Assembly (NCBI GenBank): GCA_049968235.1 | Contig: JBMFRC010000011.1 | Coordinates: 32,001-96,000 of the forward strand | Origin: Candidatus Hydrogenedens sp. | GTDB taxonomy: Bacteria > Hydrogenedentota > Hydrogenedentia > Hydrogenedentales > Hydrogenedentaceae | Direction: 5' to 3' | DNA length: 64,000 bases | Part shown: positions 1-64,000 of the stretch, one piece after another | Layout: each line of letters opens with the position of its first letter | How positions within the stretch are numbered: the stretch's first letter is position 1 | Translations under genes and position numbers: made by a program | The notes under the pieces: generated by a model | The model's input: the letters and a program-made list of their open reading frames with translations, nothing else | Databases searched by the model: none | What the model was told of the DNA's origin: nothing

Positions 1-61
1 TTACTTCAATGGGCGAAGTAATCAAAAAAGGTTTATTAACAAAAATATAAGGAGTAATCCT

Positions 62-1045
62 ATGAAGAAAAAAGGTTTCACACTCATCGAACTGCTGGTC
101 GTTATTGCAATCATTGGCATCCTCGCTGCAATATTGTTACCAGCACTGGCACGGGCACGCGAAGCGGCAAGACGCTCCAGCTGCCAGAACAATTTAAAAC
201 AATGGGGTCTCGTTTTCAAAATGTATTCTAACGAGGCGAAGGGAGAACGGTTTCCTCCCATTCAGGCAGGTGGTTATAAGAATGTAAATGGGCAACTTAA
301 ACCTGTTTTAGATGCAGGACCCAATGTATTTGTTCTGTATCCGGAATATCTGACGGACCCCATGATTATCTTTTGTCCATCGGATGCAGAATTAGGTCAA
401 TCTATTGCCAAAGCACATCTCAATGGGGATGTTAATCAAGATTGGTGTATTGGTTATGCGGATAGCAATGGTGGAAATTGTGCGCGTGCCATTGACGCGA
501 GTTATGGCTATTTAGGTTGGGTTTTAGATAAAGGGAATTGTCCCCCGCAAGACCCCGTATCTACGCTTAGCAGTTTTACCTATTTAGGCACGATTGCGTC
601 ATTCCTTGGTGTAACAATTGACATGAACACCGAAGTTTCTACACAAGTTGGTTCAGCACTGGATTATTTGGTTCAACAAATATTGCCATTATTGAGTGGA
701 AGTAGTATTCCCAATGGAATTCTTCCCATAGCTGACAATGATATACCTGTTCCTAATGGTGTAGGAAACGGTGGTGGTTCTACTGTATATCGTCTTCGTG
801 AAGGTATTGAACGTTTCTTGATCACAGACATTAACAATCCAGCAGCATCAGCACAAGCCCAAAGTTCCGTATGGATTATGTTTGACCAGTTATCAACCAA
901 TCCTGCGGCATACAACCATATTCCCGGAGGTTCAAATGTGTTATACATGGATGGTCATGTGCAGTTCCAGAGATATGGTGAATGTGAACCTGCTCCTGTG
1001 AATAAGCCTATGGCAGTCCTTGTGGGTATTTTGACCTCCAATTAG
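62..1045 (+). CDS. DUF1559 (H-X9-DG) protein with prepilin-type N-terminal cleavage/methylation domain (type IV pilin-like)
   Basis: N-terminus [44 protein letters not shown] is the hallmark class-III signal / DUF1559 head. C-terminus [17 protein letters not shown] matches the H-X9-DG motif. SD-like AAGGAG lies upstream. Confidence 0.85.
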
Positions 1046-1125
1046 ATTTAGTATTTCTATAAATCCCACAAAAAAGCGTCGGTATCTAATGGATATCGAC
1101 GCTAATTTTTTTAGTTGATGGACTA

Positions 1126-2367
1126 TTAATTTTCAGGGTATATATCAGGATAACTTGAATTATAATTAATAGAATAGACTCGCCCTTTTTCAGATATGGA
1201 CAACCTTCCTGCTTCATTTATTAACTCATTATAAAATGAATTTTTAGGTGTGGCAATAATACCGAGATTATCTATTCTTTCCATTTCTTCTAACTGTTTC
1301 TGCTCATCATCACTACTATCAATTTTCTTCACACAATGCACTAATTCCTCTATTGAAGTATAGCCATATCCAACAGGTTTTAATCCGGGACCGTTCCACG
1401 GCACTAATCGGAAGTAATCCGTATTGATAGTAAAAAACTTTTTCTTAGGTTCTATCAGTTCTTCTCTAATACTGTAACTTACACCACGGAATTGGTCATC
1501 GTGTTTCAAGGTTGTTGTGCAATTTTCATTTTCAAAGTATAATTCCAATCCTTGCTGGTTACTACCGCCTCCCATGTCGGGATAACCCAGACCATTGATA
1601 ACAGATAGGATACCGCCATTTTCATAAATTACTCTACCATGTGACCACAAATAACCTATATTACCATTAGGGAATGGCTTTCTAATACCAACCACAGAAA
1701 CAGATACCGGTTTTAGCCCTGTAATAAAAGCAACAAGGTCAACATAATGACAGCCAACATAAGTAAAAGGGTCGGAAATATCACAGGTAAACCAATTTTG
1801 AAAATTACTGTGGCGATAGTAGTAAGGCTCAATCATCTTTGCCTCACCAATGACAAATTTGCCAAATAATCCATTTTGATAATTCTTTCGTGCCAAAAGG
1901 GAACGAATATCAAACCGTTTATGGTATTCGACCCCCACAAAAAGTCTTTTTTCCTTTGATATTTTTTTAATCTCCACAAGTTGCTTATATGTCTGAACAA
2001 GGGGCTTAACGCAAATTACATGCTGTTCATGAGCAAGTGCTTCCATAATAGCGGGATAATGCAAGTGGTCTGGCAAGGCAACAAAAACACATTGACGGGG
2101 TGGTAGATTTTTTATTGCCTCTTTGTATAAATCCGGGTAATATTCATTTTCGGGTGTATTCAGAGGAGGGAAAGGTATAAATGTTTGTTCGGGGAAAGCC
2201 TCCTTAATAAATGGGCTTTCCTGTAAAAATTTTAAGGGTGTGGTATGTCGGGCACAAATAGATATTTTTCCTATTTCCCCTAGTCTTTGTAATTGATATA
2301 GACTTGGGAGAATCTGGTCATGGACAATCATTCCTCCACCTAATATAAGAATATCTTTTCCCGACAT
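1126..2367 (-). CDS. Divergent Gfo/Idh/MocA-like NAD(P)-binding oxidoreductase (putative)
   Basis: N-terminal Rossmann-like ILILGGGMIVHDQILPSL. HVICVKPL resembles the EKP motif region of the Gfo/Idh/MocA family. 413-aa complete ORF. Confidence 0.4.
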   Translation of the reverse strand: MSGKDILILGGGMIVHDQILPSLYQLQRLGEIGKISICARHTTPLKFLQESPFIKEAFPEQTFIPFPPLNTPENEYYPDLYKEAIKNLPPRQCVFVALPDHLHYPAIMEALAHEQHVICVKPLVQTYKQLVEIKKISKEKRLFVGVEYHKRFDIRSLLARKNYQNGLFGKFVIGEAKMIEPYYYRHSNFQNWFTCDISDPFTYVGCHYVDLVAFITGLKPVSVSVVGIRKPFPNGNIGYLWSHGRVIYENGGILSVINGLGYPDMGGGSNQQGLELYFENENCTTTLKHDDQFRGVSYSIREELIEPKKKFFTINTDYFRLVPWNGPGLKPVGYGYTSIEELVHCVKKIDSSDDEQKQLEEMERIDNLGIIATPKNSFYNELINEAGRLSISEKGRVYSINYNSSYPDIYPEN

Positions 2368-2380
2368 AACATAAATCCTA

Positions 2381-3376
2381 TTATTTATAGTTCTGATAGT
2401 AAGTTATTGTTATTTCTTTTTGAAGTATTTCCAATTCCTGTTTCAAAATATCCCTTACTTTCTGGTGAATAAGTTGCTGGTAAATTCCTTGTTTCATCTT
2501 ATCAAAAGGAATTGTCCCCGGTATGTTTCTGGAAATAACTTTTAAGATATTCCATCCATTACGGGTCCGAAATGGAGGAGATACGGCTCCCACAGGAAGT
2601 GTTATAAGGTAATGTTTTACTTCGGGTAAAACCTGTTTAAGGGACATCTCATAGTAGCAATATCCCTGTCTTCTCGAGAAAGGGTCTTCGGAAAGTTGTT
2701 GAGCGAGAAGGAAAAAATCTTCACCATTCTGAATACGCTGGTATATTTCATTTATCTTTTTCTCTTTCTCGGGGTCTCCCGTAAAATCTATAATAAGGAT
2801 ATTTGAAAAATCATAAGTTTCTGTAATTCTTTTTGCCCATCCAGATTTAACATATCGCTGGTATGTGTCCTGTATTTCTTTATCAGAAACGGATACTGTT
2901 TTTTCTATTTTTTGAATATATTTTTCAACGATATGTTTCTTTTTAATCTGGTCTTTAATATATTCGTCTGTGAGATTGGATGTTTTTAGCCATCTTTGAT
3001 ATTCTATATCTCCCCCCAATAGAGAAATCCCTTCTTTGTAAATACTGTCAAATTCTTCATCCGTACAGGTAATATTGTTACGGATAGCTAATAGAAAAAT
3101 CATGGTTTGTTCAACAATTTCATCCAATACTTTTCTCTGGAAGTTCTGAACATTTTGAGGAGAAAACAGAAGATTTCTTTTTCTCAATTCAATTTGACGA
3201 TATTGTAAATATGCTTCATAATCGGCTTTTGTAATCCTTTCTGAACCTACCTGGACCATTACTTCATCTTTTAATAAAGATAAATCCTCAGTTTCTTTTA
3301 AAGCAAAGACAGTGTTAGAAGTTATAATGATGGAGATAAGATTTGAGAATATAAAAAACCCTATTCTATTTATCAC
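2381..3376 (-). CDS. Secreted SurA/PpiC-type peptidyl-prolyl isomerase-like chaperone (putative)
   Basis: N-terminal hydrophobic signal. C-terminal GAVSPPFRTRNGWNILKV resembles the end of a parvulin (PpiC) domain. The N-terminal region is SurA-like and helical. Confidence 0.45.
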   Translation of the reverse strand: MINRIGFFIFSNLISIIITSNTVFALKETEDLSLLKDEVMVQVGSERITKADYEAYLQYRQIELRKRNLLFSPQNVQNFQRKVLDEIVEQTMIFLLAIRNNITCTDEEFDSIYKEGISLLGGDIEYQRWLKTSNLTDEYIKDQIKKKHIVEKYIQKIEKTVSVSDKEIQDTYQRYVKSGWAKRITETYDFSNILIIDFTGDPEKEKKINEIYQRIQNGEDFFLLAQQLSEDPFSRRQGYCYYEMSLKQVLPEVKHYLITLPVGAVSPPFRTRNGWNILKVISRNIPGTIPFDKMKQGIYQQLIHQKVRDILKQELEILQKEITITYYQNYK

Positions 3377-3409
3377 ATTGTAATACCTGTTTTATGTTAT
3401 TCAATTAAT

Positions 3410-4456
3410 TTATAAAGTAATAGGCTTTCTAAGACGGGCAGATTTATAAATTTTTTCAATAAGTGCAACTGCATTTCTTCCTTCCCTACCGTCTACAGCA
3501 GGTTTACGACCTTTTATAATCGCATGGGCAAAATCTTCAATCTGACGCCGATGTCCTTCAATTTTTAAGGCAGATAATGGGTCACCGGCACCTGAACCCA
3601 ACTCTGATTCTTTAGCCATAGATTGTTCCACTTTTGTATCAATAGGCTTTTTCTTACTAAATCTCCAGAAAACTAATTTTCCATCTTCAAGCACGGCACT
3701 ACCTTCAAAACCATGGATTTCTACACGAGCAGGATGACCGGGCCAGATAGCGGTACTTCCTTCAATTACACCGTATGCACCGTTTTGAAATTCAAGAGTT
3801 GCGGTAGCCAGGTCTTCTACTTCCAAGCCTTCATGAGCAATACATTGCGTTTGGGCATATAGTCTCTTTACCGGACCCATAAACCAGAGGAGTAAATCGA
3901 TTTGATGAATTCCCTGATTCATTAAGGCACCTCCCCCATCCAATTTCCAAGTCCCTCTCCATGAGGCACTAGCATAATATTCTTTAGAACGGAACCATTT
4001 AATATAGGCATCACCTAAAACTAATTTGCCAAAGCGATTTTGTTCTATAGCTTGCTTGACTAACCGAGAACCTTCTGCAAAACGACTCTGGAAAATACAA
4101 CCTAAAAGGACACCGTATTTATCTGCGGCTTTTATAATACGGTCAATCCGTTGTGTAGTAACTTCCAAAGGCTTTTCCGAAAGGATATGTTTTCCAGCCA
4201 TAGCACAGTTTTCAGCAATTTCAGCACGCAGACCGCTTGGCACACAAATACAAATTGCCTGTATATCTTTTCGTTCTAACATTTTTTTATAATCGGTATA
4301 GGGTTCTGCATTATATTGGCTTGCCAGTTTTACCGCATTCTTTTCAACAACATCTGAAACAGCAATTAATTTTGCATTAGGAATTGCATTTATTGCAGAT
4401 GCATGAACAGGACCGATATTCCCACAGCCAATAATTCCAAATCCTACTTTCTTCAT
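3410..4456 (-). CDS. Gfo/Idh/MocA family oxidoreductase
   Basis: MKKVGFGIIGCGNIG...LIAVSD...SEKPL are the family signatures. Start revised to the ATG at 4456, which has GGAGGAG 8 nt upstream; the ORF track extends to 4564. Confidence 0.85.
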   Translation of the reverse strand: MKKVGFGIIGCGNIGPVHASAINAIPNAKLIAVSDVVEKNAVKLASQYNAEPYTDYKKMLERKDIQAICICVPSGLRAEIAENCAMAGKHILSEKPLEVTTQRIDRIIKAADKYGVLLGCIFQSRFAEGSRLVKQAIEQNRFGKLVLGDAYIKWFRSKEYYASASWRGTWKLDGGGALMNQGIHQIDLLLWFMGPVKRLYAQTQCIAHEGLEVEDLATATLEFQNGAYGVIEGSTAIWPGHPARVEIHGFEGSAVLEDGKLVFWRFSKKKPIDTKVEQSMAKESELGSGAGDPLSALKIEGHRRQIEDFAHAIIKGRKPAVDGREGRNAVALIEKIYKSARLRKPITL

Positions 4457-4609
4457 TTCATACTCCTCCAATAATTTGTTTATACATGTTAAAACTTTTA
4501 CTTTTTGAGATAATATAAGCGGACTACATCGTAAATTATAACTATGATATAATAGCAAATCCAACCTTATGTATTACGATGTGTTATCTATTTTTGTAAG
4601 GATATTTTT

Positions 4610-5782
4610 ATGAAATTGTCTCTGCAATTTGGTGCAGGAAATATTGGTAGAGGTTTCTTAGGTCAACTTTTCTTTGAAAGTGGCTATCATACCCTTTTTA
4701 TAGATGTTGTCCCTGAACTTGTGGAACACATAAACAAAATAAAGAAATATCCCATCAAAGTTGTTGGAGATATTGAATACACTATATTTGTTGAGAATGT
4801 ATCTGCTCTTTTACTTACCGAAAAAGAAAAAGTGGCAGAAGCGGTTCAAAAATCGGACATAATTGCTACAGCGGTAGGGGCAAAGGGAGTACCGGCTGTT
4901 GCGGAAATTCTTTCTAAGGGAATTGCAAAAAGATTAGAGGAAAAAGTTATAAAACCCTTAAACATTATCATCTGTGAAAACCTCCCTGAACCAAAGAAGA
5001 CTTTTTATCAGGAAATAACCTCATATCTCCCGAAATATCTATTAGAACCTTTTGAAACATATATAGGATTGGTTGAGGCGTCTATAGGAAGAATGGTCCC
5101 TATTATTACAGAAGAGGATAAAAAGGAACATCCTTTGCTGGTTCGGGTTGAAGAATACTGTGAACTTCCTGTAGATGCAGATGCTTTCAAAGGAGATATT
5201 CCCCAAATTAAGGGGATGAAATTATGTCGTCCTTTTTCCGGATATGTTCATCGTAAATTATATGTGCATAATCTTACTCATGCTGTATGTGCCTATCTGG
5301 GAAGGTTAAAGGACTATAAATTCATTTGGGAAGCCATCGAAGATAATGAAATATATACGATAACAAAGGATGCAGGGATAGAAAGTGCAAAAGCCATTCA
5401 TAAATTAGATGGACTTCCTTTTTCTGAACTTGAAGAGTATATCAATGACCTATTGATAAGGTATAGGAATAGACATTTAGGAGACCAGATAGAACGCGTG
5501 GCAAAAGACCCTATTCGTAAATTAAGTGAGGGAGAAAGATTAATCGGTTCTGCTATGTATTGTTTAACTGCGGGAATAACTCCTTTAAATATCTCCTTAG
5601 GTATAGCAGGTGCTATATTCTACAATGGTAACGATGAATCCTCCCAAAAATTGAAGCAGATAAGAGATTTGAATGGTGTTCATGGAGTGTTAAAAGATAT
5701 ATGTAAAATAGATGAAATACATCCACTATTTAATCTAATAATAGAAGCAATAAACAAATTAAAAAATAAAAACTGGTTATAA
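4610..5782 (+). CDS. mtlD: Mannitol dehydrogenase family protein (mannitol-1-phosphate 5-dehydrogenase-like)
   Basis: N-terminus MKLSLQFGAGNIGRGFLGQLF closely parallels the E. coli MtlD N-terminus (MKALHFGAGNIGRGFIG). Length ~390 aa is typical. Confidence 0.7.
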   Translation: MKLSLQFGAGNIGRGFLGQLFFESGYHTLFIDVVPELVEHINKIKKYPIKVVGDIEYTIFVENVSALLLTEKEKVAEAVQKSDIIATAVGAKGVPAVAEILSKGIAKRLEEKVIKPLNIIICENLPEPKKTFYQEITSYLPKYLLEPFETYIGLVEASIGRMVPIITEEDKKEHPLLVRVEEYCELPVDADAFKGDIPQIKGMKLCRPFSGYVHRKLYVHNLTHAVCAYLGRLKDYKFIWEAIEDNEIYTITKDAGIESAKAIHKLDGLPFSELEEYINDLLIRYRNRHLGDQIERVAKDPIRKLSEGERLIGSAMYCLTAGITPLNISLGIAGAIFYNGNDESSQKLKQIRDLNGVHGVLKDICKIDEIHPLFNLIIEAINKLKNKNWL

Positions 5783-5806
5783 AAACATCAACAGAAGGAT
5801 AAAATC

Positions 5807-7141
5807 ATGTTTGAAGTAAAAATGCCTAAGTTAGGACAAACGGTAGAAGAAGCAATGATTGTCCAATGGCTCAAACAAGAAGGTGAGGAAGTTAAAGAAG
5901 GAGAACCCTTATTTACCGTTCAAACCGATAAAGCAGAAATTGAATTTGAATCACCTGCAAGTGGGACGCTATTGAAAATATTGGTGGAAGCAGGTATTGA
6001 GATACCTGTGTTAACAGTAGTAGCCCTCATAGGGGATAAGAATGAAGCCATTCCTTCGGAATATGCCCGGGGAGGTATATCGGAAGCATCCCCAAAATTG
6101 GCGGATAAAGAAAAACTTGAAATAAAAGAAGAGACACCTACCACAATGCCTCCTGCCCCAGTTGCAACAGGTCAATCGACCACAATGTCTGAAAAAGTTA
6201 TTGCATCTCCGAGAGCAAAAAAGGTAGCAGAAATTCATAATATTCCTTTGCAAAATGTTTCGGGTTCTGGAGTTGGTGGGAGAATTATGTCTTCCGATGT
6301 TGAAAATGCTATACAATCGCAGGTTAAAGCAACACCTGTAGCACGAAAATTAGCAGAACAGGGAGGAATTAATTTGCACAATGTTACAGGTTCAGGACCT
6401 CATGGGAAAATTATGAAAGAGGATGTTGAAAAAGTAAAGACATCTCCTCCCCCGGAAACCGCTACATCTACACTGCCTCCCACTATGAAAAAGATACCTC
6501 TTACACCCATGCGTAAAATTATTGCAGAGCGTATGGGACAAAGCATGCATATTGCACCTCATTACTACATAACCGTTGAAATAGATATGTCGAATGCTAA
6601 AATTTTACGCGGAAAACTACCCTTTAAGGTATCTTTTAACGATATTGTTCTTTATGCTGTAGTAAAGACACTTCGCGAGTTTCCATCCGTAAATGTGCAA
6701 TGGGGGGGCGATTGTATTATTCAAATGCCGGATATTAACTTAGGGGTTGCTGTTGCTTTACCGCAAGGTTTAATTGTTCCTGTAATCCCAAAAGCACAGG
6801 AATTATCTTTAGAGGGGCTTTCCAAAAAAGCAAAGGAACTCATTACCAAAGCACAAAATAACAAATTACTCCCGGATGACTATACAGGCAATACATTTAC
6901 AGTGTCTAATTTGGGACCGTATGGAGTAGACCATTTTACTGCGATTATAAATCAACCTGATAGTGCTATTCTGGCGGTTGGACAGATTAAAGATAGACCG
7001 GTGGTTGTTGATGGGGGTATATTTATTCGTTCTATAATGAAAGTTACTATGTCCTGTGACCATCGGGTTATAGATGGAGCATTGGGTGGTCAGTTTATGG
7101 GCAGGTTCCGTGAAATATTGGAATTGGCAGATTTTATGTGA
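5807..7141 (+). CDS. Dihydrolipoamide acyltransferase (E2 component of a 2-oxoacid dehydrogenase complex), single lipoyl domain
   Basis: Lipoyl-lysine motif TVQTDKAEIEFESP. Pro/Ala/Thr-rich linker. E3-binding region. Catalytic C-terminal motif SCDHRVIDGA. Confidence 0.9.
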   Translation: MFEVKMPKLGQTVEEAMIVQWLKQEGEEVKEGEPLFTVQTDKAEIEFESPASGTLLKILVEAGIEIPVLTVVALIGDKNEAIPSEYARGGISEASPKLADKEKLEIKEETPTTMPPAPVATGQSTTMSEKVIASPRAKKVAEIHNIPLQNVSGSGVGGRIMSSDVENAIQSQVKATPVARKLAEQGGINLHNVTGSGPHGKIMKEDVEKVKTSPPPETATSTLPPTMKKIPLTPMRKIIAERMGQSMHIAPHYYITVEIDMSNAKILRGKLPFKVSFNDIVLYAVVKTLREFPSVNVQWGGDCIIQMPDINLGVAVALPQGLIVPVIPKAQELSLEGLSKKAKELITKAQNNKLLPDDYTGNTFTVSNLGPYGVDHFTAIINQPDSAILAVGQIKDRPVVVDGGIFIRSIMKVTMSCDHRVIDGALGGQFMGRFREILELADFM

Positions 7142-7169
7142 TAACCCAAAAAGAAAAGGAGAAAGAATA

Positions 7170-8558
7170 ATGGCTGATTATGATGTTATCGTAATAGGTG
7201 CTGGTCCAGGAGGATATGTTTCTGCAATTCGTTCCGCACAAAGAGGTGCCAAAACAGCAGTGATTGAGAAAAAATATTTAGGTGGGGTATGTTTAAATAT
7301 TGGTTGTATCCCGACAAAAACATTAATAAACACTGCGGGTCTCTACCGTAAGTTGAAAAAAATAGACGAATTCGGTATTCATGTTGGTAATGTCCAATTA
7401 GACCTTAATCAATTGAAGCAACGGAAAGATAAAGTCATTTCTTTAAATACCGGTGGTATTGAACGACTTTTCAAATCTTACCATATTGATTGGATTAAGG
7501 GCGAAGCAATCATTCATAAACCCAATGAAGTTACTGTTGATGGTAAACAAATTACCTCTAAAAACTTAATAATAGCCACGGGTGGGAGGCCTATCGAATT
7601 ACCTATTTTACCTTTCGATAAAAAACAAATTATTGATAGTTCGCAAGCGTTGGAATTAACAGAAATACCCGAGCGAATTGGTATTATAGGAGCCGGGGCT
7701 ATTGGGTGTGAATTTTCTAGTATCTGGAATAGTTTTGGAGCAGAAATACATCTTATTGAAATGCTACCGCATATTCTTCCAAAAGAAGATGAGGAACTTG
7801 CAAAAAGACTTGAATCTATATTCAAAAAGGAGGGTATTCAGGTTTATACAGGTAGCAAATTAAAAGGGGCAAAAATAAATGATGGTGGTATTACTCTTTC
7901 TATTGAAGGAAACAAAAATGTTGAAATTACAGTTGACCTTGTTCTTGTATGTGTAGGGATGCGATGTAATTCAGACTGTATACAGGAACCCCTTCGCAGT
8001 GCACTTAAAATCAATAAGAAAGGTGGAATTACAGTAAATGAGAAGATGGAGACAGGGGTTCCGGGTGTATATGCAATTGGTGATGTTATTGACCGTACAT
8101 GGCTGGCACATGGTGCTTCTAATGAAGGTATTGTAGCGAGCACAAATGCTACAGGTGGAAATAAGCGAATGGACTACCGTATTCTCCCAGCTTGTACCTT
8201 TACATTTCCGGAACTGGCAAGTGTTGGATTAACAGAAGCAAAGGCAAAAGAACTGGGTTATTCTGTTAAAACTGGGAAATTCCTCTTTTCTGGAAATGGT
8301 CGAGCACATACCATCGGTGAAGCAGAAGGTATGCTGAAGATAGTAGGTAATACTCACACAGATGAAATTTTAGGTGTCCACATTTTAGGACCGGAAGCAG
8401 GTGAAATAATAGCAATTGCCAGTGTTGCCATGAAATTGGAAAGCACTGTTGAAGAATTAGCAGAGACTATCTTTACACATCCTACTTTATCCGAAGTGTT
8501 AATGGAAGCCAGTGAGGACTATTATGGAATGAGTATTCATAGTCCTGCGAAAAAATAG
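7170..8558 (+). CDS. lpdA: Dihydrolipoyl dehydrogenase (E3)
   Basis: MADYDVIVIGAGPGGY FAD-binding motif. Redox disulfide GGVCLNIGCIPTK. C-terminal dimerisation region. Start set at ATG 7170; the ORF-track extension from 7074 overlaps E2. Confidence 0.9.
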   Translation: MADYDVIVIGAGPGGYVSAIRSAQRGAKTAVIEKKYLGGVCLNIGCIPTKTLINTAGLYRKLKKIDEFGIHVGNVQLDLNQLKQRKDKVISLNTGGIERLFKSYHIDWIKGEAIIHKPNEVTVDGKQITSKNLIIATGGRPIELPILPFDKKQIIDSSQALELTEIPERIGIIGAGAIGCEFSSIWNSFGAEIHLIEMLPHILPKEDEELAKRLESIFKKEGIQVYTGSKLKGAKINDGGITLSIEGNKNVEITVDLVLVCVGMRCNSDCIQEPLRSALKINKKGGITVNEKMETGVPGVYAIGDVIDRTWLAHGASNEGIVASTNATGGNKRMDYRILPACTFTFPELASVGLTEAKAKELGYSVKTGKFLFSGNGRAHTIGEAEGMLKIVGNTHTDEILGVHILGPEAGEIIAIASVAMKLESTVEELAETIFTHPTLSEVLMEASEDYYGMSIHSPAKK

Positions 8559-8622
8559 TTATATAATGTAAAAATCATCATCTTTTTTTGGGTTGATAAT
8601 ATAAATCCATTATAATGAATAC

Positions 8623-10893
8623 ATGACGAATATGAATGAGAATTCAAAAGCACATTTTAGAAGAGACGATGTATCGGTCTGTCTCTTCTTATTATTATTC
8701 CCTCTGGTAGTATTGGTAATTGATTTTTCACAAAATCAGATACCTGGGAACTATACTTCTTTATATTATAGCCCACTATGGGTAGAGGGAAAATTAATAA
8801 GCAATGGGAGTTATAACAAAGATACACTTACGGATAGTTCTAAATATCTATCCGATTATTTTTATATGTCTCAAGTAAAAAGTTTATCATCCCTATTGTG
8901 GGATAACACTTCGGGAGGAGGTATTCCTTTTCTTGCGAGATGGGAATCTCGTTGTTTTTCTATTTTTAGCATACCTTTTTATTTCCTACCTTTATGGAAA
9001 TCCATTTACATTAGTATATGGTTAAAAATGATTATTGCGGGCATTGGAGCATATCTACTTGCACTATCCATAGGTTTCTTACCATCTATAGGATTATTCG
9101 TCGCGATACTATTTCAGGTCAGCGGACATTTATTTTTCAATCCCATACATCCTATAACAGATGTCATGGTTTGGTTTCCTTTATATCTATGTTTTGTAAA
9201 TCTTGTTTTTTATCATTCATTTCGTTATTGGGTGTTATTATGTATATCTATTGCTTTTATGTCATTGGGGGGTAGTATTGAAACATTAGTAGTTATTTTT
9301 GCTTTCACTATTTTATATATTCTCGTTGCATATTTCTTTGCTCGACCTGAAAATATCGTTTATTATATCCCCATTTTATTTGTTCTCTTTGCATGGATAA
9401 CCGCATATGGACTTATTTCGTTTCAGATATTCCCTTATATGGAATGGAATAATCACAGAGCAATTATTTCATCTATCTCCTCTATTCCTAATCTGGTTTA
9501 CAAAGATTTATTAGGGCTATTTTTCCCAGCAGGAATCTCTGCAGAACATTCACATCTTATTCCCATTGTTTTGCTATGCTCTCCTGGCATCTGTTGTATT
9601 CTTTTATTGCCATTATGGCTCAGTGCTCGTTCTCTTATTCACTCAGAAATGCGAGGGAAAACAGAGGCGTTTTTTGTTACAAGTTTATTTCTATTTGCAA
9701 TTTTCTGTCTTATTTCTTGTTTGGACTTACAATTGCCCTATTTCAACAATATATCCCTGATTCATGTGGGTTGGTTTCTCATACTTTCAATGGGTTATAT
9801 AATTGGAATGTCTATAGAATCTTGGAATTTGTTTTCTCCTGATGAATGTCGTCAGTGTGTGAAAAAATTATTAGTTTTTGCTGTAATATTCTGGATTTTA
9901 TTATTCATGTCAGTTCTTGCAGGGAAATTATATGGTATCATAGGAACAGAATGTTTCTGGAAAGAATTCGGAATTGCATTCTTCTTTTTACTATTAGTAT
10001 TTCTATACTTGCTTTTTAGTCTTTTTTATCCTTCGCCCCGAAATTCAGGATATATACTAACCCTTATTCTTTTGCTTTCCATTATCGTTATATATCGTCC
10101 CTATCGGATTACAACACCGATAGAATTATTAAAAGTAAATGAAGAATCCATTAATAAATTAAAACAATATGGGACTCGTTTTGCAGGACCGGAACCTTTA
10201 CAGAACTTTGTTTTCTCCATAGAGGGATTAAACATGATGGTTGTCCCACCGGAGAAATGTACCAAAAGATATTCCCTTTTCATGGAAAAGGCATTAGAGG
10301 ACCCAAAACTCTGGTTTAGAACCGGAACTTCTTGTTTCCTTTTTACATCCATTGAAAATTCTAATCCGAATAATTCTTTTTATAAAATAAGGTCCGAATT
10401 AAAATTAGCAGATATGTTCTCATCTGGAATGGCTATATTCAAATCCAACAAGAATGCTCCACGGGCATTTGTAATTTACAATGGAAAAACCACTGATACT
10501 ATAAATCCTGATTTGCTTTCTTCGGATCTTCCTCATCTGGTTGAAAACGCTCTTATTCCCGAAACAACTTCTGTTACAGAACTTCCGGCGGTTGTCGAAG
10601 ATATTTCTCCCACGCATGTCCGTATCAAAGTAGAAAAGACCAAACCCGGTATACTTGTTTTAGCAGATACCTATTATCCGGGATGGTCTGTTAGCGTAGA
10701 TAATATGGTCAAAGATATTATACCTGTTAACATTGCCTTTCGTGGAGTAGAACTCAGCGAAGGGGACCACCAGATTGATTTTGAATATCAATGTAAAGGT
10801 TTCTGGTGGGGTTTAACTATAAGTATTATTGCTGTCATTCTATTTCTTGGGATAATACGGTTTACTTTCCGTTTTTCCAGACAATTAATCTAA
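8623..10893 (+). CDS. YfhO-family polytopic membrane protein (putative glycosyltransferase)
   Basis: About 14 hydrophobic helices. C-terminal soluble domain ends ...YYPGWSVSVDNMV...IAFRGVELSEGDHQIDFEY, characteristic of YfhO C-termini. Confidence 0.55.
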   Translation: MTNMNENSKAHFRRDDVSVCLFLLLFPLVVLVIDFSQNQIPGNYTSLYYSPLWVEGKLISNGSYNKDTLTDSSKYLSDYFYMSQVKSLSSLLWDNTSGGGIPFLARWESRCFSIFSIPFYFLPLWKSIYISIWLKMIIAGIGAYLLALSIGFLPSIGLFVAILFQVSGHLFFNPIHPITDVMVWFPLYLCFVNLVFYHSFRYWVLLCISIAFMSLGGSIETLVVIFAFTILYILVAYFFARPENIVYYIPILFVLFAWITAYGLISFQIFPYMEWNNHRAIISSISSIPNLVYKDLLGLFFPAGISAEHSHLIPIVLLCSPGICCILLLPLWLSARSLIHSEMRGKTEAFFVTSLFLFAIFCLISCLDLQLPYFNNISLIHVGWFLILSMGYIIGMSIESWNLFSPDECRQCVKKLLVFAVIFWILLFMSVLAGKLYGIIGTECFWKEFGIAFFFLLLVFLYLLFSLFYPSPRNSGYILTLILLLSIIVIYRPYRITTPIELLKVNEESINKLKQYGTRFAGPEPLQNFVFSIEGLNMMVVPPEKCTKRYSLFMEKALEDPKLWFRTGTSCFLFTSIENSNPNNSFYKIRSELKLADMFSSGMAIFKSNKNAPRAFVIYNGKTTDTINPDLLSSDLPHLVENALIPETTSVTELPAVVEDISPTHVRIKVEKTKPGILVLADTYYPGWSVSVDNMVKDIIPVNIAFRGVELSEGDHQIDFEYQCKGFWWGLTISIIAVILFLGIIRFTFRFSRQLI

Positions 10894-10898
10894 TATTT

Positions 10899-13505
10899 TC
10901 ATATAACTTTTTCTTCTCTCCTATCCACATTGAAGATTATTTCATTATTATCGTTTGTATCAATGTGGACATGATCACCTTCTCGGATGCCCTGAGAAAG
11001 GATTTGCATTGCCAGAGCATCCACGACCTTACGCTGGATTAGGCGTTTTAATGGTCTTGCTCCAAAAACGGGGTCATAGCCTTCTTCCGCGAGTAGTTCT
11101 TTAGCACTATCACTTACAGAAAGTCTGATTTCTCTATCCGATAATCGATTTATAACCTGATTTAATTGCAAATCAACAATTTGTCGTATCTCTTCTTTCT
11201 TCAACGGTTGGAATAGAATAATATCATCAACACGATTTAAGAATTCAGGACGGAAATGATTATGAAGAATATTTGTTACATACTCAACCTGTTTCTCATA
11301 AGGCATGTTCGTTTTCTGGAATACTTCACTGCCTAAGTTTGATGTCATGATAATAATTGTGTTTCTGAAATCTACTGTTCGACCTTTTCCGTCTGTTAAT
11401 CGTCCATCATCAAGCAATTGTAGAAGGACATTGAATACTTCGGCGTGTGCTTTTTCAATTTCATCCAGAAGAACTACACTATAAGGTTTTCTTCTTACTG
11501 CTTCTGTAAGTTGTCCTCCTTCTTCATATCCGACATAACCGGGAGGTGCACCAATAAGTCGTGCTACGGAATGTTTTTCCATGTATTCGGACATGTCAAT
11601 CCGTATCATTGCCTGTTCATGGTCGAACAATAACTCCGCTAAAGCACGTGCCAGTTCTGTTTTTCCCACTCCTGTGGGTCCAAGGAAAATAAAAGAACCT
11701 ATAGGACGATTGGGGTCTTTCAGTCCGGCTCTTGCTCTACGGACAGCATCGGACACAGCACGGATACCTTCTTTTTGTCCTACTACACGATGAGAGAGTC
11801 GTTCTTCCATATTTATTAATCTTTGCATTTCACCTTCCAATAGACGGTCTACGGGAATTCCTGTCCAACTGGATACTATTTTGGAGATATGTTCATCGGT
11901 AACTTCTTCACTTAGAAAACTTCCGTTCTTTTGTATTTCCTCTAACTCTTTCTTTCTCAATTCTAATTCTTGTCTTAAGTGGTTCAATTCTCCATAGATA
12001 ATTTCTGAGGCTTTTCCTAAATCACCCTGACGCTGTGCAATTTCAGATTGTCGTTTTGCTTCTTCAATGCGGGCATTAATTTCGCGGATTTGGTTTATTA
12101 CCGCTCTTTCTGTTTGCCATTTTGCCTTTTTAGCGTTTAATTCTTCACGAATTTCGGCAATTTCTTTTTCGATGGCTTCTCGTCTTTCGACACCTGACTT
12201 TTCCGTTTCTTTTTTTAATGCCAGATGTTCTATTTCTAATTGACGAATCCTTCTATCAAGCACATCAATCTCGTAAGGCATACTATCAATTTCTATCCGT
12301 AATCGGGAGGCAGCTTCATCAATCAGGTCAATCGCTTTATCCGGCAAAAATCGGTCTGTGATATAACGATGGCTTAAATAAGCAGATGCAACAATGGCAT
12401 CATCACGAATACGAACTCCGTGGTGTACCTCATATTTTTCTTTAAGACCACGGAGAATAGCAATAGTATCCTCAACATCAGGTTCCTCTACAATAATTGG
12501 CTGAAATCTTCTTTCCAATGCAGGGTCTTTTTCAACATGCTTCCGATATTCATCGAGGGTTGTTGCCCCTATACAATGGAGTTCTCCGCGTGCTAAGGCG
12601 GGTTTTAACATGTTGGATGCGTCCATTGCTCCTTCGGCGGAACCCGCACCTATAAGTGTGTGCATCTCATCAATGAACAGGATTATATTCCCTTGAGACT
12701 CCTGGATAGTAGAAAGAACCGCTTTAAGTCGTTCTTCAAATTCACCACGAAACTTACTTCCAGCAATAAGAGCAGATAGATCTAAAGCATGAATTCGTTT
12801 GTTCTTTAATGATTCAGGGATATCTCCCGAAACTATTCGTTGTGCTAAACCTTCTACTATGGCTGTTTTTCCGACACCGGGTTCGCCAATAAGCACCGGG
12901 TTATTTTTTGTTCTTCGGGATAAGACCTGAATCACTCTTCGTATTTCTTCGTCCCTACCAATAACAGGGTCTAATTTTCCTACCCGGGCTAACTGGGTTA
13001 AATCTCTACTAAACCGTTCCAGAGCATCATAGGTAGATTCCGCATTGGGGTCATCTACGCGTTGATTTCCTCTTACTTCTTTCAACGCAGATAATAGGGA
13101 AGTTTCCGTAATACCTAAATTTTTTAAGATTTTTCCTGCATGGTTCGTTTTTTCTCGAACCATACCTAACAGGACATGCTCGGAACTTAAATATTGGTCT
13201 TTTAATGTTTGGGCAAAATTCCATGATGTTTCTAATACCTGTTGAAGTTCATAGGACAGATTGGGATTATGAAGACCCGATGAAATATGTGGAAGTTTCT
13301 CCATCTCTCTATTTATCGAAGCATTTATCTGTCCTTTTGAAAGCCCTAATCTCTGTAGTATTGGAACAACTGCTGAATTTTCTTTCGTGATTAATGATGT
13401 TAGTAAATGTAAGGATGTAATTTCAGGATGTCCTTTATTTGTAGCTAAATCAAGGGCTTCCGATAATGCATCCTGTAAAGGTATAGTTAATCTATCAAAT
13501 CTCAT
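10899..13505 (-). CDS. clpB: ATP-dependent chaperone ClpB
   Basis: Clp N-domain. Two AAA+ modules (GEPGVGKT and GPTGVGKT Walker A motifs). Long middle coiled coil. 868 aa. AGGAGG SD upstream. Confidence 0.95.
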
Positions 13506-13542
13506 AATTTATTACCTCCTTCTTTTTATTTATTTTTTATTA

Positions 13543-13558
13543 GCAATTGGTGTGCCAG
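13543..13558 (-). promoter_or_regulatory. Candidate sigma-54 (-24/-12) promoter TGGCAC-N5-TTGCT upstream of clpB
   Basis: Minus-strand reading: atcTGGCACaccaaTTGCTaat. GG and GC elements have exact consensus spacing. About 30 nt further on is AGGAGG, then the clpB ATG. Confidence 0.55.
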
Positions 13559-13645
13559 ATTAAAAAGTAGATTTTCTGCTCATTTTACATAATCTTTGTT
13601 TCAAAAAGAGATTTGTTTTGTAACACTGTTCCAGTTTAAAACAAA

Positions 13646-13677
13646 AGAGGCAAACCTTTTTGCAAAGATTTGCCTCT
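13646..13677 (-). terminator. Rho-independent terminator hairpin downstream of the outer-membrane protein gene
   Basis: AGAGGCAAA ... TTTGCCTCT forms a 9-bp perfect stem. It is followed on the minus strand by the T-rich CTTTTGTTTT. Confidence 0.55.
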
Positions 13678-13697
13678 AATAATTACGACCTATTAAA

Positions 13698-15263
13698 TTA
13701 GAATTTAAGGACTGTCATCCAGAAGATATATCCTGCATCGTTATTGTCTGAACCGCCAGAGAAATCTGTCCCATTTCCTTGAATATATGCTCCTTGTGCT
13801 AATCCATCACCAACGAATAGGTAATTTCCATAGAGCATAAACCAGAGGTCTTTGGAGTAGTTGTATCTAATCCATGCGGCGATTTCCCAACCTATATCAC
13901 TTTCTCCTTCGTCAGTCCAGAAACTAAGTAATGGTGCTGCGTAGAATTTTCTCCCCAATACCTTAAATGTTTTGGGTGGGTCAAATGGAGAAACAATCCC
14001 ATCATAAGCACCGTGCACATGGACTAAAATTTTATCTGTTGGTTTGACTTCAAACCCTAACTGAACCTGCCAGTAGTTTGATAACCAACCATTATCATTA
14101 ACAGTGGGCAAATAGTTTTTATCGGAGAATAGACGATTAAATGAATGACTTGCTTCAGGTTCATAAAATGGATTTAACCAATCCCAGAAATCAATGCTTC
14201 GGTTGTCATGCCCCTGGAAATATACACCCAGAGTATAGATTCGTGGTGTCCACTTTATATCCTCAAAGGTATAACCCACCGTCAGTTCTGCACCTAAATC
14301 ACCCCAATGGGCACTATCATCACCATAAAGGAAGCCACCTATGGGCTTAAAGGTTGCACCTAAAGAATCTGCGTCACCAAACTGGTATGCCAATTCTAAA
14401 TCATAATCGAAACCAGTGGATTTTCCAAATGCACGGACACCTACTGTATGTAATTTTGTAACGCCATAATCATCACGACCGACTATATCTTCAGCAAATT
14501 CCATAATAGGATTTCCCGTAGTGTCGTGTGGACTTAAGCCATCTCTGAGAAAATACCAGTACGCCGAAACTGTAAGTGGTTTCCATCCTGCATAAGTCCC
14601 ATAAATACCATAGAAATCTATATCCCCATCCTGTTCAATCTGGAATCGGTCATTAACTTTGGATGCGAATGCATCAACGGTCCAATCTCCTTGTTTATAA
14701 GTTAACCGAATGGCGTCATAGGAAGAATATTGTGATGGTGTTAACATGTTGGTTACTAACCAACCTTTGCCCATAATTAAATCCTGGCGACCTACGCGTA
14801 ATGTTAAAGGAGATCCAAACAACTCACGAACTTCTACATAGGCTTGTTCAATTTCTACATCATCATTAGAATTTGCTCGTGTATCTACTCCTGTAACATA
14901 ATCTCGCGAACGGAAATCTTCACCCCAGATATGCCAATCATAAAATTCGATAAAAGCAGATACATTATCCGTAAAATCTGCTTTGAAATTCAGTAACACA
15001 GAAGTTTCATACCTTGTCCAATCGGAACCCTGGTCATCCCATTTGTAAATAGAAGAAATCCGATTTCCTCCGACAGGTCTTTTTGGAATAAACGCAGGTG
15101 GTATCCTTTCCGTTCTCGGTGCAAATGTGTTTATATACCAGCGTCCCCGAATTCTCAATTCTCCCCCAACTGAGACGCTTTGTAATTCAGCAACCGCTAC
15201 GGATGTAATTGTTACACATAGAATAAATACACATATCCCCTTTGCCAAAAGAGATTTGTTCAT
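13698..15263 (-). CDS. Putative outer-membrane beta-barrel protein (porin-like)
   Basis: Signal peptide MNKSLLAKGICVFILCVTITSVAVA. Aromatic-rich alternating pattern. C-terminal ...MTVLKF with terminal Phe is typical of OMP beta-barrels. Confidence 0.45.
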   Translation of the reverse strand: MNKSLLAKGICVFILCVTITSVAVAELQSVSVGGELRIRGRWYINTFAPRTERIPPAFIPKRPVGGNRISSIYKWDDQGSDWTRYETSVLLNFKADFTDNVSAFIEFYDWHIWGEDFRSRDYVTGVDTRANSNDDVEIEQAYVEVRELFGSPLTLRVGRQDLIMGKGWLVTNMLTPSQYSSYDAIRLTYKQGDWTVDAFASKVNDRFQIEQDGDIDFYGIYGTYAGWKPLTVSAYWYFLRDGLSPHDTTGNPIMEFAEDIVGRDDYGVTKLHTVGVRAFGKSTGFDYDLELAYQFGDADSLGATFKPIGGFLYGDDSAHWGDLGAELTVGYTFEDIKWTPRIYTLGVYFQGHDNRSIDFWDWLNPFYEPEASHSFNRLFSDKNYLPTVNDNGWLSNYWQVQLGFEVKPTDKILVHVHGAYDGIVSPFDPPKTFKVLGRKFYAAPLLSFWTDEGESDIGWEIAAWIRYNYSKDLWFMLYGNYLFVGDGLAQGAYIQGNGTDFSGGSDNNDAGYIFWMTVLKF

Positions 15264-15425
15264 TTAAGTACCCTTTCATTTAATTATTAGTTTTATTGTT
15301 TTTTTTATAACTTATCAATAAATCACAATTTTATAATCATAGTAAATAAATAACAAAAAATTCAAATAATAACGAATATTTTTTAATATTTTTTTGTTTT
15401 TAATTAGAGAATTAGGAGATAGAAT

Positions 15426-16011
15426 ATGGTTGCAGTAAATTCTGTTATGTTACCTTTAGGAACTGAAACACCGGATTTTTGTTTAAAAGATATAACAGGC
15501 AAAATGGTACAAAGAGATAATTTTCGAGGACAAAAAGGTCTTCTTGTTATGTTTATATGTAATCATTGTCCATTTGTAAAACATATTCAAAATGAATTGG
15601 TAAAACTGACCAATGAATACCAGTCTAAAGGAATAGGCATTGTCGGAATAAATTCTAATAATACAGAAAAGTATCCCGAAGACTCTCTGGAAATGATGAA
15701 GGAGGAAGTTGTAAAAGCAGGATATACTTTCCCCTATTTGTATGATGAAACACAAGAAGTAGCAAAAAAATACAAAGCAGCATGTACGCCTGATTTTTTT
15801 TTTATTTGATGGAAACTTTAAATTGGTATATCGGGGTCAGTTCGATGATTCACGCCCGGGCAATAACAAACCCGTAGATGGCAAAGATTTGAGAAATGCA
15901 TTAGATTGTTTACTGGAAGGAAAACCTTTACCGGAACACCAAAAACCCAGTATGGGATGCAATATTAAATGGAAACCGGGAAATGAACCCGAATACTTTT
16001 TGAATCGGTAA
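15426..16011 (+). pseudogene. Thioredoxin-like (AhpC/TSA-type thioredoxin family) gene interrupted by a +1 frameshift in a T10 homopolymer
   Basis: The 15426..15809 ORF carries the FICNHCPFVKH redox motif and ends ...TPDFFFI*. The 15823..16011 ORF continues VYRGQFDDSRPGNNKPVDG...CNIKW. Removing one T from the run at 15794..15803 yields the contiguous TPDFFLFDGNFKLVYRGQFDDSRP. Confidence 0.6.
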
Positions 16012-16123
16012 TTTATTAATCCTTTACCAAAATTTTAAAAACTCATAGTTGATATTTTTATAATTGCTTCCTTTTTATAGTATATTTTATTAGTTAACAC
16101 CTTAAAATTAAAAGGAAGCTTTT

Positions 16124-16582
16124 ATGGAAAATAAAAGGGATACATTACCCTCAGGGGATTCTTTTCTTTATTTATTCAAATTGTCCATGAGAATTCTTGC
16201 CTTTGCCTATTTTTTAGGTGCCTTGTTTTTTTTCTTCATACCGGATGGTGTCAATTATATCCTCAATTTTCTTCCTATCTTTTTGAAAGTACTACAACCT
16301 TTACCTGAAAAAAATACCGATTATTTTTGGTTACCTCTGGTGGGTTCCCTTATGCTGGTATTGACCTATATTGCTTATCAATCATCCAAAGACCCACAAA
16401 ATAAAATTCTCCTAAATGTTCACATCTTATCAAAATTTATCTCATCAGCAGGCTATCTCTTTCTATTTTTATCTGATAAACTTATTTTTGGATATTTAGT
16501 GGGTTGTGTATTGGATTTTGCTATTTGTATTTATGTTTTTTATCTAAAAATGAAAATCCATCGATTAAATAGTTCTTTGTAA
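16124..16582 (+). CDS. Hypothetical small membrane protein
   Basis: Four predicted hydrophobic helices. First gene of a co-directional cluster ending in the GMC oxidoreductase. Confidence 0.4.
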   Translation: MENKRDTLPSGDSFLYLFKLSMRILAFAYFLGALFFFFIPDGVNYILNFLPIFLKVLQPLPEKNTDYFWLPLVGSLMLVLTYIAYQSSKDPQNKILLNVHILSKFISSAGYLFLFLSDKLIFGYLVGCVLDFAICIYVFYLKMKIHRLNSSL

Positions 16583-16589
16583 TATCATT

Positions 16590-17624
16590 ATGAGATTCCC
16601 TTACCGAATAACAAATGAATCCTTTTTACTTCCTTATTACAAGAATAATGCTTATGAAGTTTGGTATTGGAAACTGAATCCTGTTGAGCAAGACTGGTCG
16701 TTTTGGTTTCGTTTCACATTATTAAAAAATGCTACAAAAAATGTAGCGGAAATATGGGGGATTTTTTCAAAAAAAGAAATTCAAGAAGGTAATTCAAAAG
16801 CATTAAATATAGCCATAAAGGAAACCTTTCCTATAGAAGAATGTTATTCTTCATCAGATAATAGCATCACTTTACATGATAATTATGTAAATTTTCATTC
16901 CTGTCATGGACAAATAAAGGGGAACAATGAACAACTTGTTTGGGATTTAAGTCTTATGCCTGTAGAGCCACAGGAATCTTATAATTTTGTTCCCTTTCTA
17001 TTGTGGGAAACAGGAATTGTAAAAAACTATGCAGTAACAATTCATGAAAAAATTCTTTTTAATGGAACTATTCGGGCAAATCAGGAAACCTTGCAGGTAA
17101 ATAATGCTTTGGGAATGCAAGGACATCTTGCTGGATTAAAACAAGGACACTCATGGGCGTGGGCTCATAGTTGTATTTTTGTTGATGAGGATAATGGAGA
17201 ATCTGTTCCTATAATCATTGATATTTTAACAGCCCGTGCTCGGATTGGAGGAATAATAGTCTCACCACCACTTACAACATTATATCTGTATTATGAAGGG
17301 AAATCTTACCCATTAAACTCTATACAATATACAACAAAGAATAAATCAAAATATATTCCTTTATTCTGGGAATTCAGCACATCTACAGATAACATTCAAC
17401 TTTATGCTTCAATTGAAGCAGATATATCAACGGTTGTTGGAGTAAAATATGAAGATACAGATAGTAGTGAATTATATTGTTATAACACCAAAATGGCGAC
17501 TATGAAACTCATTATTTATGATAAAGAAGTTAATAAGAAACGGAAATTTATCAGTCTCAATAAGTGTGCCTTTGAATGGGTGCAACGAGAACTCTGGGAA
17601 AAAGTTCCTATTTCAATTTGGTAA
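16590..17624 (+). CDS. Hypothetical protein (Trp-rich, soluble)
   Basis: 344-aa ORF lying 8 bp after the preceding gene. No motif recognised with confidence. Confidence 0.4.
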   Translation: MRFPYRITNESFLLPYYKNNAYEVWYWKLNPVEQDWSFWFRFTLLKNATKNVAEIWGIFSKKEIQEGNSKALNIAIKETFPIEECYSSSDNSITLHDNYVNFHSCHGQIKGNNEQLVWDLSLMPVEPQESYNFVPFLLWETGIVKNYAVTIHEKILFNGTIRANQETLQVNNALGMQGHLAGLKQGHSWAWAHSCIFVDEDNGESVPIIIDILTARARIGGIIVSPPLTTLYLYYEGKSYPLNSIQYTTKNKSKYIPLFWEFSTSTDNIQLYASIEADISTVVGVKYEDTDSSELYCYNTKMATMKLIIYDKEVNKKRKFISLNKCAFEWVQRELWEKVPISIW

Positions 17625-17632
17625 AGAATATT

Positions 17633-18061
17633 ATGCAATCATTTATTAAAAAAAATAGTTATGCTATTTTAACCACATTACTTAATGACGATTCTTATTG
17701 GATTGAAAATGTTTCAATGGATGCATTCTGGGTAGAATTTAAAAAGACTCTGGATTCTTTACCTAAATTAAATCGTCTGGGTCTTGTATTTGCTTTCATT
17801 TTGATTTCGATAATCCCTCCTCCCTATTCTTTTTTTTCCCTTATGTATAATTCACAGTTCCCCCTAAGAAAAAAGTGGCTCGAGTCGTGGGAACAATCAA
17901 AATGGTTATGGAGAAAATCGTTGTTTTTAGGAATACGCATTTTAATTATCGGGAGTGCACTTCAACTTCCTCAAACAATGATACATACGAATTATCAGGA
18001 ATTATTATCAGAAAGAGAAAAGCATTCTTGTTTAAAGATAAGACAGATAACCGATGAATGA
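17633..18061 (+). CDS. Hypothetical small membrane protein
   Basis: Start set at ATG 17633, 9 bp after the upstream stop. Its stop overlaps the next start as ATGAATGA, indicating translational coupling. Confidence 0.4.
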   Translation: MQSFIKKNSYAILTTLLNDDSYWIENVSMDAFWVEFKKTLDSLPKLNRLGLVFAFILISIIPPPYSFFSLMYNSQFPLRKKWLESWEQSKWLWRKSLFLGIRILIIGSALQLPQTMIHTNYQELLSEREKHSCLKIRQITDE

Positions 18062-19598
18062 GTATTTATTTGATATTTATAATCGTCCTAATGTGGTTAA
18101 TTTAGTTACAGATGAAACCTCAAATTTAACGAACTCCATTTTTGACTTTATTGTTATTGGCAGTGGAGCAGGTGGAGCGGTCCTTTCAAAAGAACTTACA
18201 GAACAAGGAGCCAAAGTAGCACTTATTGAAGAAGGTTCCATTCCCTTTCCATGGGCGACATCTGCTTTTCGCTCTTTACTTAAACTTTATAGAGATAATG
18301 GATTTACAGGTACTATTGGAAAGCCCATGATACCCATTCCTCTGGGTCGCTGTGTGGGGGGAACCACAGTTATTAATTCGGGGACCTGTTTTCGTGTTCC
18401 ACAAAAGGTATTAAATTTGTGGGAGTCGGAATTTGGTCTGGCAGAAGTAACTAATGAAAATTTACAGGACTGTTTTACGAAAGTAGAAAGGGAGATACAT
18501 GTTGAGGATGCGGACTGGAATGTAATGAATAAATCTAGCGACTTTATACGAAAGATATTTACCCGGAGAAATTTACCCTGTCTCCCCTTGCGACGGAACA
18601 CATACAATTGTCAGGGATGTGGTATGTGCTGTTATGGTTGCACATCAGGTGCCAAAAAAAGTATGGAAATTTCATACATTCCTAAATCTATCCAGGCAGG
18701 ATTGTTTTTATTCTATAATGCACGGGCAAAACGCATCCTTTTATCCGATAGGAAAACAGGAAAAGGTGTTTTAGTTGATGTGGTTCATCCAACAACACAC
18801 AAGGTAATCAAGGAGATTGAGATAAAGGGAGAAAAAATAATAGTTGCGTGTGGGACAATGTTATCTCCTCTATTACTGAAAAGGAGTGGTATTGCTATTG
18901 ACAATCCTAACTTAGGAGCACATTTGACAATACATCCTGCAAGTAAAATATCTATTGAACTCGAAGGAGATGTTTCGTCGTGGGTAGGAATACCTCAGGG
19001 ATGCTATAGCACAGCACTCGAAGATGAAGGGATTATTTTTGAAGGTGTATCAATGCCTCCTGATTTAGGTCCTTCTGCCGTTCCTTTTTCAGGTAGTGAA
19101 TTAATTCATTATTGGAAGAACTATAAAAATATCGCAACTTTTGGTTTTATGATAAAAGATAGCAATGAAGGTTCATTGAGTTTTAATATAAAAAACCAAC
19201 CCATCTATTCTTACCAATTAACAAATACAGATGTCCAAAAGTTAAAAAGAGCCATCACTTTTCTGGCGGAGTTGGCTCTGGAAGAGAATCCCATTCAGAT
19301 TTTTGCTATGGTAACAAAACAACCCAATATAATAAAGAATAGAGATGATTTGAATATATTTATAAAACAAGAACATGCACCATCCGATTTTGAATGTATG
19401 GCATTTCATCCCTTAGGGACCTGCCGATTATCTGAAACACCTGAAAAGGGGGTCTGTGATTCCAATCATCGGGTATTTGGCATGAACAATATTTTTGTAT
19501 GTGATGGAAGTTCAATTCCTACCTCACTTGGAGTGAACCCTCAATTAACCATTATGGCATTAGCAACACGCTTAGCCCAGATACTTAAAACCTTTTAA
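18054..19598 (+). CDS. GMC-family FAD-dependent oxidoreductase
   Basis: FDFIVIGSGAGGAVLSKEL dinucleotide-binding motif. Conserved GMC C-terminal region (HPLGTCRL...GSSIPTS...NPQLTIMALA). Confidence 0.8.
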   Translation: MNEYLFDIYNRPNVVNLVTDETSNLTNSIFDFIVIGSGAGGAVLSKELTEQGAKVALIEEGSIPFPWATSAFRSLLKLYRDNGFTGTIGKPMIPIPLGRCVGGTTVINSGTCFRVPQKVLNLWESEFGLAEVTNENLQDCFTKVEREIHVEDADWNVMNKSSDFIRKIFTRRNLPCLPLRRNTYNCQGCGMCCYGCTSGAKKSMEISYIPKSIQAGLFLFYNARAKRILLSDRKTGKGVLVDVVHPTTHKVIKEIEIKGEKIIVACGTMLSPLLLKRSGIAIDNPNLGAHLTIHPASKISIELEGDVSSWVGIPQGCYSTALEDEGIIFEGVSMPPDLGPSAVPFSGSELIHYWKNYKNIATFGFMIKDSNEGSLSFNIKNQPIYSYQLTNTDVQKLKRAITFLAELALEENPIQIFAMVTKQPNIIKNRDDLNIFIKQEHAPSDFECMAFHPLGTCRLSETPEKGVCDSNHRVFGMNNIFVCDGSSIPTSLGVNPQLTIMALATRLAQILKTF

Positions 19599-19608
19599 TT
19601 ATTTTCAA

Positions 19609-22305
19609 CTAGTTCGGATGAAGCGTAAAGGAATCAATCCAGATATTTACATTATTAAGGGTACATGGGTCAATACGAATTGCCTTAATTTTTCCGTTCC
19701 AATTAGGATGGTCCCGTAAATTAAAGGTATAGGTATAATAACCTCCATCTACACGAATAGGTATTGTAATGGAGTTTTCCTCATTGAATTGTAACCCTTT
19801 TGATGACCAATATAACTGTGCTTTATTTTCCATTGGTGCTGGATTTTCTACACGCAATCGTAAAGTGGCTCTTGGAAATTGATTTGCATTAATACCTTTT
19901 GTACCATAGTAAAAGAAATAAATAGATGGGTCATCTGTATTCGTTCTACCTGTAAGACTTCCTTCCTCTACTTTTATATCATTCATACCTCTGAATACCT
20001 TCCATCCTGATAATGATTCATGGAAGTCCCATGATGTCTCAAAAGCAGGGACAGGAAAGTCATACGGTCCCAATCCTATGTCATCGGGAGAAATATTAAC
20101 AGGCAATGGTTGTGTATTGGATGAGACAAAAACATTGCGAATGGCTTCATACATTGTAAATCCAAATTCTGTATTAGGCTCGATATAACTACCTTCTCCC
20201 CATTCGTTTAATGGGCCTAAAATAATTATTGGTATTTTTTTCTCTTCCGCAAAATCACGAGCGGACAATAACATTGTCTTGAACAGTTCTGAAGTCCTTC
20301 CCTCAATAACCAATGCCTTGGAACCATGCCAGGGACGCGAATCCCAACCTGTTTCTACAATGGGATAATAAGTCATTCCTTCACATAAAGCGCTTTTCTC
20401 CATCCAAACAGTTGGTATTGTAGAAACAACATCTTCATATTTAGCACGGTTAGGGATTTGGCTCATATAAACTGCTTTATAAAATTCATGGTAATTTGTA
20501 AACGATGAATAACCTTCGTTTTTTAATGTTTGCAACTCAGAGGCAGATTGATTGTTGTTTATCGCCATAAATTCAATACCTTCGTAGCCTGCTTCTTTAG
20601 CCCATTGCTGGGATTTTTCTAACAATGCCTTTACTGCTTCGGAACTACCTAAATCATGGCGAATATTCTCCGGGGACCAGATGCACACAAGTGGTTTATT
20701 ATTAACCCTATAATAAGATGGTAAATTAAAATAGTTATCTATCCATTCTCTATTTACCTTTTCCCAGTCTTCGGCAGAGTGGGTATTGGGAGGATTATGG
20801 TTTGCCCACATAATTGCTACTTTCAAATAATCTCTATACTTTGCTTTGCGATAGGCTTCGAACCAATGAGTTAAGGATTGTTTTCCCGCAACCCAATACC
20901 AATCAACAAGGAAACATTTAATTCCATTCTCTACAGCCCATTTAATCTGCCAATCCACACACTCCGGATTTCCTTCATTATAATAACCCAAAATAGGTTT
21001 TCTTATGGGAGCTGTTGTTTGAATACAATCCCATTTTTCGAGAGTATCCCAACCTGGGAAATAAAACGCACATATATCTATTTTAGTTTTAATTGGTTTC
21101 GGTTCAGGGACATATTCTGCGGATATTTTTCTAATTTCAGGTAATACCTGTAATTCTCCGGTATTGATAGTTAATACAGTTCCTTTGGATAAAGGTATAA
21201 CCTCTATGGGATAGATGCCTGATTTTTCTGGAGTAACTTTCCAGTAAACATCTATGAAATCATCATATTCAATTTCATACGGAGGCTCGGGAATGGGTCC
21301 TTTTTCTATTCTTAAAGAACCCGGATGATTAAATTTTAGATTATCAATACGGGCAACACTACCTCCCTGATTGGAAAGTCGTAATAAAACAGGGACTTCT
21401 CTACCCGCTCGTATACCACCTTGAGCAGAACCGAAATAAGAGACTACGACTTCAGGTTTGTTCAGTGGTTCTTCCCCAATAGACAGAGAATTTATTTTTA
21501 TATTTGAACCATCGTGAATATAAAATCCTAAGGCAAGAATGGGTTCTTTCCATGTAGAATATTGAGACATGTCAATAACACTAACATGCATTTTGTTATC
21601 AGTAACCAATGGTAGAGAAATCGTTTGAGGTCCTAAAATATCCTGACTTGCCCAAATAAAATCTATTGAATTAGCACTTTTACTTGCAGAATACTCAATT
21701 GAAAGATATTTTCTCTTTCCAATAAGCAATGATATAGGTTTAAAGAAATAATAGGGGCTATTTTCTGAATCAATTTTCCATGAGGAGATATCCCCTTCGG
21801 GGAATTGCCACTCGTAAACATCTGTAACAGGGGGTTCCCCTTTATCCCATGTTTTTACAGAAATTTTCTCTAATTCAAATTCCAGAGCATCACACAAATC
21901 CAATCGTATTTTAATAATTTTCCCCTCTTTATGCCAGAATGGAAAAACATAAATATCCTGCCAATCATTCTTTTCTTCAAAACTAAAATTGACAGATTTA
22001 TCTCCCGATAGCCCTCCGTATTGTCCTTCATTTGTTCCGGACCAAAATATCTGCCCCATACCTCCATGGTTTGTTTTCATACGAATATGTATGTATTGAT
22101 AGGGAGTTGGAACAAATTCAATTCCTTTGCATAAAAGAAAAGGGTCTGTACCTTGTGTTCTACCCTGCAATTTTCCACCTTCTATTTTTACATCCTGTAT
22201 CTGTCCATTCGGAACCCATTTCTGTAATACTTCGGGATTATCAAATGTCCATTCAGGAAGTTGACAATTTAGGAAATATAGGATAACTAAGGAAGTTAAT
22301 AACAT
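19609..22305 (-). CDS. Secreted GH99-like / WbsX-like domain protein with repeated terminal beta-sandwich-like modules
   Basis: Central segment ICAFYFPGWD...LGYYNEG...ENGIKCFLVDWYWVAG...AIMWANHN resembles the WbsX/GH99-like signature. N- and C-terminal ~60-aa segments share W...I.DVKIEGGKL.GRT.G.DP. N-terminal signal peptide. Confidence 0.5.
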   Translation of the reverse strand: MLLTSLVILYFLNCQLPEWTFDNPEVLQKWVPNGQIQDVKIEGGKLQGRTQGTDPFLLCKGIEFVPTPYQYIHIRMKTNHGGMGQIFWSGTNEGQYGGLSGDKSVNFSFEEKNDWQDIYVFPFWHKEGKIIKIRLDLCDALEFELEKISVKTWDKGEPPVTDVYEWQFPEGDISSWKIDSENSPYYFFKPISLLIGKRKYLSIEYSASKSANSIDFIWASQDILGPQTISLPLVTDNKMHVSVIDMSQYSTWKEPILALGFYIHDGSNIKINSLSIGEEPLNKPEVVVSYFGSAQGGIRAGREVPVLLRLSNQGGSVARIDNLKFNHPGSLRIEKGPIPEPPYEIEYDDFIDVYWKVTPEKSGIYPIEVIPLSKGTVLTINTGELQVLPEIRKISAEYVPEPKPIKTKIDICAFYFPGWDTLEKWDCIQTTAPIRKPILGYYNEGNPECVDWQIKWAVENGIKCFLVDWYWVAGKQSLTHWFEAYRKAKYRDYLKVAIMWANHNPPNTHSAEDWEKVNREWIDNYFNLPSYYRVNNKPLVCIWSPENIRHDLGSSEAVKALLEKSQQWAKEAGYEGIEFMAINNNQSASELQTLKNEGYSSFTNYHEFYKAVYMSQIPNRAKYEDVVSTIPTVWMEKSALCEGMTYYPIVETGWDSRPWHGSKALVIEGRTSELFKTMLLSARDFAEEKKIPIIILGPLNEWGEGSYIEPNTEFGFTMYEAIRNVFVSSNTQPLPVNISPDDIGLGPYDFPVPAFETSWDFHESLSGWKVFRGMNDIKVEEGSLTGRTNTDDPSIYFFYYGTKGINANQFPRATLRLRVENPAPMENKAQLYWSSKGLQFNEENSITIPIRVDGGYYTYTFNLRDHPNWNGKIKAIRIDPCTLNNVNIWIDSFTLHPN

Positions 22306-22393
22306 ACAATTATTCCACTCCTATAAAATGAAGGGATTGTTAAATAGATTCGCAAATAAAAGATAAAATTGGGTAAATTATATCATAAAAGAA

Positions 22394-22429
22394 TATACCC
22401 GCCGAAATTATCAAATCTCGGCGGGTATA
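22394..22429 (-). terminator. Rho-independent terminator hairpin after the EF-hand repeat protein gene
   Basis: TATACCCGCCGA / TCGGCGGGTATA is a perfect 12-bp stem, followed on the minus strand by T-rich sequence. Confidence 0.6.
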
Positions 22430-22455
22430 AAACTATGTGTGAAGATTTCTAACTC

Positions 22456-25400
22456 TTACTTAAGCCCACCACAATAACCATCCTCTTCTTCAGGACATAT
22501 TCTGTAACCACCCATGTTAAAGAACTGTATTAACCGCAATAATTCATTAAGGCCAATACGCCAATCTTGTGGAGCATAATCGCTGGTATGCGGTGGACAA
22601 TTGTGGAATGAATCATTTCTTCCAGGGGCATATCCATCTTCTGTCGAACCTTCACAATGATACCCAAAGGAGTTAAATAGTTGAATAACGCGAAGTAGTT
22701 CTCCTATTTCAAATTTCCAATTAAAGTTTCTATCCGCAGAATGTATTCCATGTGGGATTTCTCCTTCTGGCGTGCCTTCCGCAACACCTTCGGGTATGCC
22801 CTCTGGTGTCCCTTCTACAATACCTTCTGGCTGTCCCTCGGGTATGCCTTCTGGCGTGCCTTCCACAACACCTTCGGGTATGCCCTCTGGGGTTCCTTCA
22901 ACGATACCTTCCGGTGTCCCTTCTACAACACCTTCTGGCTGTCCCTCGAGGACACCTTCGGCTGTACCTTCTAAGACACCTTCCGGTGTCCCTTCCGCAA
23001 CGCCTTCGGGTTGTCCTTCCGGTATCCCTTCTGCAACACCTTCCGGTTGTCCTTCGGGTGTGCCTTCAACGACGCCTTCTGGGGTACCTTCTACGATACC
23101 CTCCGGTTGTCCTTCGGGTATGCCTTCGGGAGAGCCTTCTACTGTTCCTTCACCTTCAGGAGAAGGTAAGAAATCGGAGCAGTCAAGAACGCCATTATCA
23201 TTCTTATCTGCAACATCAAACTGGTCTTGTGTAATTTTTGAACTCAAAGCACGCACTTCCGTTAGAGTTAATTCATTATCACCATTCGAATCGAGTTTGG
23301 GTAGCAAATTAAATATGGAACTTACTGCTGTAAATTCTTCAAAAGTTAATTGATTATCCCTGTTCTTATCTACCAGATACCATACGCCAGCAATAATTAT
23401 ATCACTCCAACCTGTCAGGGATTTAAATTCGCTTTTTGATAACAAACCATCGCCATTGGTATCTCCAAATAGGAGCATAATCAGGAAATAATGTTCAATA
23501 TCATCAATATCACAGGTAGGAGGTTCCCCTTCTATAACACCTTCCGGGATGCCTTCAGGAGTACCCTCAACTATACCTTCACCTTCAGGTATACCTTCAG
23601 GAATACCCTCTTGTGTCCCCTCTGGTGTACCTTCCGGGGTGCCTTCCGGGGTGCCTTCAGGTGTTCCCTCTGGTGTGCCTTCCGGGGTACCTTCAACTAC
23701 ACCTTCGCCTTCAGGCAATACAAAGTCATTGCAATCAAGAACACCGTTTTGATTTAAATCCACTGCATTTAACTGGTCCATAGTTATATTGGAATTCAGG
23801 TTTTGCAATTCTATAAGCGTAAGGGCACCATCGTTATTTCCATCTAATCCTGGCAACAGGTTATACAACCACTCCACCTTAGAGAACTCTTCAAGAGATA
23901 ACTGATTATCTCCATTCGTATCAACGGCACTCCATAATAATAGGACAGTATCACTCCAACCTGTAATGGCTTTAAGTTCTTCTTTAGATAATAATCCATT
24001 CCCATCTGTGTCGCCGAACATAATCAAGATATAGTAGTAATGTGTAATATCATCAATATCACAGGGTGGTTCACCTTCAAAAGTCCCCGGACAAGGTGGA
24101 CAACCACCACCGTTCAGGGTCTGATTAATATCCAGTGCAGAAAGAATAAAGGTATCTATATCCGTAGGTGCAAATACATAGGCTTTATACTCACCTATAT
24201 TACAGACTTCATCAAAATCCGGGTCACCGGCGGAAGCAAGGTATTGTCCTGCGGTTAAATCATATCCGTTTAATGTGAATGTGCCCCAGAACATTAATGT
24301 ATCAATCACATTCACAATAGAATTGATAAACGATTGTTCACCTGTAGTAAGGACCCCAGCAACAACATTGATAAATGTTGTGTTCGAGAAAATCGTGCTT
24401 AATAATGGAATAGAATCCCATTTGCTTTGAGCCACAACACGATTATTCATATATGCGTTTTTCACACAGCAGAAAATAGGCAATTCCGGATGTGCAAGAA
24501 TATAATCTAACAATCTTGCCTGTGCAACATCATACATACCATTACCATCTATATCCGCTGTATCGGGATTTACGCTAAGGAAAGAAGCAATGCCATATAA
24601 ACTGCGTAATGCTGTTTCAAACCCCGCATTTACTGCAGTTTGATTGCAGTTATCCCAGCACCATTCAGCATAACAAGATTCTGGAAGTGGACCCATAATA
24701 TCGATGCAGTCGAGATAGCCATTGCCATCAATATCATGTTGATTAAATTGGTCTTGTGTAATTTTGGAACTCAATTGCCTTATTTCAGTTAAAGTTACCT
24801 GATTGTCGCCATTCGAATCGAGGTTTGCAGGTAAAAGTCCACCCAAACGATTGCTGGCTACAAATTCGTCAAAGGACATAAAACCATCACCGTTTTTATC
24901 AATTATCCACCATCCTAAATCTAAAAGGAACCCTGTTACAAAGGCTTTTAATTCATTTTTTGTTAACTTACCATCACCATTTGTATCACCAAACATTATT
25001 AACAATGCGAAATAGTTTTCATCAGAACGCATATTACAGGGAGGTGGACCTCCACCTTCGCCTTCACCTTCAACGGTTCCTTCTGCCCCACATGCGGGAC
25101 AACCACCATAATAATCTGTAATACTACTATTAATAGCCGCATTCACAAATGCATCAAAGTCCGCAGGTGTGTTCACAACCCATGCTTTGTATTCACCAAT
25201 ATTGCAGACACCGTCCAAATCCGCATCACCTTTGGCATTCAGATAAACAATATTTGAGCCATCCAATTCTAATAAGGAAAGGTCGGGTAAGTTAGGAATT
25301 ATCCAATTCAACGCTGATAGAATAGTATTAATAATTGCTGTGTTCCCCATTGTTGCCAGTGCTGCGAAGAAGGTTTTCATACCTTCAAGGTCTGGTGGCG

Positions 25401-25824
25401 TTCCTAAATAGGATGGCCAGCCTGTCTGTATGGCAAGTGCTAACGCTTCCACTTTCAAACGATTGCCTGCATACGCCCAATATATACAATTACGAGTGGG
25501 TATCCCACCAATTAATGAAAAACTTCCCATAATTGTATCGAATAAACGTGCCTGGGCAGTATCTTTCATTCCATCAAAATCTAAATCAAGATTATCTGGA
25601 TTTCCTCCAATTAATGGGATTTTCGCATATAATTCCCGCATTGAATTTTCAAAACTTTCAGTATATACAGGACCGGGTATTAAATTATTGCAATTAGGAA
25701 TATTGCAATAATCCACTTCTGCATCTGTTTGTGCAACTGATGAAGAAGAAAAAACAAAACATACACTCATGATAAGGAACAAAGTTCCTATGTATATTTT
25801 GCTTGTATTAATCTTAATGTTCAT
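22456..25824 (-). CDS. Secreted multi-module Ca-binding protein: 2x ~220-aa domain, 3x calmodulin-like four-EF-hand modules, (xPEG)n linkers, duplicated C-terminal motif
   Basis: Signal peptide. Canonical EF-hand loops (DTNGDGKLTKNE, DKNGDGFMSFDE, DSNGDNQVTLTE, DIDGNGYLDC) repeat in three ~150-aa modules. Long (G/V/I/Q/T)PEG runs. C-terminal tandem ELLRVIQLFNSFGYHC / ELLRLIQFFNMGGYRIC. Confidence 0.6.
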   Translation of the reverse strand: MNIKINTSKIYIGTLFLIMSVCFVFSSSSVAQTDAEVDYCNIPNCNNLIPGPVYTESFENSMRELYAKIPLIGGNPDNLDLDFDGMKDTAQARLFDTIMGSFSLIGGIPTRNCIYWAYAGNRLKVEALALAIQTGWPSYLGTPPDLEGMKTFFAALATMGNTAIINTILSALNWIIPNLPDLSLLELDGSNIVYLNAKGDADLDGVCNIGEYKAWVVNTPADFDAFVNAAINSSITDYYGGCPACGAEGTVEGEGEGGGPPPCNMRSDENYFALLIMFGDTNGDGKLTKNELKAFVTGFLLDLGWWIIDKNGDGFMSFDEFVASNRLGGLLPANLDSNGDNQVTLTEIRQLSSKITQDQFNQHDIDGNGYLDCIDIMGPLPESCYAEWCWDNCNQTAVNAGFETALRSLYGIASFLSVNPDTADIDGNGMYDVAQARLLDYILAHPELPIFCCVKNAYMNNRVVAQSKWDSIPLLSTIFSNTTFINVVAGVLTTGEQSFINSIVNVIDTLMFWGTFTLNGYDLTAGQYLASAGDPDFDEVCNIGEYKAYVFAPTDIDTFILSALDINQTLNGGGCPPCPGTFEGEPPCDIDDITHYYYILIMFGDTDGNGLLSKEELKAITGWSDTVLLLWSAVDTNGDNQLSLEEFSKVEWLYNLLPGLDGNNDGALTLIELQNLNSNITMDQLNAVDLNQNGVLDCNDFVLPEGEGVVEGTPEGTPEGTPEGTPEGTPEGTPEGTQEGIPEGIPEGEGIVEGTPEGIPEGVIEGEPPTCDIDDIEHYFLIMLLFGDTNGDGLLSKSEFKSLTGWSDIIIAGVWYLVDKNRDNQLTFEEFTAVSSIFNLLPKLDSNGDNELTLTEVRALSSKITQDQFDVADKNDNGVLDCSDFLPSPEGEGTVEGSPEGIPEGQPEGIVEGTPEGVVEGTPEGQPEGVAEGIPEGQPEGVAEGTPEGVLEGTAEGVLEGQPEGVVEGTPEGIVEGTPEGIPEGVVEGTPEGIPEGQPEGIVEGTPEGIPEGVAEGTPEGEIPHGIHSADRNFNWKFEIGELLRVIQLFNSFGYHCEGSTEDGYAPGRNDSFHNCPPHTSDYAPQDWRIGLNELLRLIQFFNMGGYRICPEEEDGYCGGLK
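22760..23165 (-). repeat. 12-bp periodic in-frame tandem repeat encoding (xPEG)n, ~34 units
   Basis: Near-perfect 12-nt periodicity (ccttc[t/c]gg[n][t/g][t/g][n]c) is visible directly. It creates spurious long antisense ORFs. Confidence 0.8.
23530..23715 (-). repeat. Second 12-bp periodic (xPEG)n coding repeat block
   Basis: Same 12-nt unit encoding EGTPEGTPEGTPEG... Confidence 0.8.
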
Positions 25825-25914
25825 TGTGTAACTCCTTATTCTTAATTATTTTTTATAATTAATTCTACCTGAAAAGTTTATCTTATGTAAAAAAATCTTA
25901 ATAATGGGGGGTAT

Positions 25915-26373
25915 CTAACAAAGAAGAGGGAGGAAAGGTATTTTTGAAGAAATCTTCATTTCTACATCTTTTGAAAGTGAGTAATATTGCTTTGTGATAT
26001 TTTCCTCTTTATTTTGACAAAAATTTGTCTCAATTAAATTATTATGATTAGTTAAATTTTTCAATAAAAGCGAAGTTTTTTCTGTTCTTAATATAGAACT
26101 AAATAAAATCATGTTTTTTAATGTTCTGGGTGTGGGAACTTTTGTTTTTTCATTCTTAATTTTTTGAACAATCAGACACAAATCACGAACATCAATTGTA
26201 GAATCCCCGTTCATATCTTTTATTTCTGCAGTAAGTGAGGAGTTCGCTTGATTTAATATAGAAGTTAAGACACTTTGCCATAATATAACATTCAGATTTT
26301 GAAATGTGCTTATCATCATTAGGGGATATAAAAATAGTCCCAAAACTGTAAAAACACAAACAAACTTTTTCAT
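25915..26373 (-). CDS. Small secreted protein with a single dockerin/EF-hand-like segment
   Basis: Start at ATG 26373 with GAGGAG SD. Signal peptide MKKFVCVFTVLGLFLYPLMMIS. DMNGDSTIDVRDLCLIVQKI resembles a type-I dockerin repeat. Lies directly upstream of the EF-hand giant gene on the same strand. Confidence 0.45.
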   Translation of the reverse strand: MKKFVCVFTVLGLFLYPLMMISTFQNLNVILWQSVLTSILNQANSSLTAEIKDMNGDSTIDVRDLCLIVQKIKNEKTKVPTPRTLKNMILFSSILRTEKTSLLLKNLTNHNNLIETNFCQNKEENITKQYYSLSKDVEMKISSKIPFLPLLC

Positions 26374-26510
26374 TTCAAAACTCCTCATATATATATTATA
26401 ACATATAAACACATAAAATAAATATCAAATTTGATGTTTTTTTTGTTAAAATATTTTTGGAGTTTTTTATTTATTTTTTAAGAAGTATTTTTAATTATGG
26501 GATTTTGAGA

Positions 26511-28031
26511 ATGAATTTAGAAGCAAGGCAATTTTTGCAACAAAGGCAGGAATTACAATTATCGTTGTTCCAACAGCAATCATTACAAATACTACAAATG
26601 TCGACCATCGAATTAGAACAATACATTGTACAGGAGGCTGAAAGTAACCCATATCTTGAAATAGAGTATAAATCATTAGATAGCGAAGTAGAATCAAATC
26701 TCCCTCTTGAAGATTCAGAATTATCTTCAACAGGTATAAGCAAGGATCATCTCTTTGATAATGATACTACTTATACTCAAGATGGAACCATTGATATGAA
26801 GTCTGAGGAGCAATATGCAGATATAACAGAAGAAAAAGATGATATGGCAGAATTATGGGAGCATGAATACAATAGAACAAATACAAATACGGACCTGAGT
26901 TATAACCCGGACATAGATGAATGGGTAGAAAGTAAATTTAATAACATTAAAAGTCAGGAGACCCTTAGAAGCCACTTGATGAAACAATTATATATTGAGT
27001 TTAATGACCCCCAAGAAATCCAGATAGGTGAAAGTATTATAGCTAGTATTGACTCTCGCGGATATTTTGTTGGAAATATAGAAGATATATCTAAAGAATT
27101 TGATGTTACACCTGAAAAGGTCGAAAAAGTTTTGAAAAGAATACAGGGATTTGACCCTTCCGGCGTAGGAGCAAAAGATGTAAAAGAATGTTTGCTAATT
27201 CAGATTAATCAAATATATCCTGACAATATCCTTCTGAAAAAATTGGTAGAAGAATATTTTGATGAACTTACCCATCGACAGATTCCCAAAATATCTCGGG
27301 GATTGAAAATTGAGCCTTATCAGGTAGAAGCATTGATTGACTTATTAAAAACCTTAAATTTGTTTCCTGGACATTTGTTTCCGGAAGAACCAAATAATAT
27401 CATCCCTGATGTTATTGTAAAATTTACCGAAGATGATGGACTTGCTATTGAAATACATGATAAGCGTCTTCCCGAAATAAAATATGTGGAACCTATAAAA
27501 AAAGAACAGATAAAGATATTACCCAAAGAAGAGAAAGAGCAGATAAAAAAATATAAAGATTCGGCAATTCGATTAATAAAATGCCTTGAACTGAGAAAAA
27601 GTACCTTATATAAGGTTGCAAGAGAGATAGCAATTTTTCAAGAAGAGTTTATGCGTAAAGGAGTTGATTATTTAAAACCATTAACTTATAAAACCATTGC
27701 AGACCGTATTAATATACATGAATCAACAATCTCCCGTTGTATTGCGGGTAAATACATGGCTACCCCACAAGGAATCTTTGAATTCCGTTATTTCTTTTCA
27801 GGGGGCATCAAAACAAGTGAAGGTGAAAATGAAAAATCATCGCGTACAGTTCAGAGCATCATCAAGAGAATTATTGAGGAAGAAGACAAAACAAAGCCTT
27901 TAAGTGACCAGCAAATCGCTGAATTCATTCTAAAAAAGGAAGGAATAAAAATTGCACGGAGAACTGTATCAAAATATCGGGAGGCAATGAATATTCCTAA
28001 TGCTTTTGAACGGAAAGTTTACAAGAAGTAA
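26511..28031 (+). CDS. rpoN: RNA polymerase sigma-54 factor
   Basis: Gln/Leu-rich region I. LNLFPG core-binding region. HTH. RpoN box ARRTVSKYRE near the C-terminus. Confidence 0.9.
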   Translation: MNLEARQFLQQRQELQLSLFQQQSLQILQMSTIELEQYIVQEAESNPYLEIEYKSLDSEVESNLPLEDSELSSTGISKDHLFDNDTTYTQDGTIDMKSEEQYADITEEKDDMAELWEHEYNRTNTNTDLSYNPDIDEWVESKFNNIKSQETLRSHLMKQLYIEFNDPQEIQIGESIIASIDSRGYFVGNIEDISKEFDVTPEKVEKVLKRIQGFDPSGVGAKDVKECLLIQINQIYPDNILLKKLVEEYFDELTHRQIPKISRGLKIEPYQVEALIDLLKTLNLFPGHLFPEEPNNIIPDVIVKFTEDDGLAIEIHDKRLPEIKYVEPIKKEQIKILPKEEKEQIKKYKDSAIRLIKCLELRKSTLYKVAREIAIFQEEFMRKGVDYLKPLTYKTIADRINIHESTISRCIAGKYMATPQGIFEFRYFFSGGIKTSEGENEKSSRTVQSIIKRIIEEEDKTKPLSDQQIAEFILKKEGIKIARRTVSKYREAMNIPNAFERKVYKK

Positions 28032-28070
28032 ATCGAAATAAGTATTAATGTAAGCATTTAAATAAGAAAT

Positions 28071-28098
28071 AAGGCACAGGAAAGGTTTCCTGTGCCTT
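28071..28098. terminator. Bidirectional rho-independent terminator between convergent rpoN and H+-PPase genes
   Basis: AAGGCACAGGAAA / TTTCCTGTGCCTT is a perfect 13-bp stem with T-runs on both sides. Confidence 0.65.
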
Positions 28099-28108
28099 AT
28101 TTTATAAT

Positions 28109-30163
28109 TTATATAAATAATGGAGCTAATACCAAAGCAATAACGCACATTAACTTAATCAAAATGTTAATGGAAGGTCCAGCGGTGTCTTTTAACGGGT
28201 CGCCGTAAGTATCACCAACAACCGCCGCTTTATGTGCTTCAGAGCCTTTACCACCGAAATGACCTTCTTCGATGTATTTCTTTGCATTATCCATGGCACC
28301 ACCACTGTTTGCCATTTGAATACCTAACATTACACCGGTTATAATAGCACCGACAAGGAAACCTGCCAGAGCGGGGGCACCCAAACCAAATCCAATAACA
28401 ACAGGGATTATAATGGCTAAAATTCCGGGGACCATCATACCTTTAATAGCAGACTGTGTCGCAATATCTACACATTTCTTGCTATCAGGCATAACATCTT
28501 CTTTACCTTCTTTAAGTCCGGGAATTTCTTTGAATTGCCGTCTTACTTCAGCGATGATAGCATAAGCATTTTTGCTTACAGCACCGAATAATAACGAGCA
28601 AAAAACGAAAGGTATCATACCTCCGATTAAACAGCCTGCAAGAATTTTCGGGTCAATTAAGGATACTTTTGAAGTGTCTAATTTAGCAGATAACATGAAC
28701 GCACTCAATAAACCAATTGCGGCAAAAGCGGCACTACCAATGGCAAAACCTTTTCCGATAGCGGCTGTTGTATTTCCGACAGCATCTAAGTTATCTGTAA
28801 TTTTACGGACACTGGGGTCAAGTCCGGACATTTCTGCAATACCACCGGCATTGTCTGCAATGGGTCCATAAGCATCTACGGATAGAACCATTCCTGTTGT
28901 AGCAAGCATACCTAAGGAAGCAAGGGCTATACCATACATTCCACCTACTTTATAAGCGAGGATAACGGCAAGAGCAAGAATAATCGTAGGGATGGCGGTA
29001 CTTAACATACCTATTGAAGTTCCACCAACAACCGCAACAGCAGGGCCGGATTGTGCTTCTTCTGCTAATCTTTGTACAGGTTTATATTTTCCGGAGGTAA
29101 AATATTCACTGGTAAATCCAACAATAACTCCTGAAATAATCCCCAAAATACATGCGACAGGAGGTCCCCACCATTGATATGCAGTCCCATCTAAATTAAA
29201 ATTTGTTCCAATCATACGACCTAATAAAAGGACACCAATAATTGTAAGTCCAGCACTTACATAAGTTCCCCACATTAAAGCACTTTGTGGGTCATTTTTA
29301 GCAAAAAACTTAACATAAAATACACCTATAACTGAGGCAACAATGCCCACTGATGCAGTAAGGAATGGAAATGAAGTGACATACATAGATTCACTTGCAG
29401 AGGAAACAGCAATCATACTTGCTACTGCTAAACTAGCAATGATAGATTCAACATACGATTCTAATAGGTCGGCGCCTAAACCGGCAACGTCGCCTACATT
29501 ATCACCTACATTATCTGCGATAACAGCAGGGTTACGTGGGTCATCTTCCGGAATGCCCGCTTCTACTTTACCAACAAGGTCTGCACCCATGTCCGCACCT
29601 TTGGTATAAATACCACCGCCTGACCTTGCAAACAACGCCACTAATGAAGCGCCCATTGCATATCCATTAACAATCTGTGCTTCTCCATTAAATAATTTGT
29701 AAACTACAACTAAAAGAAAAGTTGCAATACCAACCACACCTAATCCCATAACCGAACCACCACTGACAGCCACATCAATAGCTGCTTTTATGCCACCGGC
29801 ACGAGCCGCTTCTGTGGTTCTGGCATTGGAACGGGTTGCAATAAACATACCTAAGAAACCTGCCATTGCACTGGCTACCGCACCTATGATAAAGGCGATG
29901 GAAGTTTTCCAGCCCAATGGTAAATCGGGTCTCATCTCCCCTACAATGGCTATTAATACCGCTATAATAAGCACTGTAGCCATTACATAGCGATATTCGC
30001 GTAACAGGAAAGCGAGAGCACCTTCCTGAACCGCTCTGGAAATCCGCGCCATTTTTTCATTGCCCTGTGATTTTGTCAACACATACTGAATCATATAGGC
30101 AACGACTAACAATGCAAGAACCGACGCCGCTCCTGCAATTTTTAAATAACCTAATCCCATCAT
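28109..30163 (-). CDS. hppA: Membrane-bound proton/sodium-translocating pyrophosphatase
   Basis: GGIYTKGADMGADLVGKVE and DNVGDNVGD signature motifs. About 16 TM helices. 684 aa. Confidence 0.9.
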   Translation of the reverse strand: MMGLGYLKIAGAASVLALLVVAYMIQYVLTKSQGNEKMARISRAVQEGALAFLLREYRYVMATVLIIAVLIAIVGEMRPDLPLGWKTSIAFIIGAVASAMAGFLGMFIATRSNARTTEAARAGGIKAAIDVAVSGGSVMGLGVVGIATFLLVVVYKLFNGEAQIVNGYAMGASLVALFARSGGGIYTKGADMGADLVGKVEAGIPEDDPRNPAVIADNVGDNVGDVAGLGADLLESYVESIIASLAVASMIAVSSASESMYVTSFPFLTASVGIVASVIGVFYVKFFAKNDPQSALMWGTYVSAGLTIIGVLLLGRMIGTNFNLDGTAYQWWGPPVACILGIISGVIVGFTSEYFTSGKYKPVQRLAEEAQSGPAVAVVGGTSIGMLSTAIPTIILALAVILAYKVGGMYGIALASLGMLATTGMVLSVDAYGPIADNAGGIAEMSGLDPSVRKITDNLDAVGNTTAAIGKGFAIGSAAFAAIGLLSAFMLSAKLDTSKVSLIDPKILAGCLIGGMIPFVFCSLLFGAVSKNAYAIIAEVRRQFKEIPGLKEGKEDVMPDSKKCVDIATQSAIKGMMVPGILAIIIPVVIGFGLGAPALAGFLVGAIITGVMLGIQMANSGGAMDNAKKYIEEGHFGGKGSEAHKAAVVGDTYGDPLKDTAGPSINILIKLMCVIALVLAPLFI

Positions 30164-30256
30164 AACACTTACTCCTTTCGTTCAATTAATTTTTTTGTTT
30201 TAATCGTCTTTACATTTATTTGTTTATTTTCCTTACTCGCAAACTTTGATATTATC

Positions 30257-30985
30257 TCATACCCATGGTTCTTTTTGTAGGAGGGATAATGCCTTTTGAG
30301 CAGCAATCTGTGATGCACTTTTTTTGGTTTTACCCTCCCCTGCTGAAATAAATTTATCTTCAATAAAAATCCCCATTTGAAATTTTTTCTCGTGGTCAGG
30401 ACCTTTTTCTTCCAGTAACCGATATTCCGGTAAAGGTATCAGGTTCCTTTGACACCATTCCTGTAATTTGGATTTGGAATCTTTACTTCCAGATAAATGG
30501 AAATCTTGTTTTAGATATTGTTCAAAAATCTTATATATAAATTTCTTTGTTAAGTTCCATCCTTTGTCTAAATAAAAAGCACCGATGAGTGATTCCAGAG
30601 CGTCTTCAAGAATAGTATCTTTATCTTTACCTCCAGCGTTCTCTTCTCCTTTACTCATAATAATAATACTGGAAAGATTTATTTTTCGAGCTACCTGACT
30701 TAGGGTCTGACACCTGACAATAGAAGAACGTAATAAAGTATAGTCTCCGGAGGATAATCCCGGGTATGCTTTATAAATATATTCGGTAATAGCCAGTTGT
30801 AAAACCGCATCACCTAAAAATTCCGTTGTTTCAAACATACAACGATTTACTTTTGTTTTTCCACTATAGAATGAAGTATGTGTCATCGCCATCTTAAATA
30901 AGTAAATATTTTTGGGCTTAAATTTCAAATTTTTAGCCCATGATAAAAATAAACTTTCCCAGTTACCCTCTTTATTTATCTCCAT
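30257..30985 (-). CDS. rnc: Ribonuclease III
   Basis: RNase III signature ETTEFLGDAVLQLAITEYIY. C-terminal dsRBD. 242 aa. Confidence 0.9.
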   Translation of the reverse strand: MEINKEGNWESLFLSWAKNLKFKPKNIYLFKMAMTHTSFYSGKTKVNRCMFETTEFLGDAVLQLAITEYIYKAYPGLSSGDYTLLRSSIVRCQTLSQVARKINLSSIIIMSKGEENAGGKDKDTILEDALESLIGAFYLDKGWNLTKKFIYKIFEQYLKQDFHLSGSKDSKSKLQEWCQRNLIPLPEYRLLEEKGPDHEKKFQMGIFIEDKFISAGEGKTKKSASQIAAQKALSLLQKEPWV

Positions 30986-31074
30986 ACGATTAATTTATTT
31001 CAAAGGTAATACAAAGTTATTATATTTTATCAAATCTATTCCTTAATATCCAATTTAAAAGACAGGTAAAAAAA

Positions 31075-31103
31075 TCCCTGTGAATAAAATTTATTCACAG
31101 GGA
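31075..31103 (-). terminator. Rho-independent terminator after acpP
   Basis: TCCCTGTGAATAAA / TTTATTCACAGGGA inverted repeat, followed on the minus strand by TTTTTTTACC. Confidence 0.6.
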
Positions 31104-31123
31104 CTATAAGTAATCTTTTTTAT

Positions 31124-31366
31124 TTATTTTATCCGGGATAACACATATTTAACGGCGTCACCCACGGTAATAATTTGATTGGCATCATCATCTAACTGGA
31201 TATTAAATTCTTCCTCAAGTGTCATTAACAATTCTGTCAAATCCAGTGAATCTGCGCCTAAATCTTCTATGAAACGCGCCTCATCCGTAACTTCGTCTAT
31301 AGAACGACTCAAACGGTTGGCGATAACTTCCTTAATCTTATTAACTAAAGCATCCGTATCTGTCAT
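31124..31366 (-). CDS. acpP: Acyl carrier protein
   Basis: LGADSLDLTELLMTLEEEF phosphopantetheine attachment motif (DSLD). 80 aa from ATG 31366 with AAGGAGG SD. Confidence 0.9.
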   Translation of the reverse strand: MTDTDALVNKIKEVIANRLSRSIDEVTDEARFIEDLGADSLDLTELLMTLEEEFNIQLDDDANQIITVGDAVKYVLSRIK

Positions 31367-31612
31367 TTTTTCACCTCCTTTCATAAAAATAAGAATTAAT
31401 TCCCACTTTTGTAACATCTATTTTATCAAGTCAGGATGTTAAATGTCAAACATTTTACATTCTAACAATTAAAATACATACAGATATATGTTGGATAGTT
31501 ATTCTTACAAAAAAGTTTCAAAAATATTACTTTTTTGCATATCTTATTCTGTTATTGTATGATTATGATTATCGTTTGAAAGCAATTAAACATAATTGGA
31601 AAGGAGAACAAT

Positions 31613-32863
31613 ATGGGTAACTTTCGTTTAGGATTTATTGGTGCTGGATTTATCGCCCGTTTTCAAACAAAAGCATTACAAAGTGTACGTGGTGTAGAAC
31701 TTGCAGGTGTTTATGCTCTCAAAGGGGCAGGAGAACTTTCCTCCTTAGCAAAACGGTTAGGCGTCGGCGATTGTAAAGTTTATAAGAACATTAAAGACCT
31801 TTGTGAAAATGTAGATGCGGTTGCAATATTTGCTCCGAATTTTGCGAGGATAGAAATTATGCAAAAAATTGCTGAGGCAGTTAAGGCAGGAGCAAATATT
31901 AAGGGAATTATTTGTGAAAAACCTTTGGGAAGAACTGTAAAAGAGGCAATGGAGTTAGTAAATATTGCAAAGTCAACAAAATTGCCAACAGCCTATTTTG
32001 AGAATCAACTTCATATGAAAGCAATCCGCAGTCAGAAAATGCAATTAGCCTCGGTGGAAGAAGTCATGGGACCTATAGCCCTGGCTCGTTCTTCCGAAGA
32101 ACATTCCGGACCGCATGAAGGTTGGTTCTGGGACCCAACAAGACAGGGAGGCGGTGTCCTCTGTGATATGGGTTGCCATAGTATTGCCTGTTGTTGGTAT
32201 GTGTTAACTCCTCAGGGGAAACCTGTGAATTATTTAAAACCTATTCGTGTATCCGCAGAGGTGGGTTTGTTAAAATGGGGATTACCCCAATGGAGAAAAT
32301 ACCTGTTAAAAAGGACAGGGGTAGATTATAGCAAGACCCCGGGAGAAGATTTTGCTACTGGCATAGTTACCTTCCAGAACCCTAAAACGGGACAAATTGT
32401 TAAAGGGCAGTTCACAAATTCATGGATGTATGACAAACAGGGACTACGATTAATGATGGATGGATTAGGTCCTGGATATGCATTCGAGTTTAATTCACAA
32501 ATGTCATCCTTGCAAGTATTCATTGGTGACTCGGCAGCGGAAGCCGTTGCCGATGCAGAATCAGCATTAGAAAAATCAACAGCAAGTCGCGGATTGTTAA
32601 TTGTTGAACCTAACGAACCTGATTTGTATGGATATGTGGATGAGATATGTGATGCAGTAAACTCCTTCCAAAAGGGAAAAGATGCCTTCCTGAATTTTGA
32701 ATATGGACTGGAAATAACCAAATTATGCCAGGCAAGTTACATGTCTGCAGAACAGAAACGCGTAATTGACCTGACAGATAAAAATATTCAGAAAGAGTTA
32801 GAAAATTATGTATCATTAATAGCTCAGGGTAAAGGAAGAGAAGTTCTACAAGTATTAGAATAA
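31613..32863 (+). CDS. Gfo/Idh/MocA family oxidoreductase
   Basis: LGFIGAGFIARFQTKAL Rossmann motif. ICEKPL family motif. AAGGAG SD. Confidence 0.8.
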   Translation: MGNFRLGFIGAGFIARFQTKALQSVRGVELAGVYALKGAGELSSLAKRLGVGDCKVYKNIKDLCENVDAVAIFAPNFARIEIMQKIAEAVKAGANIKGIICEKPLGRTVKEAMELVNIAKSTKLPTAYFENQLHMKAIRSQKMQLASVEEVMGPIALARSSEEHSGPHEGWFWDPTRQGGGVLCDMGCHSIACCWYVLTPQGKPVNYLKPIRVSAEVGLLKWGLPQWRKYLLKRTGVDYSKTPGEDFATGIVTFQNPKTGQIVKGQFTNSWMYDKQGLRLMMDGLGPGYAFEFNSQMSSLQVFIGDSAAEAVADAESALEKSTASRGLLIVEPNEPDLYGYVDEICDAVNSFQKGKDAFLNFEYGLEITKLCQASYMSAEQKRVIDLTDKNIQKELENYVSLIAQGKGREVLQVLE

Positions 32864-32885
32864 ATTATAAAATATGTATCCATCC

Positions 32886-32916
32886 AATAAATCGGAGTTT
32901 GCAACTCCGATTTATT
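32886..32916 (+). terminator. Rho-independent terminator
   Basis: AATAAATCGGAGTT / AACTCCGATTTATT stem followed by GTTTTT. Confidence 0.6.
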
Positions 32917-33008
32917 GTTTTTATACCAAATTTTCATGCTTATGATCTTTTTATGTTAAAATATATTTGGTATTATTTTATCTAATACATAAAGCAAGGA
33001 TATTTTGG

Positions 33009-36000
33009 ATGAAAGATTTATCTCTAATTTATAAGATGATAGGTAAAAAAAATTCGTATTCTTTTCTTTTTTCATTATTAATTTTTTTCTTTTTATTTAT
33101 TTGTTCGGGATTTTCAGAAGTAAATACGGGGCAAAAAACCGTAGAAAAACAGGGGATATTAAACATTACTCAAAGTCTCTCACAAAATCCGGATTGTGCT
33201 ATAGATTCTTTTCTTGATGTAACTGTTGAGTTAACATACACAGGAGAAGACCCCCTACTCACATTAGGTCTAAGGGAAATAGTGCCAGAAGGACTTGTTT
33301 ACGAAGAGATTATAAGTGGTTCCGCACCTCCACTCCAACCTTCAAGAGGGGCTTTTGGAACCTTAGAATTTGGTTGGATTTTTGTTCCCTCTTTTCCAGC
33401 CTCTTTTACGTTTCGTTTAAGATTTGCACAACCTATTAGTGGTAATCAATTTATTACAGGAATTGGTATTTTTGCATCATTTGGAGACCCTCAGGAAACT
33501 GAACCTGTCATTTCCTACTTTGACTGTCCAACTATTGAAGGTCAAACCGAAGGAGAAGGGATAGTCGAAGGTGAGGGGCAAATTGAAGGAGAGGGAATAA
33601 TCGAAGGAGAAGGGAGCATAGAAACAGTATATTTAAATATATCATCAAAATCAGGAGATATATATGCTCCCGAACAAGAAATGGAATTTGAAGTTAATAT
33701 TTCGTATTTAAATCCTCTGGAAATCACTGCCTTAGGAGCAACGGTATTTTTGCCTGAGTATTGGCAATTTGTTAAATTTACTGCGGGTTCTCCTCCGCCT
33801 ATTTATTATTTCGATACGGAAACAGGGAAAGCAGAATTTGCATGGATATTTCTTCCATCTGGAGGAATTACTTTTTCCTTTTCTGTCCTTGTTTCGCCTG
33901 AAACAGAGGGTATTCAGGAAATATCCGGTTATGGGATATATAGAACAACGGGAGAACCAATCACCACAACTATTTCGAAAATATATTTAACACCTGTCCC
34001 CAAACCAGACCTTACTTTGCTTTCGGGAATAGTTACACCGTCAAACCCTTTTTCCCAGGGGATTATATCAATTAACTACACGGCAAAGAATACAGGTTTT
34101 GTAAATATTGACAACAAAAGTTGGAGTGATTGTTTTTACTTATCTAATGATGAATGGCTTGATGAAACAGATGTTGAAATAACCTGTATCACCAATAATA
34201 CTTCTGTTGCGGTTGGCGGACAATATTCAAATTCATTAAAAGCAAAATTACCTTCTTCTGCATTTGGAAATATGTATCTTCTTGCTTACCTAAATAAGAC
34301 AAAGACTATTTATGAAGAATCAAGGGACAATAATGTTGGGGTTATAGGAATTATTCAAATACAAGCCAGAGAATATGATTTTCGACTAACTACAGGTATA
34401 ACAGAAGAGGATGTAGGCACACCTATTCCTATCAAAATATATGCGTATAATCCTGAAACCCTACAACCTGCTGTAAATAAACAAATCGTTTTGCAAATTG
34501 CTCATCGAGGATTCTCAAAAACTTACACTTTCACTACTGACCAGAATGGGGAAATAAATTATACATATTTCCCTATATCCAACACAGAAGGAGGGATATA
34601 TAGCATATCTATCAGAGACCCAAGGGAAGAAGATTATCCTATTACTGAAGAAGTCTTATTGCGAGGACTTGCGATAACCCCCTCCCACTATTTTCTTGAG
34701 GTTATACCTAACAAAACATATACCATTCCCTTTAATATTATCAATTTAGGGGATACGGAAGAAAAGCAATTATCATTCATGATAACAGGAATACCTCCTG
34801 ATTGGAATTATGATTATGTTATTCCTTCCTCAATACAGGGACAATCTAAAGAAACTTGTAAACTTATCCTTTATTCCAAGCCAACAACACAGAATAGCTT
34901 CCCTATAATGCTTAATTTACAAAGTAATTCAAAAACTCTTGCAACCGCTCAATATGATATTCTACCCAAACCCTATCAAACGGTAATAACATCTATTCCT
35001 GAAGAGGTTTCTTTACCTTTACTTCTCGAGAAAACTCAGTTTTATACGATAGAACTAAAAAATCAAGGAGGAAAAGATTCAGGACCCGCTCGAATACAAA
35101 TCGAACCTGAAAACCCGAATATTCATTTAGTTACTCCAAACACAGTTTACAATATTCCAGCAGGTTCAAGTTATTTCGTTTCATTACAGGTAGGAATCCC
35201 ATTTATAGAAATTCCAGAACCTATAGAGACATCCCTATCTATTCGTTTTGAATCGGGATTAAATGTGAGCATTCCTATAAAAGTTATTGAGGATACGACA
35301 AAAAGTTTAACAATAAATGTATTTAACAAATATACGAATGAAGCTATCCATAATGCTTCCGTTTCTATCGTTAGTGAAACAGGTATTCTTTCTACTTCTC
35401 AAATCAATAATGATGGAATAGTTGAAGTTAATAATCTACCTGAACCTCCTTTTTCTATTGTAATACTAAGTGAGGGATTTGAAAGCCAGACCTATTTTAT
35501 ATCAAATTTAAAGAGCAATCACGAAATGATTGATATTTATTTAGAACCGTTCTTATCTAAACAATTCTGGTCTTACACAATCGATAATAATCAGAAGCTA
35601 TATCTACTATCAGTATCCAATAGTTCTGCTCTTGAACCAGACAACACTTCTGTATTAACAATATCGCCAGGTTATATTCCTTTTATTACAACAGAAATAT
35701 CTCATAATTCTACACTTTCCATTACCAATCAAGGGATTAAACCTTTATATGATGTTTATTTATATCCATTCCAAACTGACTTATTAAATATACAGTATCC
35801 TGTTCAATACTTAGGAACAATAGAACCGCAATCTTCTGTTAATATTCCTGTCCTTTCACAGATATCAGAATCATTTGATTTTGATTCCTCGTGTTCTTCA
35901 TCGATCTTGACGGGTATCATTTTTTCGGAACAAACTAACAATTCGGATATATCCCAATTTATGGTAATGCCTTTATGGAATACAGAAGTTTTATGTCCGG

Positions 36001-39000
36001 ATTTTACTCCTATCTATGGGGATTTTTATCAAATAAATAGAATAAATCCTGATACAACCATTGTTCCAGTAAACATTCAAATATCCCTGCCAGATAATCA
36101 ATCCAATCAAAATGTACCTATTCTTTCCTACGCAACCGGGCAAATGACCTTAGCCACAGGAGAAATTCTACCCATTGTAATGAAAACTGCTACTCGGACA
36201 GGGCTTTATGAGCAAATAGATATTCAATGGCAAATTCATAATGCGGAAAACAATGAGGATATAACTTCTCTATTCCAGATATTTGAATTATCTAATTTTG
36301 AGAAAACAGATTTGTTTAATAATATAGAGAAAAAACAATGGTTACTTTATCCCTTGCATGAATTTTGGGAAAACCCGATATCGGAAATTCGATTATTCGC
36401 ACAAATTCATATTATTTCATTACTGGGGACATGGGATATATCCTCTCCCCCGCTACCTTTGAAGATTCTTTCACAACCTATACTTATGGAACATATATTT
36501 GCTCCTCAAATTCACGAATTGCAAATTTCTTCCAGTGCGGATAACTCAGGAGAAACGGTTCTACCTTTAGCGATTCTTATTTCTCCAACAGATAATATTA
36601 ATCTCCCTATAAAATTTGAATGGGAGAATATTCAATATTTACATGAAACAGGAAATATTGCTTCCTTATCCTTAATCCAAACGGCAATAAATGGAATAGG
36701 AACGCAATATCAACAAATCACATATAACAACATTTCTTTGCAGAAAGAAAAAACCAACTCTTATTTGTGGTACTTTTTATCTCCACCTCTTTCAAATAAA
36801 TGGCAGTTAGTTTCTCGATGGACTTACAAAGACAATAAGGGTACTCTTTTACCCCTTATTACCAGGGAACAATATCATGATTTACTGCATACTATTGAAG
36901 TTACAGGAGAAAATGCTTCAATAACAACTGGATTACTTAGTAATGATGATAATGATGAACAGAGAATACCTGATATTATCTATTTGCCGGATGGAAAAAC
37001 CTTAAGTATATCTACACCCTCCAATCCTATCTGGGTGTCTATAAATAATTCCCACAGAGAATATGGTATTGTCTATAGTTCTTCACAACAGTCTGATTAT
37101 GTTTATTTGCATTCCAATTTTCCGGAGGATGTTCCTGAAGATGCCGTTATCCTCCGTATCCTTAGAAGCGATTCAACTGTTATTCCATCTGCCAATTATT
37201 GGGTTAGTAAATCTATGAATATGAGTCATAAACATGACCCTGTAAAACCTTCCTTACATTTTGTTGATAAATCGGGCTACAACTCATATATTGTGGAATT
37301 TCAATCCGAATCGTTAGAGAATAAGCCTCCTATCGCTAATGCAGGAGAGGACATAACAAATGTATATCGTCCCTCATCTATAACTCTTGACGGGTCTGGG
37401 TCCTATGACCCGAATGGAGACCGAATTAATTATTCATGGCGTCTTATCAGCAAACCTCTTGAGAGTTTTGAATATCTAAGAAACGCAGATACAGCAAATC
37501 CCATTTTAATTCCAGACCTTCCCGGAACTTATATTGCACAACTTATTGTTTCTGATGGTTTTGCTCAAAGTGAACCCGATACGGTTGTTATTGAAGTTGT
37601 TAATCGTTTACCGGAGATTGTAATTAATGCTCAACAAAAAGCAAGACCTCGCGATATCGTTGTCTTAGATGCATCATCCGTAGTAGACCCTGATGGAGAT
37701 GAAATAGAATTTTTATGGAAACTGGCAACCAAACCCGATGGTAGTCGTGTATCACTACAGGGAGTTTTTAATAATACAATAACAATTACACCGGATGTAT
37801 TGGGTCAATATGAATTTATCTTATACATATCAGATGGCTTTGACAACTCATTTGCCCATTGGAAATTAGATGTTTACAACCATCTCCCTGAAATTGCAAT
37901 CGGGTTTCCACCGACTGTTTATTTAAATACAAATGTATCTATTTCTGCACGGGATACTTTTGATATTGACAACGACCCATTATCTTATCAATGGAGATTG
38001 GTTTCTGCACCGGTGGGAAGCAATACAATACTTAGTTCTTTTACTCAGCCCGAAACCAGTTTTGTATCCGATAAAAGAGGCACTTATACATTAAAACTTG
38101 AAGTTTTTGATACTTATGAAAAAACAGACAAGACAATTTCTTTACAATGTGTTAATAGGAAACCTCAAACAATTGTAAATCCCAGTGCTATTGAAGTTCC
38201 ACATGGTAAAACGGTTATTTTCGATGCTACGCAAAGTTCAGATTTAGATAATGACCCACTCACTTTTAATTGGGGACTTCTTTCCCGTCCTATATTAAGT
38301 AGTGCGGAAATTTATTTAATTCAAAACAATATAGCTGGGTTAAAAACAGACGCACCTGGAAAATATAGTGTAACCTTACAAATAAACGATGGATTTGAAT
38401 CGGGTGAGATAGTAATATCTCAAATCACAGCAACCAATAATCCTCCAGAGATACAATGTCCGGAACAACCTATTCCAGGTTCAGTAGGACAACCTTTAAC
38501 AATACTATTACCCGAAATAAATGACCCGGAACAGGACCCTATCACATATTCATGGGAAATTATTTCAAAACCAGTAGAAAGTATGATAGGTCTCATTAAC
38601 TCTGTAGAGCCTGCATTTACATTCACACCTGACCGTAAAGGAACTTATGAAATTCAAGTTATAATATCCGACGCATGGGGAGGTAATACATCTTGTGTTA
38701 TTACAACAGAAATTACCAATCAACGCCCTGTGGCGGTAATTCAATCCGAGACGCAGAGTTTTATAAATACTCCTGTATCTCTATCAGCAGAAAGTAGTTA
38801 TGACCCGGATGGGGATGTTATAAAAGATTATCAATGGACAATTATCAGCAAACCACAGGGAAGTTTTGCTCAATTGTCCAACCCTACAGGTGTTACAACA
38901 CAACTGATTCCTGACAAACACGGCAATTATCAGGTGCAACTTCAAATTTATGATGGTAATATGTGGAGTAATCCTGCCATAACAACAATCACCACGGAAA

Positions 39001-40826
39001 ACCGTCCACCTGTAATAACTGTCATTGCATCTGAATATCTTGAAATTGGGGCTTCTAATGTTTTAGATGCTTCTTTAAGTTATGACCCGGATGGAGATGA
39101 GCTTTCCTTTAACTGGAAACTTATCGATAAGCCCAAACAAAGTAAAACGGAATTAAATAGCGATAACGAATCTATTTGTTCCTTTATACCCGATTATCCA
39201 GGATACTATTCTATTGAATTACTTGTCTCAGACCCATATTCTTCTGTATCTCGTTCCGAAATCGTTCTCCGAACCTTTAATCTTCCACCGATAGCAATCA
39301 TATCTGCACCTCAAATAATAAAAGTGGGAGATGAAGTAGTATTAGATGGGACAAACAGTTATGACCCGGATGGAGATTTGATTACATACCAATGGCAATT
39401 ATCTTTTCGCCCTAATGATAGTCAAACTACTTTAAGTTCATTAACAGAACCTATAACACAATTGTATATTGATAAAGCGGGAACTTATACTATCGAACTT
39501 CAAGTCAACGATGGAAAAACGACATCGGATATAAGTACTATCTCCCTCTCAACAGGAAATGTTGCCCCTACTGCTGTCGTGGAAAAAGATAAAAATGCTG
39601 TTGTGGGAAGACCATGTTATCTCGATGCAAGCGCCAGTTTTGACCCTAATAACGATGAGTTAGTTTACATCTGGACATTCATATCCCGACCTGATGGAAG
39701 TCAGGCAGAAATTTTTGAAACGAATTCCCCCAATCCTTACTTCATACCCGATGTCGAAGGTAATTACGAAATACAATTAATTATTTCTGATGGGTACCTG
39801 TTTAGTAAACCTGTTGTTATCCGTATTAGTACCACAAACAATCCTCCAGTAGCACAATTAAAACAAGATGAGTTCCAAGTATATGTGGGGGATACTGTTA
39901 TTATTGACGGTTCAGATAGTTATGACATAGATAATACTTCTATTTACTATGAATGGATATTATTCTCAAAACCTGAAGATAGTAAACTCACAATTCAAAA
40001 TGCTGACCAACCTATTATTACATTAAACATAGACAAAAAAGGGTTCTATCAGGGAACTCTTGTTGTTAATGATGGATTTTTAAGAAGTAATATAGTAAAT
40101 TTCCAGATTACATGTATAAATCATCCTCCTATTGCTATTATCAAAGGACCTGAAACTGCATTTATTGGAGATACAATAACCCTGGATGGCTCGGATAGTT
40201 ACGATTCTGACATGGATGTATCTGAATTAGGGTATAAGTGGTCTATTGTTTCGATGCCAACAGGGAGTTCTGTTACACTGTTAAATCCAAACTTAAAAGT
40301 TATTAATTTTATGGTGGACATAGACGGAGTTTATGAATTTCAACTTATTGTAAATGACCAGGAAACCGATAGTAGCCCCGTAACTCACAAGATAATTACA
40401 ACCTGTAATAAACCTGCACATCCATCAGGGGTTTATGCAACCGATGGAATTTACCCTGACAGGATATTTATTTCATGGAATTCTTCACCGGGGGCTGTGG
40501 AATATCGTGTTTATAGAAATGATGAAGATAACCTTGCCTCTGCCGTCCCTATATCACCATGGACAGGTAACCTTTATTATGAAGACACAATAACTATAGA
40601 TGTTCCGGAACCCAGTAAAACTGCTTGTGGATGTTCTGCTAATTGCAATGAAATGTGCAATCCTCTGGAAACAACCATAACGAAATTTTATTGGGTCATT
40701 GCAAGAATTAATGAAAACTGCGTCAGCGAATTTAGTAATTCGGAAAGTGGTTCTATTACGGTTTCTTCTTCCAATCAAAAGTTACCGAACTTTATTTGCA
40801 ATATTTTAAGAATTTTCATGAAGTAA
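33009..40826 (+). CDS. Giant secreted/surface adhesin-like protein (2605 aa): signal peptide, (GEGxIEGEG)n linker, CARDB-like domain, long middle region, 11 tandem PKD-like ~93-aa repeats, C-terminal FN3-like domain
   Basis: Start at ATG 33009 ahead of a hydrophobic signal. EGEGIVEGEGQIEGEGIIEGEGSIE linker. CARDB-like segment LTLLSGIVTPSNPF...NTGFVNIDN...WSDCFYLSNDEWLD. Repeats share A.AG.D..........LDGS.S.DPDGD...Y.W..ISKP.GS. C-terminal Fn3-like GAVEYRVYRND. Confidence 0.75.
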   Translation: MKDLSLIYKMIGKKNSYSFLFSLLIFFFLFICSGFSEVNTGQKTVEKQGILNITQSLSQNPDCAIDSFLDVTVELTYTGEDPLLTLGLREIVPEGLVYEEIISGSAPPLQPSRGAFGTLEFGWIFVPSFPASFTFRLRFAQPISGNQFITGIGIFASFGDPQETEPVISYFDCPTIEGQTEGEGIVEGEGQIEGEGIIEGEGSIETVYLNISSKSGDIYAPEQEMEFEVNISYLNPLEITALGATVFLPEYWQFVKFTAGSPPPIYYFDTETGKAEFAWIFLPSGGITFSFSVLVSPETEGIQEISGYGIYRTTGEPITTTISKIYLTPVPKPDLTLLSGIVTPSNPFSQGIISINYTAKNTGFVNIDNKSWSDCFYLSNDEWLDETDVEITCITNNTSVAVGGQYSNSLKAKLPSSAFGNMYLLAYLNKTKTIYEESRDNNVGVIGIIQIQAREYDFRLTTGITEEDVGTPIPIKIYAYNPETLQPAVNKQIVLQIAHRGFSKTYTFTTDQNGEINYTYFPISNTEGGIYSISIRDPREEDYPITEEVLLRGLAITPSHYFLEVIPNKTYTIPFNIINLGDTEEKQLSFMITGIPPDWNYDYVIPSSIQGQSKETCKLILYSKPTTQNSFPIMLNLQSNSKTLATAQYDILPKPYQTVITSIPEEVSLPLLLEKTQFYTIELKNQGGKDSGPARIQIEPENPNIHLVTPNTVYNIPAGSSYFVSLQVGIPFIEIPEPIETSLSIRFESGLNVSIPIKVIEDTTKSLTINVFNKYTNEAIHNASVSIVSETGILSTSQINNDGIVEVNNLPEPPFSIVILSEGFESQTYFISNLKSNHEMIDIYLEPFLSKQFWSYTIDNNQKLYLLSVSNSSALEPDNTSVLTISPGYIPFITTEISHNSTLSITNQGIKPLYDVYLYPFQTDLLNIQYPVQYLGTIEPQSSVNIPVLSQISESFDFDSSCSSSILTGIIFSEQTNNSDISQFMVMPLWNTEVLCPDFTPIYGDFYQINRINPDTTIVPVNIQISLPDNQSNQNVPILSYATGQMTLATGEILPIVMKTATRTGLYEQIDIQWQIHNAENNEDITSLFQIFELSNFEKTDLFNNIEKKQWLLYPLHEFWENPISEIRLFAQIHIISLLGTWDISSPPLPLKILSQPILMEHIFAPQIHELQISSSADNSGETVLPLAILISPTDNINLPIKFEWENIQYLHETGNIASLSLIQTAINGIGTQYQQITYNNISLQKEKTNSYLWYFLSPPLSNKWQLVSRWTYKDNKGTLLPLITREQYHDLLHTIEVTGENASITTGLLSNDDNDEQRIPDIIYLPDGKTLSISTPSNPIWVSINNSHREYGIVYSSSQQSDYVYLHSNFPEDVPEDAVILRILRSDSTVIPSANYWVSKSMNMSHKHDPVKPSLHFVDKSGYNSYIVEFQSESLENKPPIANAGEDITNVYRPSSITLDGSGSYDPNGDRINYSWRLISKPLESFEYLRNADTANPILIPDLPGTYIAQLIVSDGFAQSEPDTVVIEVVNRLPEIVINAQQKARPRDIVVLDASSVVDPDGDEIEFLWKLATKPDGSRVSLQGVFNNTITITPDVLGQYEFILYISDGFDNSFAHWKLDVYNHLPEIAIGFPPTVYLNTNVSISARDTFDIDNDPLSYQWRLVSAPVGSNTILSSFTQPETSFVSDKRGTYTLKLEVFDTYEKTDKTISLQCVNRKPQTIVNPSAIEVPHGKTVIFDATQSSDLDNDPLTFNWGLLSRPILSSAEIYLIQNNIAGLKTDAPGKYSVTLQINDGFESGEIVISQITATNNPPEIQCPEQPIPGSVGQPLTILLPEINDPEQDPITYSWEIISKPVESMIGLINSVEPAFTFTPDRKGTYEIQVIISDAWGGNTSCVITTEITNQRPVAVIQSETQSFINTPVSLSAESSYDPDGDVIKDYQWTIISKPQGSFAQLSNPTGVTTQLIPDKHGNYQVQLQIYDGNMWSNPAITTITTENRPPVITVIASEYLEIGASNVLDASLSYDPDGDELSFNWKLIDKPKQSKTELNSDNESICSFIPDYPGYYSIELLVSDPYSSVSRSEIVLRTFNLPPIAIISAPQIIKVGDEVVLDGTNSYDPDGDLITYQWQLSFRPNDSQTTLSSLTEPITQLYIDKAGTYTIELQVNDGKTTSDISTISLSTGNVAPTAVVEKDKNAVVGRPCYLDASASFDPNNDELVYIWTFISRPDGSQAEIFETNSPNPYFIPDVEGNYEIQLIISDGYLFSKPVVIRISTTNNPPVAQLKQDEFQVYVGDTVIIDGSDSYDIDNTSIYYEWILFSKPEDSKLTIQNADQPIITLNIDKKGFYQGTLVVNDGFLRSNIVNFQITCINHPPIAIIKGPETAFIGDTITLDGSDSYDSDMDVSELGYKWSIVSMPTGSSVTLLNPNLKVINFMVDIDGVYEFQLIVNDQETDSSPVTHKIITTCNKPAHPSGVYATDGIYPDRIFISWNSSPGAVEYRVYRNDEDNLASAVPISPWTGNLYYEDTITIDVPEPSKTACGCSANCNEMCNPLETTITKFYWVIARINENCVSEFSNSESGSITVSSSNQKLPNFICNILRIFMK
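37320..40420 (+). repeat. Array of 11 diverged tandem ~280-bp units encoding PKD-like Ig-fold domains
   Basis: Protein-level periodicity read directly from the translation. The units are diverged at DNA level. Confidence 0.7.
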
Positions 40827-41204
40827 TTTTAGTTATAGAGAATTTGATAGGCTTATAGTCTATATATTTTGGTAATGCGATATTAATTTCAATATAAAAA
40901 ATGAGATGCAATAGATGAGTAAAAAGAGTCTGATATAATAGAAGAGATAATTCTATACTTTGCCTATAAATCAGCAGAAAATACATCTCTTCTGGAATTA
41001 ATTTCGAAGAACACGGATGGGATAAATGGGAAAAAAGTGTGTAGCAGGGAAAAATTTTTTAGGATATAGGTTAAAAAAAATTGTTCCTTTTATTTTTTGC
41101 AATGAGGTTTCTTTTATTGTTTATAATATAACTGTTAGATATTAAACTGTTTTAATAGAAGGTAAATTTATACGATTAAAGCAAGAGCAGGCAAAGGAAA
41201 CCTT

Positions 41205-41810
41205 TTGTTAGGTATCGGAGCCACATTAATTTTGCGATTATTGGGGTGGAGAGTACAGGGACCGCCTCCTCCCTATCCGAAATATGTTGTGATTTTTGCT
41301 CCCCATACATCAAACTGGGATGGATTGGTAGGGATTTTGTGTAGTTTTGCATTACGGGTTCGTGGAAACTGGCTGGGTAAAGGTTCATTATTCAAAGGTG
41401 TTTTTGGATGGTTTTTAAAAAAGATCGGAGGAATTCCTGTAGACCGTTCTACACCCAACCGATTCGTAGAACAGGCTGAAGAACTTTTTGAAGGAAATGA
41501 ACAGGTGGTCCTTGCAATTGCTCCTGAAGGGACAAGGGAATTCAGTAACCATTGGAAAAGTGGTTTTTATCATATCGCCTATCATTCCAGAGTTCCTATT
41601 GTTCTCGGATTCTGGGATTATAGGACCAAAAGAGTTGGAAATTCCGGTATTGCAGTAATGCCAACAGGAAATATTGAAGAAGATTTAAAGATTATTCGCG
41701 ACACATATAATCAATTTTTACCGAAATATCCTGAATGTAGAAGCCTTGTTCAGTTCAAAGACACACAAATCCTGCAAATAAACAAAGCATCCCAACAAGA
41801 CCGCAAATAA
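41205..41810 (+). CDS. PlsC-like lysophospholipid acyltransferase family protein
   Basis: HTSNWD matches the H(X)4D acyltransferase motif. PEGTRE matches the second conserved block. 201 aa. Confidence 0.6.
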   Translation: MLGIGATLILRLLGWRVQGPPPPYPKYVVIFAPHTSNWDGLVGILCSFALRVRGNWLGKGSLFKGVFGWFLKKIGGIPVDRSTPNRFVEQAEELFEGNEQVVLAIAPEGTREFSNHWKSGFYHIAYHSRVPIVLGFWDYRTKRVGNSGIAVMPTGNIEEDLKIIRDTYNQFLPKYPECRSLVQFKDTQILQINKASQQDRK

Positions 41811-41890
41811 AAATTTGTAAAATTGCTATCATTTTTGTAATATTACTCATAAACATAAAATTCAATAAAAACAATTAAAGGGTATGAGAT

Positions 41891-42691
41891 ATGGGAACAT
41901 TATCCTGTCCTTTCTGCAAAACAAAACAAGGTAATATTCAAAACGACATTAAAGCCTCGATTTACTTAAAGGCGGTATTACCAACTCTTGTTGACCTCGT
42001 TCAGTTAGATAAACCTGCAAAAGATTTAATTAACTCTGTAAACGAGAAGATACTCTTTTCGCTCCGAAATGGAGAAAAAACCTTTTTGAGGATTGAAAAT
42101 GGAGAGATTTTATATTCTCCTGAAAAAAAGGATAATCCAACTATCCATATTCTTCTTATAAGCCCGGAACATGCGGTTCAAGTTTTTGAACAAGGGAAAC
42201 TTCCTTTCTTATTAAAAGGTTTTACACGAATTTCTTTTCTTAAGAAAAATTTTGATGCTCTTACCAAACGATTGGAGTATTACTTAAAAGGTCCCCAAAG
42301 TTATACAGAAGAAGAGAAAAAAATATATGCGATACTTCAACTTAAAACCGCTCTTCGTTCTGCGGAAGTTCTTGCCGAAAAAGAGGAAGTATCTAAAAAG
42401 ATACTTGCAGGTACACCTGAGGGCATATTAAAAGTAGCCATAGAAAGCATTGATTTTGCTGTATATTTTGGGAAAGTAGACGGGAAATGGAGATATATAG
42501 ACCAACTATCGGGACAGAAATTTAATTCGGTATTAAGCTTAAAGGACCTTGAAACAACAGAACTTTTGCTTACAAACAAACTGGATACATTTGCAGGTTT
42601 AGGATTAGGGAAAATTCATATTTCCGGCATTATACCCATTATTGATAATGTAGGACTGGTTTTAGGGCGTATTACTCAATATATTTCTTAA
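41891..42691 (+). CDS. SCP2-like domain protein (paralog of 45878..46657)
   Basis: The N-terminal ~130 aa aligns with the downstream paralog: AVLP..., RNGE.T, F..GKL.LP..KGF...S.L. The GKL...KG pattern resembles the SCP2 sterol-carrier fold. Confidence 0.4.
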   Translation: MGTLSCPFCKTKQGNIQNDIKASIYLKAVLPTLVDLVQLDKPAKDLINSVNEKILFSLRNGEKTFLRIENGEILYSPEKKDNPTIHILLISPEHAVQVFEQGKLPFLLKGFTRISFLKKNFDALTKRLEYYLKGPQSYTEEEKKIYAILQLKTALRSAEVLAEKEEVSKKILAGTPEGILKVAIESIDFAVYFGKVDGKWRYIDQLSGQKFNSVLSLKDLETTELLLTNKLDTFAGLGLGKIHISGIIPIIDNVGLVLGRITQYIS

Positions 42692-42711
42692 ATCATAAAG
42701 GAGTTGTATTT

Positions 42712-43950
42712 ATGCAAGTTTTCAACTATACCGAAAATCAAAAATGGTTTGAAAGAGCAACTCGTGTTATTCCCTGTGGAGTATATGGACATTTCAGTCC
42801 TGCTCCATGTGTTCCGACGAATGCCTATCCTTTCTTTAGCACTCGTGCAGATGGTTGTAAATTCTGGGATGTAGATGGAAACGAATTTATTGATTACATG
42901 TGTGCTTATGGTCCTATGATTATGGGGTATCACAATCCTGTGGTAGATGAAGCATTTATAAAACAATTGAAACAAGCGGATGCAAATAGTATTGCTTCTA
43001 CCAAAATGGTGGAGTTGGCAGAGTTTTTAGTTGATTTAATTCCTGTAGCAGATTGGGCATTTTTTGCTAAGAATGGAGCGGATGTAACAAATTATGCAGT
43101 GATGATAGCACGGGCAGAAACAGGCAGGAAAAAAATTATTGCTATAAAGGGTGGGTATCATGGAACAGCACCCTGGATGCAGGGAATTGGTCATCCCGGG
43201 GTTACAGAAGAAGATGTAGTTAATGTCATTCGAATTCCATGGAATGACCTGAAAGCATTGGAACAAGCACTGGAAGAAAACTATGGACAGGTTGCTGGCT
43301 TTATTTCTTCTCCATATCATCACCCTGTATTTACAGATAATGAGTATCCTGCAGAAGGTTACTGGGATGGTGTTCAGAAGTTATTAAAGAAACATGGTGT
43401 TGTTTTAATCTGCGATGATGTTCGTGCAGGTTTTCGACTTCATTTAGGGGGTTCTAACGAATATTTTAAGTTCAAACCTGACCTGATATGTTTTTGTAAA
43501 GCTATTGCCAATGGCTATCCGATATCTGCACTTGTGGGCAAAGAAGAATTAAAAGTAACAGCATCGAAGGTATTTCATACCGGCAGTTATTGGTATTCTG
43601 CTGCATTTATGTCTGCTGCCATAGCCAACCTTAATGAATTAAAAAGACTAAAGGCACCGGAATATCTGGAACAATTGGGGAACAAATTTAATGAAGGACT
43701 AATTAAATTAGCAAGAGATTATGGATTTAATTTGAAAGTTACAGGGCATCCTGCAATGGCATATTATCGGATTACAGATGACCCGAGTTTACAACTTCAT
43801 CAAAGATGGTGTGCGGAATGCACACGACGGGGTGCTTTTTTCACTTCACACCACAATTGGTTCTTATCGATGGCGCACACGGATGCGGACATTCAAAAAA
43901 CATGGGAAATTTGCGAGGAAGCATTTAAGGTAATAAAATCATCTATATAA
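42712..43950 (+). CDS. Class-III (HemL/GSA-aminomutase-like) PLP-dependent aminotransferase
   Basis: KIIAIKGGYHGTAPW matches the GxYHG signature. DDVRAGFR PLP-binding region. 412 aa. Confidence 0.8.
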   Translation: MQVFNYTENQKWFERATRVIPCGVYGHFSPAPCVPTNAYPFFSTRADGCKFWDVDGNEFIDYMCAYGPMIMGYHNPVVDEAFIKQLKQADANSIASTKMVELAEFLVDLIPVADWAFFAKNGADVTNYAVMIARAETGRKKIIAIKGGYHGTAPWMQGIGHPGVTEEDVVNVIRIPWNDLKALEQALEENYGQVAGFISSPYHHPVFTDNEYPAEGYWDGVQKLLKKHGVVLICDDVRAGFRLHLGGSNEYFKFKPDLICFCKAIANGYPISALVGKEELKVTASKVFHTGSYWYSAAFMSAAIANLNELKRLKAPEYLEQLGNKFNEGLIKLARDYGFNLKVTGHPAMAYYRITDDPSLQLHQRWCAECTRRGAFFTSHHNWFLSMAHTDADIQKTWEICEEAFKVIKSSI

Positions 43951-43982
43951 TATTAAAAAGATTTGTAGAGGAGTAATCAATT

Positions 43983-44828
43983 ATGCCCTTAACAGAACTG
44001 GAACACAAAGAACTTAAAACTATTGCAAAAAAGATAAGAAAGGACATTGTAGATGTTACCCATTGGTCAGGAGGAAGTCATATCGGTGGGTCTTTAAGCA
44101 TGGTGGATTTTATGGTTGTTCTTTACTGGAAATATATGCGAATAGATCCTAAAAATCCATCGTGGGAAGACAGAGACCGTCTGGTATTGAGTAAAGGACA
44201 TGGAGGTGTAGGACATGCTGTTATCCTTGCAAATCGTGGTTATTTTGATTTTGAACTATTAAAAGAATTCAATCAATTTGGTTCTGCTTTTGGTATGCAT
44301 TTAGATTCTAAAAAAGCCACCGGAGTTGAAGCCTCTACGGGTTCTATGGGGCATGGTCTTTCTCAGGCACTGGGCATGGCTTTAGGAGCCCGGGTATTAA
44401 AAAAAGATTGGAAAATTTACGCCGTTATTGGTGATGGTGAGTGTAATGAAGGTTCCATCTGGGAGTCAGCTATGGCTGCAAGTCATTATAAGACTGGCAA
44501 CCTTATTGGCTTTTTAGACCGTAACCATATGATGATTGATGGACCCACGGAGTCGGTTATGAGTCTGGAACCCATTGATAAGAAATGGGAAGCATTCGGT
44601 TGGTATACACAGGTCATTAATGGCCATGATATGTCCCAGATATGCGATGCCATTGATAAAGCACTCGCTTATAACGAAGGACCTTCCATGATTATATGTG
44701 ATACTATCAAAGGCAAAGGTGTCGATTTCATGGAAAACAATCCGGCATGGCATTATGGCGGACTTAATGCTGAACAAGCGGAAAAAGCAAAACTTTCTAT
44801 AGATAAAATGTATCCAGATGTCTCATAA
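43983..44828 (+). CDS. Transketolase, N-terminal (thiamine-diphosphate-binding) subunit
   Basis: GHGGVGHAVILANRGYF and the GDG(X)n-N TPP-binding motif IGDGECNEGSIWE. 281 aa is typical of split transketolases. Confidence 0.85.
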   Translation: MPLTELEHKELKTIAKKIRKDIVDVTHWSGGSHIGGSLSMVDFMVVLYWKYMRIDPKNPSWEDRDRLVLSKGHGGVGHAVILANRGYFDFELLKEFNQFGSAFGMHLDSKKATGVEASTGSMGHGLSQALGMALGARVLKKDWKIYAVIGDGECNEGSIWESAMAASHYKTGNLIGFLDRNHMMIDGPTESVMSLEPIDKKWEAFGWYTQVINGHDMSQICDAIDKALAYNEGPSMIICDTIKGKGVDFMENNPAWHYGGLNAEQAEKAKLSIDKMYPDVS

Positions 44829-44861
44829 AAATTAACCCATTATATTGATAGGAGAAGTAAT

Positions 44862-45878
44862 ATGAGCCCTGTGGGAGGTTTAACATGGACGGTATATGAT
44901 GCCGACAAAATGACCCAAGCAGAAACATACGGACTTGTTTTAAGTGAATTGGGGAAAATAAACCCCAAAATAGTAGGTCTTTCCGCAGACTTAGCCAAGT
45001 CCACTAAAATTGGGAAGTTTGGAGAGAAATTTCCAGAGCGTTTTTTTAATTTAGGTATAGCGGAACAAAATATGTTTGGTGTAGCGGCAGGTTTAGCTAA
45101 AGTAGGACTTTTACCTTTTGTCTCTACATTTTCAGTTTTTGCATCCATGCGTGCAGTAGAATTTTTAAGAACTGATATTTGCTATCAGAATTTAAATGTA
45201 AAAATTATAGCAACGCATGGTGGAACCTCCTTTGGTTCTGCGGGGACAACGCACCATTCTATAGAAGACCTTTCTATTATCCGTGCTATCCCTAATATAC
45301 AACTTATTGTGCCTGCAGATGCGGTTGAAACAGCATTAGCGGTTCAGGCATGTGTGGAAGTTGAAGGTCCTGTATATATACGAATTGGACGCAGTTTCGA
45401 ACCTCGTGTGTATCAAACAGACCAATACGGGTTTCAAATTGGTAAAGCGGTAGAAATGAAATCTGGCACAGATGTAACGGTTATAGCTTGTGGTGCAGTT
45501 GTTTACCATGCTGTAGAAGCGGCGAATATCCTGGAACGGGAAGATGGTATATCGGTTCGCGTCTTAAATATGCACACCATCAAACCCATTGACCGTGAAG
45601 CCATTTTGAAAGCACTTATGGAAACACGAAGGATTGTTACTTTTGAAGACCATAATGTTATTGGTGGTTTAGGTAGTGCGGTAAGTGAAGTAATTGCAGA
45701 AAGTGGGAAATCGTGTGCATTTACTAAGGTAGGGATACCCGACCAGTTCACACCTCACGGTTATCCTGAGGATTTGATGCATTATTATAAAATTGATACA
45801 GATGGTATTGTAGAAAAGGTTAGAGAATTGCTTGGAAAGGAATTTGAAAAAGAAGAAGACTGGGAGGATGAATACTAA
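44862..45878 (+). CDS. Transketolase, C-terminal (pyrimidine-binding) subunit
   Basis: FNLGIAEQNMFGVAAGLA and the C-terminal transketolase domain. 338 aa. Its stop overlaps the next start as TAATG. Confidence 0.85.
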   Translation: MSPVGGLTWTVYDADKMTQAETYGLVLSELGKINPKIVGLSADLAKSTKIGKFGEKFPERFFNLGIAEQNMFGVAAGLAKVGLLPFVSTFSVFASMRAVEFLRTDICYQNLNVKIIATHGGTSFGSAGTTHHSIEDLSIIRAIPNIQLIVPADAVETALAVQACVEVEGPVYIRIGRSFEPRVYQTDQYGFQIGKAVEMKSGTDVTVIACGAVVYHAVEAANILEREDGISVRVLNMHTIKPIDREAILKALMETRRIVTFEDHNVIGGLGSAVSEVIAESGKSCAFTKVGIPDQFTPHGYPEDLMHYYKIDTDGIVEKVRELLGKEFEKEEDWEDEY

Positions 45879-46657
45879 TGGTGGAAAATGAAAAGGATAT
45901 TTTAATTTCAAAAATCATCTTACGAGCGGTTCTACCTGTTATAAAGGTATTATTAGAAGACCATCCTGCATTTCAGAAACGGTTTAAGGATGTTCAAGGC
46001 ACGGTTCAATTTACAGCCCGAAATGGGGAACAAACCGCTGGAGCCTGTATAAAATTTGATAAGTTAAATTTTGAAATATCTTATGAATTGTTAGAAAAAC
46101 CGGATATAAGTTTTCATTTTAGTTCATTGAAAAAGATGAATGATTTTTTTACAGGCAAATTAGTTTTACCTAAAATTAAAGGGTTTAAAAATTTCTCTTT
46201 ACTGTGGAGAATGTTTAGTGTTCTTTTGAAATTAAAATTACTTATGCCGGATGCCAGGCCTAAAAATCCGGTCGATAAAAGAATTAAAGTTAAAATGACT
46301 TTATACATGGTGTCAACTGCTTTAAGTCAGTTAAACAAATCCGGTGATGTTGATATGGTCAAGTGGACATCAAAACAGCCGGAACGAATATATCAGTGGT
46401 CCGTAGATAACGAAGATATTGCATGCTGGCTGAAAATCAAAGCGGGACAATCCAAAGCAGGAAGGGGGTATTATACTTTACGAAAGCCGTTTGTCCACAT
46501 GCGTTTTCCGGATATAGACTCTGCGATACCTGTATTAACAAACTCCGTAGATACGGTTCAAGCCATGGCACAGGGCTTACTAATCACGGAAGGTTCCCCG
46601 GAGTATGCAGCAAAGTTGGGTGATTTTATGTTAAAAATAGCCGAATTGCTAACATAA
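45878..46657 (+). CDS. SCP2-like domain protein (paralog of 41891..42691)
   Basis: Aligns with the upstream paralog across the N-terminal half. Translationally coupled to the transketolase C subunit. Confidence 0.4.
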   Translation: MVENEKDILISKIILRAVLPVIKVLLEDHPAFQKRFKDVQGTVQFTARNGEQTAGACIKFDKLNFEISYELLEKPDISFHFSSLKKMNDFFTGKLVLPKIKGFKNFSLLWRMFSVLLKLKLLMPDARPKNPVDKRIKVKMTLYMVSTALSQLNKSGDVDMVKWTSKQPERIYQWSVDNEDIACWLKIKAGQSKAGRGYYTLRKPFVHMRFPDIDSAIPVLTNSVDTVQAMAQGLLITEGSPEYAAKLGDFMLKIAELLT

Positions 46658-46801
46658 AACATTGTAAAAAATTATTTAATTTTTTCTGAATAAACATCCT
46701 TTCATATCTTACTTTGTCCATTATTCTTCAAGTTGTAAATTCCATTTTAAAATCAATACTATAATTACACTTTTTACTTAAACTTCAATTTATTTTTAAA
46801 G

Positions 46802-48265
46802 ATGAAACAGGAAGTAACATTAAAATTAGCATTAATTCCATGCATTATTCTTATTTCTTTATTAGTCATTAATGTCTGGATATTTGGAGATGAGGCTACT
46901 TCGGGACCCTGTCAGGTTGCTCTTCTGATATCCTCCATTATAGGAGGGATTATTGGTCATACGAAATTAGGGCTTTCTTACAGAGAAATAGAACGAAATG
47001 CAATACATTCAATTGTTCTTGCGATGGAAGCCATTATTATTCTCCTGGTCGTGGGTGCAACAATTGCTTTATGGATTCAAGGAGGTATTGTGCCAAGTAT
47101 TATTTACTATGGCATCCAGATACTAACCGCTAAATCCTTTCCTATAGTAGCCTGCATTATTTGTTCCATCGTTTCATTAGCCATTGGGAGTAGTTGGTCC
47201 ACAATGGGTACGATTGGGGTAGCCCTTATGGGGATTGGAAAAGCCTTAGGCTATTCAGAATCTCTGGTGGCGGGGGCTATTATTTCAGGTGCCTATCTTG
47301 GAGATAAAATGTCTCCCCTATCCGATACTACCAATCTTGCACCTGCCGTTAGTGGAACCAATCTTTTTAGACATATAAGGAACATGCTAAACACAACTAT
47401 ACCTGCTTATATTCTGACTTTAATTATTTTTCTTTGTATTGGATTGTTCTCACATACAAAAGGACAGGACATTCTCCAAACAGATGAAATTATTCGGGGT
47501 TTGGAACAGAATTTTTTTATTCATTGGTCTTTCTTTATCGTTCCTCTTATTGTTATTCTCCTTGCTATAAAACAAACGCCCGCAATACCGGCACTTACAG
47601 TGGGTTGTATTTTAGGAGGAATACTTGCGTTTGCATTCCAAAATAGTTATCCTGAAAATGTCCATCAAATTCCTTCCTTTATCTCCAAAAATTATAAAAG
47701 TATCATTTATGTGGCTTACCATGGATACAAATTAGAGAGTGGTATTCCTGTTCTGGATGATTTATTATCTGCGGGTGGTATGGAAAGAATGTTTTCTACA
47801 ATTTCTCTTATTATTATGGCAATGTTATTTGGAGGTGTGATGGAAGCCACAGGAATGCTTCAGAAGATAGCGGAATCTATATTGAACCATGTTCATTCTG
47901 CAGGGGGATTAATGATTTCTACAGTATTGAGTTGCATCATTTTTAACATATTAGCAGCGGAACAATATTTAGCCATTGTTATACCCGGTAGAATGTATCG
48001 GGCATCATATATAGCGAGACATCTGGATATGAGGAATTTATCCCGGACCTTAGAAGATGGTGCGACTGTAACCTCTGTATTAGTTCCATGGAATACCTGC
48101 GGAGCCTTCGCAAGTTCCGTTTTAGGGACTTCTACATTTCATTATCTCCCCTTTTGTTTCTTTAACTGGATAACGCCTATAGTATCCATTCTTATGTCTA
48201 TGATAAATTATAATATTATTCCTGCGGAGAAACAGGAAAATGAAACACAAACACACAAAGAATGA
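46802..48265 (+). CDS. Na+/H+ antiporter NhaC-family membrane transporter
   Basis: About 12 TM helices. Gly-rich helix pairs typical of the NhaC family. 487 aa. Confidence 0.55.
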   Translation: MKQEVTLKLALIPCIILISLLVINVWIFGDEATSGPCQVALLISSIIGGIIGHTKLGLSYREIERNAIHSIVLAMEAIIILLVVGATIALWIQGGIVPSIIYYGIQILTAKSFPIVACIICSIVSLAIGSSWSTMGTIGVALMGIGKALGYSESLVAGAIISGAYLGDKMSPLSDTTNLAPAVSGTNLFRHIRNMLNTTIPAYILTLIIFLCIGLFSHTKGQDILQTDEIIRGLEQNFFIHWSFFIVPLIVILLAIKQTPAIPALTVGCILGGILAFAFQNSYPENVHQIPSFISKNYKSIIYVAYHGYKLESGIPVLDDLLSAGGMERMFSTISLIIMAMLFGGVMEATGMLQKIAESILNHVHSAGGLMISTVLSCIIFNILAAEQYLAIVIPGRMYRASYIARHLDMRNLSRTLEDGATVTSVLVPWNTCGAFASSVLGTSTFHYLPFCFFNWITPIVSILMSMINYNIIPAEKQENETQTHKE

Positions 48266-48289
48266 GTGTATTTACATCAAGGAAAGAAA

Positions 48290-49261
48290 ATGGCTTTAAC
48301 CTTAACCCATATATATAAGCCTATTCAGGAACAAATATTAAAGGTAGCAGAAGAAGTTCAAAAAATATGGGAAGATGCATTAAAACTTGTAAATATAGAT
48401 TTTTCTATGGCACCTAAGGCAAAAGGGAAGTTGCTCCGACCTGCTGTATGTTTGTTATCTGCAGGGGCTATTGGTGAGGAAGACCTAAATACCTATATAT
48501 CTCTGGGAACTGCCTTTGAATTACTTCATCTGGCATCACTTACACACGATGATGTTATTGACCGAGCGGTTCTCCGTCGAGGTGGACAATCCTTAAATAT
48601 ACTCTGGGATAACCATGCTGCGGTATTGGGAGGGGATTATTTAGTTGCAAGAGCTATCGAACTTTTAGGAATTTACAAAAACTATGAACTTATTATCAAT
48701 GCAGTTCAATGTGTTCGTGAAATGGCAGAAGGTGAATTAAAATTTTTTGCCAAGCCTATAGAAACTTTTACTCTGGAAGACTGCACAGAGTTAGCCAAGA
48801 AAAAAACGGCTATGTTATTTGCTCGTTCCGCTTCTTCTTCTGCTCTTATAAAAAAATCGCCTGTCATGGAGACATTGTTCCGTTTCGGGGAAAACATTGG
48901 TATTGCATTTCAATTTATTGATGACTTATTGGATTTAACACAGGATACAAATATTTTAGGGAAACCCAGATATAGTGACATCTACGAACAAAAAGTTACT
49001 TTGCCCATATTAACTTTATGGAACAAATTAACAGATAAAGAAAAGGAACAATTTTTACATATTTTTGGCAAATCCATTGAAAAAAAAGAACAACAATGGT
49101 TAGAACAAAATATAAAGAAGTATAAAATTGAGGAAGATTTATTACAACATACGGAACGACTTAAACTTACAGCAATAGAAGAATTAAATCGTCTGCCGGA
49201 TAGTATTTACAAAGATTCTTTAATACAACTATGTTACTTTGTGGTTCAACGAGAAAATTAA
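48290..49261 (+). CDS. Polyprenyl diphosphate synthase (trans-isoprenyl diphosphate synthase family)
   Basis: First Asp-rich motif LASLTHDDVIDRAVLRRG. Second motif FQFIDDLLD. Start placed at ATG 48290 with AAGGAAAG SD; the track begins at GTG 48266. Confidence 0.85.
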   Translation: MALTLTHIYKPIQEQILKVAEEVQKIWEDALKLVNIDFSMAPKAKGKLLRPAVCLLSAGAIGEEDLNTYISLGTAFELLHLASLTHDDVIDRAVLRRGGQSLNILWDNHAAVLGGDYLVARAIELLGIYKNYELIINAVQCVREMAEGELKFFAKPIETFTLEDCTELAKKKTAMLFARSASSSALIKKSPVMETLFRFGENIGIAFQFIDDLLDLTQDTNILGKPRYSDIYEQKVTLPILTLWNKLTDKEKEQFLHIFGKSIEKKEQQWLEQNIKKYKIEEDLLQHTERLKLTAIEELNRLPDSIYKDSLIQLCYFVVQREN

Positions 49262-49289
49262 TTGAATAAAAAACTCGGAATTTTCGTCC

Positions 49290-49889
49290 ATGATAAATAA
49301 GGATATTAGAACTTCCAGTAATGAAATACAAGACAAAGAACTTGTAGAACGAATAAAAAAAGGTAATGAAGAAGCCTTTGATATTTTGATAAAAAGATAT
49401 TATAACATGGTTTATTTCACCTGTATAAAAAAATTATATAATCCGGATATTTCCAGAGAGGCAACACAGGATATTTTTATAAAAGTATGGAAAAGTATAA
49501 ATACATGTGTAGATGGGACTTATTTTGTTTCCTGGCTTATGACGATAGCCAGGAATCATTGTATAGACATTTTGCGGAAAGAAAGAAACCGCAAAGAACG
49601 CGAGATTTCTATAGAATCCTTCGAAAATTCAGATAATATCTCCCCGTCTGCTTTTGAACATTCAAGTATAGACAAAAGTCTCGAATTTGAATACTTGAAC
49701 ATTCTCGTTGAACAACTTCCGGAACCCCAACGTATTGTATTCCAAAAAAGATTGGAAGGTTGGAGCGTTCAAGAAATAGCGGATAACTTAAATTGTCCAT
49801 TAGGCACTGTTTTGAGCAGGTTTTCTTTAGCCAAAAGAAAAATATATGAACAGATGAAAAAGGCAAATATAACATTTAAGGAACTTTAA
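49290..49889 (+). CDS. ECF-type RNA polymerase sigma-70 factor
   Basis: Region 2 (FIKVWKSI...WLMTIARNHCIDILR) and region 4 HTH (WSVQEIADNLNCPLGTVLSRFSLAKRKI). 199 aa. Confidence 0.85.
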   Translation: MINKDIRTSSNEIQDKELVERIKKGNEEAFDILIKRYYNMVYFTCIKKLYNPDISREATQDIFIKVWKSINTCVDGTYFVSWLMTIARNHCIDILRKERNRKEREISIESFENSDNISPSAFEHSSIDKSLEFEYLNILVEQLPEPQRIVFQKRLEGWSVQEIADNLNCPLGTVLSRFSLAKRKIYEQMKKANITFKEL

Positions 49890-49926
49890 GATATAAGGAT
49901 AAGTAATAAATTACAGGGAAAGTAAT

Positions 49927-50433
49927 ATGAAAGATAACAGGATTTTAGAATTATTTGAAGATAATAAAAATTTGATTAACTGTCCTCACTTTGAAACAAT
50001 CGTAGAACAAATTGAATTATCTCAGGGAAAACCTACACAGGAGGTATTAGCACACATACAGAAATGTACTGAGTGTAGCAATTATTTTTCCTTCTGGCAG
50101 GAAATGGAGCAGGTTATTTCCTGGAACAACTCTCAAATGGGTAAAGCAATTATATCGGAATGGGAACAACAACAATCTATACAAAAAATCAAACAATCAA
50201 TAAAGAAAAAACAATATCAAAAGAAATTACTCATCTGGAGTGCTTTAAGCATTGCTGCGGGGATTTTATTTCTTATATTAGCCCTCTTTTATTTTATTCC
50301 TGCTACGCAACCGCCTTCTGTTCAAGCCATAGAACAACCCGCTTCGACACAACTTCCGGTTTCTGGTTATTCAGGAAATTCTATCCCGTATGATACCGCA
50401 CCTGAGATAAGAACTCCGGATAAAGATTTGTAA
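49927..50433 (+). CDS. Anti-sigma factor with ZAS-type zinc-finger motif and one TM helix
   Basis: HIQKCTEC matches H-X3-C-X2-C. One hydrophobic helix LLIWSALSIAAGILFLILALFYFIP. Immediately downstream of the ECF sigma gene. Confidence 0.55.
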   Translation: MKDNRILELFEDNKNLINCPHFETIVEQIELSQGKPTQEVLAHIQKCTECSNYFSFWQEMEQVISWNNSQMGKAIISEWEQQQSIQKIKQSIKKKQYQKKLLIWSALSIAAGILFLILALFYFIPATQPPSVQAIEQPASTQLPVSGYSGNSIPYDTAPEIRTPDKDL

Positions 50434-50437
50434 TTAG

Positions 50438-51346
50438 CTATTCAAGATTTATAACAAAAGTTCTGTCTTCCTGAAGTCCCTGCACCACTTCTCTCCCTGG
50501 AATTAAAGATTGCCGTGCAAAATTTATATTAGATAACCCAAAAGTATGAACTTCTATTTTATGAGTATGTACATAAAATTCACGAAATTCCATAGGATAT
50601 TCACACAAAGCAGATGTAGTTACCTGAACAATATTTTTAGAATGGATAACATAATTCATGTGCATATGCCCTGAGAGAATAATACAGGGACGAGGATGTT
50701 TATACAACAATTCCAGTATTTCTTCTGCATTTGATAAAATACCACTATCTTTATATCCTTTAAATTTACATCTATCTGGAATAGGAAATAACGGGGTATG
50801 AATAGAAACAACTATAGGATAATTTTTATGTTCTTTTAATTCTTTTTCCAACCACTGCAAGTGTTCCTTTGATAAAACCCATTGAAAGCCCTTGTGACTC
50901 TCTTTCATATTTATATGATGTTCCGGGTCCCGAACTGCATGAATTGTAGAGTCGTTCCACATCCAGCTGACTTCTAACATGCAAAATCGCAAATTTTTAT
51001 GAGTAAATGCGTAAGTAAACTCACCCTCAGGAAGTTCTGTATCAAAATATTTCAATTCACGTTCGCGAATTTGATGAGTACTTAAATCGTGATTTCCACC
51101 CAAAAGATACACGGGTATCCTGAAAGAATTAAACAAATCCTTTATTTTTTTGGGGACAACATCATCTTCACAAGAACAAATATCACCTGTTATGATGATA
51201 AATTCCGGAGAATAAACAAGGACATCATTCAAAAAACACTGGAATATATCAAAGGATTTTGTAGTTAGAATACGATTATTCCACATTCCATCCGGGTCAT
51301 ACCCTAAATGTAAATCCGAACATTGAATAAACGCCCATGGTTTCAT
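50438..51346 (-). CDS. Calcineurin-like metallophosphoesterase
   Basis: Blocks GDICSCED, GGNHD and SGHMHMN. Confidence 0.75.
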   Translation of the reverse strand: MKPWAFIQCSDLHLGYDPDGMWNNRILTTKSFDIFQCFLNDVLVYSPEFIIITGDICSCEDDVVPKKIKDLFNSFRIPVYLLGGNHDLSTHQIRERELKYFDTELPEGEFTYAFTHKNLRFCMLEVSWMWNDSTIHAVRDPEHHINMKESHKGFQWVLSKEHLQWLEKELKEHKNYPIVVSIHTPLFPIPDRCKFKGYKDSGILSNAEEILELLYKHPRPCIILSGHMHMNYVIHSKNIVQVTTSALCEYPMEFREFYVHTHKIEVHTFGLSNINFARQSLIPGREVVQGLQEDRTFVINLE

Positions 51347-51687
51347 GTAAAAACTTCCATTTCAAACAATTATCCTTTTAGTCATGAGGTCGTCTATTTA
51401 AAACCGCTAAGACGACACCAACAATTCCCACAATCCAAAAAATCCACACGGGACGACTTGATATAATTTGTAAAGATTCCGGTAAAACTCCCATAAAGAT
51501 AGCCAATCCCGTACCAAAGCCAAAAAGCATAAGTAAAATAGCAATAATCGTCATCTGCCTTCTTCCTTAATATTTCCATTTAGAAATTAATAAACATTAT
51601 AAAATACAATATTCCTAAGTGCAACATAAAAACAAAATTACAATAAGAGATACTTCGAGAAAAGACATTTTATAAAGGTCAACTTCT

Positions 51688-54237
51688 TTGGGTAAAAACG
51701 ATAAAAGAATAAAAGAATTAGAAGAACAAATACGACAATTAACACAACAACTGGAATCATTAGTTCGAGAAAAAGATACAAACTATCATAGCGGGAACAT
51801 ATCTGAAAAGGAGGAATCAGCATTAAATGGATATTCTTCAAATAGTAATCCATTCATAACAGCAACAACCCAATCGTCTCCCCATAATCTATTATGGTCC
51901 AAAATTAAATCTGCAACAAAAATTAAATCTAAAGAGGATTTAGAGCAAAAAATTGGTTCTGTATGGGCAAGCCGAATTGGCGCATTATTAGTCATGACTG
52001 CTGTAGTTCTGGGGACAAGAACTACTTTTTATTCAGCAGGTATAGGAATACGGGAAAAAATTATTATAGGTTATGCATTTTCAATTATGCTTATTCTGGG
52101 AGGATGGTTTAGTCGCAAAAAAAATATCTTTTCGGAAGTTATTCTGAGTTGTGGATTAACAGGGATATATTTCACAACCTATGCCGGGTTCTTTATCGAA
52201 GAAACTCACTTATTTCCTTTTTTGTCACAGGGCTATTGCTCCCTCCTTATAGGCTTCCCTGTCCTTTTAGTATGCCTTTTTCCTCTTATTCTCATTGCCC
52301 ATAAGAGAAAAAGTTCCACCATTGCCGGGATTGGACTTTTTCTGACATATTACACAGTGGCTTTGAGTTGCTATAACGAACCGAACATACGGACACTCTC
52401 CTATGCACTGCTTACCAGCATAACGATAGCGTTTATCACCTTTGTATTCCATCTAATTCATAACTGGTTTTTTCTTTCATGGCCCGGGGTTATTGCATCA
52501 TATGCAACCTATCTTTATGTCTTTCCTTATCTAAATCCCCATACCTACTTCCATATTCCTGAAAAAGCGTATTTTTGGATTTCATTTTTGTTCTTAACAA
52601 CCTGTTTTCTTTTATTTTCTATAACCTGCATTATGGATGCACGAAAACGAGGGGAATACCGCAAAGGGATTGCCCCTTTAGTAGGTCTTAACTCAGTTAT
52701 ATATTTTTGTCTTACCTTTTATGCTGTGAGAACATACTATTTACCCTACGAATATCTGTTTCGCACAGGTTTTGTGTTAATGTTGCTTACATTCTCTTTA
52801 ATTGCACATTTCACAGGACCTCGAAATAATTATATTTTTCAGGTATTTATCATAAAAACAATCATAATGATAACCCTTGCTATTCAGTCATACTTTTCCG
52901 GGGAAAAACTTTTAATAGCACTTTCAATTGAGTGTCTGGCTTTGGCACTGGCTCATAAACGAAGTGGTTATCTTGTGTATCGTGTAATGAATTTTTTTCT
53001 TCTCTGGGTTACTTTTTTCTGGGGTATCACTTATATAAAAACACCGGGGATTGTTTCTTTTGGGGCTTATCATATTCCAGCGAATTGGTTTGCGATATGG
53101 GGAGCCTCATTATTTCTGTTTGTTATAGCATGGTTCTATGAACATTTTGTTTCCATGCACCAGAGCAATATTCCTGAATGGACTTATGAAATTAATATTT
53201 CCAATATCAAGTGGAGGTTTTCTCCATTATTAATGTCAGTACTACACGCCTGTGTAGCATCATTACTTATCCTTCTACTTACAGTTGTAGATTTTATTGA
53301 TGACCTTCGTCTCCCTCTTGTGTTAACTACGGAACTTCTCCTATTATTAGGAATAGGCTTCATTTCCTCTACCCCTTCTATTGAATTTAGCGGGGTTCTT
53401 TTATTGGTTTCTGCGCAAGCATGTTATTTGTTTTATTTTTTCACCAACCCACAGTCATTGTATGAACTCCCCTATTTTCTATCCATGAGTTTCCCGCTTG
53501 CTTTTATATCCTACATTGGCGCTTATGCATGGGAAAAATATTTAAATAGAATTCACCCCAAACAGGATGACGATGTACATTTTACTCTCTCCATACTCCC
53601 TTATATTAGTAGCATACTTATTACCCTCATCGTAATAAATCAAATAACCACACTTTCGCTATTCCCGGTAATTGTTTCTATATTAGGAATGGTTATATAC
53701 GGTGTTAGCACCTACACACAACTTCCCTCTCTGGCTGTATCCGGAAAAGCATTAATATTAACCGCTACTCTATACTTTCTCATCTACCTTTCAAAAATTC
53801 CAGAAGAATATGCCCCACTATCTAATTTTTTAGTTTCATTATTTATCTCTGGTATTCTCATAGGTGCTGAACGCATTAAATCCCACCAAGAAAAGGAGCT
53901 CTTAAAAACGGATTTCCCTGACATTATGATTCGTATTATGTTTTTGAGCGGGGTAGTGTCGGTTCATTTATCTTTTGCCTTTATTTGTCTTCCTAAAAAT
54001 TTTCTAATCTTCTATTGGCTTGCTACAGGCTTGACCATTGTGTTTTTGGGTATGTTTTTACACGAATCTTTATACCGCTGGATAGGTTTTTGTGTATTGT
54101 TCGTTACCCTCTTTCGGACTTTCTTCGTTTTCCAATATATCTCCTCAGAAATATATCAGGTACTCAGTTTTGCAGTATCTGCATTGGTTTTATTTCTTAT
54201 CGGATGGATTTATTCGAGAAATCAAACCTCTAATTAA
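51688..54237 (+). CDS. Large polytopic membrane protein with N-terminal coiled coil (DUF2339-like)
   Basis: N-terminus KRIKELEEQIRQLTQQLESLVREKD is a coiled coil. A Ser/Asn-rich spacer follows, then more than 20 hydrophobic helices. 849 aa. Confidence 0.4.
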   Translation: MGKNDKRIKELEEQIRQLTQQLESLVREKDTNYHSGNISEKEESALNGYSSNSNPFITATTQSSPHNLLWSKIKSATKIKSKEDLEQKIGSVWASRIGALLVMTAVVLGTRTTFYSAGIGIREKIIIGYAFSIMLILGGWFSRKKNIFSEVILSCGLTGIYFTTYAGFFIEETHLFPFLSQGYCSLLIGFPVLLVCLFPLILIAHKRKSSTIAGIGLFLTYYTVALSCYNEPNIRTLSYALLTSITIAFITFVFHLIHNWFFLSWPGVIASYATYLYVFPYLNPHTYFHIPEKAYFWISFLFLTTCFLLFSITCIMDARKRGEYRKGIAPLVGLNSVIYFCLTFYAVRTYYLPYEYLFRTGFVLMLLTFSLIAHFTGPRNNYIFQVFIIKTIIMITLAIQSYFSGEKLLIALSIECLALALAHKRSGYLVYRVMNFFLLWVTFFWGITYIKTPGIVSFGAYHIPANWFAIWGASLFLFVIAWFYEHFVSMHQSNIPEWTYEINISNIKWRFSPLLMSVLHACVASLLILLLTVVDFIDDLRLPLVLTTELLLLLGIGFISSTPSIEFSGVLLLVSAQACYLFYFFTNPQSLYELPYFLSMSFPLAFISYIGAYAWEKYLNRIHPKQDDDVHFTLSILPYISSILITLIVINQITTLSLFPVIVSILGMVIYGVSTYTQLPSLAVSGKALILTATLYFLIYLSKIPEEYAPLSNFLVSLFISGILIGAERIKSHQEKELLKTDFPDIMIRIMFLSGVVSVHLSFAFICLPKNFLIFYWLATGLTIVFLGMFLHESLYRWIGFCVLFVTLFRTFFVFQYISSEIYQVLSFAVSALVLFLIGWIYSRNQTSN

Positions 54238-54246
54238 TAAAAGAAT

Positions 54247-55578
54247 ATGAATGCAAAGAAAGATAAATATTGGGTGTTAGAAAAAGGAGCAAGAAAGATA
54301 TGTAGCATCCTTCAAAAAAAAGGCTACATTGCTTATTTTGCAGGAGGGTGTGTGCGGGACCTGGTTATGAAAAGGGAACCGGTTGATTATGACATTGCCA
54401 CGAATGCAATTCCCAAAGAGGTACATTGCCATTTTCCTGATTCCATTATGCTCTGGAAACATTATGGCGTTGTCCGTGTGTTACTACCTGAAGGAGAATA
54501 TGAAGTAACAACCTTTCGTTCAGACGGTCCTTATCTGGATGGAAGACATCCATCTTCTGTGGTATTTTCTTCTCCTCAGGAAGATGCCCAACGGAGAGAT
54601 TTCACCATTAATGCCTTATTTTTTGACCCGTCCACAAACGAAATTATTGATTATGTAGGGGGACAGGAAGATATCCGAAAGGGAATTATTCGAACCGTTG
54701 GCAATCCTCATCATCGTTTCGCCGAAGACTACCTTCGTCTTTTAAGGTCAGCACGATTTTCCGCCCGATTCAATTTCAAAATTGAAAGAGATACCCTCGA
54801 AGCAATGAAAGAACTCCGTGCTGGGATACAAAAAGTACCGGCGGAACGAATACGAGATGAGTTGATAAAAATCCTTACAGAAGGGAATCCGTACCGGGCA
54901 TTTGAGATTCTTGACAGAACCGGTTTGTTAGAAGAAATTCTTCCAGAAATTTCAGCCCTCAAAGGTATTGAACAGGATAAAGAATATCATCCCGAAGGAG
55001 ATGTGTTCATACATACCCTTCAAACACTGAAATATTTAAATAATCCATCCCCTAAATTAGCTCTGGCAATTCTTTTACATGATGTCGGGAAAAAACAAAC
55101 CATCACCTACACAGACCGTATCCGATTTCCTAAACATGAAGCCATTGGCGCCCAGATAGCCACAAACATAATGGAACGATTACGATTTTCGCGTTCTGAA
55201 ATTGAAGATGTAGCATGGTTGATAAGAAATCACATGACTTTACTTCAATACCCACAAATGAGGGAAAGTACTCGAAAAAGATTATTTAAGAATCCTCTTT
55301 TTCCTCTCCTTTTAGAATTGGTAAGCATTGATATTCAAGCCAGCTTTGGGGAATTATCTTCTATAAACTCTATAAAAAAAGATTACCAAATGTTTCAACA
55401 AACAGTTTCTGAATATCAACCTTTACTTCGCGGTAAAGACCTGATTGGATTAGGATTTTCTCCGGGTCCTTTATTTCGAACTATTTTAGATGAGGTGGAA
55501 AATGCTCAATTAGAAGGTACCATCAAAACCCACGAAGAAGCCATTCAATTTGTTTTACAACACTGGCAACCCTCCTGA
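54247..55578 (+). CDS. cca: CCA-adding tRNA nucleotidyltransferase with C-terminal HD domain
   Basis: Pol-beta nucleotidyltransferase head AGGCVRDLVMKREPVDYDIAT. RFAEDYLRLLRSARF. HD-domain residues. Confidence 0.85.
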   Translation: MNAKKDKYWVLEKGARKICSILQKKGYIAYFAGGCVRDLVMKREPVDYDIATNAIPKEVHCHFPDSIMLWKHYGVVRVLLPEGEYEVTTFRSDGPYLDGRHPSSVVFSSPQEDAQRRDFTINALFFDPSTNEIIDYVGGQEDIRKGIIRTVGNPHHRFAEDYLRLLRSARFSARFNFKIERDTLEAMKELRAGIQKVPAERIRDELIKILTEGNPYRAFEILDRTGLLEEILPEISALKGIEQDKEYHPEGDVFIHTLQTLKYLNNPSPKLALAILLHDVGKKQTITYTDRIRFPKHEAIGAQIATNIMERLRFSRSEIEDVAWLIRNHMTLLQYPQMRESTRKRLFKNPLFPLLLELVSIDIQASFGELSSINSIKKDYQMFQQTVSEYQPLLRGKDLIGLGFSPGPLFRTILDEVENAQLEGTIKTHEEAIQFVLQHWQPS

Positions 55579-55654
55579 TTATTGTTTACATACCTGCAAA
55601 CATTCCCATCTCAAGATTTGATAAAATGAAAAGAAAGAAAGGTAGTATTCATCG

Positions 55655-57958
55655 ATGAATATTGCTCAAATTATTGACTATCTACAAAATAATTCCTCTT
55701 TTAAACAAAACCTGACTGCATGGAAAATCCTTCCTGCAGAACCCGCACAATATGATGAATTTCCGGAGGGGCTGGATGACCGACTTATTTCCGCATTGGC
55801 TCATCGTGGGATTCACCGTTTGTATACTCATCAGGCGGAAGCAGTCAAATCTGCTTTTCGTGGAGAAAATTTATGTATTGTAACACCGACTGCTTCTGGA
55901 AAAACTCTTTGTTATAATCTACCCGTATTGCAATCTATTTTGAACAATCCTAACTCACGAGCATTATATCTTTTCCCGACAAAAGCCCTCTCTCAGGACC
56001 AGGTTCATGAACTTAAAGAACTCAATGAAACACTTAAGTTAGGCATCAAAACTTATACCTTTGATGGAGATACTCCCACTACCGCAAGACAAGCCATACG
56101 CAGTGCCGGTCAAATCGTTGTAACCAATCCCGATATGTTACATACAGGAATACTCCCTCACCATACGATATGGATACACTTATTTGAGAATTTGAAATAT
56201 GTTGTCATTGATGAAATTCACTACTACCGTGGCGTTTTAGGAAGCCATCTAACAAACATTCTAAGGAGACTTAAACGAATCGCTACTTTTTATAATTCAA
56301 AGCCACAGTTTATCTGTTGTAGTGCAACTATTGCCAATCCGAAAGAACTGGCAGAAAAATTGATAGAGGAACCTGTAACCCTGATTGACCGCAATGGAGC
56401 ACCTCGAAGTGAAAAACACTTTCTTTTTTACAATCCTCCCGTGATTGATGCGGAATTAGGAATTCGCAAATCTTCCACCAAAGAAGTTACACGAATCGCA
56501 TCTCAGTTGATTTCCAAAGATATACAAACTATTATCTTTGCTCGAAGTAGGCTCCAGGTGGAAATTGTTACTACTTATCTCAAAGATACGGCTCGTCGGA
56601 TGAACCTTAATGAACAGCGTGTTTGTGGCTATCGGGGAGGGTATCTCCCTACAGAACGAAGGGCAATTGAAGAAGGTTTGAGAAAAGGAGAGATATTATC
56701 CGTGGTGAGTACAAATGCCTTAGAATTGGGAATTGATATTGGGTCTCTGGATGCTTGTATTATGTTAGGTTATTCGGGTAGTATCTCCAGCACATGGCAA
56801 CAGGCAGGGAGAGCCGGTAGAAGACAGGGGACATCTCTTGTTATTCTGGTGGCATCCAGTTCCCCTTTAGACCAATTTATTATCAGTCATCCGGAATACT
56901 TTTTTGGACAAAATGCAGAGAGTGCTACACTGGACCCCAACAATCTTTACATTCTAACCAGTCATTTGAAATGTTCCGCTTTTGAACTTCCTTTTGTCGA
57001 AGGGGAAACTTTTGGTATAGATACTCATTCCACGCAGACAATTTTAGAATACCTGCAAGAGCAAAGAATACTTCATAAAGTAAAGGAACAATGGCATTGG
57101 AGTGCAGACTCCTATCCTGCTCAGGATATTAGCCTTCGGACTGCGGCACCGGGCAATATCGTTATTCTTGACAGTCAAAATCATGGCCGTGTTATTGGTG
57201 AAGTAGATTATTTTTCTGCTCCCTCCGAAATCTATGAAAATGCCATCTATATGCATCAAAGTGAAACCTATACGATTGAACATCTTGACATGGAAGACCG
57301 AAAAGCATATGCTCGAGCTGTGGAAACAGATTACTATACAGATGCAGAACTAAAGGTCGATTTAGGAATTCTTAATATTTGTGAACAAAAGGAGGAGCCT
57401 TTACATAGACGGGTATGGGGAGAAATAAAAGTTACATGGTTACCTACAATATATAAAAAAATAAAATTTGGGACCCATGAAAATGTCGGCTGGGGAGAAA
57501 TACATCTTCCGGAGCAAACCATGCATACACTGGGATATTGGATGGAATTGTCCGACTCTCTTATTCAACAGACAAAAATACCTATAGAAAATCTCAGTGA
57601 TGCTTTAGTATCCCTGGTAAATGCACTACGACAGGTGGCTCCCGTTCAGGTTCTCTGTGACCCTTCGGACATTCGTGCCCATGCTATCTTAAAAGCACCC
57701 ATTTCACAGAAACCCACTCTTTTCCTGTATGAACGCTACCCTGGTGGAGTAGGGTTTAGTGAAAAAATTTTCCATCAGCACTACGATTTAATATCCGCAG
57801 GACTTTCTTTACTTGAAAAATGTCCCTGTAAGAATGGATGTCCAAGTTGCGTTGGACCTGCCATCGAGGTTGGACACATGGGGAAACAACATGCCTTGCA
57901 ATTAGCACGAATTCTAATACAGAACCCCAAAGGTCAACATCGTCTTTTGAAGAATTAA
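55655..57958 (+). CDS. DEAD/DEAH-box helicase with C-terminal DUF1998 zinc-ribbon domain (MrfA/YprA-like)
   Basis: Walker A TPTASGKT. DEIH box. Helicase C-terminal motifs VSTNALELGIDIG and QQAGRAGRR. C-terminal KCPCKNGCPSCVGP four-Cys DUF1998 signature. Confidence 0.8.
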   Translation: MNIAQIIDYLQNNSSFKQNLTAWKILPAEPAQYDEFPEGLDDRLISALAHRGIHRLYTHQAEAVKSAFRGENLCIVTPTASGKTLCYNLPVLQSILNNPNSRALYLFPTKALSQDQVHELKELNETLKLGIKTYTFDGDTPTTARQAIRSAGQIVVTNPDMLHTGILPHHTIWIHLFENLKYVVIDEIHYYRGVLGSHLTNILRRLKRIATFYNSKPQFICCSATIANPKELAEKLIEEPVTLIDRNGAPRSEKHFLFYNPPVIDAELGIRKSSTKEVTRIASQLISKDIQTIIFARSRLQVEIVTTYLKDTARRMNLNEQRVCGYRGGYLPTERRAIEEGLRKGEILSVVSTNALELGIDIGSLDACIMLGYSGSISSTWQQAGRAGRRQGTSLVILVASSSPLDQFIISHPEYFFGQNAESATLDPNNLYILTSHLKCSAFELPFVEGETFGIDTHSTQTILEYLQEQRILHKVKEQWHWSADSYPAQDISLRTAAPGNIVILDSQNHGRVIGEVDYFSAPSEIYENAIYMHQSETYTIEHLDMEDRKAYARAVETDYYTDAELKVDLGILNICEQKEEPLHRRVWGEIKVTWLPTIYKKIKFGTHENVGWGEIHLPEQTMHTLGYWMELSDSLIQQTKIPIENLSDALVSLVNALRQVAPVQVLCDPSDIRAHAILKAPISQKPTLFLYERYPGGVGFSEKIFHQHYDLISAGLSLLEKCPCKNGCPSCVGPAIEVGHMGKQHALQLARILIQNPKGQHRLLKN

Positions 57959-57963
57959 AAACA

Positions 57964-59352
57964 ATGGATATGAAAAAAGACATTTCGTTGAATAAATTAG
58001 CGGAGAAATTGGGATTAATAAAAGCATCCCAACTCCACACTACCGAAGAAATATCTGAAAGAAGGAACCCAAACTCCAGCAACCCCAGTCCTTCTTCGAA
58101 TAGTTCTCCAGAACTATCAAAGATTCAAGGGACCTCTTCTTTACTTCAAAGATTACGAGAACGGCTTGGAATAACATCCGTAACCTCTTATCCTACGGAA
58201 AAACATCCCGCTCGTACATATAAAAAATCTATAGGTGGAACGCTTATTGATTGTAAAACGAGTCAGTGCCTTTATTTTTCTGAAATATATCCGCATCCCT
58301 ACACCTATGGCGAGGTTCTTCTTTCGGATGCACTACATTTTTCCGTACATGAAGCAAAAATCTCCTCAGCGGGAAATGAAATCGCAGAATTTAATCCCGA
58401 AAAAGCGTTGTTTATTGATACAGAAACAACTTCCTGTTTTGGAGGAACAGGAACCGTTGCTTTTCTTGTCGGTATTGGATATTTTGTGGGTAAGGACTTT
58501 CATCTGGAACAATTTTTTATGAGGGACTATGATGATGAACCTGCATTATTAACCGCACTGGATAAACGAATACAGAATGCTTCTCTATTTATAGGGTATA
58601 ACAGCAAATGTTTCGACCTGCCTTTGTTGCGAAATCGATATCGGATGAATCGTCTACCCTTCCATGGAGAAACGTTATCCCATTTCGACTTGATGCATGT
58701 GGCCCGCAGATTCTGGAATCGTCGTTTAAGTGATTGTTCCTTAAATACTGTAGAACGTTTCATCTTGAATATTCGAAGACAGGGAGATGTGCCGAGTTCC
58801 CTTATACCCCGGTTATGGCTGAATTATATTAATACAGGACAATCCCACGGGATACCTCGCATTTTAGAACATAATCAAAAAGATATACTATCTTTAGCAG
58901 GGCTTATGGCATGGATTGCCCAACGCGTTCAGATACCGAAAGGACAGGGGTTTGAAGAAATCATGGACCGTTGTGCTTTAATAAGACTACAAATGAAATG
59001 TGGTCATTATTCGGATGTGATTGAAACAGCAGAGGATTTGCTACAACAAACCGATTACCCTCCTATTCGAACAGAATGTTTAAAAATTCTTTCGGAAGTA
59101 TATAGGAAATTACAAAAAACAGAAGAACGAGAGCAAACCCTTATTCTCTGGGCAAAAGAAGAAAAAGAAAGTGTATTCCCAAGAATTGAATTGGCAAAAT
59201 TTTACGAACATCACCAAAAGCAATGGGACCACGCCCTTTACTGGACGGAACAGGCTCTGGAAATTGAACCTAAAAATACCCAGATTATTAAAAGAAGAGA
59301 ACGACTTTTACGAAAAATGAATTCTGCACAGAATTTAGAATATCTCGATTGA
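57964..59352 (+). CDS. RNase-H-like (YprB/MrfB-like) exonuclease with C-terminal TPR-like helical domain
   Basis: ALFIDTETTS...FFMRDYDDE...GYNSKCFDLPLL resembles the RNase_H_2 / DEDD-like fold found in YprB. Helical TPR-like C-terminus. Begins 5 nt after the helicase stop. Confidence 0.6.
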   Translation: MDMKKDISLNKLAEKLGLIKASQLHTTEEISERRNPNSSNPSPSSNSSPELSKIQGTSSLLQRLRERLGITSVTSYPTEKHPARTYKKSIGGTLIDCKTSQCLYFSEIYPHPYTYGEVLLSDALHFSVHEAKISSAGNEIAEFNPEKALFIDTETTSCFGGTGTVAFLVGIGYFVGKDFHLEQFFMRDYDDEPALLTALDKRIQNASLFIGYNSKCFDLPLLRNRYRMNRLPFHGETLSHFDLMHVARRFWNRRLSDCSLNTVERFILNIRRQGDVPSSLIPRLWLNYINTGQSHGIPRILEHNQKDILSLAGLMAWIAQRVQIPKGQGFEEIMDRCALIRLQMKCGHYSDVIETAEDLLQQTDYPPIRTECLKILSEVYRKLQKTEEREQTLILWAKEEKESVFPRIELAKFYEHHQKQWDHALYWTEQALEIEPKNTQIIKRRERLLRKMNSAQNLEYLD

Positions 59353-59380
59353 AATCGGAAAAATTGTTTTTTTATATTTG

Positions 59381-60787
59381 TTAATACGCCCCCTTTTTCC
59401 AGGGACAATCCACACATCGTGGATGAATAGAACAACCTGTCTTATACCATTGGATCAATGCTTGCTGTTCAAAAAACTTTAGAGGTTTTTGGCAAAATAG
59501 AAATTCTGCATGTGTTTTCATTCTTTTTAATAACCAGTGATTGTTTTCTCCGGGTAAACGATAATACATATCCCATATCCTTTCTTCTCTTTGTCCCCAG
59601 AGTCCTTCCTGGATACTAAATATGAAAAAGGGAAACAATATATTCCCTAATAGAGAATACATCCGTTTTCTCCCTATAAGAGCATGTGGGGTTTGATTTC
59701 TTTTCATTTCCCAGTTATTGTAATAAGACCAATAGTAGTGATGGGCATAAAAGACTCTTTCCCACAACATCACGGGAGAATTTATTTGCATACAACGATG
59801 TGCTAGAGAATATAAAAATTCAGAGAGGGAACCTTCTATTTTTGATAAGAAACTTACCATGTACGCTATTCGTAAAGCAGGGTTCGCATTAGGATATACC
59901 GAAGATATAACATAAGTATTATCTTCCTGTATAAGGTTTATGGATGAGTAATCCTGTCCATATTGCTTTCGAATATTTTCCAATACTAACGCATAGGAAT
60001 TTTTTAAATTTACTCCCTTTTGAAGATATCCTATTGTATGTAACAAGACCGATTCTAAGATACGCGGGTCTTCTTTTAACTGTTCTTTTGCCTGAGAATA
60101 GGGGATATATTGTGCTAATTTTAAGTACAAAGGGGCATATTTTGTTCCCATACCCAGTCCATAGAAAAGAAATTCATAAATGAGTTCGTCAAGCGATACC
60201 TCCCGGAATCGATAACGCATCTGTTCTACTCGATTAAGAACCCGTTGTTGTGCTAAAACACGGATAAATACTTCATAATCGAATTGAATTTGTTCGAGAC
60301 AGGGCGGAATTTTTAAAGAGGGAATATGACCGGTGTGTAGAGCATTTTCCGTATCATCATTTTGTTTGTCCCTGTAAAAATGAGGTAATACCAATGTAGG
60401 TATAGCATGCCCTTTAGAAGTAATGGCGGTAGTGAAATTCCTTTCTTTATATAACACAATATGCAATAAAACACGGTCATATCGGATATCCTTATGATGT
60501 CCATGTTGATACCAGTCCCCTGCTTTCGGGTGAATTTCTATATCTCCTCGGAAAGATAAGCCATTAATTTCCAGTAGAGCATCCTTAAAATCGGGACCTC
60601 CATATAAATTATGGTATCCTGGCGATAGAATACGAACCCGATGCCCTTCTTCCGTTTGCCATTCCTTAGCGGATGTTATGTTACGTAGCCATTTCTGTTG
60701 AACTTCATACTCATGAATACCCCCCCGTAAAACAGATACCTGGGGGCTTGTTTTTTCTACATATATTTTATAGAGACCCGTTGCCAT
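59381..60787 (-). CDS. DUF2851 family protein
   Basis: GGPDFKDALLEINGLSFRGDIEIHPKAGDWYQHGHH matches the conserved DUF2851 core (GPDF...W.G.VEIH...SDW..HGH). 468 aa. Confidence 0.5.
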   Translation of the reverse strand: MATGLYKIYVEKTSPQVSVLRGGIHEYEVQQKWLRNITSAKEWQTEEGHRVRILSPGYHNLYGGPDFKDALLEINGLSFRGDIEIHPKAGDWYQHGHHKDIRYDRVLLHIVLYKERNFTTAITSKGHAIPTLVLPHFYRDKQNDDTENALHTGHIPSLKIPPCLEQIQFDYEVFIRVLAQQRVLNRVEQMRYRFREVSLDELIYEFLFYGLGMGTKYAPLYLKLAQYIPYSQAKEQLKEDPRILESVLLHTIGYLQKGVNLKNSYALVLENIRKQYGQDYSSINLIQEDNTYVISSVYPNANPALRIAYMVSFLSKIEGSLSEFLYSLAHRCMQINSPVMLWERVFYAHHYYWSYYNNWEMKRNQTPHALIGRKRMYSLLGNILFPFFIFSIQEGLWGQREERIWDMYYRLPGENNHWLLKRMKTHAEFLFCQKPLKFFEQQALIQWYKTGCSIHPRCVDCPWKKGAY

Positions 60788-61659
60788 TCACCATCTTTCC
60801 ATTCCATCCGTTCACAATGTATGTTTTCTGGTGTTACTTCATATAATAAATAATGATGGATTTGATGTTCTATATTCAACCGGTTTTCCAACCGGGCTCC
60901 ACCACCTGCGGATATGGTATATCTTACTCCATCTATAATTTTTGATACAAACCCATGAACATGCCCCATAAAAACCTCCGTAACATTATTTTCTCTCATG
61001 ATTTTATAAAATTTTTGAGTACGATGATGCACCCCTCTTCCTTCCTCTGTCTTTACAAATACAGGGAGGTCTTCGGGCGGTTTATGCATAATCACATAAC
61101 GATATTTGACTCCCTCTTTTTTCAAATGTTTTTCCAGGAAGTCCAGTTGTTCTCGTGTAAATGACCAGAACGAATTGTTATTAAAACCCACAAATCGTGC
61201 TGGACCTAAATCAAAGCAAAATTGGTCGGTCTGGTATATTTTTAAAAATGCGGTATATTTTCGGTCGGGACCCTCTTCATGATTACCGGGAATCGGAATT
61301 ACGGGAATAGGATATATCAATTCTGCCATACGCAGATGATGGGCTAAATATTCTTCTACACGCCCTCTGCGAACAATATCTCCCGTCATTAAAACAAAGG
61401 AGGGCTTCTTTTCGGCTATCGAAAGAATAATATCTCGTGCTACTCGATAATCACCACGGGTATCCCCAAATACTGCAAATCGAAATTGACTTTCTTTTGT
61501 CCGTGATTCTTCTTTTAATCTTCTTATTACATCAGGAATATTATGCTTTGGGACATACGTTTCTAATTTTTTTAATTCATCTTCAGTAAGGGCTTCCCTC
61601 TTTCGACTCCAAGGAAATCCTCGTTGGATAAAGTCAAACCACACTTTTAAAATTTCCAT
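60757..61659 (-). CDS. Calcineurin-like metallophosphoesterase
   Basis: Blocks GDTRGD, MTGDIV, GNHE and GHVHGF. Its 3' end overlaps the DUF2851 start by ~30 nt on the same strand. Confidence 0.75.
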   Translation of the reverse strand: MEILKVWFDFIQRGFPWSRKREALTEDELKKLETYVPKHNIPDVIRRLKEESRTKESQFRFAVFGDTRGDYRVARDIILSIAEKKPSFVLMTGDIVRRGRVEEYLAHHLRMAELIYPIPVIPIPGNHEEGPDRKYTAFLKIYQTDQFCFDLGPARFVGFNNNSFWSFTREQLDFLEKHLKKEGVKYRYVIMHKPPEDLPVFVKTEEGRGVHHRTQKFYKIMRENNVTEVFMGHVHGFVSKIIDGVRYTISAGGGARLENRLNIEHQIHHYLLYEVTPENIHCERMEWKDGEWQRVSIKYM

Positions 61660-61810
61660 CTTGTAATTACCAATATTGTTTTAAATATTTTTTATTTTAC
61701 ATACAGGAAATAAAGGACACAGAAAATTTTGACTTTTTTTGTCACTTCTATATCCTTTTTATATCTTTGGATACCTAAAACTTTATTTCAGCATCTTTAA
61801 TTTTCAGGAT

Positions 61811-63484
61811 TTAACATTCAAAAACGGCACCCGTATCTGCACTTGTAACAAATTTCTGATATCTTTTCAGCCAACCCGTAAGTTTTCGGTCAGGGGGAGG
61901 AGGTAATTGTGCTTTTCTTCGCACTAATTCCGATTCATCTACCAATAGATTGATTTTTCGTGAAGGTATATCGATTTCAATCTTATCGCCATTTTGAACC
62001 AGGGCTATGGGTCCCCCTGCAGCCGCTTCGGGACTTACATGTCCAATACAGGCTCCACGGGTCCCTCCCGAAAAACGACCATCTGTAATTAAACTCACTG
62101 AATTCCCCAAACCTTTTCCCATAATGGCAGAGGTAGGTGCTAACATTTCACGCATACCGGGTCCTCCCTTGGGACCTTCGTAACGAATCACAACGACATC
62201 TCCCGGTTTAACCTTATCACTTAAAATACCCATCATGGCTTCTTCTTCGCTTTCAAAAACAACCGCAGGTCCTGTATGTTTCAAAATTGAAGGGTCAACT
62301 CCTGCCTGTTTAACTACAGAACCGTTGGGGGCTAAATTTCCAAATAGGACAGCCAACCCACCTGTAGGACTATATGGATTTTCAAGGGTGCGGATTACTT
62401 CCCTATCTTTAGAACGACAGCCCTGAATATTCTCCCCTAAGGTCCTTAATGTTACAGTCTTACAATCCAGATGTAGGGAACCCTCTTTAAGGGATAACTC
62501 TCCCAAAATGGCAGAAATTCCTCCTGCACGGTCTACATCTTCCATATGATATTTTGATGATGGAGATACCTTGCAGATATTGGGAACACGAGTAGATACC
62601 TCGTTAATTCGAGCAAAAGGATAATCTACTCCCGCTTCATGGGCTATTGCTAATGTATGTAATACCGTATTGGTAGAACCTCCCATTGCCATATCTAAAG
62701 CAAATGCATTGTCAATAGCTTCGCTGGTAATAATATCTCGGGGTTTCAGATCTGCTTCGACAAGTTTTAAAATCTGTCTACCTGCTTTACGAACCAATTC
62801 TTTCCTTTCGGGAGTATCTGCAAGAATAGAACCATTGCCGGGCAGAGCAATGCCAATGGCTTCACACAAACAGTTCATGGAATTGGCTGTGAACATTCCG
62901 GAACAGGAACCACATCCCGGACAGGCATTGCGTTCCAATTCCTCCAATTCTGCATCAGATAAATTTCCTTGCATATAACTTCCCACACCTTCAAAAACAC
63001 TTATTAAATCTACAATCTTTCCATCCTTTAATCGTCCAGCACGCATAGGACCCCCTGAAACAAATATAGTTGGTATATTGCACCGAACTGTTCCCATTAA
63101 CATTCCCGGAACAATCTTATCGCAATTAGGAATACATACCAATCCATCAAACGGATGTGCCTTTACCATAGTTTCAAGAGAATCAGCGATTAATTCACGG
63201 GAAGGAAGACTGTATTTCATACCCCCATGTCCCATTGCAATCCCATCATCGACACCAATTACATTGAACTCAAAAGGGATTCCACCTGCCTCAATTATGG
63301 CTTCTTTAACAATCTGACCCAATACATTAAGATGGACATGACCGGGAATAATCTCAACAAAACTATTACATACACCAATAAAAGGCTTGTTAAAGTCTGA
63401 TGAATGTTTTATTTTACCCGTAGCCCATAATAATGAGCGATGGGGAGCTCTTTCAAAACCTTTTTTAAAAATATCACTACGCAT
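61811..63484 (-). CDS. ilvD: Dihydroxy-acid dehydratase
   Basis: IlvD/EDD signatures [11 protein letters not shown] and [23 protein letters not shown]. 557 aa. Confidence 0.95.
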
Positions 63485-63577
63485 ATCTCGATTCCTTGTT
63501 TTACAAGTTTATAAATTTAGATTTGAAAATTCTATCATATATATAATGTTAAAATAAAAGAAAAGGAAATATATGGA

Positions 63578-64000
63578 ATGCCATTTACTCCAATTAAAGA
63601 ACTCCCCGCCAATTTTAATCTCTTCTTAAGAAAAATAATTCATAATGAATCGTATCGTTTCGGTAAATATATACATGAGTTTCTTCCTTTCTTGAATCCA
63701 CTCACTTATACTCGCCTTATAGAACTTCCCTATATTGAATGCTTGCAGGATTCTTATTCCGGAAAAAATCCCTCCACTTTTATTATTGCTTCTTGTAATA
63801 ACCCAAATACTCGTCGTGAAGTACTCTTATTGGAACACCTTGAAAATGATAATCGGGATAACTTTGAACTTTTCATAAATGGACTTCTTCAATACTGGAG
63901 GGACCATCAGATACAGGAAATCATTTTTGATATTCCGGTTCCTATGTACTATTTTTTAGACCAAATTTTATGCCCATTATCTTTTCAATCTATACCCCGT
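63578..64000 (+). CDS. Hypothetical protein, 5' partial at window edge (141 codons, no stop)
   Basis: ATG 63578 preceded by AAAAGGAAAT. The reading frame stays open to the end of the window. Not in the supplied ORF track. Confidence 0.35.
   Translation, partial: MPFTPIKELPANFNLFLRKIIHNESYRFGKYIHEFLPFLNPLTYTRLIELPYIECLQDSYSGKNPSTFIIASCNNPNTRREVLLLEHLENDNRDNFELFINGLLQYWRDHQIQEIIFDIPVPMYYFLDQILCPLSFQSIPR

Follow-up and report, generated by a model that had tools for sequence, protein, structure and literature searches.

It is well established that classical control of clpB runs through sigma-32, HrcA/CIRCE or CtsR, and in E. coli the gene is sigma-32 dependent. The Candidatus Hydrogenedens clpB leader analysed here serves the same target gene, presumably for the same purpose of induction on proteotoxic stress, but it contains no sigma-32, CIRCE or CtsR cis element. 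On the other hand, sigma-54 stress promoters are known in enterobacteria, namely those of pspA, with its activator PspF, and of ibpB, where the activator binds 80–130 nt upstream. There too sigma-54 drives genes coping with protein or membrane damage, but the PspF and IbpB systems have no sequence relation to the upstream boxes of Hydrogenedentota described below. The experimental precedent for a sigma-54 heat-shock gene is lonD of Myxococcus xanthus, reportedly placed under HsfB/HsfA by Ueki and Inouye (J Biol Chem 277:6170). The present case resembles HsfA-lonD in that a heat-shock AAA+ proteostasis gene would have a sigma-54 promoter, served in Myxococcus by an NtrC-type response regulator acting as enhancer-binding protein (bEBP); it differs in that the target is clpB rather than lon, in another phylum, where heat induction is a prediction. 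HsfA itself appears as a 'Heat shock' NtrC homolog in PMC3892784.

At the level of phyla, a PSSM survey (Carrera-Reyna, Cruz-Flores & Merino 2025; PMC12316311) predicted sigma-54 promoters in Bacteroidota and Planctomycetota, and reports enrichment of sites before GroEL/ES, DnaK/J, GrpE, IbpA and COG0542 (the ClpA/ClpB family), with sites before HSP90 and Lon as well. An earlier note on the DNA studied here had called RpoN control of a disaggregase unusual, which holds against model organisms but not beyond them, given the COG0542 sites predicted in these two phyla. Like that prediction, ours concerns a −24/−12 element before a chaperone/Clp gene, is made at phylum level, lies outside Proteobacteria and is read from sequence; unlike it, it concerns a phylum that the accessible survey text does not mention and a gene, clpB, that it does not name (0 occurrences), and whereas no upstream activator motif is described there, the Hydrogenedentota clpB leaders have a phased box. 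Because the Bacteroidota/Planctomycetota predictions and HsfA-lonD came before, the clpB case joins a type already on record and overturns nothing: sigma-54 promoters as such, an enhancer-dependent heat-shock gene (lonD under HsfA) and the prediction of sigma-54 sites ahead of Clp-family genes had all been recorded. It would extend to Hydrogenedentota a pattern of chaperone control earlier only predicted in Bacteroidota and Planctomycetota, giving a third phylum-level lineage for the idea that chaperone control passes to sigma-54 outside Proteobacteria and Firmicutes. What is added over the published PSSM surveys is the conservation across orthologous leaders and the phased upstream site.

The DNA analysed, called the window in what follows, is a 64-kb stretch from a member of this phylum, Candidatus Hydrogenedens sp. 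We consider it likely that a sigma-54 −24/−12 promoter at 13542–13557 (minus strand) drives clpB here as a monocistronic unit, with a predicted start near A13531 and a bEBP bound at conserved boxes, and that this arrangement goes back to the ancestor of the phylum. The gene (10899..13505, minus strand, 868 aa) is monocistronic and convergent with a YfhO-like gene at 8623..10893. The encoded ClpB is full-length, with Clp_N, two AAA modules, AAA_lid_9 and ClpB_D2-small (Pfam domains), and an exact-protein lookup gave no identical entry on record. Its ATG lies at 13505–13503, and a Shine-Dalgarno AGGAGG (13520–13515) stands 9 nt 5' of it, both on the minus strand. Upstream, on the same strand, an intrinsic terminator at 13636..13677 (stem 13677..13646 plus a T tract) closes the gene of an Alginate_exp-type outer-membrane protein; its stem has 14 pairs, where 0.1 such structures are expected, and equivalent hairpins are visible in the leaders of relatives. 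Since this terminator cuts clpB off from the upstream gene, clpB needs a promoter of its own within about 130 nt. A megablast search for a plasmid origin of the window gave no match, and this origin was set aside.

Within that interval the minus strand reads atcTGGCACaccaaTTGCTaataaaaaataaataaaaagaAGGAGGtaataaattATG, exactly as the earlier note had quoted it, and contains the element TGGCACACCAATTGCT (13542..13557, minus strand), with its GG at 13556–13555 and its GC at 13544–13543. The element agrees with TGGCAC-N5-TTGCW at 16/16 specified positions, GG and GC are exactly 10 nt apart, and it is intergenic, on the sense strand, 37 nt from the clpB ATG with the Shine-Dalgarno sequence in between; the match to the RpoN consensus, the GG/GC spacing and the sensible distance from ribosome-binding site and start codon, all claimed beforehand, were thus borne out. 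On both strands of the 64 kb, TGGCAC-N5-TTGC occurs exactly once, so that the impression of no second intergenic copy, formed without an exhaustive scan, was correct; 0.02 occurrences are expected from shuffles, and 2/100 shuffled windows had a match. When a weighted scan requiring GG-N10-GC was applied to the window, the clpB site obtained the top score and was the only top-scoring intergenic one. Canonical sigma-54 geometry, with the start about 12 nt 3' of the GC, places the predicted transcription start at about A13531 (13530..13532, minus strand), from which we infer a 5'UTR of about 26 nt. No stable structure was predicted for this 5'UTR (MFE −1.6 kcal/mol, z = 0.4) and no match near the gathering score of any Rfam family was obtained; an RNA thermometer or known leader RNA for clpB was therefore ruled out.

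To the window we added further distinct clpB loci of the phylum (L081, L083, L085, L086, L087, L088, L089, L210 and L211), giving a set of 10 in which ClpB identity ranges from 94% to 66% and GC from 35 to 64%. A GG-N10-GC element was found 52–70 nt 5' of the clpB ATG in all ten, with positions G2, G3, A5, T12, T13, G14 and C15 invariant and the 5-nt spacer free; the shuffle P for GG-N10-GC was ≤0.013 in each of the 8/10 leaders for which it was computed. These loci are related by descent, and because of this the ten occurrences do not count as ten independent events. By contrast, sigma-54-like sites were seen at 2/79 clpB loci of other phyla, which equals the antisense background; these controls were cross-phylum relatives with 54–61% ClpB identity, among the matches listed, and one Bacteroidota and two Phycisphaerae loci in this set showed no site or a weak one. 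The close kinship of the sampled genomes could in principle have preserved a chance match, and synteny and alignable AT-rich leaders are indeed common to 6/10 loci. However, in L088, L089, L210 and L211 synteny around clpB is lost, the neighbours are different, GC is 57–64% and the rest of the leader is unalignable, and still the element is kept; moreover, the contact bases are invariant while the spacer bases vary, and the expectation in the window is very low. We therefore hold a chance origin to be extremely unlikely. The contact bases and position kept at 10/10 loci support the proposed sigma-54 promoter for clpB, and we propose that the arrangement would be ancestral to Hydrogenedentota. 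As a separate observation, an IHF-like ATCAA, absent from the AT-rich leaders, is present 9 nt 5' of the GG in L088, L210 and L211.

The 16-mer could instead serve as operator for an unrelated regulator, whether repressor or activator and whether HrcA/CIRCE-like, CtsR-like or novel, and merely look like a sigma-54 site. Repressor control is common among heat-shock genes, and the two halves of the element, TGGCAC and TTGCTAA, bear a faint likeness to TTAGCAC and GTGCTAA, the half-sites of CIRCE; but the 16-mer lacks inverted symmetry, and its half-sites are about 9 nt apart, not 17. A search of the window for CIRCE (TTAGCACTC-N9-GAGTGCTAA), allowing up to 3 mismatches, returned no match, and the CtsR box GGTCAAA-NAN-GGTCAAA gave only two matches in the window, with 3 mismatches, both well away from clpB and fewer than expected by chance. 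In addition, the invariant bases are those contacted by sigma-54 (GG, A and TTGC), with a free 5-nt spacer, and the genome encodes sigma-54, the factor that reads such a pattern. Taken with these points, an operator at this place seems to us very improbable. The gene for sigma-54, rpoN, lies in the window itself, as had been noticed, in an ORF at 26457..28031 (plus strand) with its probable start ATG at 26511, and its product is complete: it has AID, CBD and DBD domains (Pfam), a region I rich in Gln and Leu, and ARRTVSKYR as its RpoN box.

A second conserved element, T(T/G)GAAAC(A), starts 46–48 or 57–60 nt 5' of the GG, two distance classes that differ by one helical turn, and the box so phased is present in 8/10 Hydrogenedentota clpB leaders against 0.15 expected from shuffles. 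It looks like a site for an enhancer-binding protein. In the window the proximal box TTTTTGAAACA (13597..13607, minus strand), whose TTGAAACA core starts 47 nt 5' of the TGG, is centred near −70 and is a candidate enhancer (bEBP) site; the distal region CTGGAACAgTGTTACAAAAC (13615..13634, minus strand), an imperfect dyad about 77 nt 5' of the TGG, is a candidate second activator site. The span 13501–13560 given in the earlier note thus holds the promoter but is too short, because the conserved, helically phased box at 13597–13607 belongs to the same finding. Distal TTGAAACA-like boxes occur 76–90 nt upstream in L083, L086 and L087. No forward box at ≤1 mismatch was found in L088 and L211; in the former, two boxes stand in reverse orientation, 88 and 66 nt upstream, and the latter carries TGGAACAA instead. 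In about 150 kb of Hydrogenedentota flanking sequence, a sigma-54 site together with phased boxes was found at clpB leaders only. A strict dyad, TGTTT-N7-AAACA, was also considered as a model of the box and was rejected: by eye, it fits L086, L087 and the metagenome contig L120 (see below), but fails in the window, L089 and L210.

The same box raises another possibility, namely that clpB is in truth transcribed from a sigma-70 or sigma-32 promoter with TTGAAA as its −35, the −24/−12 look-alike being non-productive or a modulatory RpoN site. TTGAAA does resemble the −35 of both sigma-70 (TTGACA) and sigma-32 (CTTGAAA), clpB is an established sigma-32 target in proteobacteria, and the GC-rich L211 has CTTGAAT-N13-CCCGATAC, with 5/7 matches to the sigma-32 −10. 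Searching for sigma-70 promoters (TTGACA-N16–18-TATAAT, ≥9/12 matches) yielded none in 13400–13800 and, by the same criteria, none in 8/10 Hydrogenedentota clpB leaders, while the matches in L083 and L085 are not conserved in position, do not exceed what shuffles give and leave the box unused. As for sigma-32 (CTTGAAA-N11–16-CCCCATNT), a −35-like box is present in the window, but there and in seven other leaders the −10 following it matches at only 2–3/7 positions, and L081 and L088 have no CTTGAAA-like −35 hexamer. Furthermore, no conservation was seen 17 nt 3' of the box, and its phasing with GG-N10-GC would be needless for an independent promoter. Two copies of the box per leader, and its reversed orientation in L088, fit a protein-binding site better than a −35. 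No recognisable sigma-70 or sigma-32 promoter that accounts for the clpB leader was therefore found, and we regard such a promoter as improbable.

If clpB is transcribed from the sigma-54 promoter, as we favour, RpoN-dependent transcription from 13542–13557 (minus strand) would yield a single-gene transcript beginning near A13531, and, like any sigma-54 closed complex, the one at clpB should require an AAA+ enhancer-binding protein. This protein would most likely sit on the T(T/G)GAAAC(A) boxes, which are centred about 70–80 and 100–115 nt 5' of the start and keep to one face of the helix. The promoter would depend on such a box-bound activator, and the inducing signal would be heat or proteotoxic stress. 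A motif scan for GAFTGA-type activators and Pfam found no bEBP gene in the 64-kb window, in agreement with what had been noted. In the phylum, however, NtrC-type bEBPs are abundant and conserved, and canonical sigma-54 promoters also occur. In L211 an NtrC-type response regulator (REC + AAA+ + HTH_8), of the same architecture as HsfA, is encoded two genes downstream of clpB. This regulator is an orphan, is highly conserved and has a small Cys-rich partner gene, whereas HsfA has the adjacent kinase HsfB. Orthologues of the L211 regulator in four other genomes adjoin neither clpB nor any chaperone gene, and the protein is only a candidate for the activator of clpB. For the Hydrogenedentota, an uncultivated phylum common in sediments and anaerobic digesters, this is among the first concrete, testable regulatory predictions: it names a promoter and a start site for a core stress gene and puts forward an enhancer motif and an activator as candidates.

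A broader and more speculative picture, which we put forward tentatively and consider doubtful as a whole, is that Hydrogenedentota may run their heat-shock response through sigma-54 rather than sigma-32, HrcA or CtsR, with T(T/G)GAAAC(A), a motif not described before, sometimes as a TGTTT-N7-AAACA dyad, as the enhancer, the orphan REC-AAA+-HTH_8 protein conserved across the phylum as activator, the Cys-rich, zinc-ribbon-like protein as stress sensor, and a phage-copied version of this control at an Hsp20 gene. Within the phylum, the chaperone gene covered by the analysis was clpB. The Hsp20 gene is that of the metagenome contig L120. Scanning viral contigs for the box plus promoter pattern gave nothing relevant; the corresponding scan of metagenomes returned at least 120 stretches, 119 of them unrelated or due to chance, with L120 the sole informative one among the matches listed. 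A search with its Hsp20 found closest relatives of mixed phyla at about 50% identity, from which no phylum is assignable. The contig looks phage-like, and its Hsp20 gene lies behind two inverted 17-mers containing the box, followed by 40 nt, TGGCATAAAACTTGCT and a Shine-Dalgarno sequence, the same architecture as that of the Hydrogenedentota clpB leaders.

The clpB gene of the window is a complete ClpB reading frame, as judged by ORF and domain content, at 10899..13505 on the minus strand. Reading the sequence upstream of it placed the start codon ATG at 13505, a Shine-Dalgarno AGGAGG at 13520-13515 and a sigma-54 element, TGGCACACCAATTGCT, at 13557 to 13542, all on the same strand. The minus-strand sequence quoted for 13501-13560 in the earlier note was reproduced exactly on re-reading, and its impression that TGGCAC-N5-TTGC occurs only once was confirmed by counting both strands of the 64-kb window (1 copy vs 0.02 expected). 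In a weighted window scan in which GG-N10-GC was required, TGGCACACCAATTGCT had the highest score and was the sole top-scoring intergenic site. A weaker intergenic sigma-54-like site, TGGTACGGGATTGGCT, with GGC for TGC at −12, was observed at 51501-51516 on the minus strand, where it precedes a Metallophos phosphoesterase gene (50438..51346) by 155 nt.

The window DNA has 34-40% GC, and the closest ClpB homologs (94%, 89%, 88% and lower identity) are labelled Candidatus Hydrogenedens or Hydrogenedentes; the window itself had no entry in the exact-match index. By exact-protein lookups we assembled the clpB neighbourhoods of 9 additional, mutually distinct genomes, whose ClpB identity ranges between 94% and 66%. 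The order outer membrane protein (OMP) - clpB - YfhO is kept in 6/10 loci, window included; L088, L089, L210 and L211, with 57-64% GC, have wholly different clpB neighbours. In every Hydrogenedentota locus compared, a GG-N10-GC element was found 52-70 nt before the clpB ATG: TGGCATATCAATTGCT in L081, TGGCATATTAATTGCT in L083, TGGCACAATGGTTGCT in L085, TGGCATATATATTGCT in L086, TGGCATGTATATTGCT in L087, GGGCATGGCATTTGCA in L088, TGGTACGGCTTTTGCC in L089, TGGTACGGCGATTGCC in L210 and CGGCACGGGCCTTGCC in L211. Across the 10 leaders, element positions 2, 3, 5 and 12-15 (GG, A, TTGC) are invariant and 5 spacer positions are free to vary, which is the mark of sigma-54 contacts and not of sequence inertia in general. 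The probability of an equally good site in shuffled sequence was ≤0.013, and mostly <0.001, in the 8 leaders tested. As a negative control, 300 nt upstream of 79 clpB loci from other phyla, among the matches listed by a genome scan, were searched on both strands; a comparable site was present in 2/79, the same number as on the antisense strand, so that the element is specific to Hydrogenedentota and no general property of clpB leaders. The sigma-54 promoter proposed in the earlier note is thus sustained, with contact bases invariant in 10/10 leaders and background level in other phyla, and, judged from sequence, TGGCACACCAATTGCT is quite probably the functional promoter of clpB.

Two side observations concern individual leaders. 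A Phycisphaerales clpB locus (L060:2945-2960) has a weak site, CGGCGCGCCGCTTGCA, 56 nt before the ATG. Such a site would agree with the trend published for Planctomycetota, yet in the control set it does not rise above background. In the GC-richer leaders of L088, L210 and L211, ATCAATT or ATCAAGG precedes the −24 element by exactly 9 nt. The motif was observed in no AT-rich leader and could be of the IHF or UP type.

The upstream outer membrane protein gene ends in a strong intrinsic terminator (13677..13646, followed by a T tract), the relatives' leaders show equivalent hairpins, and the gene that follows clpB is oriented convergently to it. Hence, clpB is monocistronic and its promoter is confined to ~130 nt. 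Within this stretch lies a second conserved element, T(T/G)GAAAC(A), at 13597-13607. The distance from its start to the GG element falls in two classes one helical turn apart: 47 nt in the window, 47 in L081 and 46 in L083; 57 in L085, 59 in L086, 57 in L087, 58 in L089, 60 in L210 and 58 in L211. A forward box with ≤1 mismatch at the phased position was found in 8/10 leaders, vs 0.15 in shuffles (shuffle maximum 2), and in L088 two reversed copies precede the GG element, at 88 and 66 nt. At 76-90 nt upstream there is one more box or imperfect dyad, which in the window occupies 13615-13634. Across ~150 kb of flanking sequence from Hydrogenedentota, a sigma-54 site and such boxes occur together only in clpB leaders. 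The box resembles a sigma-32 −35 hexamer, yet the corresponding −10 matches at only 2-3 of 7 positions, L211 (5 of 7) being the exception. The fixed helical phase, the two copies and the tolerated inversion fit enhancer-binding-protein sites and not an independent −35 hexamer, and we lean, by a narrow margin, towards the boxes being the enhancer.

Other modes of control were also considered. By the criteria of the tool used, no sigma-70-type promoter was found in the window clpB leader (0 vs 1.6 expected) nor in 8/10 of the Hydrogenedentota leaders; the other two, L083 and L085, have three matches in all, none of them conserved and none with the box as −35. The rival raised in the earlier note, a sigma-70 or sigma-32 promoter accounting for the clpB transcript, thus found no qualifying candidate in the window leader. 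CIRCE was not found even at three mismatches, nor were CtsR-like repeats in the clpB leader region. The predicted 26-nt 5′UTR is unstructured (z = 0.4) and matches no Rfam family, so that an RNA thermometer is not indicated.

The sigma factor itself is encoded nearby, as the earlier note had stated: rpoN (ATG at 26511) specifies a complete sigma-54 with Pfam AID, CBD and DBD domains and the RpoN box ARRTVSKYR. Its remark that no enhancer-binding protein is visible also holds, as no GAFTGA-type activator was found in the 64-kb window, nor any chaperone gene besides clpB. Such activators do exist in the phylum. One, an NtrC-type response regulator (REC, Sigma54_activat, AAA_lid_14, HTH_8), is encoded two genes downstream of clpB in L211, and its orthologs (61-67% identity across >100 Hydrogenedentota clusters) are conserved to much the same degree as ClpB. 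A conserved small Cys-rich, zinc-ribbon-like protein without Pfam match (111-122 aa; 56% identical in L211 and L212) is encoded directly upstream of this orphan REC-AAA+-HTH_8 activator in L211 and in three loci with orthologs, L212-L214. The pair (L211:10612-12410; L212:7429-9374) is immediately downstream of clpB in L211; next to the regulator gene of four other genomes, neither a kinase gene nor clpB nor a chaperone gene was found. The regulator is a candidate activator of the clpB promoter. L212 also has a perfect site, TGGCACGGGTCTTGCT (16885-16900, minus strand), upstream of a separate operon of a 227-aa gene, a histidine kinase and an NtrC-type activator, which shows the canonical consensus to be in use in the phylum; the operon probably encodes a two-component sigma-54 system that regulates itself.

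A metagenome scan for box plus promoter gave one informative match among 120 listed. It lies on contig L120 (35% GC), where 870-1462 contains two inverted 17-mers, TGTTTCAAAATAAAACA and TGTTTTATTTTGAAACA, followed after 40 nt by a sigma-54 promoter, TGGCATAAAACTTGCT, a Shine-Dalgarno and an Hsp20 gene. Box and GG are 48 nt apart, architecture and spacing are those of the clpB leaders, and the neighbouring ORFs weakly match phage families. This hints that the enhancer/promoter pair could serve genes beyond clpB; that a wider regulon would take heat or proteotoxic stress as its signal is a tentative reading, somewhat short of even odds.

In the text of a PSSM survey of sigma-54 promoters in 16 phyla (PMC12316311, 2025), enrichment is reported before GroEL, GroES, DnaK, DnaJ, GrpE, IbpA, HSP90, Lon and COG0542 (ClpA/ClpB family), in Flavobacteriia, Bacteroidia and Planctomycetia; that text mentions neither Hydrogenedentota nor clpB by name. 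The NtrC-type pair HsfB/HsfA of Myxococcus has been reported experimentally to activate the heat-shock gene lonD (Ueki & Inouye, as cited in PMC3892784). A literature search combining Hydrogenedentes and sigma gave nothing on regulation in the phylum. The clpB case is well supported and, in the light of these precedents, of a kind already known; what it adds are the conservation of orthologous leaders, a candidate enhancer motif in helical phase and a family of candidate activators.

Some other genes of the window deserve mention. On the plus strand, an AhpC/TSA-type thiol peroxidase gene adjoining the OMP gene (15426-16040) is interrupted: its frame ends after ...ACTPDFFFI (127 aa), vs 194 aa in the L083 ortholog. 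The likely cause is a frameshift within a run of T, which would be a sequencing error or else the mark of a pseudogene. The same strand encodes an N-terminal-methylation/DUF1559 pseudopilin-like protein of a type frequent in Planctomycetota (62-1045), a giant ORF of 2619 aa (32967-40826) and an ECF sigma factor followed by a 168-aa ORF (49290-49889), and the minus strand a 1122-aa protein with many EF-hand motifs (22456-25824).

Follow-up and report, generated by a model that had tools for sequence, protein, structure and literature searches.

Two adjacent genes in a 64,000-nucleotide stretch of DNA from Candidatus Hydrogenedens (the window) quite possibly encode, as far as their sequences suggest, a Ca2+-loaded, surface-tethered protein and a dedicated small secreted accessory subunit. 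The large protein is best read as neither a scaffoldin nor a calmodulin nor an ordinary dockerin. A preliminary description had taken it to be extracellular and Ca-binding, which is supported as a probable reading, and its architecture to fall outside described families, which is borne out by an A domain and a C-terminal module that both lack a Pfam or NCBIfam match. The features of the locus are given in Table 1.

Table 1. Features of the gene pair, with positions in the window and residues of the respective protein.
Feature	Position	Strand	Residues	Remarks
Small partner gene	25915..26373	minus	152 aa	signal-peptide-like N-terminus, one dockerin-type F-hand, invariant C-terminal Cys
Single F-hand, small protein	26155..26217	minus	53-73	DMNGDSTIDVRDLCLIVQKIK
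Spacer between small and large genes	25825..25914	minus		90 bp; AAGGAG ribosome-binding site of large gene
Large gene	22456..25824	minus	1122 aa	ORF
Signal-peptide-like N-terminus, large protein	25729..25824	minus	1-32
A domain, copy 1	25087..25716	minus	37-246	all-alpha, 6 conserved Cys, two DxDxDG-type loops
EF4 module 1	24670..25047	minus	260-385	four canonical EF-hand loops
A domain, copy 2	24088..24678	minus	383-579
EF4 module 2	23725..24072	minus	585-700
Stalk 1	23524..23724	minus	701-767	xxEG/xPEG repeats, zero basic residues
EF4 module 3	23170..23523	minus	768-885	closest orthologues only
Stalk 2	22759..23169	minus	886-1022	34 perfect period-4 units [T/I/V/Q][P/V/A/L]EG; DNA tandem repeats
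C-terminal double F-hand module	22459..22758	minus	1023-1122	4 conserved Cys
Terminator, intrinsic	22394..22429	minus		3' of large gene; 16-bp stem, then T-rich tail

Layout of the large protein

The large protein is built in the order A1-EF4-A2-EF4-stalk-EF4-stalk-C-terminal module, so that the duplicated domain and the three EF modules of the preliminary description are present, but in another order, with A copies and EF4 modules alternating. The signal peptide proposed there corresponds to an N-terminus with a basic n-region, a hydrophobic core and the end ...SSSSVAQ|T; this region varies across orthologues, and the mature part is conserved. The mature protein has a pI of ~4.05, 180 Asp and Glu against 43 Lys and Arg, and 24 Cys, and the number of its conserved Cys is even. 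Orthologues (44-91% identity) all belong to Hydrogenedens/Hydrogenedentota. A six-frame search of the window for ELLRxIQxFN, AQARL, CNxGEY and xxEG runs returned the large gene only, with no paralogue, and the terminator hairpin described behind the gene is real.

The duplicated domain, originally put at ~220 aa, consists of two A copies of ~200-210 aa, which are 35% identical to each other (BLASTP E 4e-30) and share the motifs AQARLxD and GDxDxDxVCNxGEY. The A domain is a new all-alpha type: it had zero matches in Pfam at E<=10 and none in NCBIfam, and comparisons gave no clue to its function. Either copy adds two DxDxDG loops to the Ca-type loops of the EF4 modules. Secreted phospholipases A2 are all-alpha and Cys-rich, with a Ca loop, a 'CC' motif and a catalytic His-Asp pair; an identity of this kind was considered for the A domain on account of its all-alpha, Cys-rich build, Ca loop and 'CC' motif, and rejected, as its invariant residues include no His and no catalytic His-Asp pair.

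The three EF4 modules (48-57% mutual identity) carry four loops each, as had been described, in ~115-125 rather than ~150 aa. Their 12 canonical loops lie at residues 280/309/336/364, 605/635/661/689 and 788/819/845/873, and in every module one Cys sits close to the N-terminal end and another within loop 4. By the criteria of a Ca loop of 12 residues (D-x-[DNS]-x-[DNSG]...[ED]), helices on either side and a score exceeding the Pfam gathering threshold, they belong to the EF-hand superfamily (PF00036/PF13499), with 99.3 bits for EF-hand_1 (cut-off 25.4; E 2e-29) and 82.7 bits for EF-hand_7; one module searched alone gave 4 EF-hand stretches in Pfam. Of the label 'calmodulin-like', the four EF-hands stand and the similarity does not: the best solved relatives in a PDB sequence search were EhCaBP2 (E 2.7e-4) and calcineurin B, both at E ~1e-4, and calmodulin was absent from the matches at E<=0.01. 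Membership of the calmodulin family, defined by ~148 aa, two EF-hand lobes and a sequence close to that of calmodulin or troponin C, was rejected on these matches together with the module length and a loop spacing of 26-31 residues. Lanmodulin (NCBIfam NF053806; 31.3 bits, cut-off 135) and the XopAW type III effector (NF041410; 56.7 bits, cut-off 120) were rejected on score. Pro at loop position 2 is typical of lanmodulin; the 12 loops have T, K, S, I, G or L there and never P. EF4 module 3 is missing from some orthologues (P0003-P0007).

Long PEG stalks are present as well, with 31 PEG units counted in the large protein; they follow only the second and third EF4 modules, whereas they had been supposed to separate all of them. 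Stalk length varies among orthologues.

The small gene and its pairing with the large gene

The small secreted ORF reported 90 bp upstream on the same strand was found and encodes 152 aa, with a GAGGAG ribosome-binding site 8 nt upstream of its ATG. Its N-terminus, like that of the large protein, is of the Sec type. On the minus strand the spacer is free of terminator-like sites, which makes an operon of the two genes plausible on sequence grounds; a promoter-like match lies in it at 25891..25862, and such matches are no more frequent in the region than in shuffled sequences. In 10 of 11 large-gene loci, including two with differing surroundings (L005 and L006), the small gene precedes the large one in the same orientation, and it is absent from ~70 other loci carrying the C-terminal module. 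The proposed partner gene is thus conserved and specifically linked, occurring only beside the large gene. At one orthologous locus (L001) it is missing or decayed and is therefore not indispensable. It is under purifying selection (dN/dS 0.22 against the copy at L008), and its product evolves much faster than the large protein; the family comprises 12 clusters only, all in Hydrogenedens.

As the preliminary description held, the only recognisable feature of the small protein is a dockerin-like segment, a single dockerin-type F-hand. The protein contains DMNGDSTIDVRDLCLIVQKI, and D53, N55, D57, D61, D64, L65 and C66 of the F-hand are invariant. Against Pfam Dockerin_1 it reached E 0.016 and 15.8 bits (cut-off 22.9); all 7 family members tested matched this model (best E 3.7e-4), each below threshold. 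The top PDB sequence matches were the dockerins 6kg9, 1daq and 2mte (E 0.004-0.015), and the match spans dockerin helix 1, loop 2 and helix 3. By the definition of type I dockerins (PF00404) the small protein is not one, having one loop where two are required and a score below the gathering threshold. Alignments among the small protein, the A domain and the C-terminal module gave hhalign probabilities of 1-12%, confined to the Ca loop. The small protein is basic (pI 9), and a charge complement to the acidic large protein was considered; as some homologues lack the basic charge, the idea was dropped.

The C-terminal module and the readings of the pair

The C-terminal module comprises two repeats of a Ca-type loop, an ELLRxIQxFN helix and a beta-hairpin; it is disulfide-rich, and its structure was predicted with a pLDDT of 92. 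In both fold searches most of the top matches were dockerins, though only weakly similar, and the hhalign probability against a dockerin was 8%. The module in the window, whose second loop has 13 residues, one too many, found no Pfam match at E<=10, EF-hand models included, and no curated Pfam or NCBIfam model matched it. Among 37 family members, 25 matched EF-hand_6 and 6 matched Dockerin_1 (best E 8.4e-4); the gathering score of Dockerin_1 (PF00404) was not reached. The modules of the large protein do not appear to be ordinary dockerins.

At least 590 ORFs in Hydrogenedentota genomes carry this module, with at least 13-20 loci per MAG among the best 80 of these. The carriers include LRR, InlB B-repeat, PASTA, Ig-like, CHRD and alpha-2-macroglobulin proteins. 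Of 98 ORFs, 90 have the module at the extreme C-terminus, typically behind acidic EG linkers; in some it is internal, and in P0017, P0020, P0027, P0031 and P0044 it is N-terminal, right after the signal peptide. Clustering of the ORFs around 79 carrier loci yielded no envelope or cohesin-like receptor candidate and no neighbour enrichment, and no cohesin was found in the window or around these loci. The sole recurrent non-carrier family there was a GFO/IDH/MocA oxidoreductase (7 of the 79 loci).

In the arrangement that we favour, the C-terminal module would fold round Ca2+ in dockerin fashion and tether the large protein non-covalently to an envelope receptor or polymer, and the proline-rich, purely acidic xxEG stalks would keep the N-terminal A-EF4 'head' off the cell. 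With the Ca2+ levels found outside cells, the EF modules would always be occupied and would serve as rigid structural beads instead of switches. The head would do a specific job, binding a conserved ligand or partner. Its constraint can be compared with that of RpoN in the same genome pairs: residues 1-700 are 91, 89, 74 and 69% identical where RpoN is 76, 58, 60 and 43% identical. Conservation above that of sigma-54 (RpoN) is out of the ordinary for a protein at the cell surface and suggests that the large protein has an important role that depends on Ca2+; binding of a conserved ligand or partner would explain it. The small protein, its F-hand probably disulfide-pinned to the invariant C-terminal Cys, would most likely bind this head as an accessory subunit. 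Binding to the C-terminal module was rejected, the module being generic (hundreds of proteins) and the small gene specific to the large one.

The module might instead be an export or sorting tag that an outer-membrane translocon recognises and removes, the protein being released or covalently attached. T9SS CTDs are found after a linker at the very end of dozens of large secreted proteins in one genome; the module, usually terminal, preceded by a disordered linker and likewise common to dozens of such proteins per genome, resembles them. We consider such a tag unlikely: because the module is independent of position, being also internal or right behind the signal peptide, a binding module fits better. 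Its fold combines a helix and a hairpin with loops of EF type and is no beta-sandwich; no sorting-signal model (T9SS CTD, PEP-CTERM, LPXTG and similar) of Pfam or NCBIfam matched the large protein, which ends in ...EEEDGYCGGLK and has no hydrophobic stretch there; and no sortase-like or translocon gene recurs near the 79 carrier loci.

For the pair as a whole, a scaffoldin-like platform on which the small protein docks in a Ca2+-dependent manner through its dockerin-like segment, a minimal cohesin-dockerin-type pair, would account for the strict co-inheritance of the genes, for Dockerin_1 as the one Pfam family matched by all 7 small proteins and for dockerins as their best PDB sequence matches; alignment with a CelS dockerin sequence also gave an hhalign probability of 67%, to be taken as provisional. 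We regard it as improbable, given one F-hand where dockerins have two, dockerin scores that all stay below threshold, and the loss of the small gene at L001. The scaffold role of the preliminary description finds no cohesin-like beta-sandwich to rest on, the A domain, EF4 and C-terminal modules all being helical. The large protein itself carries the tethering-type module typical of displayed cargo and common to hundreds of other surface proteins, and hence looks displayed rather than like a scaffoldin. There is a similarly small chance that it mainly buffers or stores Ca2+ or another metal at the cell surface, in the manner of calsymin or lanmodulin, with a head that has no partner. Up to 18 Ca-type loops, the low pI with its 180 acidic residues and the weak NCBIfam similarity to XopAW and LanM would suit such a function; two conserved, Cys-rich A domains would be superfluous in a simple buffer, a constraint above that of RpoN would not be expected of one, and the LanM score far under its cut-off and the loops never having Pro at position 2 speak against kinship with lanmodulin.

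A bolder extension of the surface-tethering reading, which we rate as rather doubtful, is that the ELLRxIQxFN module marks a phylum-wide Ca2+-dependent surface-display system in Hydrogenedentota, cohesin-dockerin- or SLH-like in function but with a module of its own and dozens of giant adhesin-like proteins per cell, in which the unusually conserved 12-EF-hand protein, together with the half-dockerin subunit, would serve as a central Ca2+-dependent organiser or structural element rather than as one more cargo.

Significance and comparison with known systems

Hydrogenedentota are widespread and uncultivated, and we know of nothing reported on their cell surface. In the part of the literature open to full-text and keyword searches, Hydrogenedentota genomics papers included, no mention of the large protein, the small protein or the C-terminal module was found. 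The module offers a direct handle on the surface proteome of the whole phylum, by which displayed proteins can be listed, a receptor sought and gene calls broken at repetitive stalks mended. If it is indeed a Ca2+-dependent docking unit, it would represent a second, independently evolved dockerin-like system outside Firmicutes and could serve as a compact new protein-display part.

With calmodulin, troponin C, calcineurin B and Entamoeba CaBP, the EF4 modules share four canonical 12-residue loops recognised as EF-hands by Pfam. They differ in their closer loop spacing (~36-37 residues in calmodulin), in being extracellular, in their two placed Cys and in forming beads within an 1122-aa chain. 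Lanmodulin and XopAW resemble the large protein in being secreted or periplasmic and acidic, with several EF-hand pairs, and show weak NCBIfam similarity to it; calsymin of Rhizobium etli, a secreted multi-EF-hand protein, is probably alike in build. All three are without A domains, stalks and an anchoring module.

T9SS CTD, SLH and GW modules are, like the C-terminal module, spread through a lineage and placed after a spacer at the C-terminal end of many large surface proteins; the C-terminal module differs from them in fold and sequence and is sometimes N-terminal. Type I dockerins (PF00404) are composed of two tandem Ca-loop-plus-helix (F-hand) repeats, a build that the C-terminal module appears to share, and like the module they usually follow a linker at the C-terminus of a wide range of secreted proteins in one organism; the small-protein loop DxNxDxxIDxxD, with Asp at position 12, is of their type. 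The C-terminal module is longer (~100 against ~60-70 aa), with a beta-hairpin after each helix and 4 conserved Cys; position 12 of its loops is Glu, as in EF-hands, and its second loop has the additional residue; and its carriers are adhesin-like, not mainly glycoside hydrolases, and belong to Hydrogenedentota, not to Firmicutes.

Architecture and conservation of the large protein

The preliminary description had placed both copies of the duplicated domain (A1 and A2) ahead of the four-EF-hand modules (EF4-1 to EF4-3) of the 1122-aa large protein. The order is in fact A1, EF4-1, A2, EF4-2, stalk 1, EF4-3, stalk 2 and C-terminal module (see Table). Three modules with four canonical EF-hand loops each, 12 in total, are present as described; Pfam EF-hand_1 matched the protein with 99 bits (E 2e-29), and a single EF4 module searched alone gave four EF-hand stretches. 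The modules share 48-57% pairwise identity, and every one has one Cys close to its N-terminal end (PPxC) and another in the fourth loop (LDC); a disulfide between the two would close each module into a bead. Stalk 2 consists of 34 perfect period-4 units of the type [T/I/V/Q][P/V/A/L]EG with no basic residue. At the DNA level both stalks are tandem repeats, and their length varies among orthologues. The period-12 DNA repeat also gives rise to long ORFs on the opposite strand, one of them a 193-aa 'PSG(M/T)PSGVPST' ORF; these are by-products of the repeat rather than genes, and gene callers could be misled by them. The mature protein (pI ~4.05, 180 D+E vs 43 K+R, 24 Cys) has an acidic, Cys-containing chemistry that suits an extracytoplasmic, Ca2+-rich setting.

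A1 and A2 share 35% identity (E 4e-30), and no Pfam match to the A domain was obtained even at E<=10. An AlphaFold model based on 17 sequences was confident (pLDDT 90, pTM 0.89) and all-alpha, with eight helices; the invariant positions are six Cys and two DxDxDG-type loops, with a helix behind each loop. Among 1.84 billion representative proteins, a profile search returned only 124 relatives (58 at E<=1e-10) with 1-10 matching stretches per protein, in which the domain co-occurs with Ig-like, CHRD, Calx-beta, TIG, BACON and EF-hand domains, company that is typical of surface proteins.

In the same genome pairs, residues 1-700 of the large protein are better conserved than the adjoining sigma-54 factor RpoN (large protein against RpoN, window compared with loci from other genomes: 91% and 76% for L008, 89% and 58% for L003, 74% and 60% for L010, 69% and 43% for L002), and also better than the WbsX-like neighbour. 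Conservation above RpoN is unusual in a surface protein, and its level points to a constrained, specific function of the N-terminal A-EF4 part, the head. EF4-3 was found only in the closest relatives; the conserved core therefore comprises two A-EF4 units, a stalk and the C-terminal module.

Table. Features of the gene pair and its surroundings; aa positions refer to the large protein, all others to the window.
Feature	Position	Strand	Remark
Signal-peptide-like N-terminus	aa 1-32		
A1	aa 37-246		
EF4-1	aa 260-385		
A2	aa 383-579		
EF4-2	aa 585-700		
Stalk 1	aa 701-767		
EF4-3	aa 768-885		
Stalk 2	aa 886-1022		
C-terminal module	aa 1023-1122		
AlgE-like outer-membrane porin	13698..15263	minus	alginate-export type; Pfam Alginate_exp, E 1e-30
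WbsX/GH99-like protein	19609..22305	minus	898 aa, hydrophobic N-terminus; directly downstream of terminator
Terminator after large gene	22429..22394	minus	16-bp GC-rich stem, T-rich tail
Large gene	22456..25824	minus	1122-aa ORF
Opposite-strand ORF over stalk repeats	22752..23234	+	
Opposite-strand ORF over stalk repeats	22772..23353	+	
Opposite-strand ORF over stalk repeats	23549..23752	+	
Small gene	25915..26373	minus	152 aa counted from ATG; 90 bp upstream of large gene
rpoN (sigma-54)	26457..28031		
Giant ORF	32967..40826	+	2619 aa; PKD, K319L-like PKD, Big_9, CARDB, REJ and Sde0182_C domains

The C-terminal module and its carriers

The account of the C-terminal module is our main addition to the preliminary description. 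The module consists of two repeats of a Ca-type loop, an ELLRxIQxFN helix and a beta-hairpin, with four conserved Cys, and was modeled by AF2 with a pLDDT of 92. In the family consensus, loop 1 (ADxNxDxxIxLxE) conforms to the canonical EF-hand pattern; loop 2 is always SDYxPQDWxIxLxE and longer by one residue. Pfam gave no match to the window copy; among 37 family members, EF-hand_6 matched 25, EF-hand_1 17 and Dockerin_1 six. Foldseek against the PDB returned nothing significant (E>3), with dockerins making up 5 of the 22 listed matches. From the Pfam and Foldseek results we describe the module as resembling dockerins in topology and EF-hands in sequence, and we do not count it among the dockerin family. 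Weak S4_2 matches were obtained for 5/37 members, and the source of one fragment calls it 'ribosome-associated protein YbcJ (S4-like)', probably a misannotation.

Scanning one genome per species gave at least 595 matches, 590 of them confirmed. Nearly all of the best 80 come from Hydrogenedentota MAGs, individual MAGs supplying 13 to 20 loci within these 80 alone. Of 98 ORFs, 90 end in the module, typically after an EG-rich acidic linker; in a few proteins it directly follows the signal peptide, as in P0027, where a formylglycine-generating-enzyme domain comes next. Carriers (41 scanned) are mostly large adhesin-type proteins with PASTA (15), InlB B-repeat (14), LRR (12), bacterial surface Ig-like (5), CHRD (4) and alpha-2-macroglobulin (1) domains; the biggest subfamily is a ~1900-aa LRR, InlB B-repeat and PASTA protein at 17 loci. 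Such a distribution is what characterizes a tethering or sorting module used throughout a lineage. Two carriers frequently stand in tandem (L012, L022, L024, L028, L031, L041, L049, L052, L054, L075, L077, L083), which suggests expansion through tandem duplication. Most database entries for the module (P0011-P0053) are short pieces from the ends of contigs; assemblies apparently break within the repetitive EG linkers.

The small protein and the genomic setting

Each gene has a strong ribosome-binding site in front of it (GAGGAG at the small, AAGGAG at the large gene). Between them no terminator-like site was found, and the single promoter-like match is of a kind no commoner there than in shuffled sequence, so that co-transcription is plausible. 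The small gene recurs upstream of the large one, in the same orientation and at a distance of 70-110 bp, in 10/11 orthologous loci, including L005 and L006 despite their different wider neighbourhood. In L001, a 76%-identical orthologous locus on a contig of ~3.5x coverage, only a decayed remnant with weak N-terminal alignment is left (5474..6001; tblastn E 1.2), which suggests that the small partner can be dispensed with, unless this assembly is poor.

In 5.8 billion proteins, the small-protein family accounts for just 12 clusters; all of them have ~150 aa and come from Hydrogenedens, and the loop DxNxDxxxDxxDLC and a Cys as final residue are invariant. The motif D.N.D...D[IV].DLC had no other occurrence in the ~80 fetched loci. 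Divergence roughly tracks the genome, and with a dN/dS vs L008 of 0.22 (large gene, 0.05) the small gene is under purifying selection. The preliminary description, which saw one dockerin-like segment in this protein, was fair: Dockerin_1 is the one Pfam family matching all 7/7 proteins tested (best E 3.7e-4, always below cut-off), and a PDB sequence search with the family profile placed dockerins at the top (6kg9, E 0.004; 1daq, 0.0098; 2mte, 0.015). The alignment spans dockerin helix 1, loop 2 and helix 3, and comparison with a CelS dockerin sequence gave the same picture; the small protein is thus 'half a dockerin'.

Neighbours of the pair are a divergent rpoN, a proton pyrophosphatase, RNase III and a GMC oxidoreductase, with no cohesin-like gene among them; the WbsX-like gene is syntenic in L001, L002, L004 and L007-L010, not in L005 or L006. 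Elsewhere in the window, the AlgE-like porin is consistent with a diderm envelope, and the 2619-aa ORF encodes another giant surface-type protein, lacking the ELLRxIQxFN module and xxEG stalks.

Orthologues and small-protein matches carry the annotation Candidatus Hydrogenedens or Hydrogenedentota. The MAGs CAZJTZ01, CAYYRW01 and CAYXPO01 (L010, L011-L016 and other loci) were deposited as 'uncultured Nitrospirales bacterium', a label that is probably wrong because L010 has the orthologous order rpoN, small gene, EF-hand gene, WbsX and these MAGs bear dozens of C-terminal-module genes, as Hydrogenedentota MAGs do. L069 and L076, from bins labelled Patescibacteria/Buchananbacteria, may be binning errors or genuine cases from beyond the phylum.

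Possible roles of the pair

The best-supported reading, which we put forward tentatively, is that the pair encodes a Ca2+-loaded, tethered surface protein on stalks, with a ligand-binding head and a small accessory subunit. The C-terminal double F-hand module would tether the large protein, the acidic stalks would keep it at a distance from the cell, the conserved A-EF4 head would bind a specific target, and the small single-F-hand protein may be its dedicated accessory subunit. Of this reading, the architecture, Ca-type motifs, family sizes, linkage of the genes and conservation are observed, and Ca2+ binding, a location at the surface, tethering and contact between the two proteins are inferred. 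The module could instead be a cleaved sorting tag, which we consider unlikely, since its independence of position favours a binding or tether role. The scaffold with a small docking partner, as originally proposed, has become distinctly improbable, since no cohesin-like domain occurs in the large protein, which bears a generic tether-type module of its own. To a similar degree we doubt that the large protein is a plain Ca2+/metal buffer, against which the presence of the A domains and the strong constraint on the sequence both argue.

Should the C-terminal module define a docking system of the whole phylum, the pair would gain in interest. Neither Pfam (2025) nor NCBIfam (2026) covers the A domain, the C-terminal module family, the half-dockerin partner or the whole architecture, none of which was found in the searchable literature. 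EF-hands and dockerin-like F-hand pairs are already known kinds.

Follow-up and report, generated by a model that had tools for sequence, protein, structure and literature searches.

A duplicated dockerin-like terminal module recurs on putative exported proteins of the Hydrogenedentota

A module of about 95 amino acids, built of two similar loop-helix-hairpin repeats, ends a 1122-amino-acid putative exported protein of Candidatus Hydrogenedens sp. and recurs, mostly at the C-terminus, on many unrelated proteins. It is almost confined to the Hydrogenedentota. The family has no model in Pfam or NCBIfam, the libraries tested, and is regarded here as an undescribed dockerin-like variant with a putative function. 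It is tentatively proposed that the module is an autonomous extracytoplasmic docking tag of dockerin-like type, which would tether its passenger proteins to the cell envelope.

The gene is situated in a window (the whole stretch of DNA that was analysed, 64 kb) that also holds the housekeeping genes for rpoN, H+-PPase, RNase III, ClpB, PDH E2/E3 and transketolase. The gene and its overall layout are as follows:

22456..25824, minus strand: gene encoding the 1122-amino-acid exported protein, stop codon included (ORF list, full translation)
25729..25824, minus strand: predicted Sec signal peptide, residues 1-32, MNIKINTSKIYIGTLFLIMSVCFVFSSSSVAQ (read from the sequence)
23524..23718, minus strand: first PEG linker, residues 703-767, separating EF-hand modules 2 and 3 (translation)
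22759..23163, minus strand: long E/G/P-rich linker, residues 888-1022, directly N-terminal of the terminal module (translation)
22394..22429, minus strand: intrinsic-terminator-like hairpin, a 16-bp stem followed by TTCTTTTATG, 27 nt past the stop codon

The protein comprises the signal peptide, two copies of an orphan domain of ~200 amino acids, three EF-hand modules with four loops each, two PEG linkers and, at its end, the terminal module. Pfam EF-hand_1/5/6/7 match it with E values of 1e-23 to 2e-29, and twelve ordinary EF-hand loops are found by Pfam N-terminal of the terminal module. A search for homologues of the N-terminal passenger domain yielded a 100%-identical fragment (P0191) and nothing else, and this domain therefore remains an orphan. 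Both linkers are encoded by tandemly repeated DNA. The repeats of the first linker span 23581-23706 with a period of 12; the long linker, which displays about 34 x-P/x-E-G tetrapeptide units, is covered by Tandem Repeats Finder arrays at 22762-23140 with a 12-nt base period. Orthologues of 89, 85, 73 and 67% identity are present at the syntenic loci L001, L002, L003 and L051, respectively, and they differ in the length of the linker that precedes the terminal module. One terminator-like hairpin was found where 0.1 are expected from shuffles, and the transcript is predicted to end at this hairpin of the gene's own.

The terminal module consists of these parts:

22465..22746, minus strand: terminal module, residues 1027-1120, 94 amino acids (matches positions 1-93 of the 95-position family HMM, domain E 7e-44)
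22618..22743, minus strand: repeat 1, H1028-G1069, with HSAD, a 12-residue EF-hand-type loop, a helix and a beta-hairpin
22699..22734, minus strand: loop of repeat 1, D1031-E1042, 12 residues, EF-hand-type
22672..22701, minus strand: helix of repeat 1, ELLRVIQLFN (six-frame regex scan)
22465..22590, minus strand: repeat 2, H1079-G1120, with HTSD, a non-canonical 13-residue loop, a helix and a beta-hairpin
22543..22581, minus strand: loop of repeat 2, D1082-E1094, 13 residues, non-canonical
22516..22545, minus strand: helix of repeat 2, ELLRLIQFFN (six-frame regex scan)

Between the module and the stop codon there are two further residues (LK). The beta-hairpins read GYHC...EDGYAPG in repeat 1 and GYRIC...EDGYCGG in repeat 2. 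Two copies of the same unit at the C-terminus were the core of the original prediction, and this is borne out: the repeats align without gaps with 16/34 identities (47%) and a BLASTP E value of 6e-10 in a single comparison, and the end sequence had been quoted correctly. The duplication is a feature of the whole module family, a two-repeat consensus being common to 280 unique instances. Conservation in the helices is 73-100% at ten consecutive positions of both repeats. Identity between module copies is 0.71-0.75 within a genome and 0.70-0.73 between genomes, and genome-specific module signatures, which are expected if partners are species-specific as in cellulosomes, were not found; the copies appear to be under the same constraint everywhere. 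The near-invariant helices (ELLRVIQFFN twice) would form the contact to a single conserved partner of the cell envelope, which could be a polymer or a receptor protein.

Against the family HMM the 1122-amino-acid ORF scores 149 bits (E 1.4e-45); every other score among the 972 ORFs of the window stays within noise. The helix motif ELLR(V/L)IQ(L/F)FN has no further copy in the 64-kb window when all six frames are scanned by regex.

An echo of the helix had been noted in a neighbouring small protein:

25915..26412, minus strand: small ORF of 157-165 amino acids depending on the start, a conserved gene outside the module family

The string DLCLIVQKI is indeed present there, but the domain is not shared, and the small ORF is ruled out as a carrier of the module (family HMM 1.6 bits, E 17, 972 window ORFs). 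The ORF is conserved in the syntenic loci L001 and L003 and has an N-terminal hydrophobic segment together with one generic dockerin/EF-hand-type loop (DMNGDSTIDVRDL / DMNGDSTIDVRDLC), which Pfam Dockerin_1 matches at E 0.02, below its cut-off. The L001 orthologue matches no Pfam family.

The aspartates of the calcium loop had been described as absent, and for repeat 1 this is not so. Loop 1 of the window protein, D-R-N-F-N-W-K-F-E-I-G-E, carries the EF-hand ligands D1, N3, N5 and E12; it retains the ligands, but its residues 4, 6 and 8 do not conform to the strict EF-hand pattern. The family consensus is D-x-[ND]-x-[DN]-x-x-I-x-L-x-E, with family positions D5 and E16 100% conserved. The ligand set is found in 270/280 instances and the strict pattern, which we take to be the PROSITE-type PS00018, in 179/280. 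Repeat 2 alone has a non-canonical loop, with the 13-residue family form D-Y-N-P-Q-D-W-x-I-x-L-S-E, which matches the strict EF-hand pattern in 0/280 instances. A single Ca2+ site is most likely formed by the canonical EF-hand ligand set of repeat 1, and the 13-residue loop of repeat 2 would represent a remodelled form.

The four cysteines of the module, Cys1057 and Cys1076 (family positions 31 and 49) and Cys1110 and Cys1118 (83 and 91), belong to two pairs that disappear pairwise in the family. Both members of the first pair are present in 276 instances and both absent in 2, with a single cysteine in 2; for the second pair the corresponding numbers are 238, 37 and 4. Most likely the two pairs form disulfides, Cys1057 presumably being joined to Cys1076. 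Alternatively, the Cys/His pattern (H-C...C-x-x-H) could be a metal site, e.g. for Zn.

An AlphaFold2 model of the module (pLDDT 93.4, pTM 0.84) places a helix at 18-29 and strands at 33-35/43-45 in repeat 1, and a helix at 70-82 and strands at 85-87/95-97 in repeat 2, in the numbering of the 100-amino-acid query. The predicted plan of a repeat is a loop, a helix of 12-13 residues and a hairpin, with two helices in total; the model has no entering helix ahead of either loop. The docking tag would thus comprise two tandem loop-helix ('F-hand') repeats devoid of the entering helix, each extended by a Cys-bearing beta-hairpin. The proposed resemblance to type I dockerins is supported in part: among known structures, solved dockerins match the model best, although weakly. 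Foldseek against the PDB gave nothing at E < 3, and a PDB sequence profile search gave EF-hand loops only, at E ~0.1 or higher. With hhalign, the module aligns to the dockerins of CelS and CelD, two solved Clostridium thermocellum references whose sequences were checked against the PDB, with 24% probability over 15 columns, all within the Ca loop.

The window module has no Pfam match at E <= 1 nor at E <= 10. When it was searched together with 36 relatives against Pfam and NCBIfam (E <= 10), only sub-threshold loop matches to EF-hand and Dockerin_1 models were obtained: Dockerin_1 matches 6/36 relatives (best E 0.012, all under the 22.9-bit cut-off), and EF-hand HMMs weakly recognise 23/36, all below Pfam thresholds. 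The described domains with which the motif might have proved identical (T9SS CTD, PEP-CTERM, dockerin) and other HMMs of the two libraries give no module match above threshold. Literature searches on the motif string LLRVIQ, on Hydrogenedentes dockerins and on Hydrogenedentes C-terminal domains found no description, and the phylum-focused Hydrogenedentota genome literature that was checked does not mention such a domain. In databases the module is mostly found on short 'partial hypothetical proteins', likely because contigs break within the repetitive linker DNA; these breaks and the resulting partial copies are one likely reason for the absence of a Pfam or NCBIfam model.

The motif is not limited to one protein. 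A word-index search detected 42 homologues, and an exhaustive profile search detected 3064 protein clusters (50% identity) at E <= 1e-3, 1413 of them at <= 1e-30. More than 580 genomic stretches carry a copy in contigs sampled at one genome per species. The best 80 of these more than 580 matches come from 19 assemblies, nearly all Hydrogenedentota, and, counted within the same 80, at least 28, 17 and 15 different ORFs bear the module in three single MAGs; the recurrence on many substrates that is usual for sorting signals is thus observed. Viral contigs contained no copies.

A single module ends within 15 amino acids of the stop codon in 253/285 unique proteins (89%), and 21/285 are tandem-module proteins. 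An E/G/P-rich linker of at least 20 amino acids lies directly N-terminal of the module in 133/201 members (66%; median 40 amino acids), and by a crude hydrophobic-window test an N-terminal hydrophobic, signal-like segment is present in 58/82 full-length members. Passengers are diverse: 66 Pfam families are represented in 56 full-length members, among them Flg_new_2, PASTA, LRR, CHRD, GLUG, Ig-like and beta-helix domains and peptidases M14/C1/M4/C25, a set typical of surface or secreted cargo. In each genome, dozens of otherwise unrelated Sec-exported proteins would bear the module at their end, attached through long, flexible, acidic E/G/P linkers. The module had been predicted to be a lineage-specific C-terminal domain for sorting, anchoring or docking. 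Its lineage and its preference for the C-terminus agree with this, but the C-terminal position is not obligate. In L065 and L067 the module is right behind the signal peptide, and P0043, P0047 and P0048 have internal as well as terminal copies.

These positions bear on whether the module is a C-terminal sorting signal of the T9SS-CTD type, recognised in the periplasm, driving export across the outer membrane and then removed or covalently attached. We consider this unlikely, as an export signal of the C-terminus should not tolerate copies after the signal peptide, internal copies or tandem ones. A T9SS CTD-type signature is indeed seen, in that each genome has dozens of unrelated cargo proteins with Sec signals that end in the same kind of domain, 80-100 amino acids long. 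The organism is moreover diderm, a SurA-like chaperone and an outer-membrane Alginate_exp porin being encoded in the window, and the extreme conservation of the module fits one recognising machine. However, T9SS CTD and Haft-type sorting HMMs do not match, the predicted fold is helical and dockerin-like and not a beta-sandwich, and secretion or sortase genes were not found adjoining module genes. The rare N-terminal, internal and tandem copies therefore favour a docking or anchoring module over a cleaved sorting signal, and the sorting option is weakened relative to docking.

The neighbours of 87 module-bearing ORFs at 79 loci were clustered, and no linked secretion system or recurrent dedicated partner emerged. 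The dedicated secretion or sortase-like system whose co-occurrence had been suggested for checking was not found adjoining module genes, either in the flanks or in the 64-kb window, and about 800 kb of flanks yielded no cohesin-like gene, nor was there one among recurrent neighbours. The neighbours that do recur are GFO/IDH/MocA oxidoreductases, sensor kinases and sigma-54 activators. Observations that speak against a docking tag are the lack of canonical ligands in loop 2, the departure of loop 1 of the window protein from the strict EF-hand pattern, and the lack of a recurrent dedicated neighbour in the flanks of about 800 kb.

Several divergent proteins display other arrangements. P0051, P0052 and P0055, members of a divergent group in part from Patescibacteria, carry the module on their outward part and have a C-terminal membrane anchor; there the module would be a binding head and not an anchor, which also argues against a docking tag. 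A protein of Candidatus Buchananbacteria (P0061) has modules in tandem, and P0049, P0054 and P0056 are secreted proteins that consist solely of two modules. All of these are consistent with a Ca2+-dependent lectin- or CBM-like head that targets an external substrate, a prey or host surface or a matrix polymer, and not the envelope of the producer; CBMs, too, are classically arranged as a terminal binding module behind a linker. Such a role appears improbable for the family. The cargo mostly comprises adhesin-like and protease domains, not glycoside hydrolases, and for such cargo a shared module for substrate targeting would be superfluous; one self-encoded partner accounts better than varied environmental ligands for a helix surface that is identical between dozens of functionally different proteins and between genomes; and Pfam and structure searches found no similarity to CBM or lectin families.

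Proteins that have a signal peptide and two or three modules, with no other part (P0045, P0049, P0054 and P0056), would be natural cross-linkers if modules bound each other in a Ca2+-dependent manner and assembled the cargo into an extracellular coat or matrix. The two-fold pseudo-symmetry within the module, in which the two helices stay identical, and the failure to find a separate partner family among the neighbours are in accord with such homotypic association. It is nevertheless very unlikely: tandem-module proteins are few (21/285), and the solved dockerins, whose fold is nearest, are known to have a different domain as their binding partner (review PMC12484212).

Docking to the envelope remains the preferred reading. 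Non-covalent docking would keep the passengers at the cell surface on flexible stalks. A broader and more speculative hypothesis is that the module serves as address tag in a so far unrecognised system of surface display or sorting that spans the phylum. In such a system, a Ca2+-dependent, disulfide-stapled F-hand pair would be read by one receptor or machine non-homologous to cohesins or T9SS, and divergent versions might have been reused as binding heads in Patescibacteria.

Hydrogenedentota is a globally distributed phylum represented almost entirely by metagenome-assembled genomes, and we know of nothing reported on its envelope. Dozens of exported proteins in each genome, and more than 3000 clusters overall, bear this one module of ~95 amino acids, and it therefore offers a cheap listing of the surface proteome of the phylum. 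It could be used as bait, providing a handle on the receptor or machine that organises the surface proteins. A compact and probably Ca2+-switchable docking tag could also serve protein engineering in the way of cohesin-dockerin pairs. In addition, the family fills an annotation gap in Pfam and NCBIfam.

Among known systems, the T9SS CTD (Por secretion tail) and the PEP-CTERM, LPXTG and GlyGly-CTERM signals share the genomic pattern, i.e., a lineage-specific terminal domain of ~80-100 amino acids on dozens of unrelated Sec-dependent proteins per genome. The T9SS CTD is a beta-sandwich, whereas the module is a predicted helical F-hand pair with hairpins that tolerates N-terminal, internal and tandem positions. 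Unlike sortase and exosortase tags (LPXTG, PEP-CTERM, GlyGly-CTERM), the protein ends in ...EEEDGYCGGLK without a hydrophobic stretch, transmembrane helix or basic tail, and NCBIfam sorting-signal models do not match the module. T1SS/RTX signals differ in that an N-terminal signal peptide is present here; the 1122-amino-acid protein has no RTX repeats or matches in Pfam or NCBIfam.

With EF-hands (PF00036/PF13405/PS00018) the module shares the 12-residue loop 1, D-x-[DN]-x-[DN]-x-x-I-x-x-x-E, followed by a helix, and EF-hand HMMs and PDB EF-hand proteins are its only sequence-level matches besides sub-threshold Dockerin_1. It differs in that the entering (E) helix and the four-helix pair are missing from the model, loop 2 does not have EF-hand form, there are additional hairpins and cysteines, and the location is extracytoplasmic and terminal.

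Type I dockerins (PF00404) have ~60-70 amino acids with repeats of ~22 residues joined by a short linker, whereas the module has 95 amino acids (95 HMM positions) and a repeat period of ~51. Each helix of the module is extended by a conserved beta-hairpin (GYHC...EDGY), and there are two co-varying Cys pairs; position 12 of loop 1 is Glu, as in EF-hands, and not Asp; loop 2 is non-canonical with 13 residues. We know of no cohesin partner for the module. Species-specific recognition residues are described for dockerins (review PMC12484212), whereas the module is without a genome-specific sequence signature. The likeness to type I dockerins lies in the internal duplication, in a Ca-type loop that leads straight into a helix with the entering helix absent, in the D/N ligand pattern of loop 1, and in the mostly C-terminal position behind a linker on many exported proteins, with occasional N-terminal, internal and double copies.

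The module occupies the last ~95 residues of a 1122-amino-acid protein. The features at the locus are as follows.

22456..25824, minus strand: 1122-aa ORF with the module at its 3′ end
Protein start: signal peptide
25090..25728 and 24085..24687, minus strand: an orphan domain of ~200 aa, present twice
Within the protein: three EF-hand modules, each with four ordinary loops (E 1e-23 to 2e-29 against Pfam EF-hand)
Within the protein: two long (x-P/x-E-G)n linkers, DNA tandem repeats of 12-nt period
22394..22429, 3′ of the stop codon: intrinsic-terminator-like hairpin
25915..26412, minus strand: small upstream ORF (orthologues L001:2302-2775 and L003:2338-2790 in syntenic loci)

The last 100 residues of the long ORF end in IPHGIHSADRNFNWKFEIGELLRVIQLFNSFGYHCEGSTEDGYAPGRNDSFHNCPPHTSDYAPQDWRIGLNELLRLIQFFNMGGYRICPEEEDGYCGGLK, identical to the sequence quoted in the original prediction. 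The duplicated motif described there is real and far beyond chance, with 16/34 identities in an ungapped alignment of the module halves (E = 6e-10). No occurrence of the helix motif is found outside the module in a six-frame translation of the 64-kb window.

The orphan passenger domain, which contains DADLDGVCNIGEYKAWV and a terminal GGCPxC, is well conserved across four orthologues; it has no Pfam match, and its own fragment was the sole homologue in a word-index search. The EF-hand modules (residues 263-886) give weak hits to two NCBIfam models, XopAW (57 bits vs a 120-bit cut-off), a T3SS Ca-binding effector, and lanmodulin LanM (31 bits vs 135). Both scores lie far under the cut-offs, and the hits probably stem from the similarity common to EF-hands. 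The window comes from a Candidatus Hydrogenedens. The Candidatus Hydrogenedens terephthalaticus orthologue is 89% identical, and the orthologue at locus L051 is devoid of the third EF-hand module (alignment A5). In the same alignment, indels of repeat units (window arrays 22762..23140 and 23581..23706) alter linker length and the module is conserved. The full protein was not found in a collection of 15 billion proteins, which holds only a 100%-identical N-terminal fragment of 244 aa (P0191) on a 2.6-kb contig of a Hydrogenedens sp. MAG deposit. Most module homologues from the word-index search are likewise short proteins labelled 'partial'. Together with the unit-wise linker variation, this suggests that the linker repeats interrupt assemblies and thereby conceal the family. 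Plus-strand ORFs of 56-193 aa at 22752..23353 and 23491..23783, with PSGMPSGVPS...-type translations, were rejected as genes; they are shadows of the minus-strand PEG-linker tandem repeats.

The module family is large, conserved and undescribed. Searched on its own, the module has no matching model in Pfam (2025) or NCBIfam (2026), and neither the motif nor a comparable domain was found in a literature search. The word-index search gave 42 homologues at 52-67% identity and two distant ones at about 40%; those with named organisms are all Hydrogenedentes, Hydrogenedentota or Hydrogenedens. When 1.84 billion cluster representatives were searched exhaustively with a profile, 3064 clusters scored E <= 1e-3, including 1413 with E <= 1e-30. 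Scanning a single genome for each species gave at least 594 matching stretches, 580 of them confirmed. The best 80 stretches comprise 96 motif-bearing ORFs in 19 assemblies, with at least 28, 17 and 15 ORFs in single MAGs; the motif is not confined to one protein. Copies are no closer within genomes (identity 0.71-0.75) than between them (0.70-0.73), so that the constraint is shared across the lineage. Dozens of modules are also carried by 'binchicken' MAGs titled 'uncultured Nitrospirales bacterium', among them CAZJTZ01 (loci L003, L025, L062 and L063). Several of these assemblies appear to be Hydrogenedentota. The CAZJTZ01 title looks taxonomically wrong, the genome belonging to Hydrogenedentota, as L003 is syntenic gene for gene with H. 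terephthalaticus and the window.

The consensus of 280 unique instances is HSADQNxDxxIxLSELLRVIQFFNSxGYHCxxGTEDGYAPGxGDxxCxPHxSDYNPQDWxIxLSELLRLIQFFNSGGYHxCPxxEDGFCPG. The loop of repeat 1 has 12 residues, D-x-[ND]-x-[DN]-x-x-I-x-L-x-E, with D and E invariant. The original prediction held that the Ca-loop aspartates are absent. This is incorrect: the EF-hand ligand set is present in 270/280 instances, and the strict pattern in 179/280. The window copy (DRNFNWKFEIGE) retains the ligands, with atypical positions 4, 6 and 8. The second loop, DYNPQDWxIxLSE, has 13 residues and fits the EF-hand pattern in 0/280. In both repeats, a run of ten helix positions shows 73-100% conservation. The confident AlphaFold2 model (pLDDT 93.4, pTM 0.84) predicts that in each repeat a loop leads into a helix of 12-13 residues and then a beta-hairpin; neither loop is preceded by a helix. 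The cysteines at family positions 31 and 49 are jointly present 276 times, jointly absent twice and singly absent twice; those at 83 and 91 are jointly absent 37 times and singly absent four times. This pairwise loss indicates two putative disulfides, metal sites being less likely, and a probable extracytoplasmic location. Three CAYYRW01 paralogues (L028:1507-6333, L046:1606-6369 and L049:6495-9461) display an in-frame insertion, DKGLQPLV(L/W)RQITK(V/M)DC, between the repeats, in duplicate in L046; this resembles a short repeated element inserted at one common site.

The small upstream ORF is a real gene, conserved in three syntenic Hydrogenedens genomes. In the protein, a hydrophobic N-terminal segment is joined by one dockerin-type loop (DMNGDSTIDVRDLC, of the form DMNGDS(T/I)(I/V)DVRDLC) and, at the extreme C-terminus, a conserved Cys; no Pfam family matched. 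The proposed echo of the motif here was not borne out, and the protein was rejected as a module carrier (1.6 bits, E 17 against the family HMM). The resemblance comes from the helix that leaves the loop in EF-hand and dockerin motifs generally, and the protein is linked to this orthologue group only.

A single module lies no more than 15 residues from the stop codon in 253 of 285 unique proteins or ORFs; 21 have several modules, three have it near the N-terminus and eight elsewhere. The expectation of a lineage-specific, dockerin-like terminal docking or sorting domain was largely right in kind. In two thirds of the proteins the module comes directly after an E/G/P-rich linker of 20 aa or more (median 40, maximum 210). 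Most full-length members start with a signal-peptide-like segment, and 56 full-length members carry 66 different Pfam families, including InlB-B-repeat-like, PASTA, LRR, CHRD, GLUG, Ig-like, beta-helix and FGE-sulfatase domains and M14/C1/M4/C25 peptidases. The combination of many unrelated Sec-dependent cargos with one terminal module on a flexible stalk, restricted to one lineage, is the genomic signature of a sorting or anchoring tag.

Module genes are scattered, in some cases as tandem pairs, and no recurrent dedicated neighbour was found in the flanks of module-bearing loci. The genes around the 1122-aa ORF are housekeeping genes. Its downstream neighbour (19609..22305, minus) encodes a protein of 898 aa whose central domain is WbsX/GH99-like; the synteny of this neighbour with the module-bearing gene is kept in L001, L002, L003 and L051. 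A 2619-aa surface-type protein (32967..40826, plus; PKD/K319L-like, CARDB, Big_9, REJ and Sde0182_C domains) has no terminal module; not all large exported proteins of the organism use it. An ORF at 62..1045 (plus) displays a prepilin-type N-terminal methylation motif and a DUF1559 domain.

A role as sorting signal is unlikely. Against a cleaved C-terminal export signal are modules that come straight after the signal peptide, with linker and cargo behind them (L065, L067), internal plus terminal copies (P0043, P0047, P0048), three tandem copies (P0045) and small secreted proteins consisting of modules only (P0049, P0054, P0056). Dockerins and other non-covalent binding modules have the same positional tolerance, and on this basis a Ca2+-dependent docking module is tentatively favoured, which would bind one conserved envelope partner; partner, Ca2+ binding, disulfides and localization are putative. 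The module might instead be an outward ligand-binding head. In divergent type-I membrane proteins (P0051, P0052, P0055), two to three tandem modules form the exposed part between a signal peptide and a C-terminal transmembrane helix with a Lys-rich tail, and a Candidatus Buchananbacteria (Patescibacteria) protein, MFA6421814.1 (P0061), has tandem modules; this reading is nonetheless given a low probability. The Buchananbacteria copies extend the domain beyond Hydrogenedentota, in a different architecture. Homotypic cross-linking by the modules is the least likely of these readings.

A Foldseek search with the module model gave no significant match, the best TM-scores being to dockerins. Sequence-level resemblance to known folds is confined to the Ca loop: PDB matches are EF-hand proteins (E ~0.1, Ca loop only), sub-threshold matches among 36 relatives are to EF-hand (23/36) and Dockerin_1 (6/36), and hhalign against CelS/CelD dockerins gives a probability of 24%. 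The module falls short of PF00404 membership in profile score and size. A dockerin is described as a pair of Ca-binding, EF-hand-like motifs whose antiparallel helices are symmetric (PMC12484212), and in architecture the module works like one. It differs in size, in its two hairpins and cysteines, in a second loop that is remodelled and in having Glu at position 12 of the loop, and is best filed as a variant of the dockerin/F-hand-pair kind.

Follow-up and report, generated by a model that had tools for sequence, protein, structure and literature searches.

The largest gene in the 64,000-nucleotide stretch of DNA analysed here (hereafter the window) encodes a 2605-residue protein that is best explained, with a probability of roughly 0.6, as a rod-like fibre of the fibrillar-adhesin type, exported by Sec to the cell surface of a Candidatus Hydrogenedens bacterium. 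After removal of the signal peptide, the mature protein would be a string of about 25 beta-sandwich domains. In order along the chain, a NEW3/CLIPPER-like pair bridged by the flexible, acidic GEG linker would be followed by CARDB, an Ig-like block of ~980 aa, a stalk with the PKD number fixed at 11, one FN3-like domain and a short conserved Cys-containing tail (Table 1). It is a giant protein of the secreted surface type, a typical representative of the fibrillar-adhesin kind, and will not surprise a specialist in bacterial surface proteins. The first-pass annotation had considered its specific domain order unannotated, which is not supported, as a PKD label is already public. A full domain map, of modest practical value, is added here for a protein that databases describe only as "PKD domain-containing".

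Results

Gene structure, orthologs and integrity

The gene lies in a single uninterrupted frame that is open from 32967 to 40826, with an ATG at 33009 and a TAA at 40824–40826, for a product of 280 kDa. The second-largest ORF of the window encodes 1122 aa, in keeping with the initial description of this gene as by far the largest. A terminator-like hairpin closing the upstream oxidoreductase gene suggests that the giant gene is transcribed apart from it. Rfam and tRNA scans of the window returned no RNA genes.

An identical but partial protein (2420 aa) is deposited under Candidatus Hydrogenedens sp. Proteins of this kind had been called characteristic of PVC-like bacteria, a placement contradicted by the NCBI taxonomy, which puts the phylum of Ca. 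Hydrogenedens within the FCB group. Comparison with the giant proteins of related genomes, proposed as a check at first pass, yielded two full-length syntenic orthologs: P0160 of Candidatus Hydrogenedens terephthalaticus (contig AWNW01000003.1, 2623 aa, 80% identity) and P0011 of Ca. Hydrogenedentota bacterium SKW61 (MCX8064573.1, 2561 aa, 36% identity). Both are collinear with the window protein from end to end, including the 11 PKD repeats, C-terminal domain, tail and flanking genes, and differ from it only by sequence divergence and by the length of the GEG linker. Both are uncharacterised and carry the sole label "PKD domain-containing protein". A literature search on giant, PKD or adhesion proteins of Hydrogenedentota found nothing. 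Conclusions on distribution rest on an exhaustive HMMER scan and local HMM iteration; word-indexed searches were insensitive, with the C-terminal domain alone retrieving nothing, the 80% ortholog also being missed, and the N-domain profile giving two marginal matches.

The dN/dS ratio of the giant gene is 0.143, and purifying selection was observed in every region (0.045–0.26). The lowest values within the protein were found for the two N-domains (0.045–0.083, with 0.045 for copy 2), making the N-terminal domain pair its most strongly constrained part. Six of the seven housekeeping-type neighbours have ratios of 0.008–0.05, the remaining one being orf266 at 0.108. Judged from these substitution patterns, the giant gene is functional but fast-evolving.

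Because this giant repeat-bearing gene comes from a metagenome-type assembly, an artefact was considered, either an ORF produced by chimerism or mis-assembly or a pseudogene in decay, particularly as a homologue in GCA_964387125.1 contains an in-frame TAA and a 121-N gap and the identical public copy is itself partial. Such an artefact is very improbable in view of a 7.8 kb frame that stays open despite an AT-rich genome, the purifying selection acting on every region, and the two independent full-length orthologs with conserved synteny. The PKD repeats are only ~30–45% identical to one another at the protein level, and the DNA that codes for them showed no tandem repeat of long period, so that repeat collapse in the assembly is unlikely, the repeats being too divergent in DNA.

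Table 1 Features of the giant gene and its protein product. Positions are those of the window.
Feature	Residues	Position	Strand	Basis
Intrinsic-terminator-like hairpin, 15 bp stem and T run		32885..32917	+	Closes upstream GFO/IDH/MocA oxidoreductase gene
Shine-Dalgarno-like AAGGA, 8 nt upstream of ATG		32996..33000	+	Read from sequence
Complete CDS, stop included	1-2605	33009..40826	+	ORF call, full-length orthologs, dN/dS
Signal peptide (predicted)	1-37	33009..33119	+	Hydropathy scan, ortholog N-termini
N-domain copy 1, NEW3/CLIPPER(DUF11)-like 9-stranded beta-sandwich (predicted)	46-176	33144..33536	+	Self-BLAST, HMM iteration
Acidic (E-G-E-G-I/V)n linker	177-204	33537..33620	+	Composition, DNA period
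N-domain copy 2	205-331	33621..34001	+	AlphaFold2 model, dN/dS
CARDB domain	332-449	34002..34355	+	Pfam PF07705
Middle region, first half, five predicted beta-sandwich domains	450-950	34356..35858	+	AlphaFold2, HMM scans
Middle region, second half, all-beta, model less confident	951-1432	35859..37304	+	AlphaFold2, HMM scan
Eleven tandem PKD-type (K319L-like) domains	1433-2465	37305..40403	+	Pfam, self-BLAST
C-terminal FN3-like domain, apparently with inserted Cys-rich loop	2466-2591	40404..40781	+	Homologue profile
Conserved 14-aa C-terminal tail, LPNFICNILRIFMK		40782..40823	+	Ortholog alignment

N-terminal region

The proposed signal peptide was supported by a hydropathy scan, in which the sole strongly hydrophobic 19-mer of the protein was located at residues ~14–38. 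The segment is laid out as a basic KK, the hydrophobic core YSFLFSLLIFFFLFI and then CSGFS/EV, with the cleavage site judged by eye. A lipoprotein was considered and rejected, as LFIC does not make a lipobox and the P0002 and P0011 orthologs lack the Cys.

A duplicated domain of about 100–103 aa, here called the N-domain, was identified by self-BLAST (residues 69–164 versus 225–320, E about 1e-10). This pair, which flanks the GEG linker, was absent from the first-pass annotation. The linker itself had been recognised as acidic, and its composition agrees (Glu 25%, Gly 22%, Ile 17%). Its DNA displays an 18-nt period of 3.8 copies at 33548–33615, and its length differs among orthologs, being longer in P0002 and in P0010, where the second N-domain starts at 234 versus 217.

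Neither N-domain copy was matched by any Pfam model, including NEW3/NPCBM_assoc and DUF11. Among 31 related N-domain copies, weak matches were obtained to NPCBM_assoc for 19 and to DUF11 for 11 (best E = 1.9e-4). The AlphaFold2 model of copy 2 (pLDDT 95.4) is a CnaA/CLIPPER/cohesin-like sandwich, so that the CnaA-like nine-strand fold of CLIPPER domains is present in the model without a DUF11 match at the gathering score. The best fold matches are pilins and adhesins, the fold being generic. Across the 31 copies only P45 and G103 are invariant and L38, P59, F73, P79 and Y107 nearly so. As Lys, Asn and Asp are missing from both sets, the isopeptide bond that defines CLIPPER function, formed by a conserved Lys-Asn pair with a catalytic Asp or Glu, is probably absent. 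By HMM iteration, related giant proteins were found to begin with 2–5 N-domains in tandem, in keeping with a position at the tip.

The segment that follows, first described as CARDB-like, was matched by PF07705 above the Pfam cutoff (30.2 bits versus 22.7) over residues 332–443, covering profile positions 1–98 of 101.

Middle region

The middle region had been described as a repeat-free stretch of ~1100 aa; no internal repeats were found by BLAST, but its length is 983 aa. It is rich in Ile (11.9%), Ser (10.3%), Leu (9.2%), Thr (7.8%) and Asn (7.4%). The first ~500 aa are common to at least 390 clusters of giant proteins in the HMMER scan. In homologues, the domains of this half are filamin/Big_1-like, NEW3-like (two), CarboxypepD_reg (prealbumin)-like and one more; in the window protein, CarboxypepD_reg scored 30.2 bits at residues 770–836, slightly below its cutoff of 32.3. 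The second half has no Pfam family, is matched over its full length only in the closer relatives P0010–P0013, and bears the invariant motif HDL...N..D..R.PD......G (HDLLH ... SNDDNDEQRIPDIIYLPDG in the window).

The AlphaFold2 model of the middle region is all-beta with almost no helices and contains confident beta-sandwiches over the first ~500 residues. Of the two folds initially suggested for this region, a chain of Ig-like beta-sandwiches is thus predicted, not a beta-helix. The model is unreliable at residues ~1155–1320 (pLDDT < 50), where a non-Ig functional module could hide. A PDB sequence-profile search returned Filamin-B alone (E = 0.47), and Foldseek of the 983-aa model returned no specific homologue, only generic Ig/MG-domain strings, central-apparatus chains and alpha-2-macroglobulins among them, at TM-scores of about 0.1.

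The Foldseek matches to alpha-2-macroglobulins, TEP1, complement C3/C5 and CD109 (E = 1e-10 to 1e-12), together with a faint bMG3 match in one homologue, raise the reading of a defence protein assembled from MG domains, either a protease trap resembling alpha-2-macroglobulin or another of the thioester type. This is scarcely credible. TM-scores this low indicate that only a generic MG/Ig sandwich is held in common, and the A2M Pfam domains all fell below significance. The CxEQ thioester motif (C[GLA]EQ) is absent from the whole protein, and the almost helix-free model is without an alpha-helical thioester domain; on these two absences the candidate was rejected as largely excluded.

PKD array

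The eleven tandem units are 87–98 aa long, matching the initial count of 11 PKD-like units of ~93 aa, and were recognised by three Pfam models far above their cutoffs: K319L-like_PKD PF22352 (223 bits versus 27), PKD_4 PF18911 (190 bits versus 27) and PKD PF00801 (119 bits versus 23.5). They display the same D-P-D-G-D ... Y-x-W ... G-x-Y signature as the K319L-like and bacterial PKD domains of these families, and seven contain a D-x-D-x-D motif, for which a Ca2+ role is possible. The repeats align one-to-one in the orthologs with no or minimal gaps, even at 36% identity.

In contrast to secreted proteases, chitinases and myxosortase-dependent M36 peptidases, the giant protein has no catalytic domain and no MYXO-CTERM signal. 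Pfam matched CARDB and the PKD-type repeats above cutoff, and nothing enzymatic was found. The PKD-rich C-terminal part of NF038112 aligned at 308 bits, far under its cutoff of 1500 bits.

C-terminal domain and tail

The region spanning residues 2466–2605 contains CGCSANCNEMCN and had been described as an FN3-like domain with a Cys-rich tail. The domain assignment is supported by a weak match: a profile of seven homologues aligned to PDB 3mpc, "Fn3-like protein", with E = 0.004 over the first ~60 residues and a weak second segment, while the Pfam fn3 family was not matched at E ≤ 10 by the window domain or at E ≤ 1 by any of the seven homologous domains. The tail assignment probably does not stand. 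The Cys-rich stretch is followed by a conserved "YYWV.AR...C" segment, for which a weak alignment to the later portion of 3mpc was obtained, and the stretch appears from the alignment to be an insertion within the FN3-like domain. Only three Cys are invariant, C2466, C2540 (the first Cys of CGC) and C2571; they fit an oxidising, extracytoplasmic compartment, and the domain is probably disulfide-stabilised.

The tail proper reads LPESICNILRIFVK and FWEFICKLIRFFSR in the orthologs, with the pattern (F/S)IC(N/K)(I/L)(L/I)R(I/F)F..(K/R) in the Hydrogenedens lineage, and is shorter than any TM helix needs. The absence of a TM segment and of a recognisable C-terminal sorting signal, reported at first pass, was borne out. 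A hydropathy scan of the whole protein found no TM segment besides the signal peptide, there is no LPxTG motif or C-terminal hydrophobic stretch, and the C-terminal 141 aa matched no NCBIfam/Pfam sorting domain (PEP-, MYXO-, GlyGly-, IPTL-CTERM, T9SS CTD/Por_Secre_tail, LPXTG). Two candidate signals were rejected: the "VPEP" at 2532–2535, suggestive of PEP-CTERM, is not conserved in the 80% ortholog and has no TM helix after it, and the "CGCS", suggestive of MYXO-CTERM, is followed by no TM helix or Arg cluster and has no NCBIfam sorting-domain match.

Where the 14-aa tail stands, distant relatives have a ~250-aa domain, a TM helix and an Arg cluster, an anchor of the pattern "domain + GD + TM helix + Arg cluster". 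[quoted passage not shown]

Discussion

Fibrillar adhesins are long, fast-evolving proteins with a rod-like repetitive stalk, about half of them have no recognisable anchor, and PKD_4 is counted among their stalk domains (PMC9210967). The giant protein resembles those described by Monzon, Bateman and colleagues (PMC9210967) in being very long, secreted and fast-evolving, with a tandem Ig-like stalk (11 PKD plus about 13 other beta-sandwich domains in 2605 aa) and an unannotated N-terminal region distal to the presumed anchor. It differs in having neither a recognised adhesive domain nor an anchor, and it comes from a bacterium of the FCB group that is environmental and non-host-associated, not from a Firmicute or Actinobacterium (PMC9210967). 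The N-domains are related in fold to CLIPPER (DUF11, PF01345) and NPCBM_assoc/NEW3 (PF10633) domains, represented by crystal structure 9IFR (PMC12617251), but the copies in the window match neither Pfam model. Unlike CLIPPER domains (PMC12617251), they are located at the N-terminal tip and do not form the stalk, and they probably do not share the isopeptide bond.

In the proposed surface fibre, the C-terminal end would hold the protein at the cell envelope, with the conserved tail docking to an envelope partner in place of the TM helix and Arg cluster of the relatives. The stalk of PKD and Ig-like domains would carry the N-terminal pair some 100 nm out from the cell, where the pair may bind a ligand on other cells, on an insoluble substrate, or in the matrix of a floc or biofilm. 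Domain content, gene integrity, conservation, selection pattern and organism are shown by the analysis; surface location, orientation, extended length, a Ca2+ role of the DxDxD motifs and adhesion are inferred. No known anchor or secretion signal was found beyond the signal peptide, and surface attachment is therefore assumed; the protein could also be released into the medium or kept in the periplasm.

Surface-layer-type proteins of archaea and bacteria often contain CARDB, NEW3 and PKD domains, and the protein might be a structural component of the envelope, an S-layer- or sheath-like lattice or spacer in which Ig-like domains self-associate, instead of a ligand-binding adhesin. The PKD number fixed at 11 down to 36% identity would suit a structural ruler, the three conserved Cys and the tail could mediate self- or partner association, and no known ligand-binding domain family was found in Pfam or NCBIfam. 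A structural role is nevertheless rather unlikely, as the same scans detected no SLH or other S-layer anchoring domain and the protein, at 2605 aa, is long for one that forms an S-layer lattice. The resemblance of the tip domains to pilins and adhesins also counts against it, and a uniform lattice would account for the strong constraint on the N-terminal pair less well than a specific binding tip does.

Some secreted hydrolases have PKD domains that attach to insoluble substrates, and the repeats described here also match the C-terminal model of the Sde0182 cellulose-binding protein. In addition, a secreted protein of 1122 aa that has EG-rich linkers of the same kind and Ca2+ motifs of the EF-hand type is encoded 7 kb upstream, at 22456–25824. 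A cellulosome-like or polymer-capturing scaffold, in which the N-domains recruit Ca2+-dependent partners or the PKD domains bind insoluble polymers, is distinctly improbable even so. The Sde0182_C matches are limited to the first ~37 profile positions, which represent the common PKD motif, and there is no adjacent CAZyme. The EF-hand gene runs in the opposite direction, beyond the sigma-54, H+-PPase, RNase III and oxidoreductase genes. The cohesin likeness of the N-domain is that of a generic nine-strand sandwich, for which pilin and CLIPPER matches score higher, and no Pfam Cohesin or Dockerin match was obtained for either the giant or the EF-hand protein. A cohesin-dockerin link between the two was rejected, there being no HMM support for it.

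The predicted giant surface fibre is placed in an uncultivated lineage of anaerobic bioreactors. Its closest relative belongs to a terephthalate-reactor organism, and cell-cell or cell-floc attachment may matter for syntrophy. A broader reading, which is quite unlikely, is that the middle block with its HDL motif and the Cys-containing FN3-like domain constitute a core conserved throughout a family of giant surface proteins that is widespread but uncharacterised, with the Hydrogenedens tail as a new C-terminal attachment or sorting signal that replaced the ancestral anchor. Three pieces of the protein, the N-domain, the post-CARDB module of ~500 aa and the Cys-bearing FN3-like domain, have no curated family model and turn up repeatedly among giant proteins, many in number, and the whole ~980-aa block is common to at least four deeply divergent lineages.

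The giant gene and its transcription

The giant gene, which encodes a secreted surface-type protein, lies in a single uninterrupted frame of the six-frame ORF list (see the table) and has AAGGA 8 nt upstream of its ATG. As the first-pass annotation had claimed, it is the largest gene in the window, the second-largest ORF encoding 1122 aa. A strong terminator-like hairpin closes the oxidoreductase gene upstream, suggesting that the giant gene has a transcript of its own, apart from that gene. The proposed signal peptide was recovered as the only strongly hydrophobic segment of the protein, at its N-terminus.

Coordinates of the features in the window
Feature	Position	Strand	Remark
WbsX-like glycosyltransferase/GH99-like protein	19609-22305	-	898 aa; envelope-related
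Secreted EF-hand protein	22456-25824	-	1122 aa; three EF-hand-type Ca2+-binding modules
Terminator-like hairpin	32885-32917		strong; closes oxidoreductase gene
Giant-gene open frame	32967-40826	+	uninterrupted
Giant gene, first ATG	33009	+	2605 residues
Giant gene, stop TAA	40824-40826	+	
Downstream block	41205-46657	+	acyltransferase, orf266, class-III aminotransferase, split transketolase (N and C halves), SCP2-like
DUF2339 membrane protein	51688-54237	+	849 aa; envelope-related

Domain architecture

Residues 69-164 and 225-320 were found by self-BLAST (E ~1e-10) to be two copies of one domain, the N-domain, which flank the GEG linker and had been overlooked previously. Neither copy matched Pfam. 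Iterated HMM searches showed that related giant proteins carry 2-5 copies of it in tandem at their N-termini; among 31 copies, 19 gave weak NPCBM_assoc (NEW3) matches and 11 weak DUF11 matches. The isopeptide residues described for CLIPPER (PMC12617251) are not conserved in the N-domain: across the 31 copies, the invariant and nearly invariant columns include no Lys, Asn or Asp. The CARDB-like segment was confirmed by Pfam at residues 332-443 (30.2 bits; cutoff 22.7).

The middle region (residues 450-1432) contains no internal sequence repeats detectable by BLAST, as had been noted, and no Pfam family above cutoff; CarboxypepD_reg at residues 770-836 scored 30.2 bits, slightly under its cutoff of 32.3. 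When 1.84 billion cluster representatives were scanned exhaustively with HMMER, 390 proteins matched at E <= 1e-3, of which 158 reached E <= 1e-10; they are mostly giants of 2000-7900 aa. In most of them the match, at 20-25% identity, is confined to the first ~500 residues; four proteins (P0010-P0013) match all 983 aa. In the homologues, the ~500-aa module is usually preceded by a CARDB domain and gives weak Big_1/filamin, NPCBM_assoc, CarboxypepD_reg and SdrD_B signals. An AlphaFold2 model of the middle region, built from 5 sequences (mean pLDDT 64), was all-beta, with confident sandwiches in model residues 1-500 and an unreliable part at 706-870 (protein ~1155-1320). Foldseek matched it just to strings of Ig/MG domains (TM ~0.1). 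Between the two folds raised earlier, the region is thus predicted to be beta-sandwich and not beta-helix. Profile-profile comparison weakly linked its second sandwich to the N-domain, and its last part holds an invariant HDL...N..D..R.PD......G motif.

The eleven PKD-like repeats proposed from sequence were upheld by Pfam, with K319L-like_PKD (223 bits), PKD_4 (190 bits) and PKD (119 bits) all far over cutoffs. Tile-wise self-BLAST and manual delineation gave exactly 11 units of 87-98 aa across residues 1433-2465. NCBIfam matches (myxosortase-dependent M36, MalA and others) fell far under their cutoffs and reflect PKD-rich tails only. Seven repeats carry a DxDxD motif, which may bind Ca2+.

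The last 141 residues weakly matched PDB 3mpc, an 'Fn3-like protein' (E = 0.028 as a single sequence); a 7-sequence profile improved this to E = 0.004, still weak, and none of the seven members was matched by any Pfam fn3 model. The domain may be FN3-like, as first proposed. The supposed Cys-rich tail aligns between the N-terminal strands and a conserved 'YYWV.AR...C' segment, and so looks like an insertion within the domain. Three cysteines of the domain are invariant. The actual tail, LPNFICNILRIFMK, is 14 aa long and kept in orthologs down to 36% identity; there is a small chance that it is a new attachment signal. In four distant relatives (P0013, P0164, P0035, P0075), a further domain of ~250 aa comes after the C-terminal one, and the protein closes with 'GD', a TM helix and an Arg cluster, an ending similar to exosortase- or rhombosortase-type sorting signals. 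No curated NCBIfam sorting-signal model matched either ending, consistent with the first reading of the window protein, and the tripartite ending of the relatives may be an undescribed sorting signal.

Orthologs, synteny and selection

The first-pass annotation had called giant surface proteins of this kind typical of PVC-like bacteria and the specific domain order unannotated. An identical partial protein is already deposited as 'MAG: PKD domain-containing protein, partial [Candidatus Hydrogenedens sp.]', and NCBI taxonomy assigns the phylum to the FCB group rather than PVC. A genome scan identified two orthologs, in Ca. Hydrogenedens terephthalaticus (2623 aa, 80% identity end to end) and Hydrogenedentota SKW61 (2561 aa, 36% identity). 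The former (P0010/P0160) was missed by a word-indexed protein search and detected by the exhaustive HMMER scan; word-indexed negatives are therefore not evidence of absence. All 11 PKD units pair one-to-one across orthologs, 10 of them gap-free, even at 36% identity, and the stalk length is fixed, not variable.

Synteny is conserved at both ortholog loci, running from the oxidoreductase and giant genes through the acyltransferase, orf266, aminotransferase, split transketolase and SCP2-like genes. The block directly 3' of the giant gene, in which orf266 has no Pfam family, may represent a lipid or cofactor pathway. The 378-nt gap between them (40827-41204) is AT-rich and non-coding; a consensus scan found no terminator-like hairpin in it, and a whole-window Rfam scan no RNA family.

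Against the terephthalaticus ortholog, dN/dS was 0.143 for the giant gene, 0.008-0.05 for six of seven neighbours and 0.108 for orf266. Within the giant gene it was lowest in the N-domains (0.045-0.083) and highest in CARDB (0.26).

Interpretation of the giant protein

Everything detectable in the giant protein is a beta-sandwich 'bead', and Pfam, NCBIfam and motif scans found no catalytic motif or domain. Its combination of features fits that described for fibrillar adhesins (PMC9210967): great length, an export signal, fast evolution, a rigid-looking tandem stalk and a constrained pair of N-terminal domains distal to the position of the membrane anchor in relatives. Such a protein would extend to near 100 nm. 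The weak points of the fibrillar-adhesin reading are the adhesive domain and the anchor, neither of which was found by Pfam, NCBIfam or hydropathy. An S-layer-like structural protein and an alpha-2-macroglobulin-like trap were both ranked lower, as was a cohesin-like scaffold partnering the nearby EF-hand protein.

An artefactual gene was likewise ranked below the fibrillar adhesin. The earlier concern that the ORF might be interrupted proved realistic elsewhere but not for the window gene. A third homologue (65% identity; locus L001, CAYLVQ010000043.1 of GCA_964387125.1) has an in-frame TAA at about 8119-8121, in place of the CAA (Gln, about residue 1950) of the window; the frame continues past this codon, and a 121-N gap then precedes the conserved C-terminus. 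This TAA is either a sequencing/assembly error or the mark of a recent pseudogene. In the window, Tandem Repeats Finder reported an 18-nt period in the GEG-linker DNA and three further short tandem tracts, and no long-period repeat in the PKD-coding DNA; on this evidence the PKD repeats differ too much from one another to have collapsed in assembly.

The giant protein fits a class that is well known, and its close orthologs are uncharacterised. Three of its parts have no curated model and hold some interest for curators of domain families: the N-domain, the module after CARDB, and the Cys-FN3 domain together with its tail. The 1122-aa protein (EF-hand_1, 99 bits by Pfam) has very long acidic (EGTP/EGxPEG)n linkers similar to the GEG linker of the giant gene, and two C-terminal 'ELLRxIQxFNxxGYxC' motifs.
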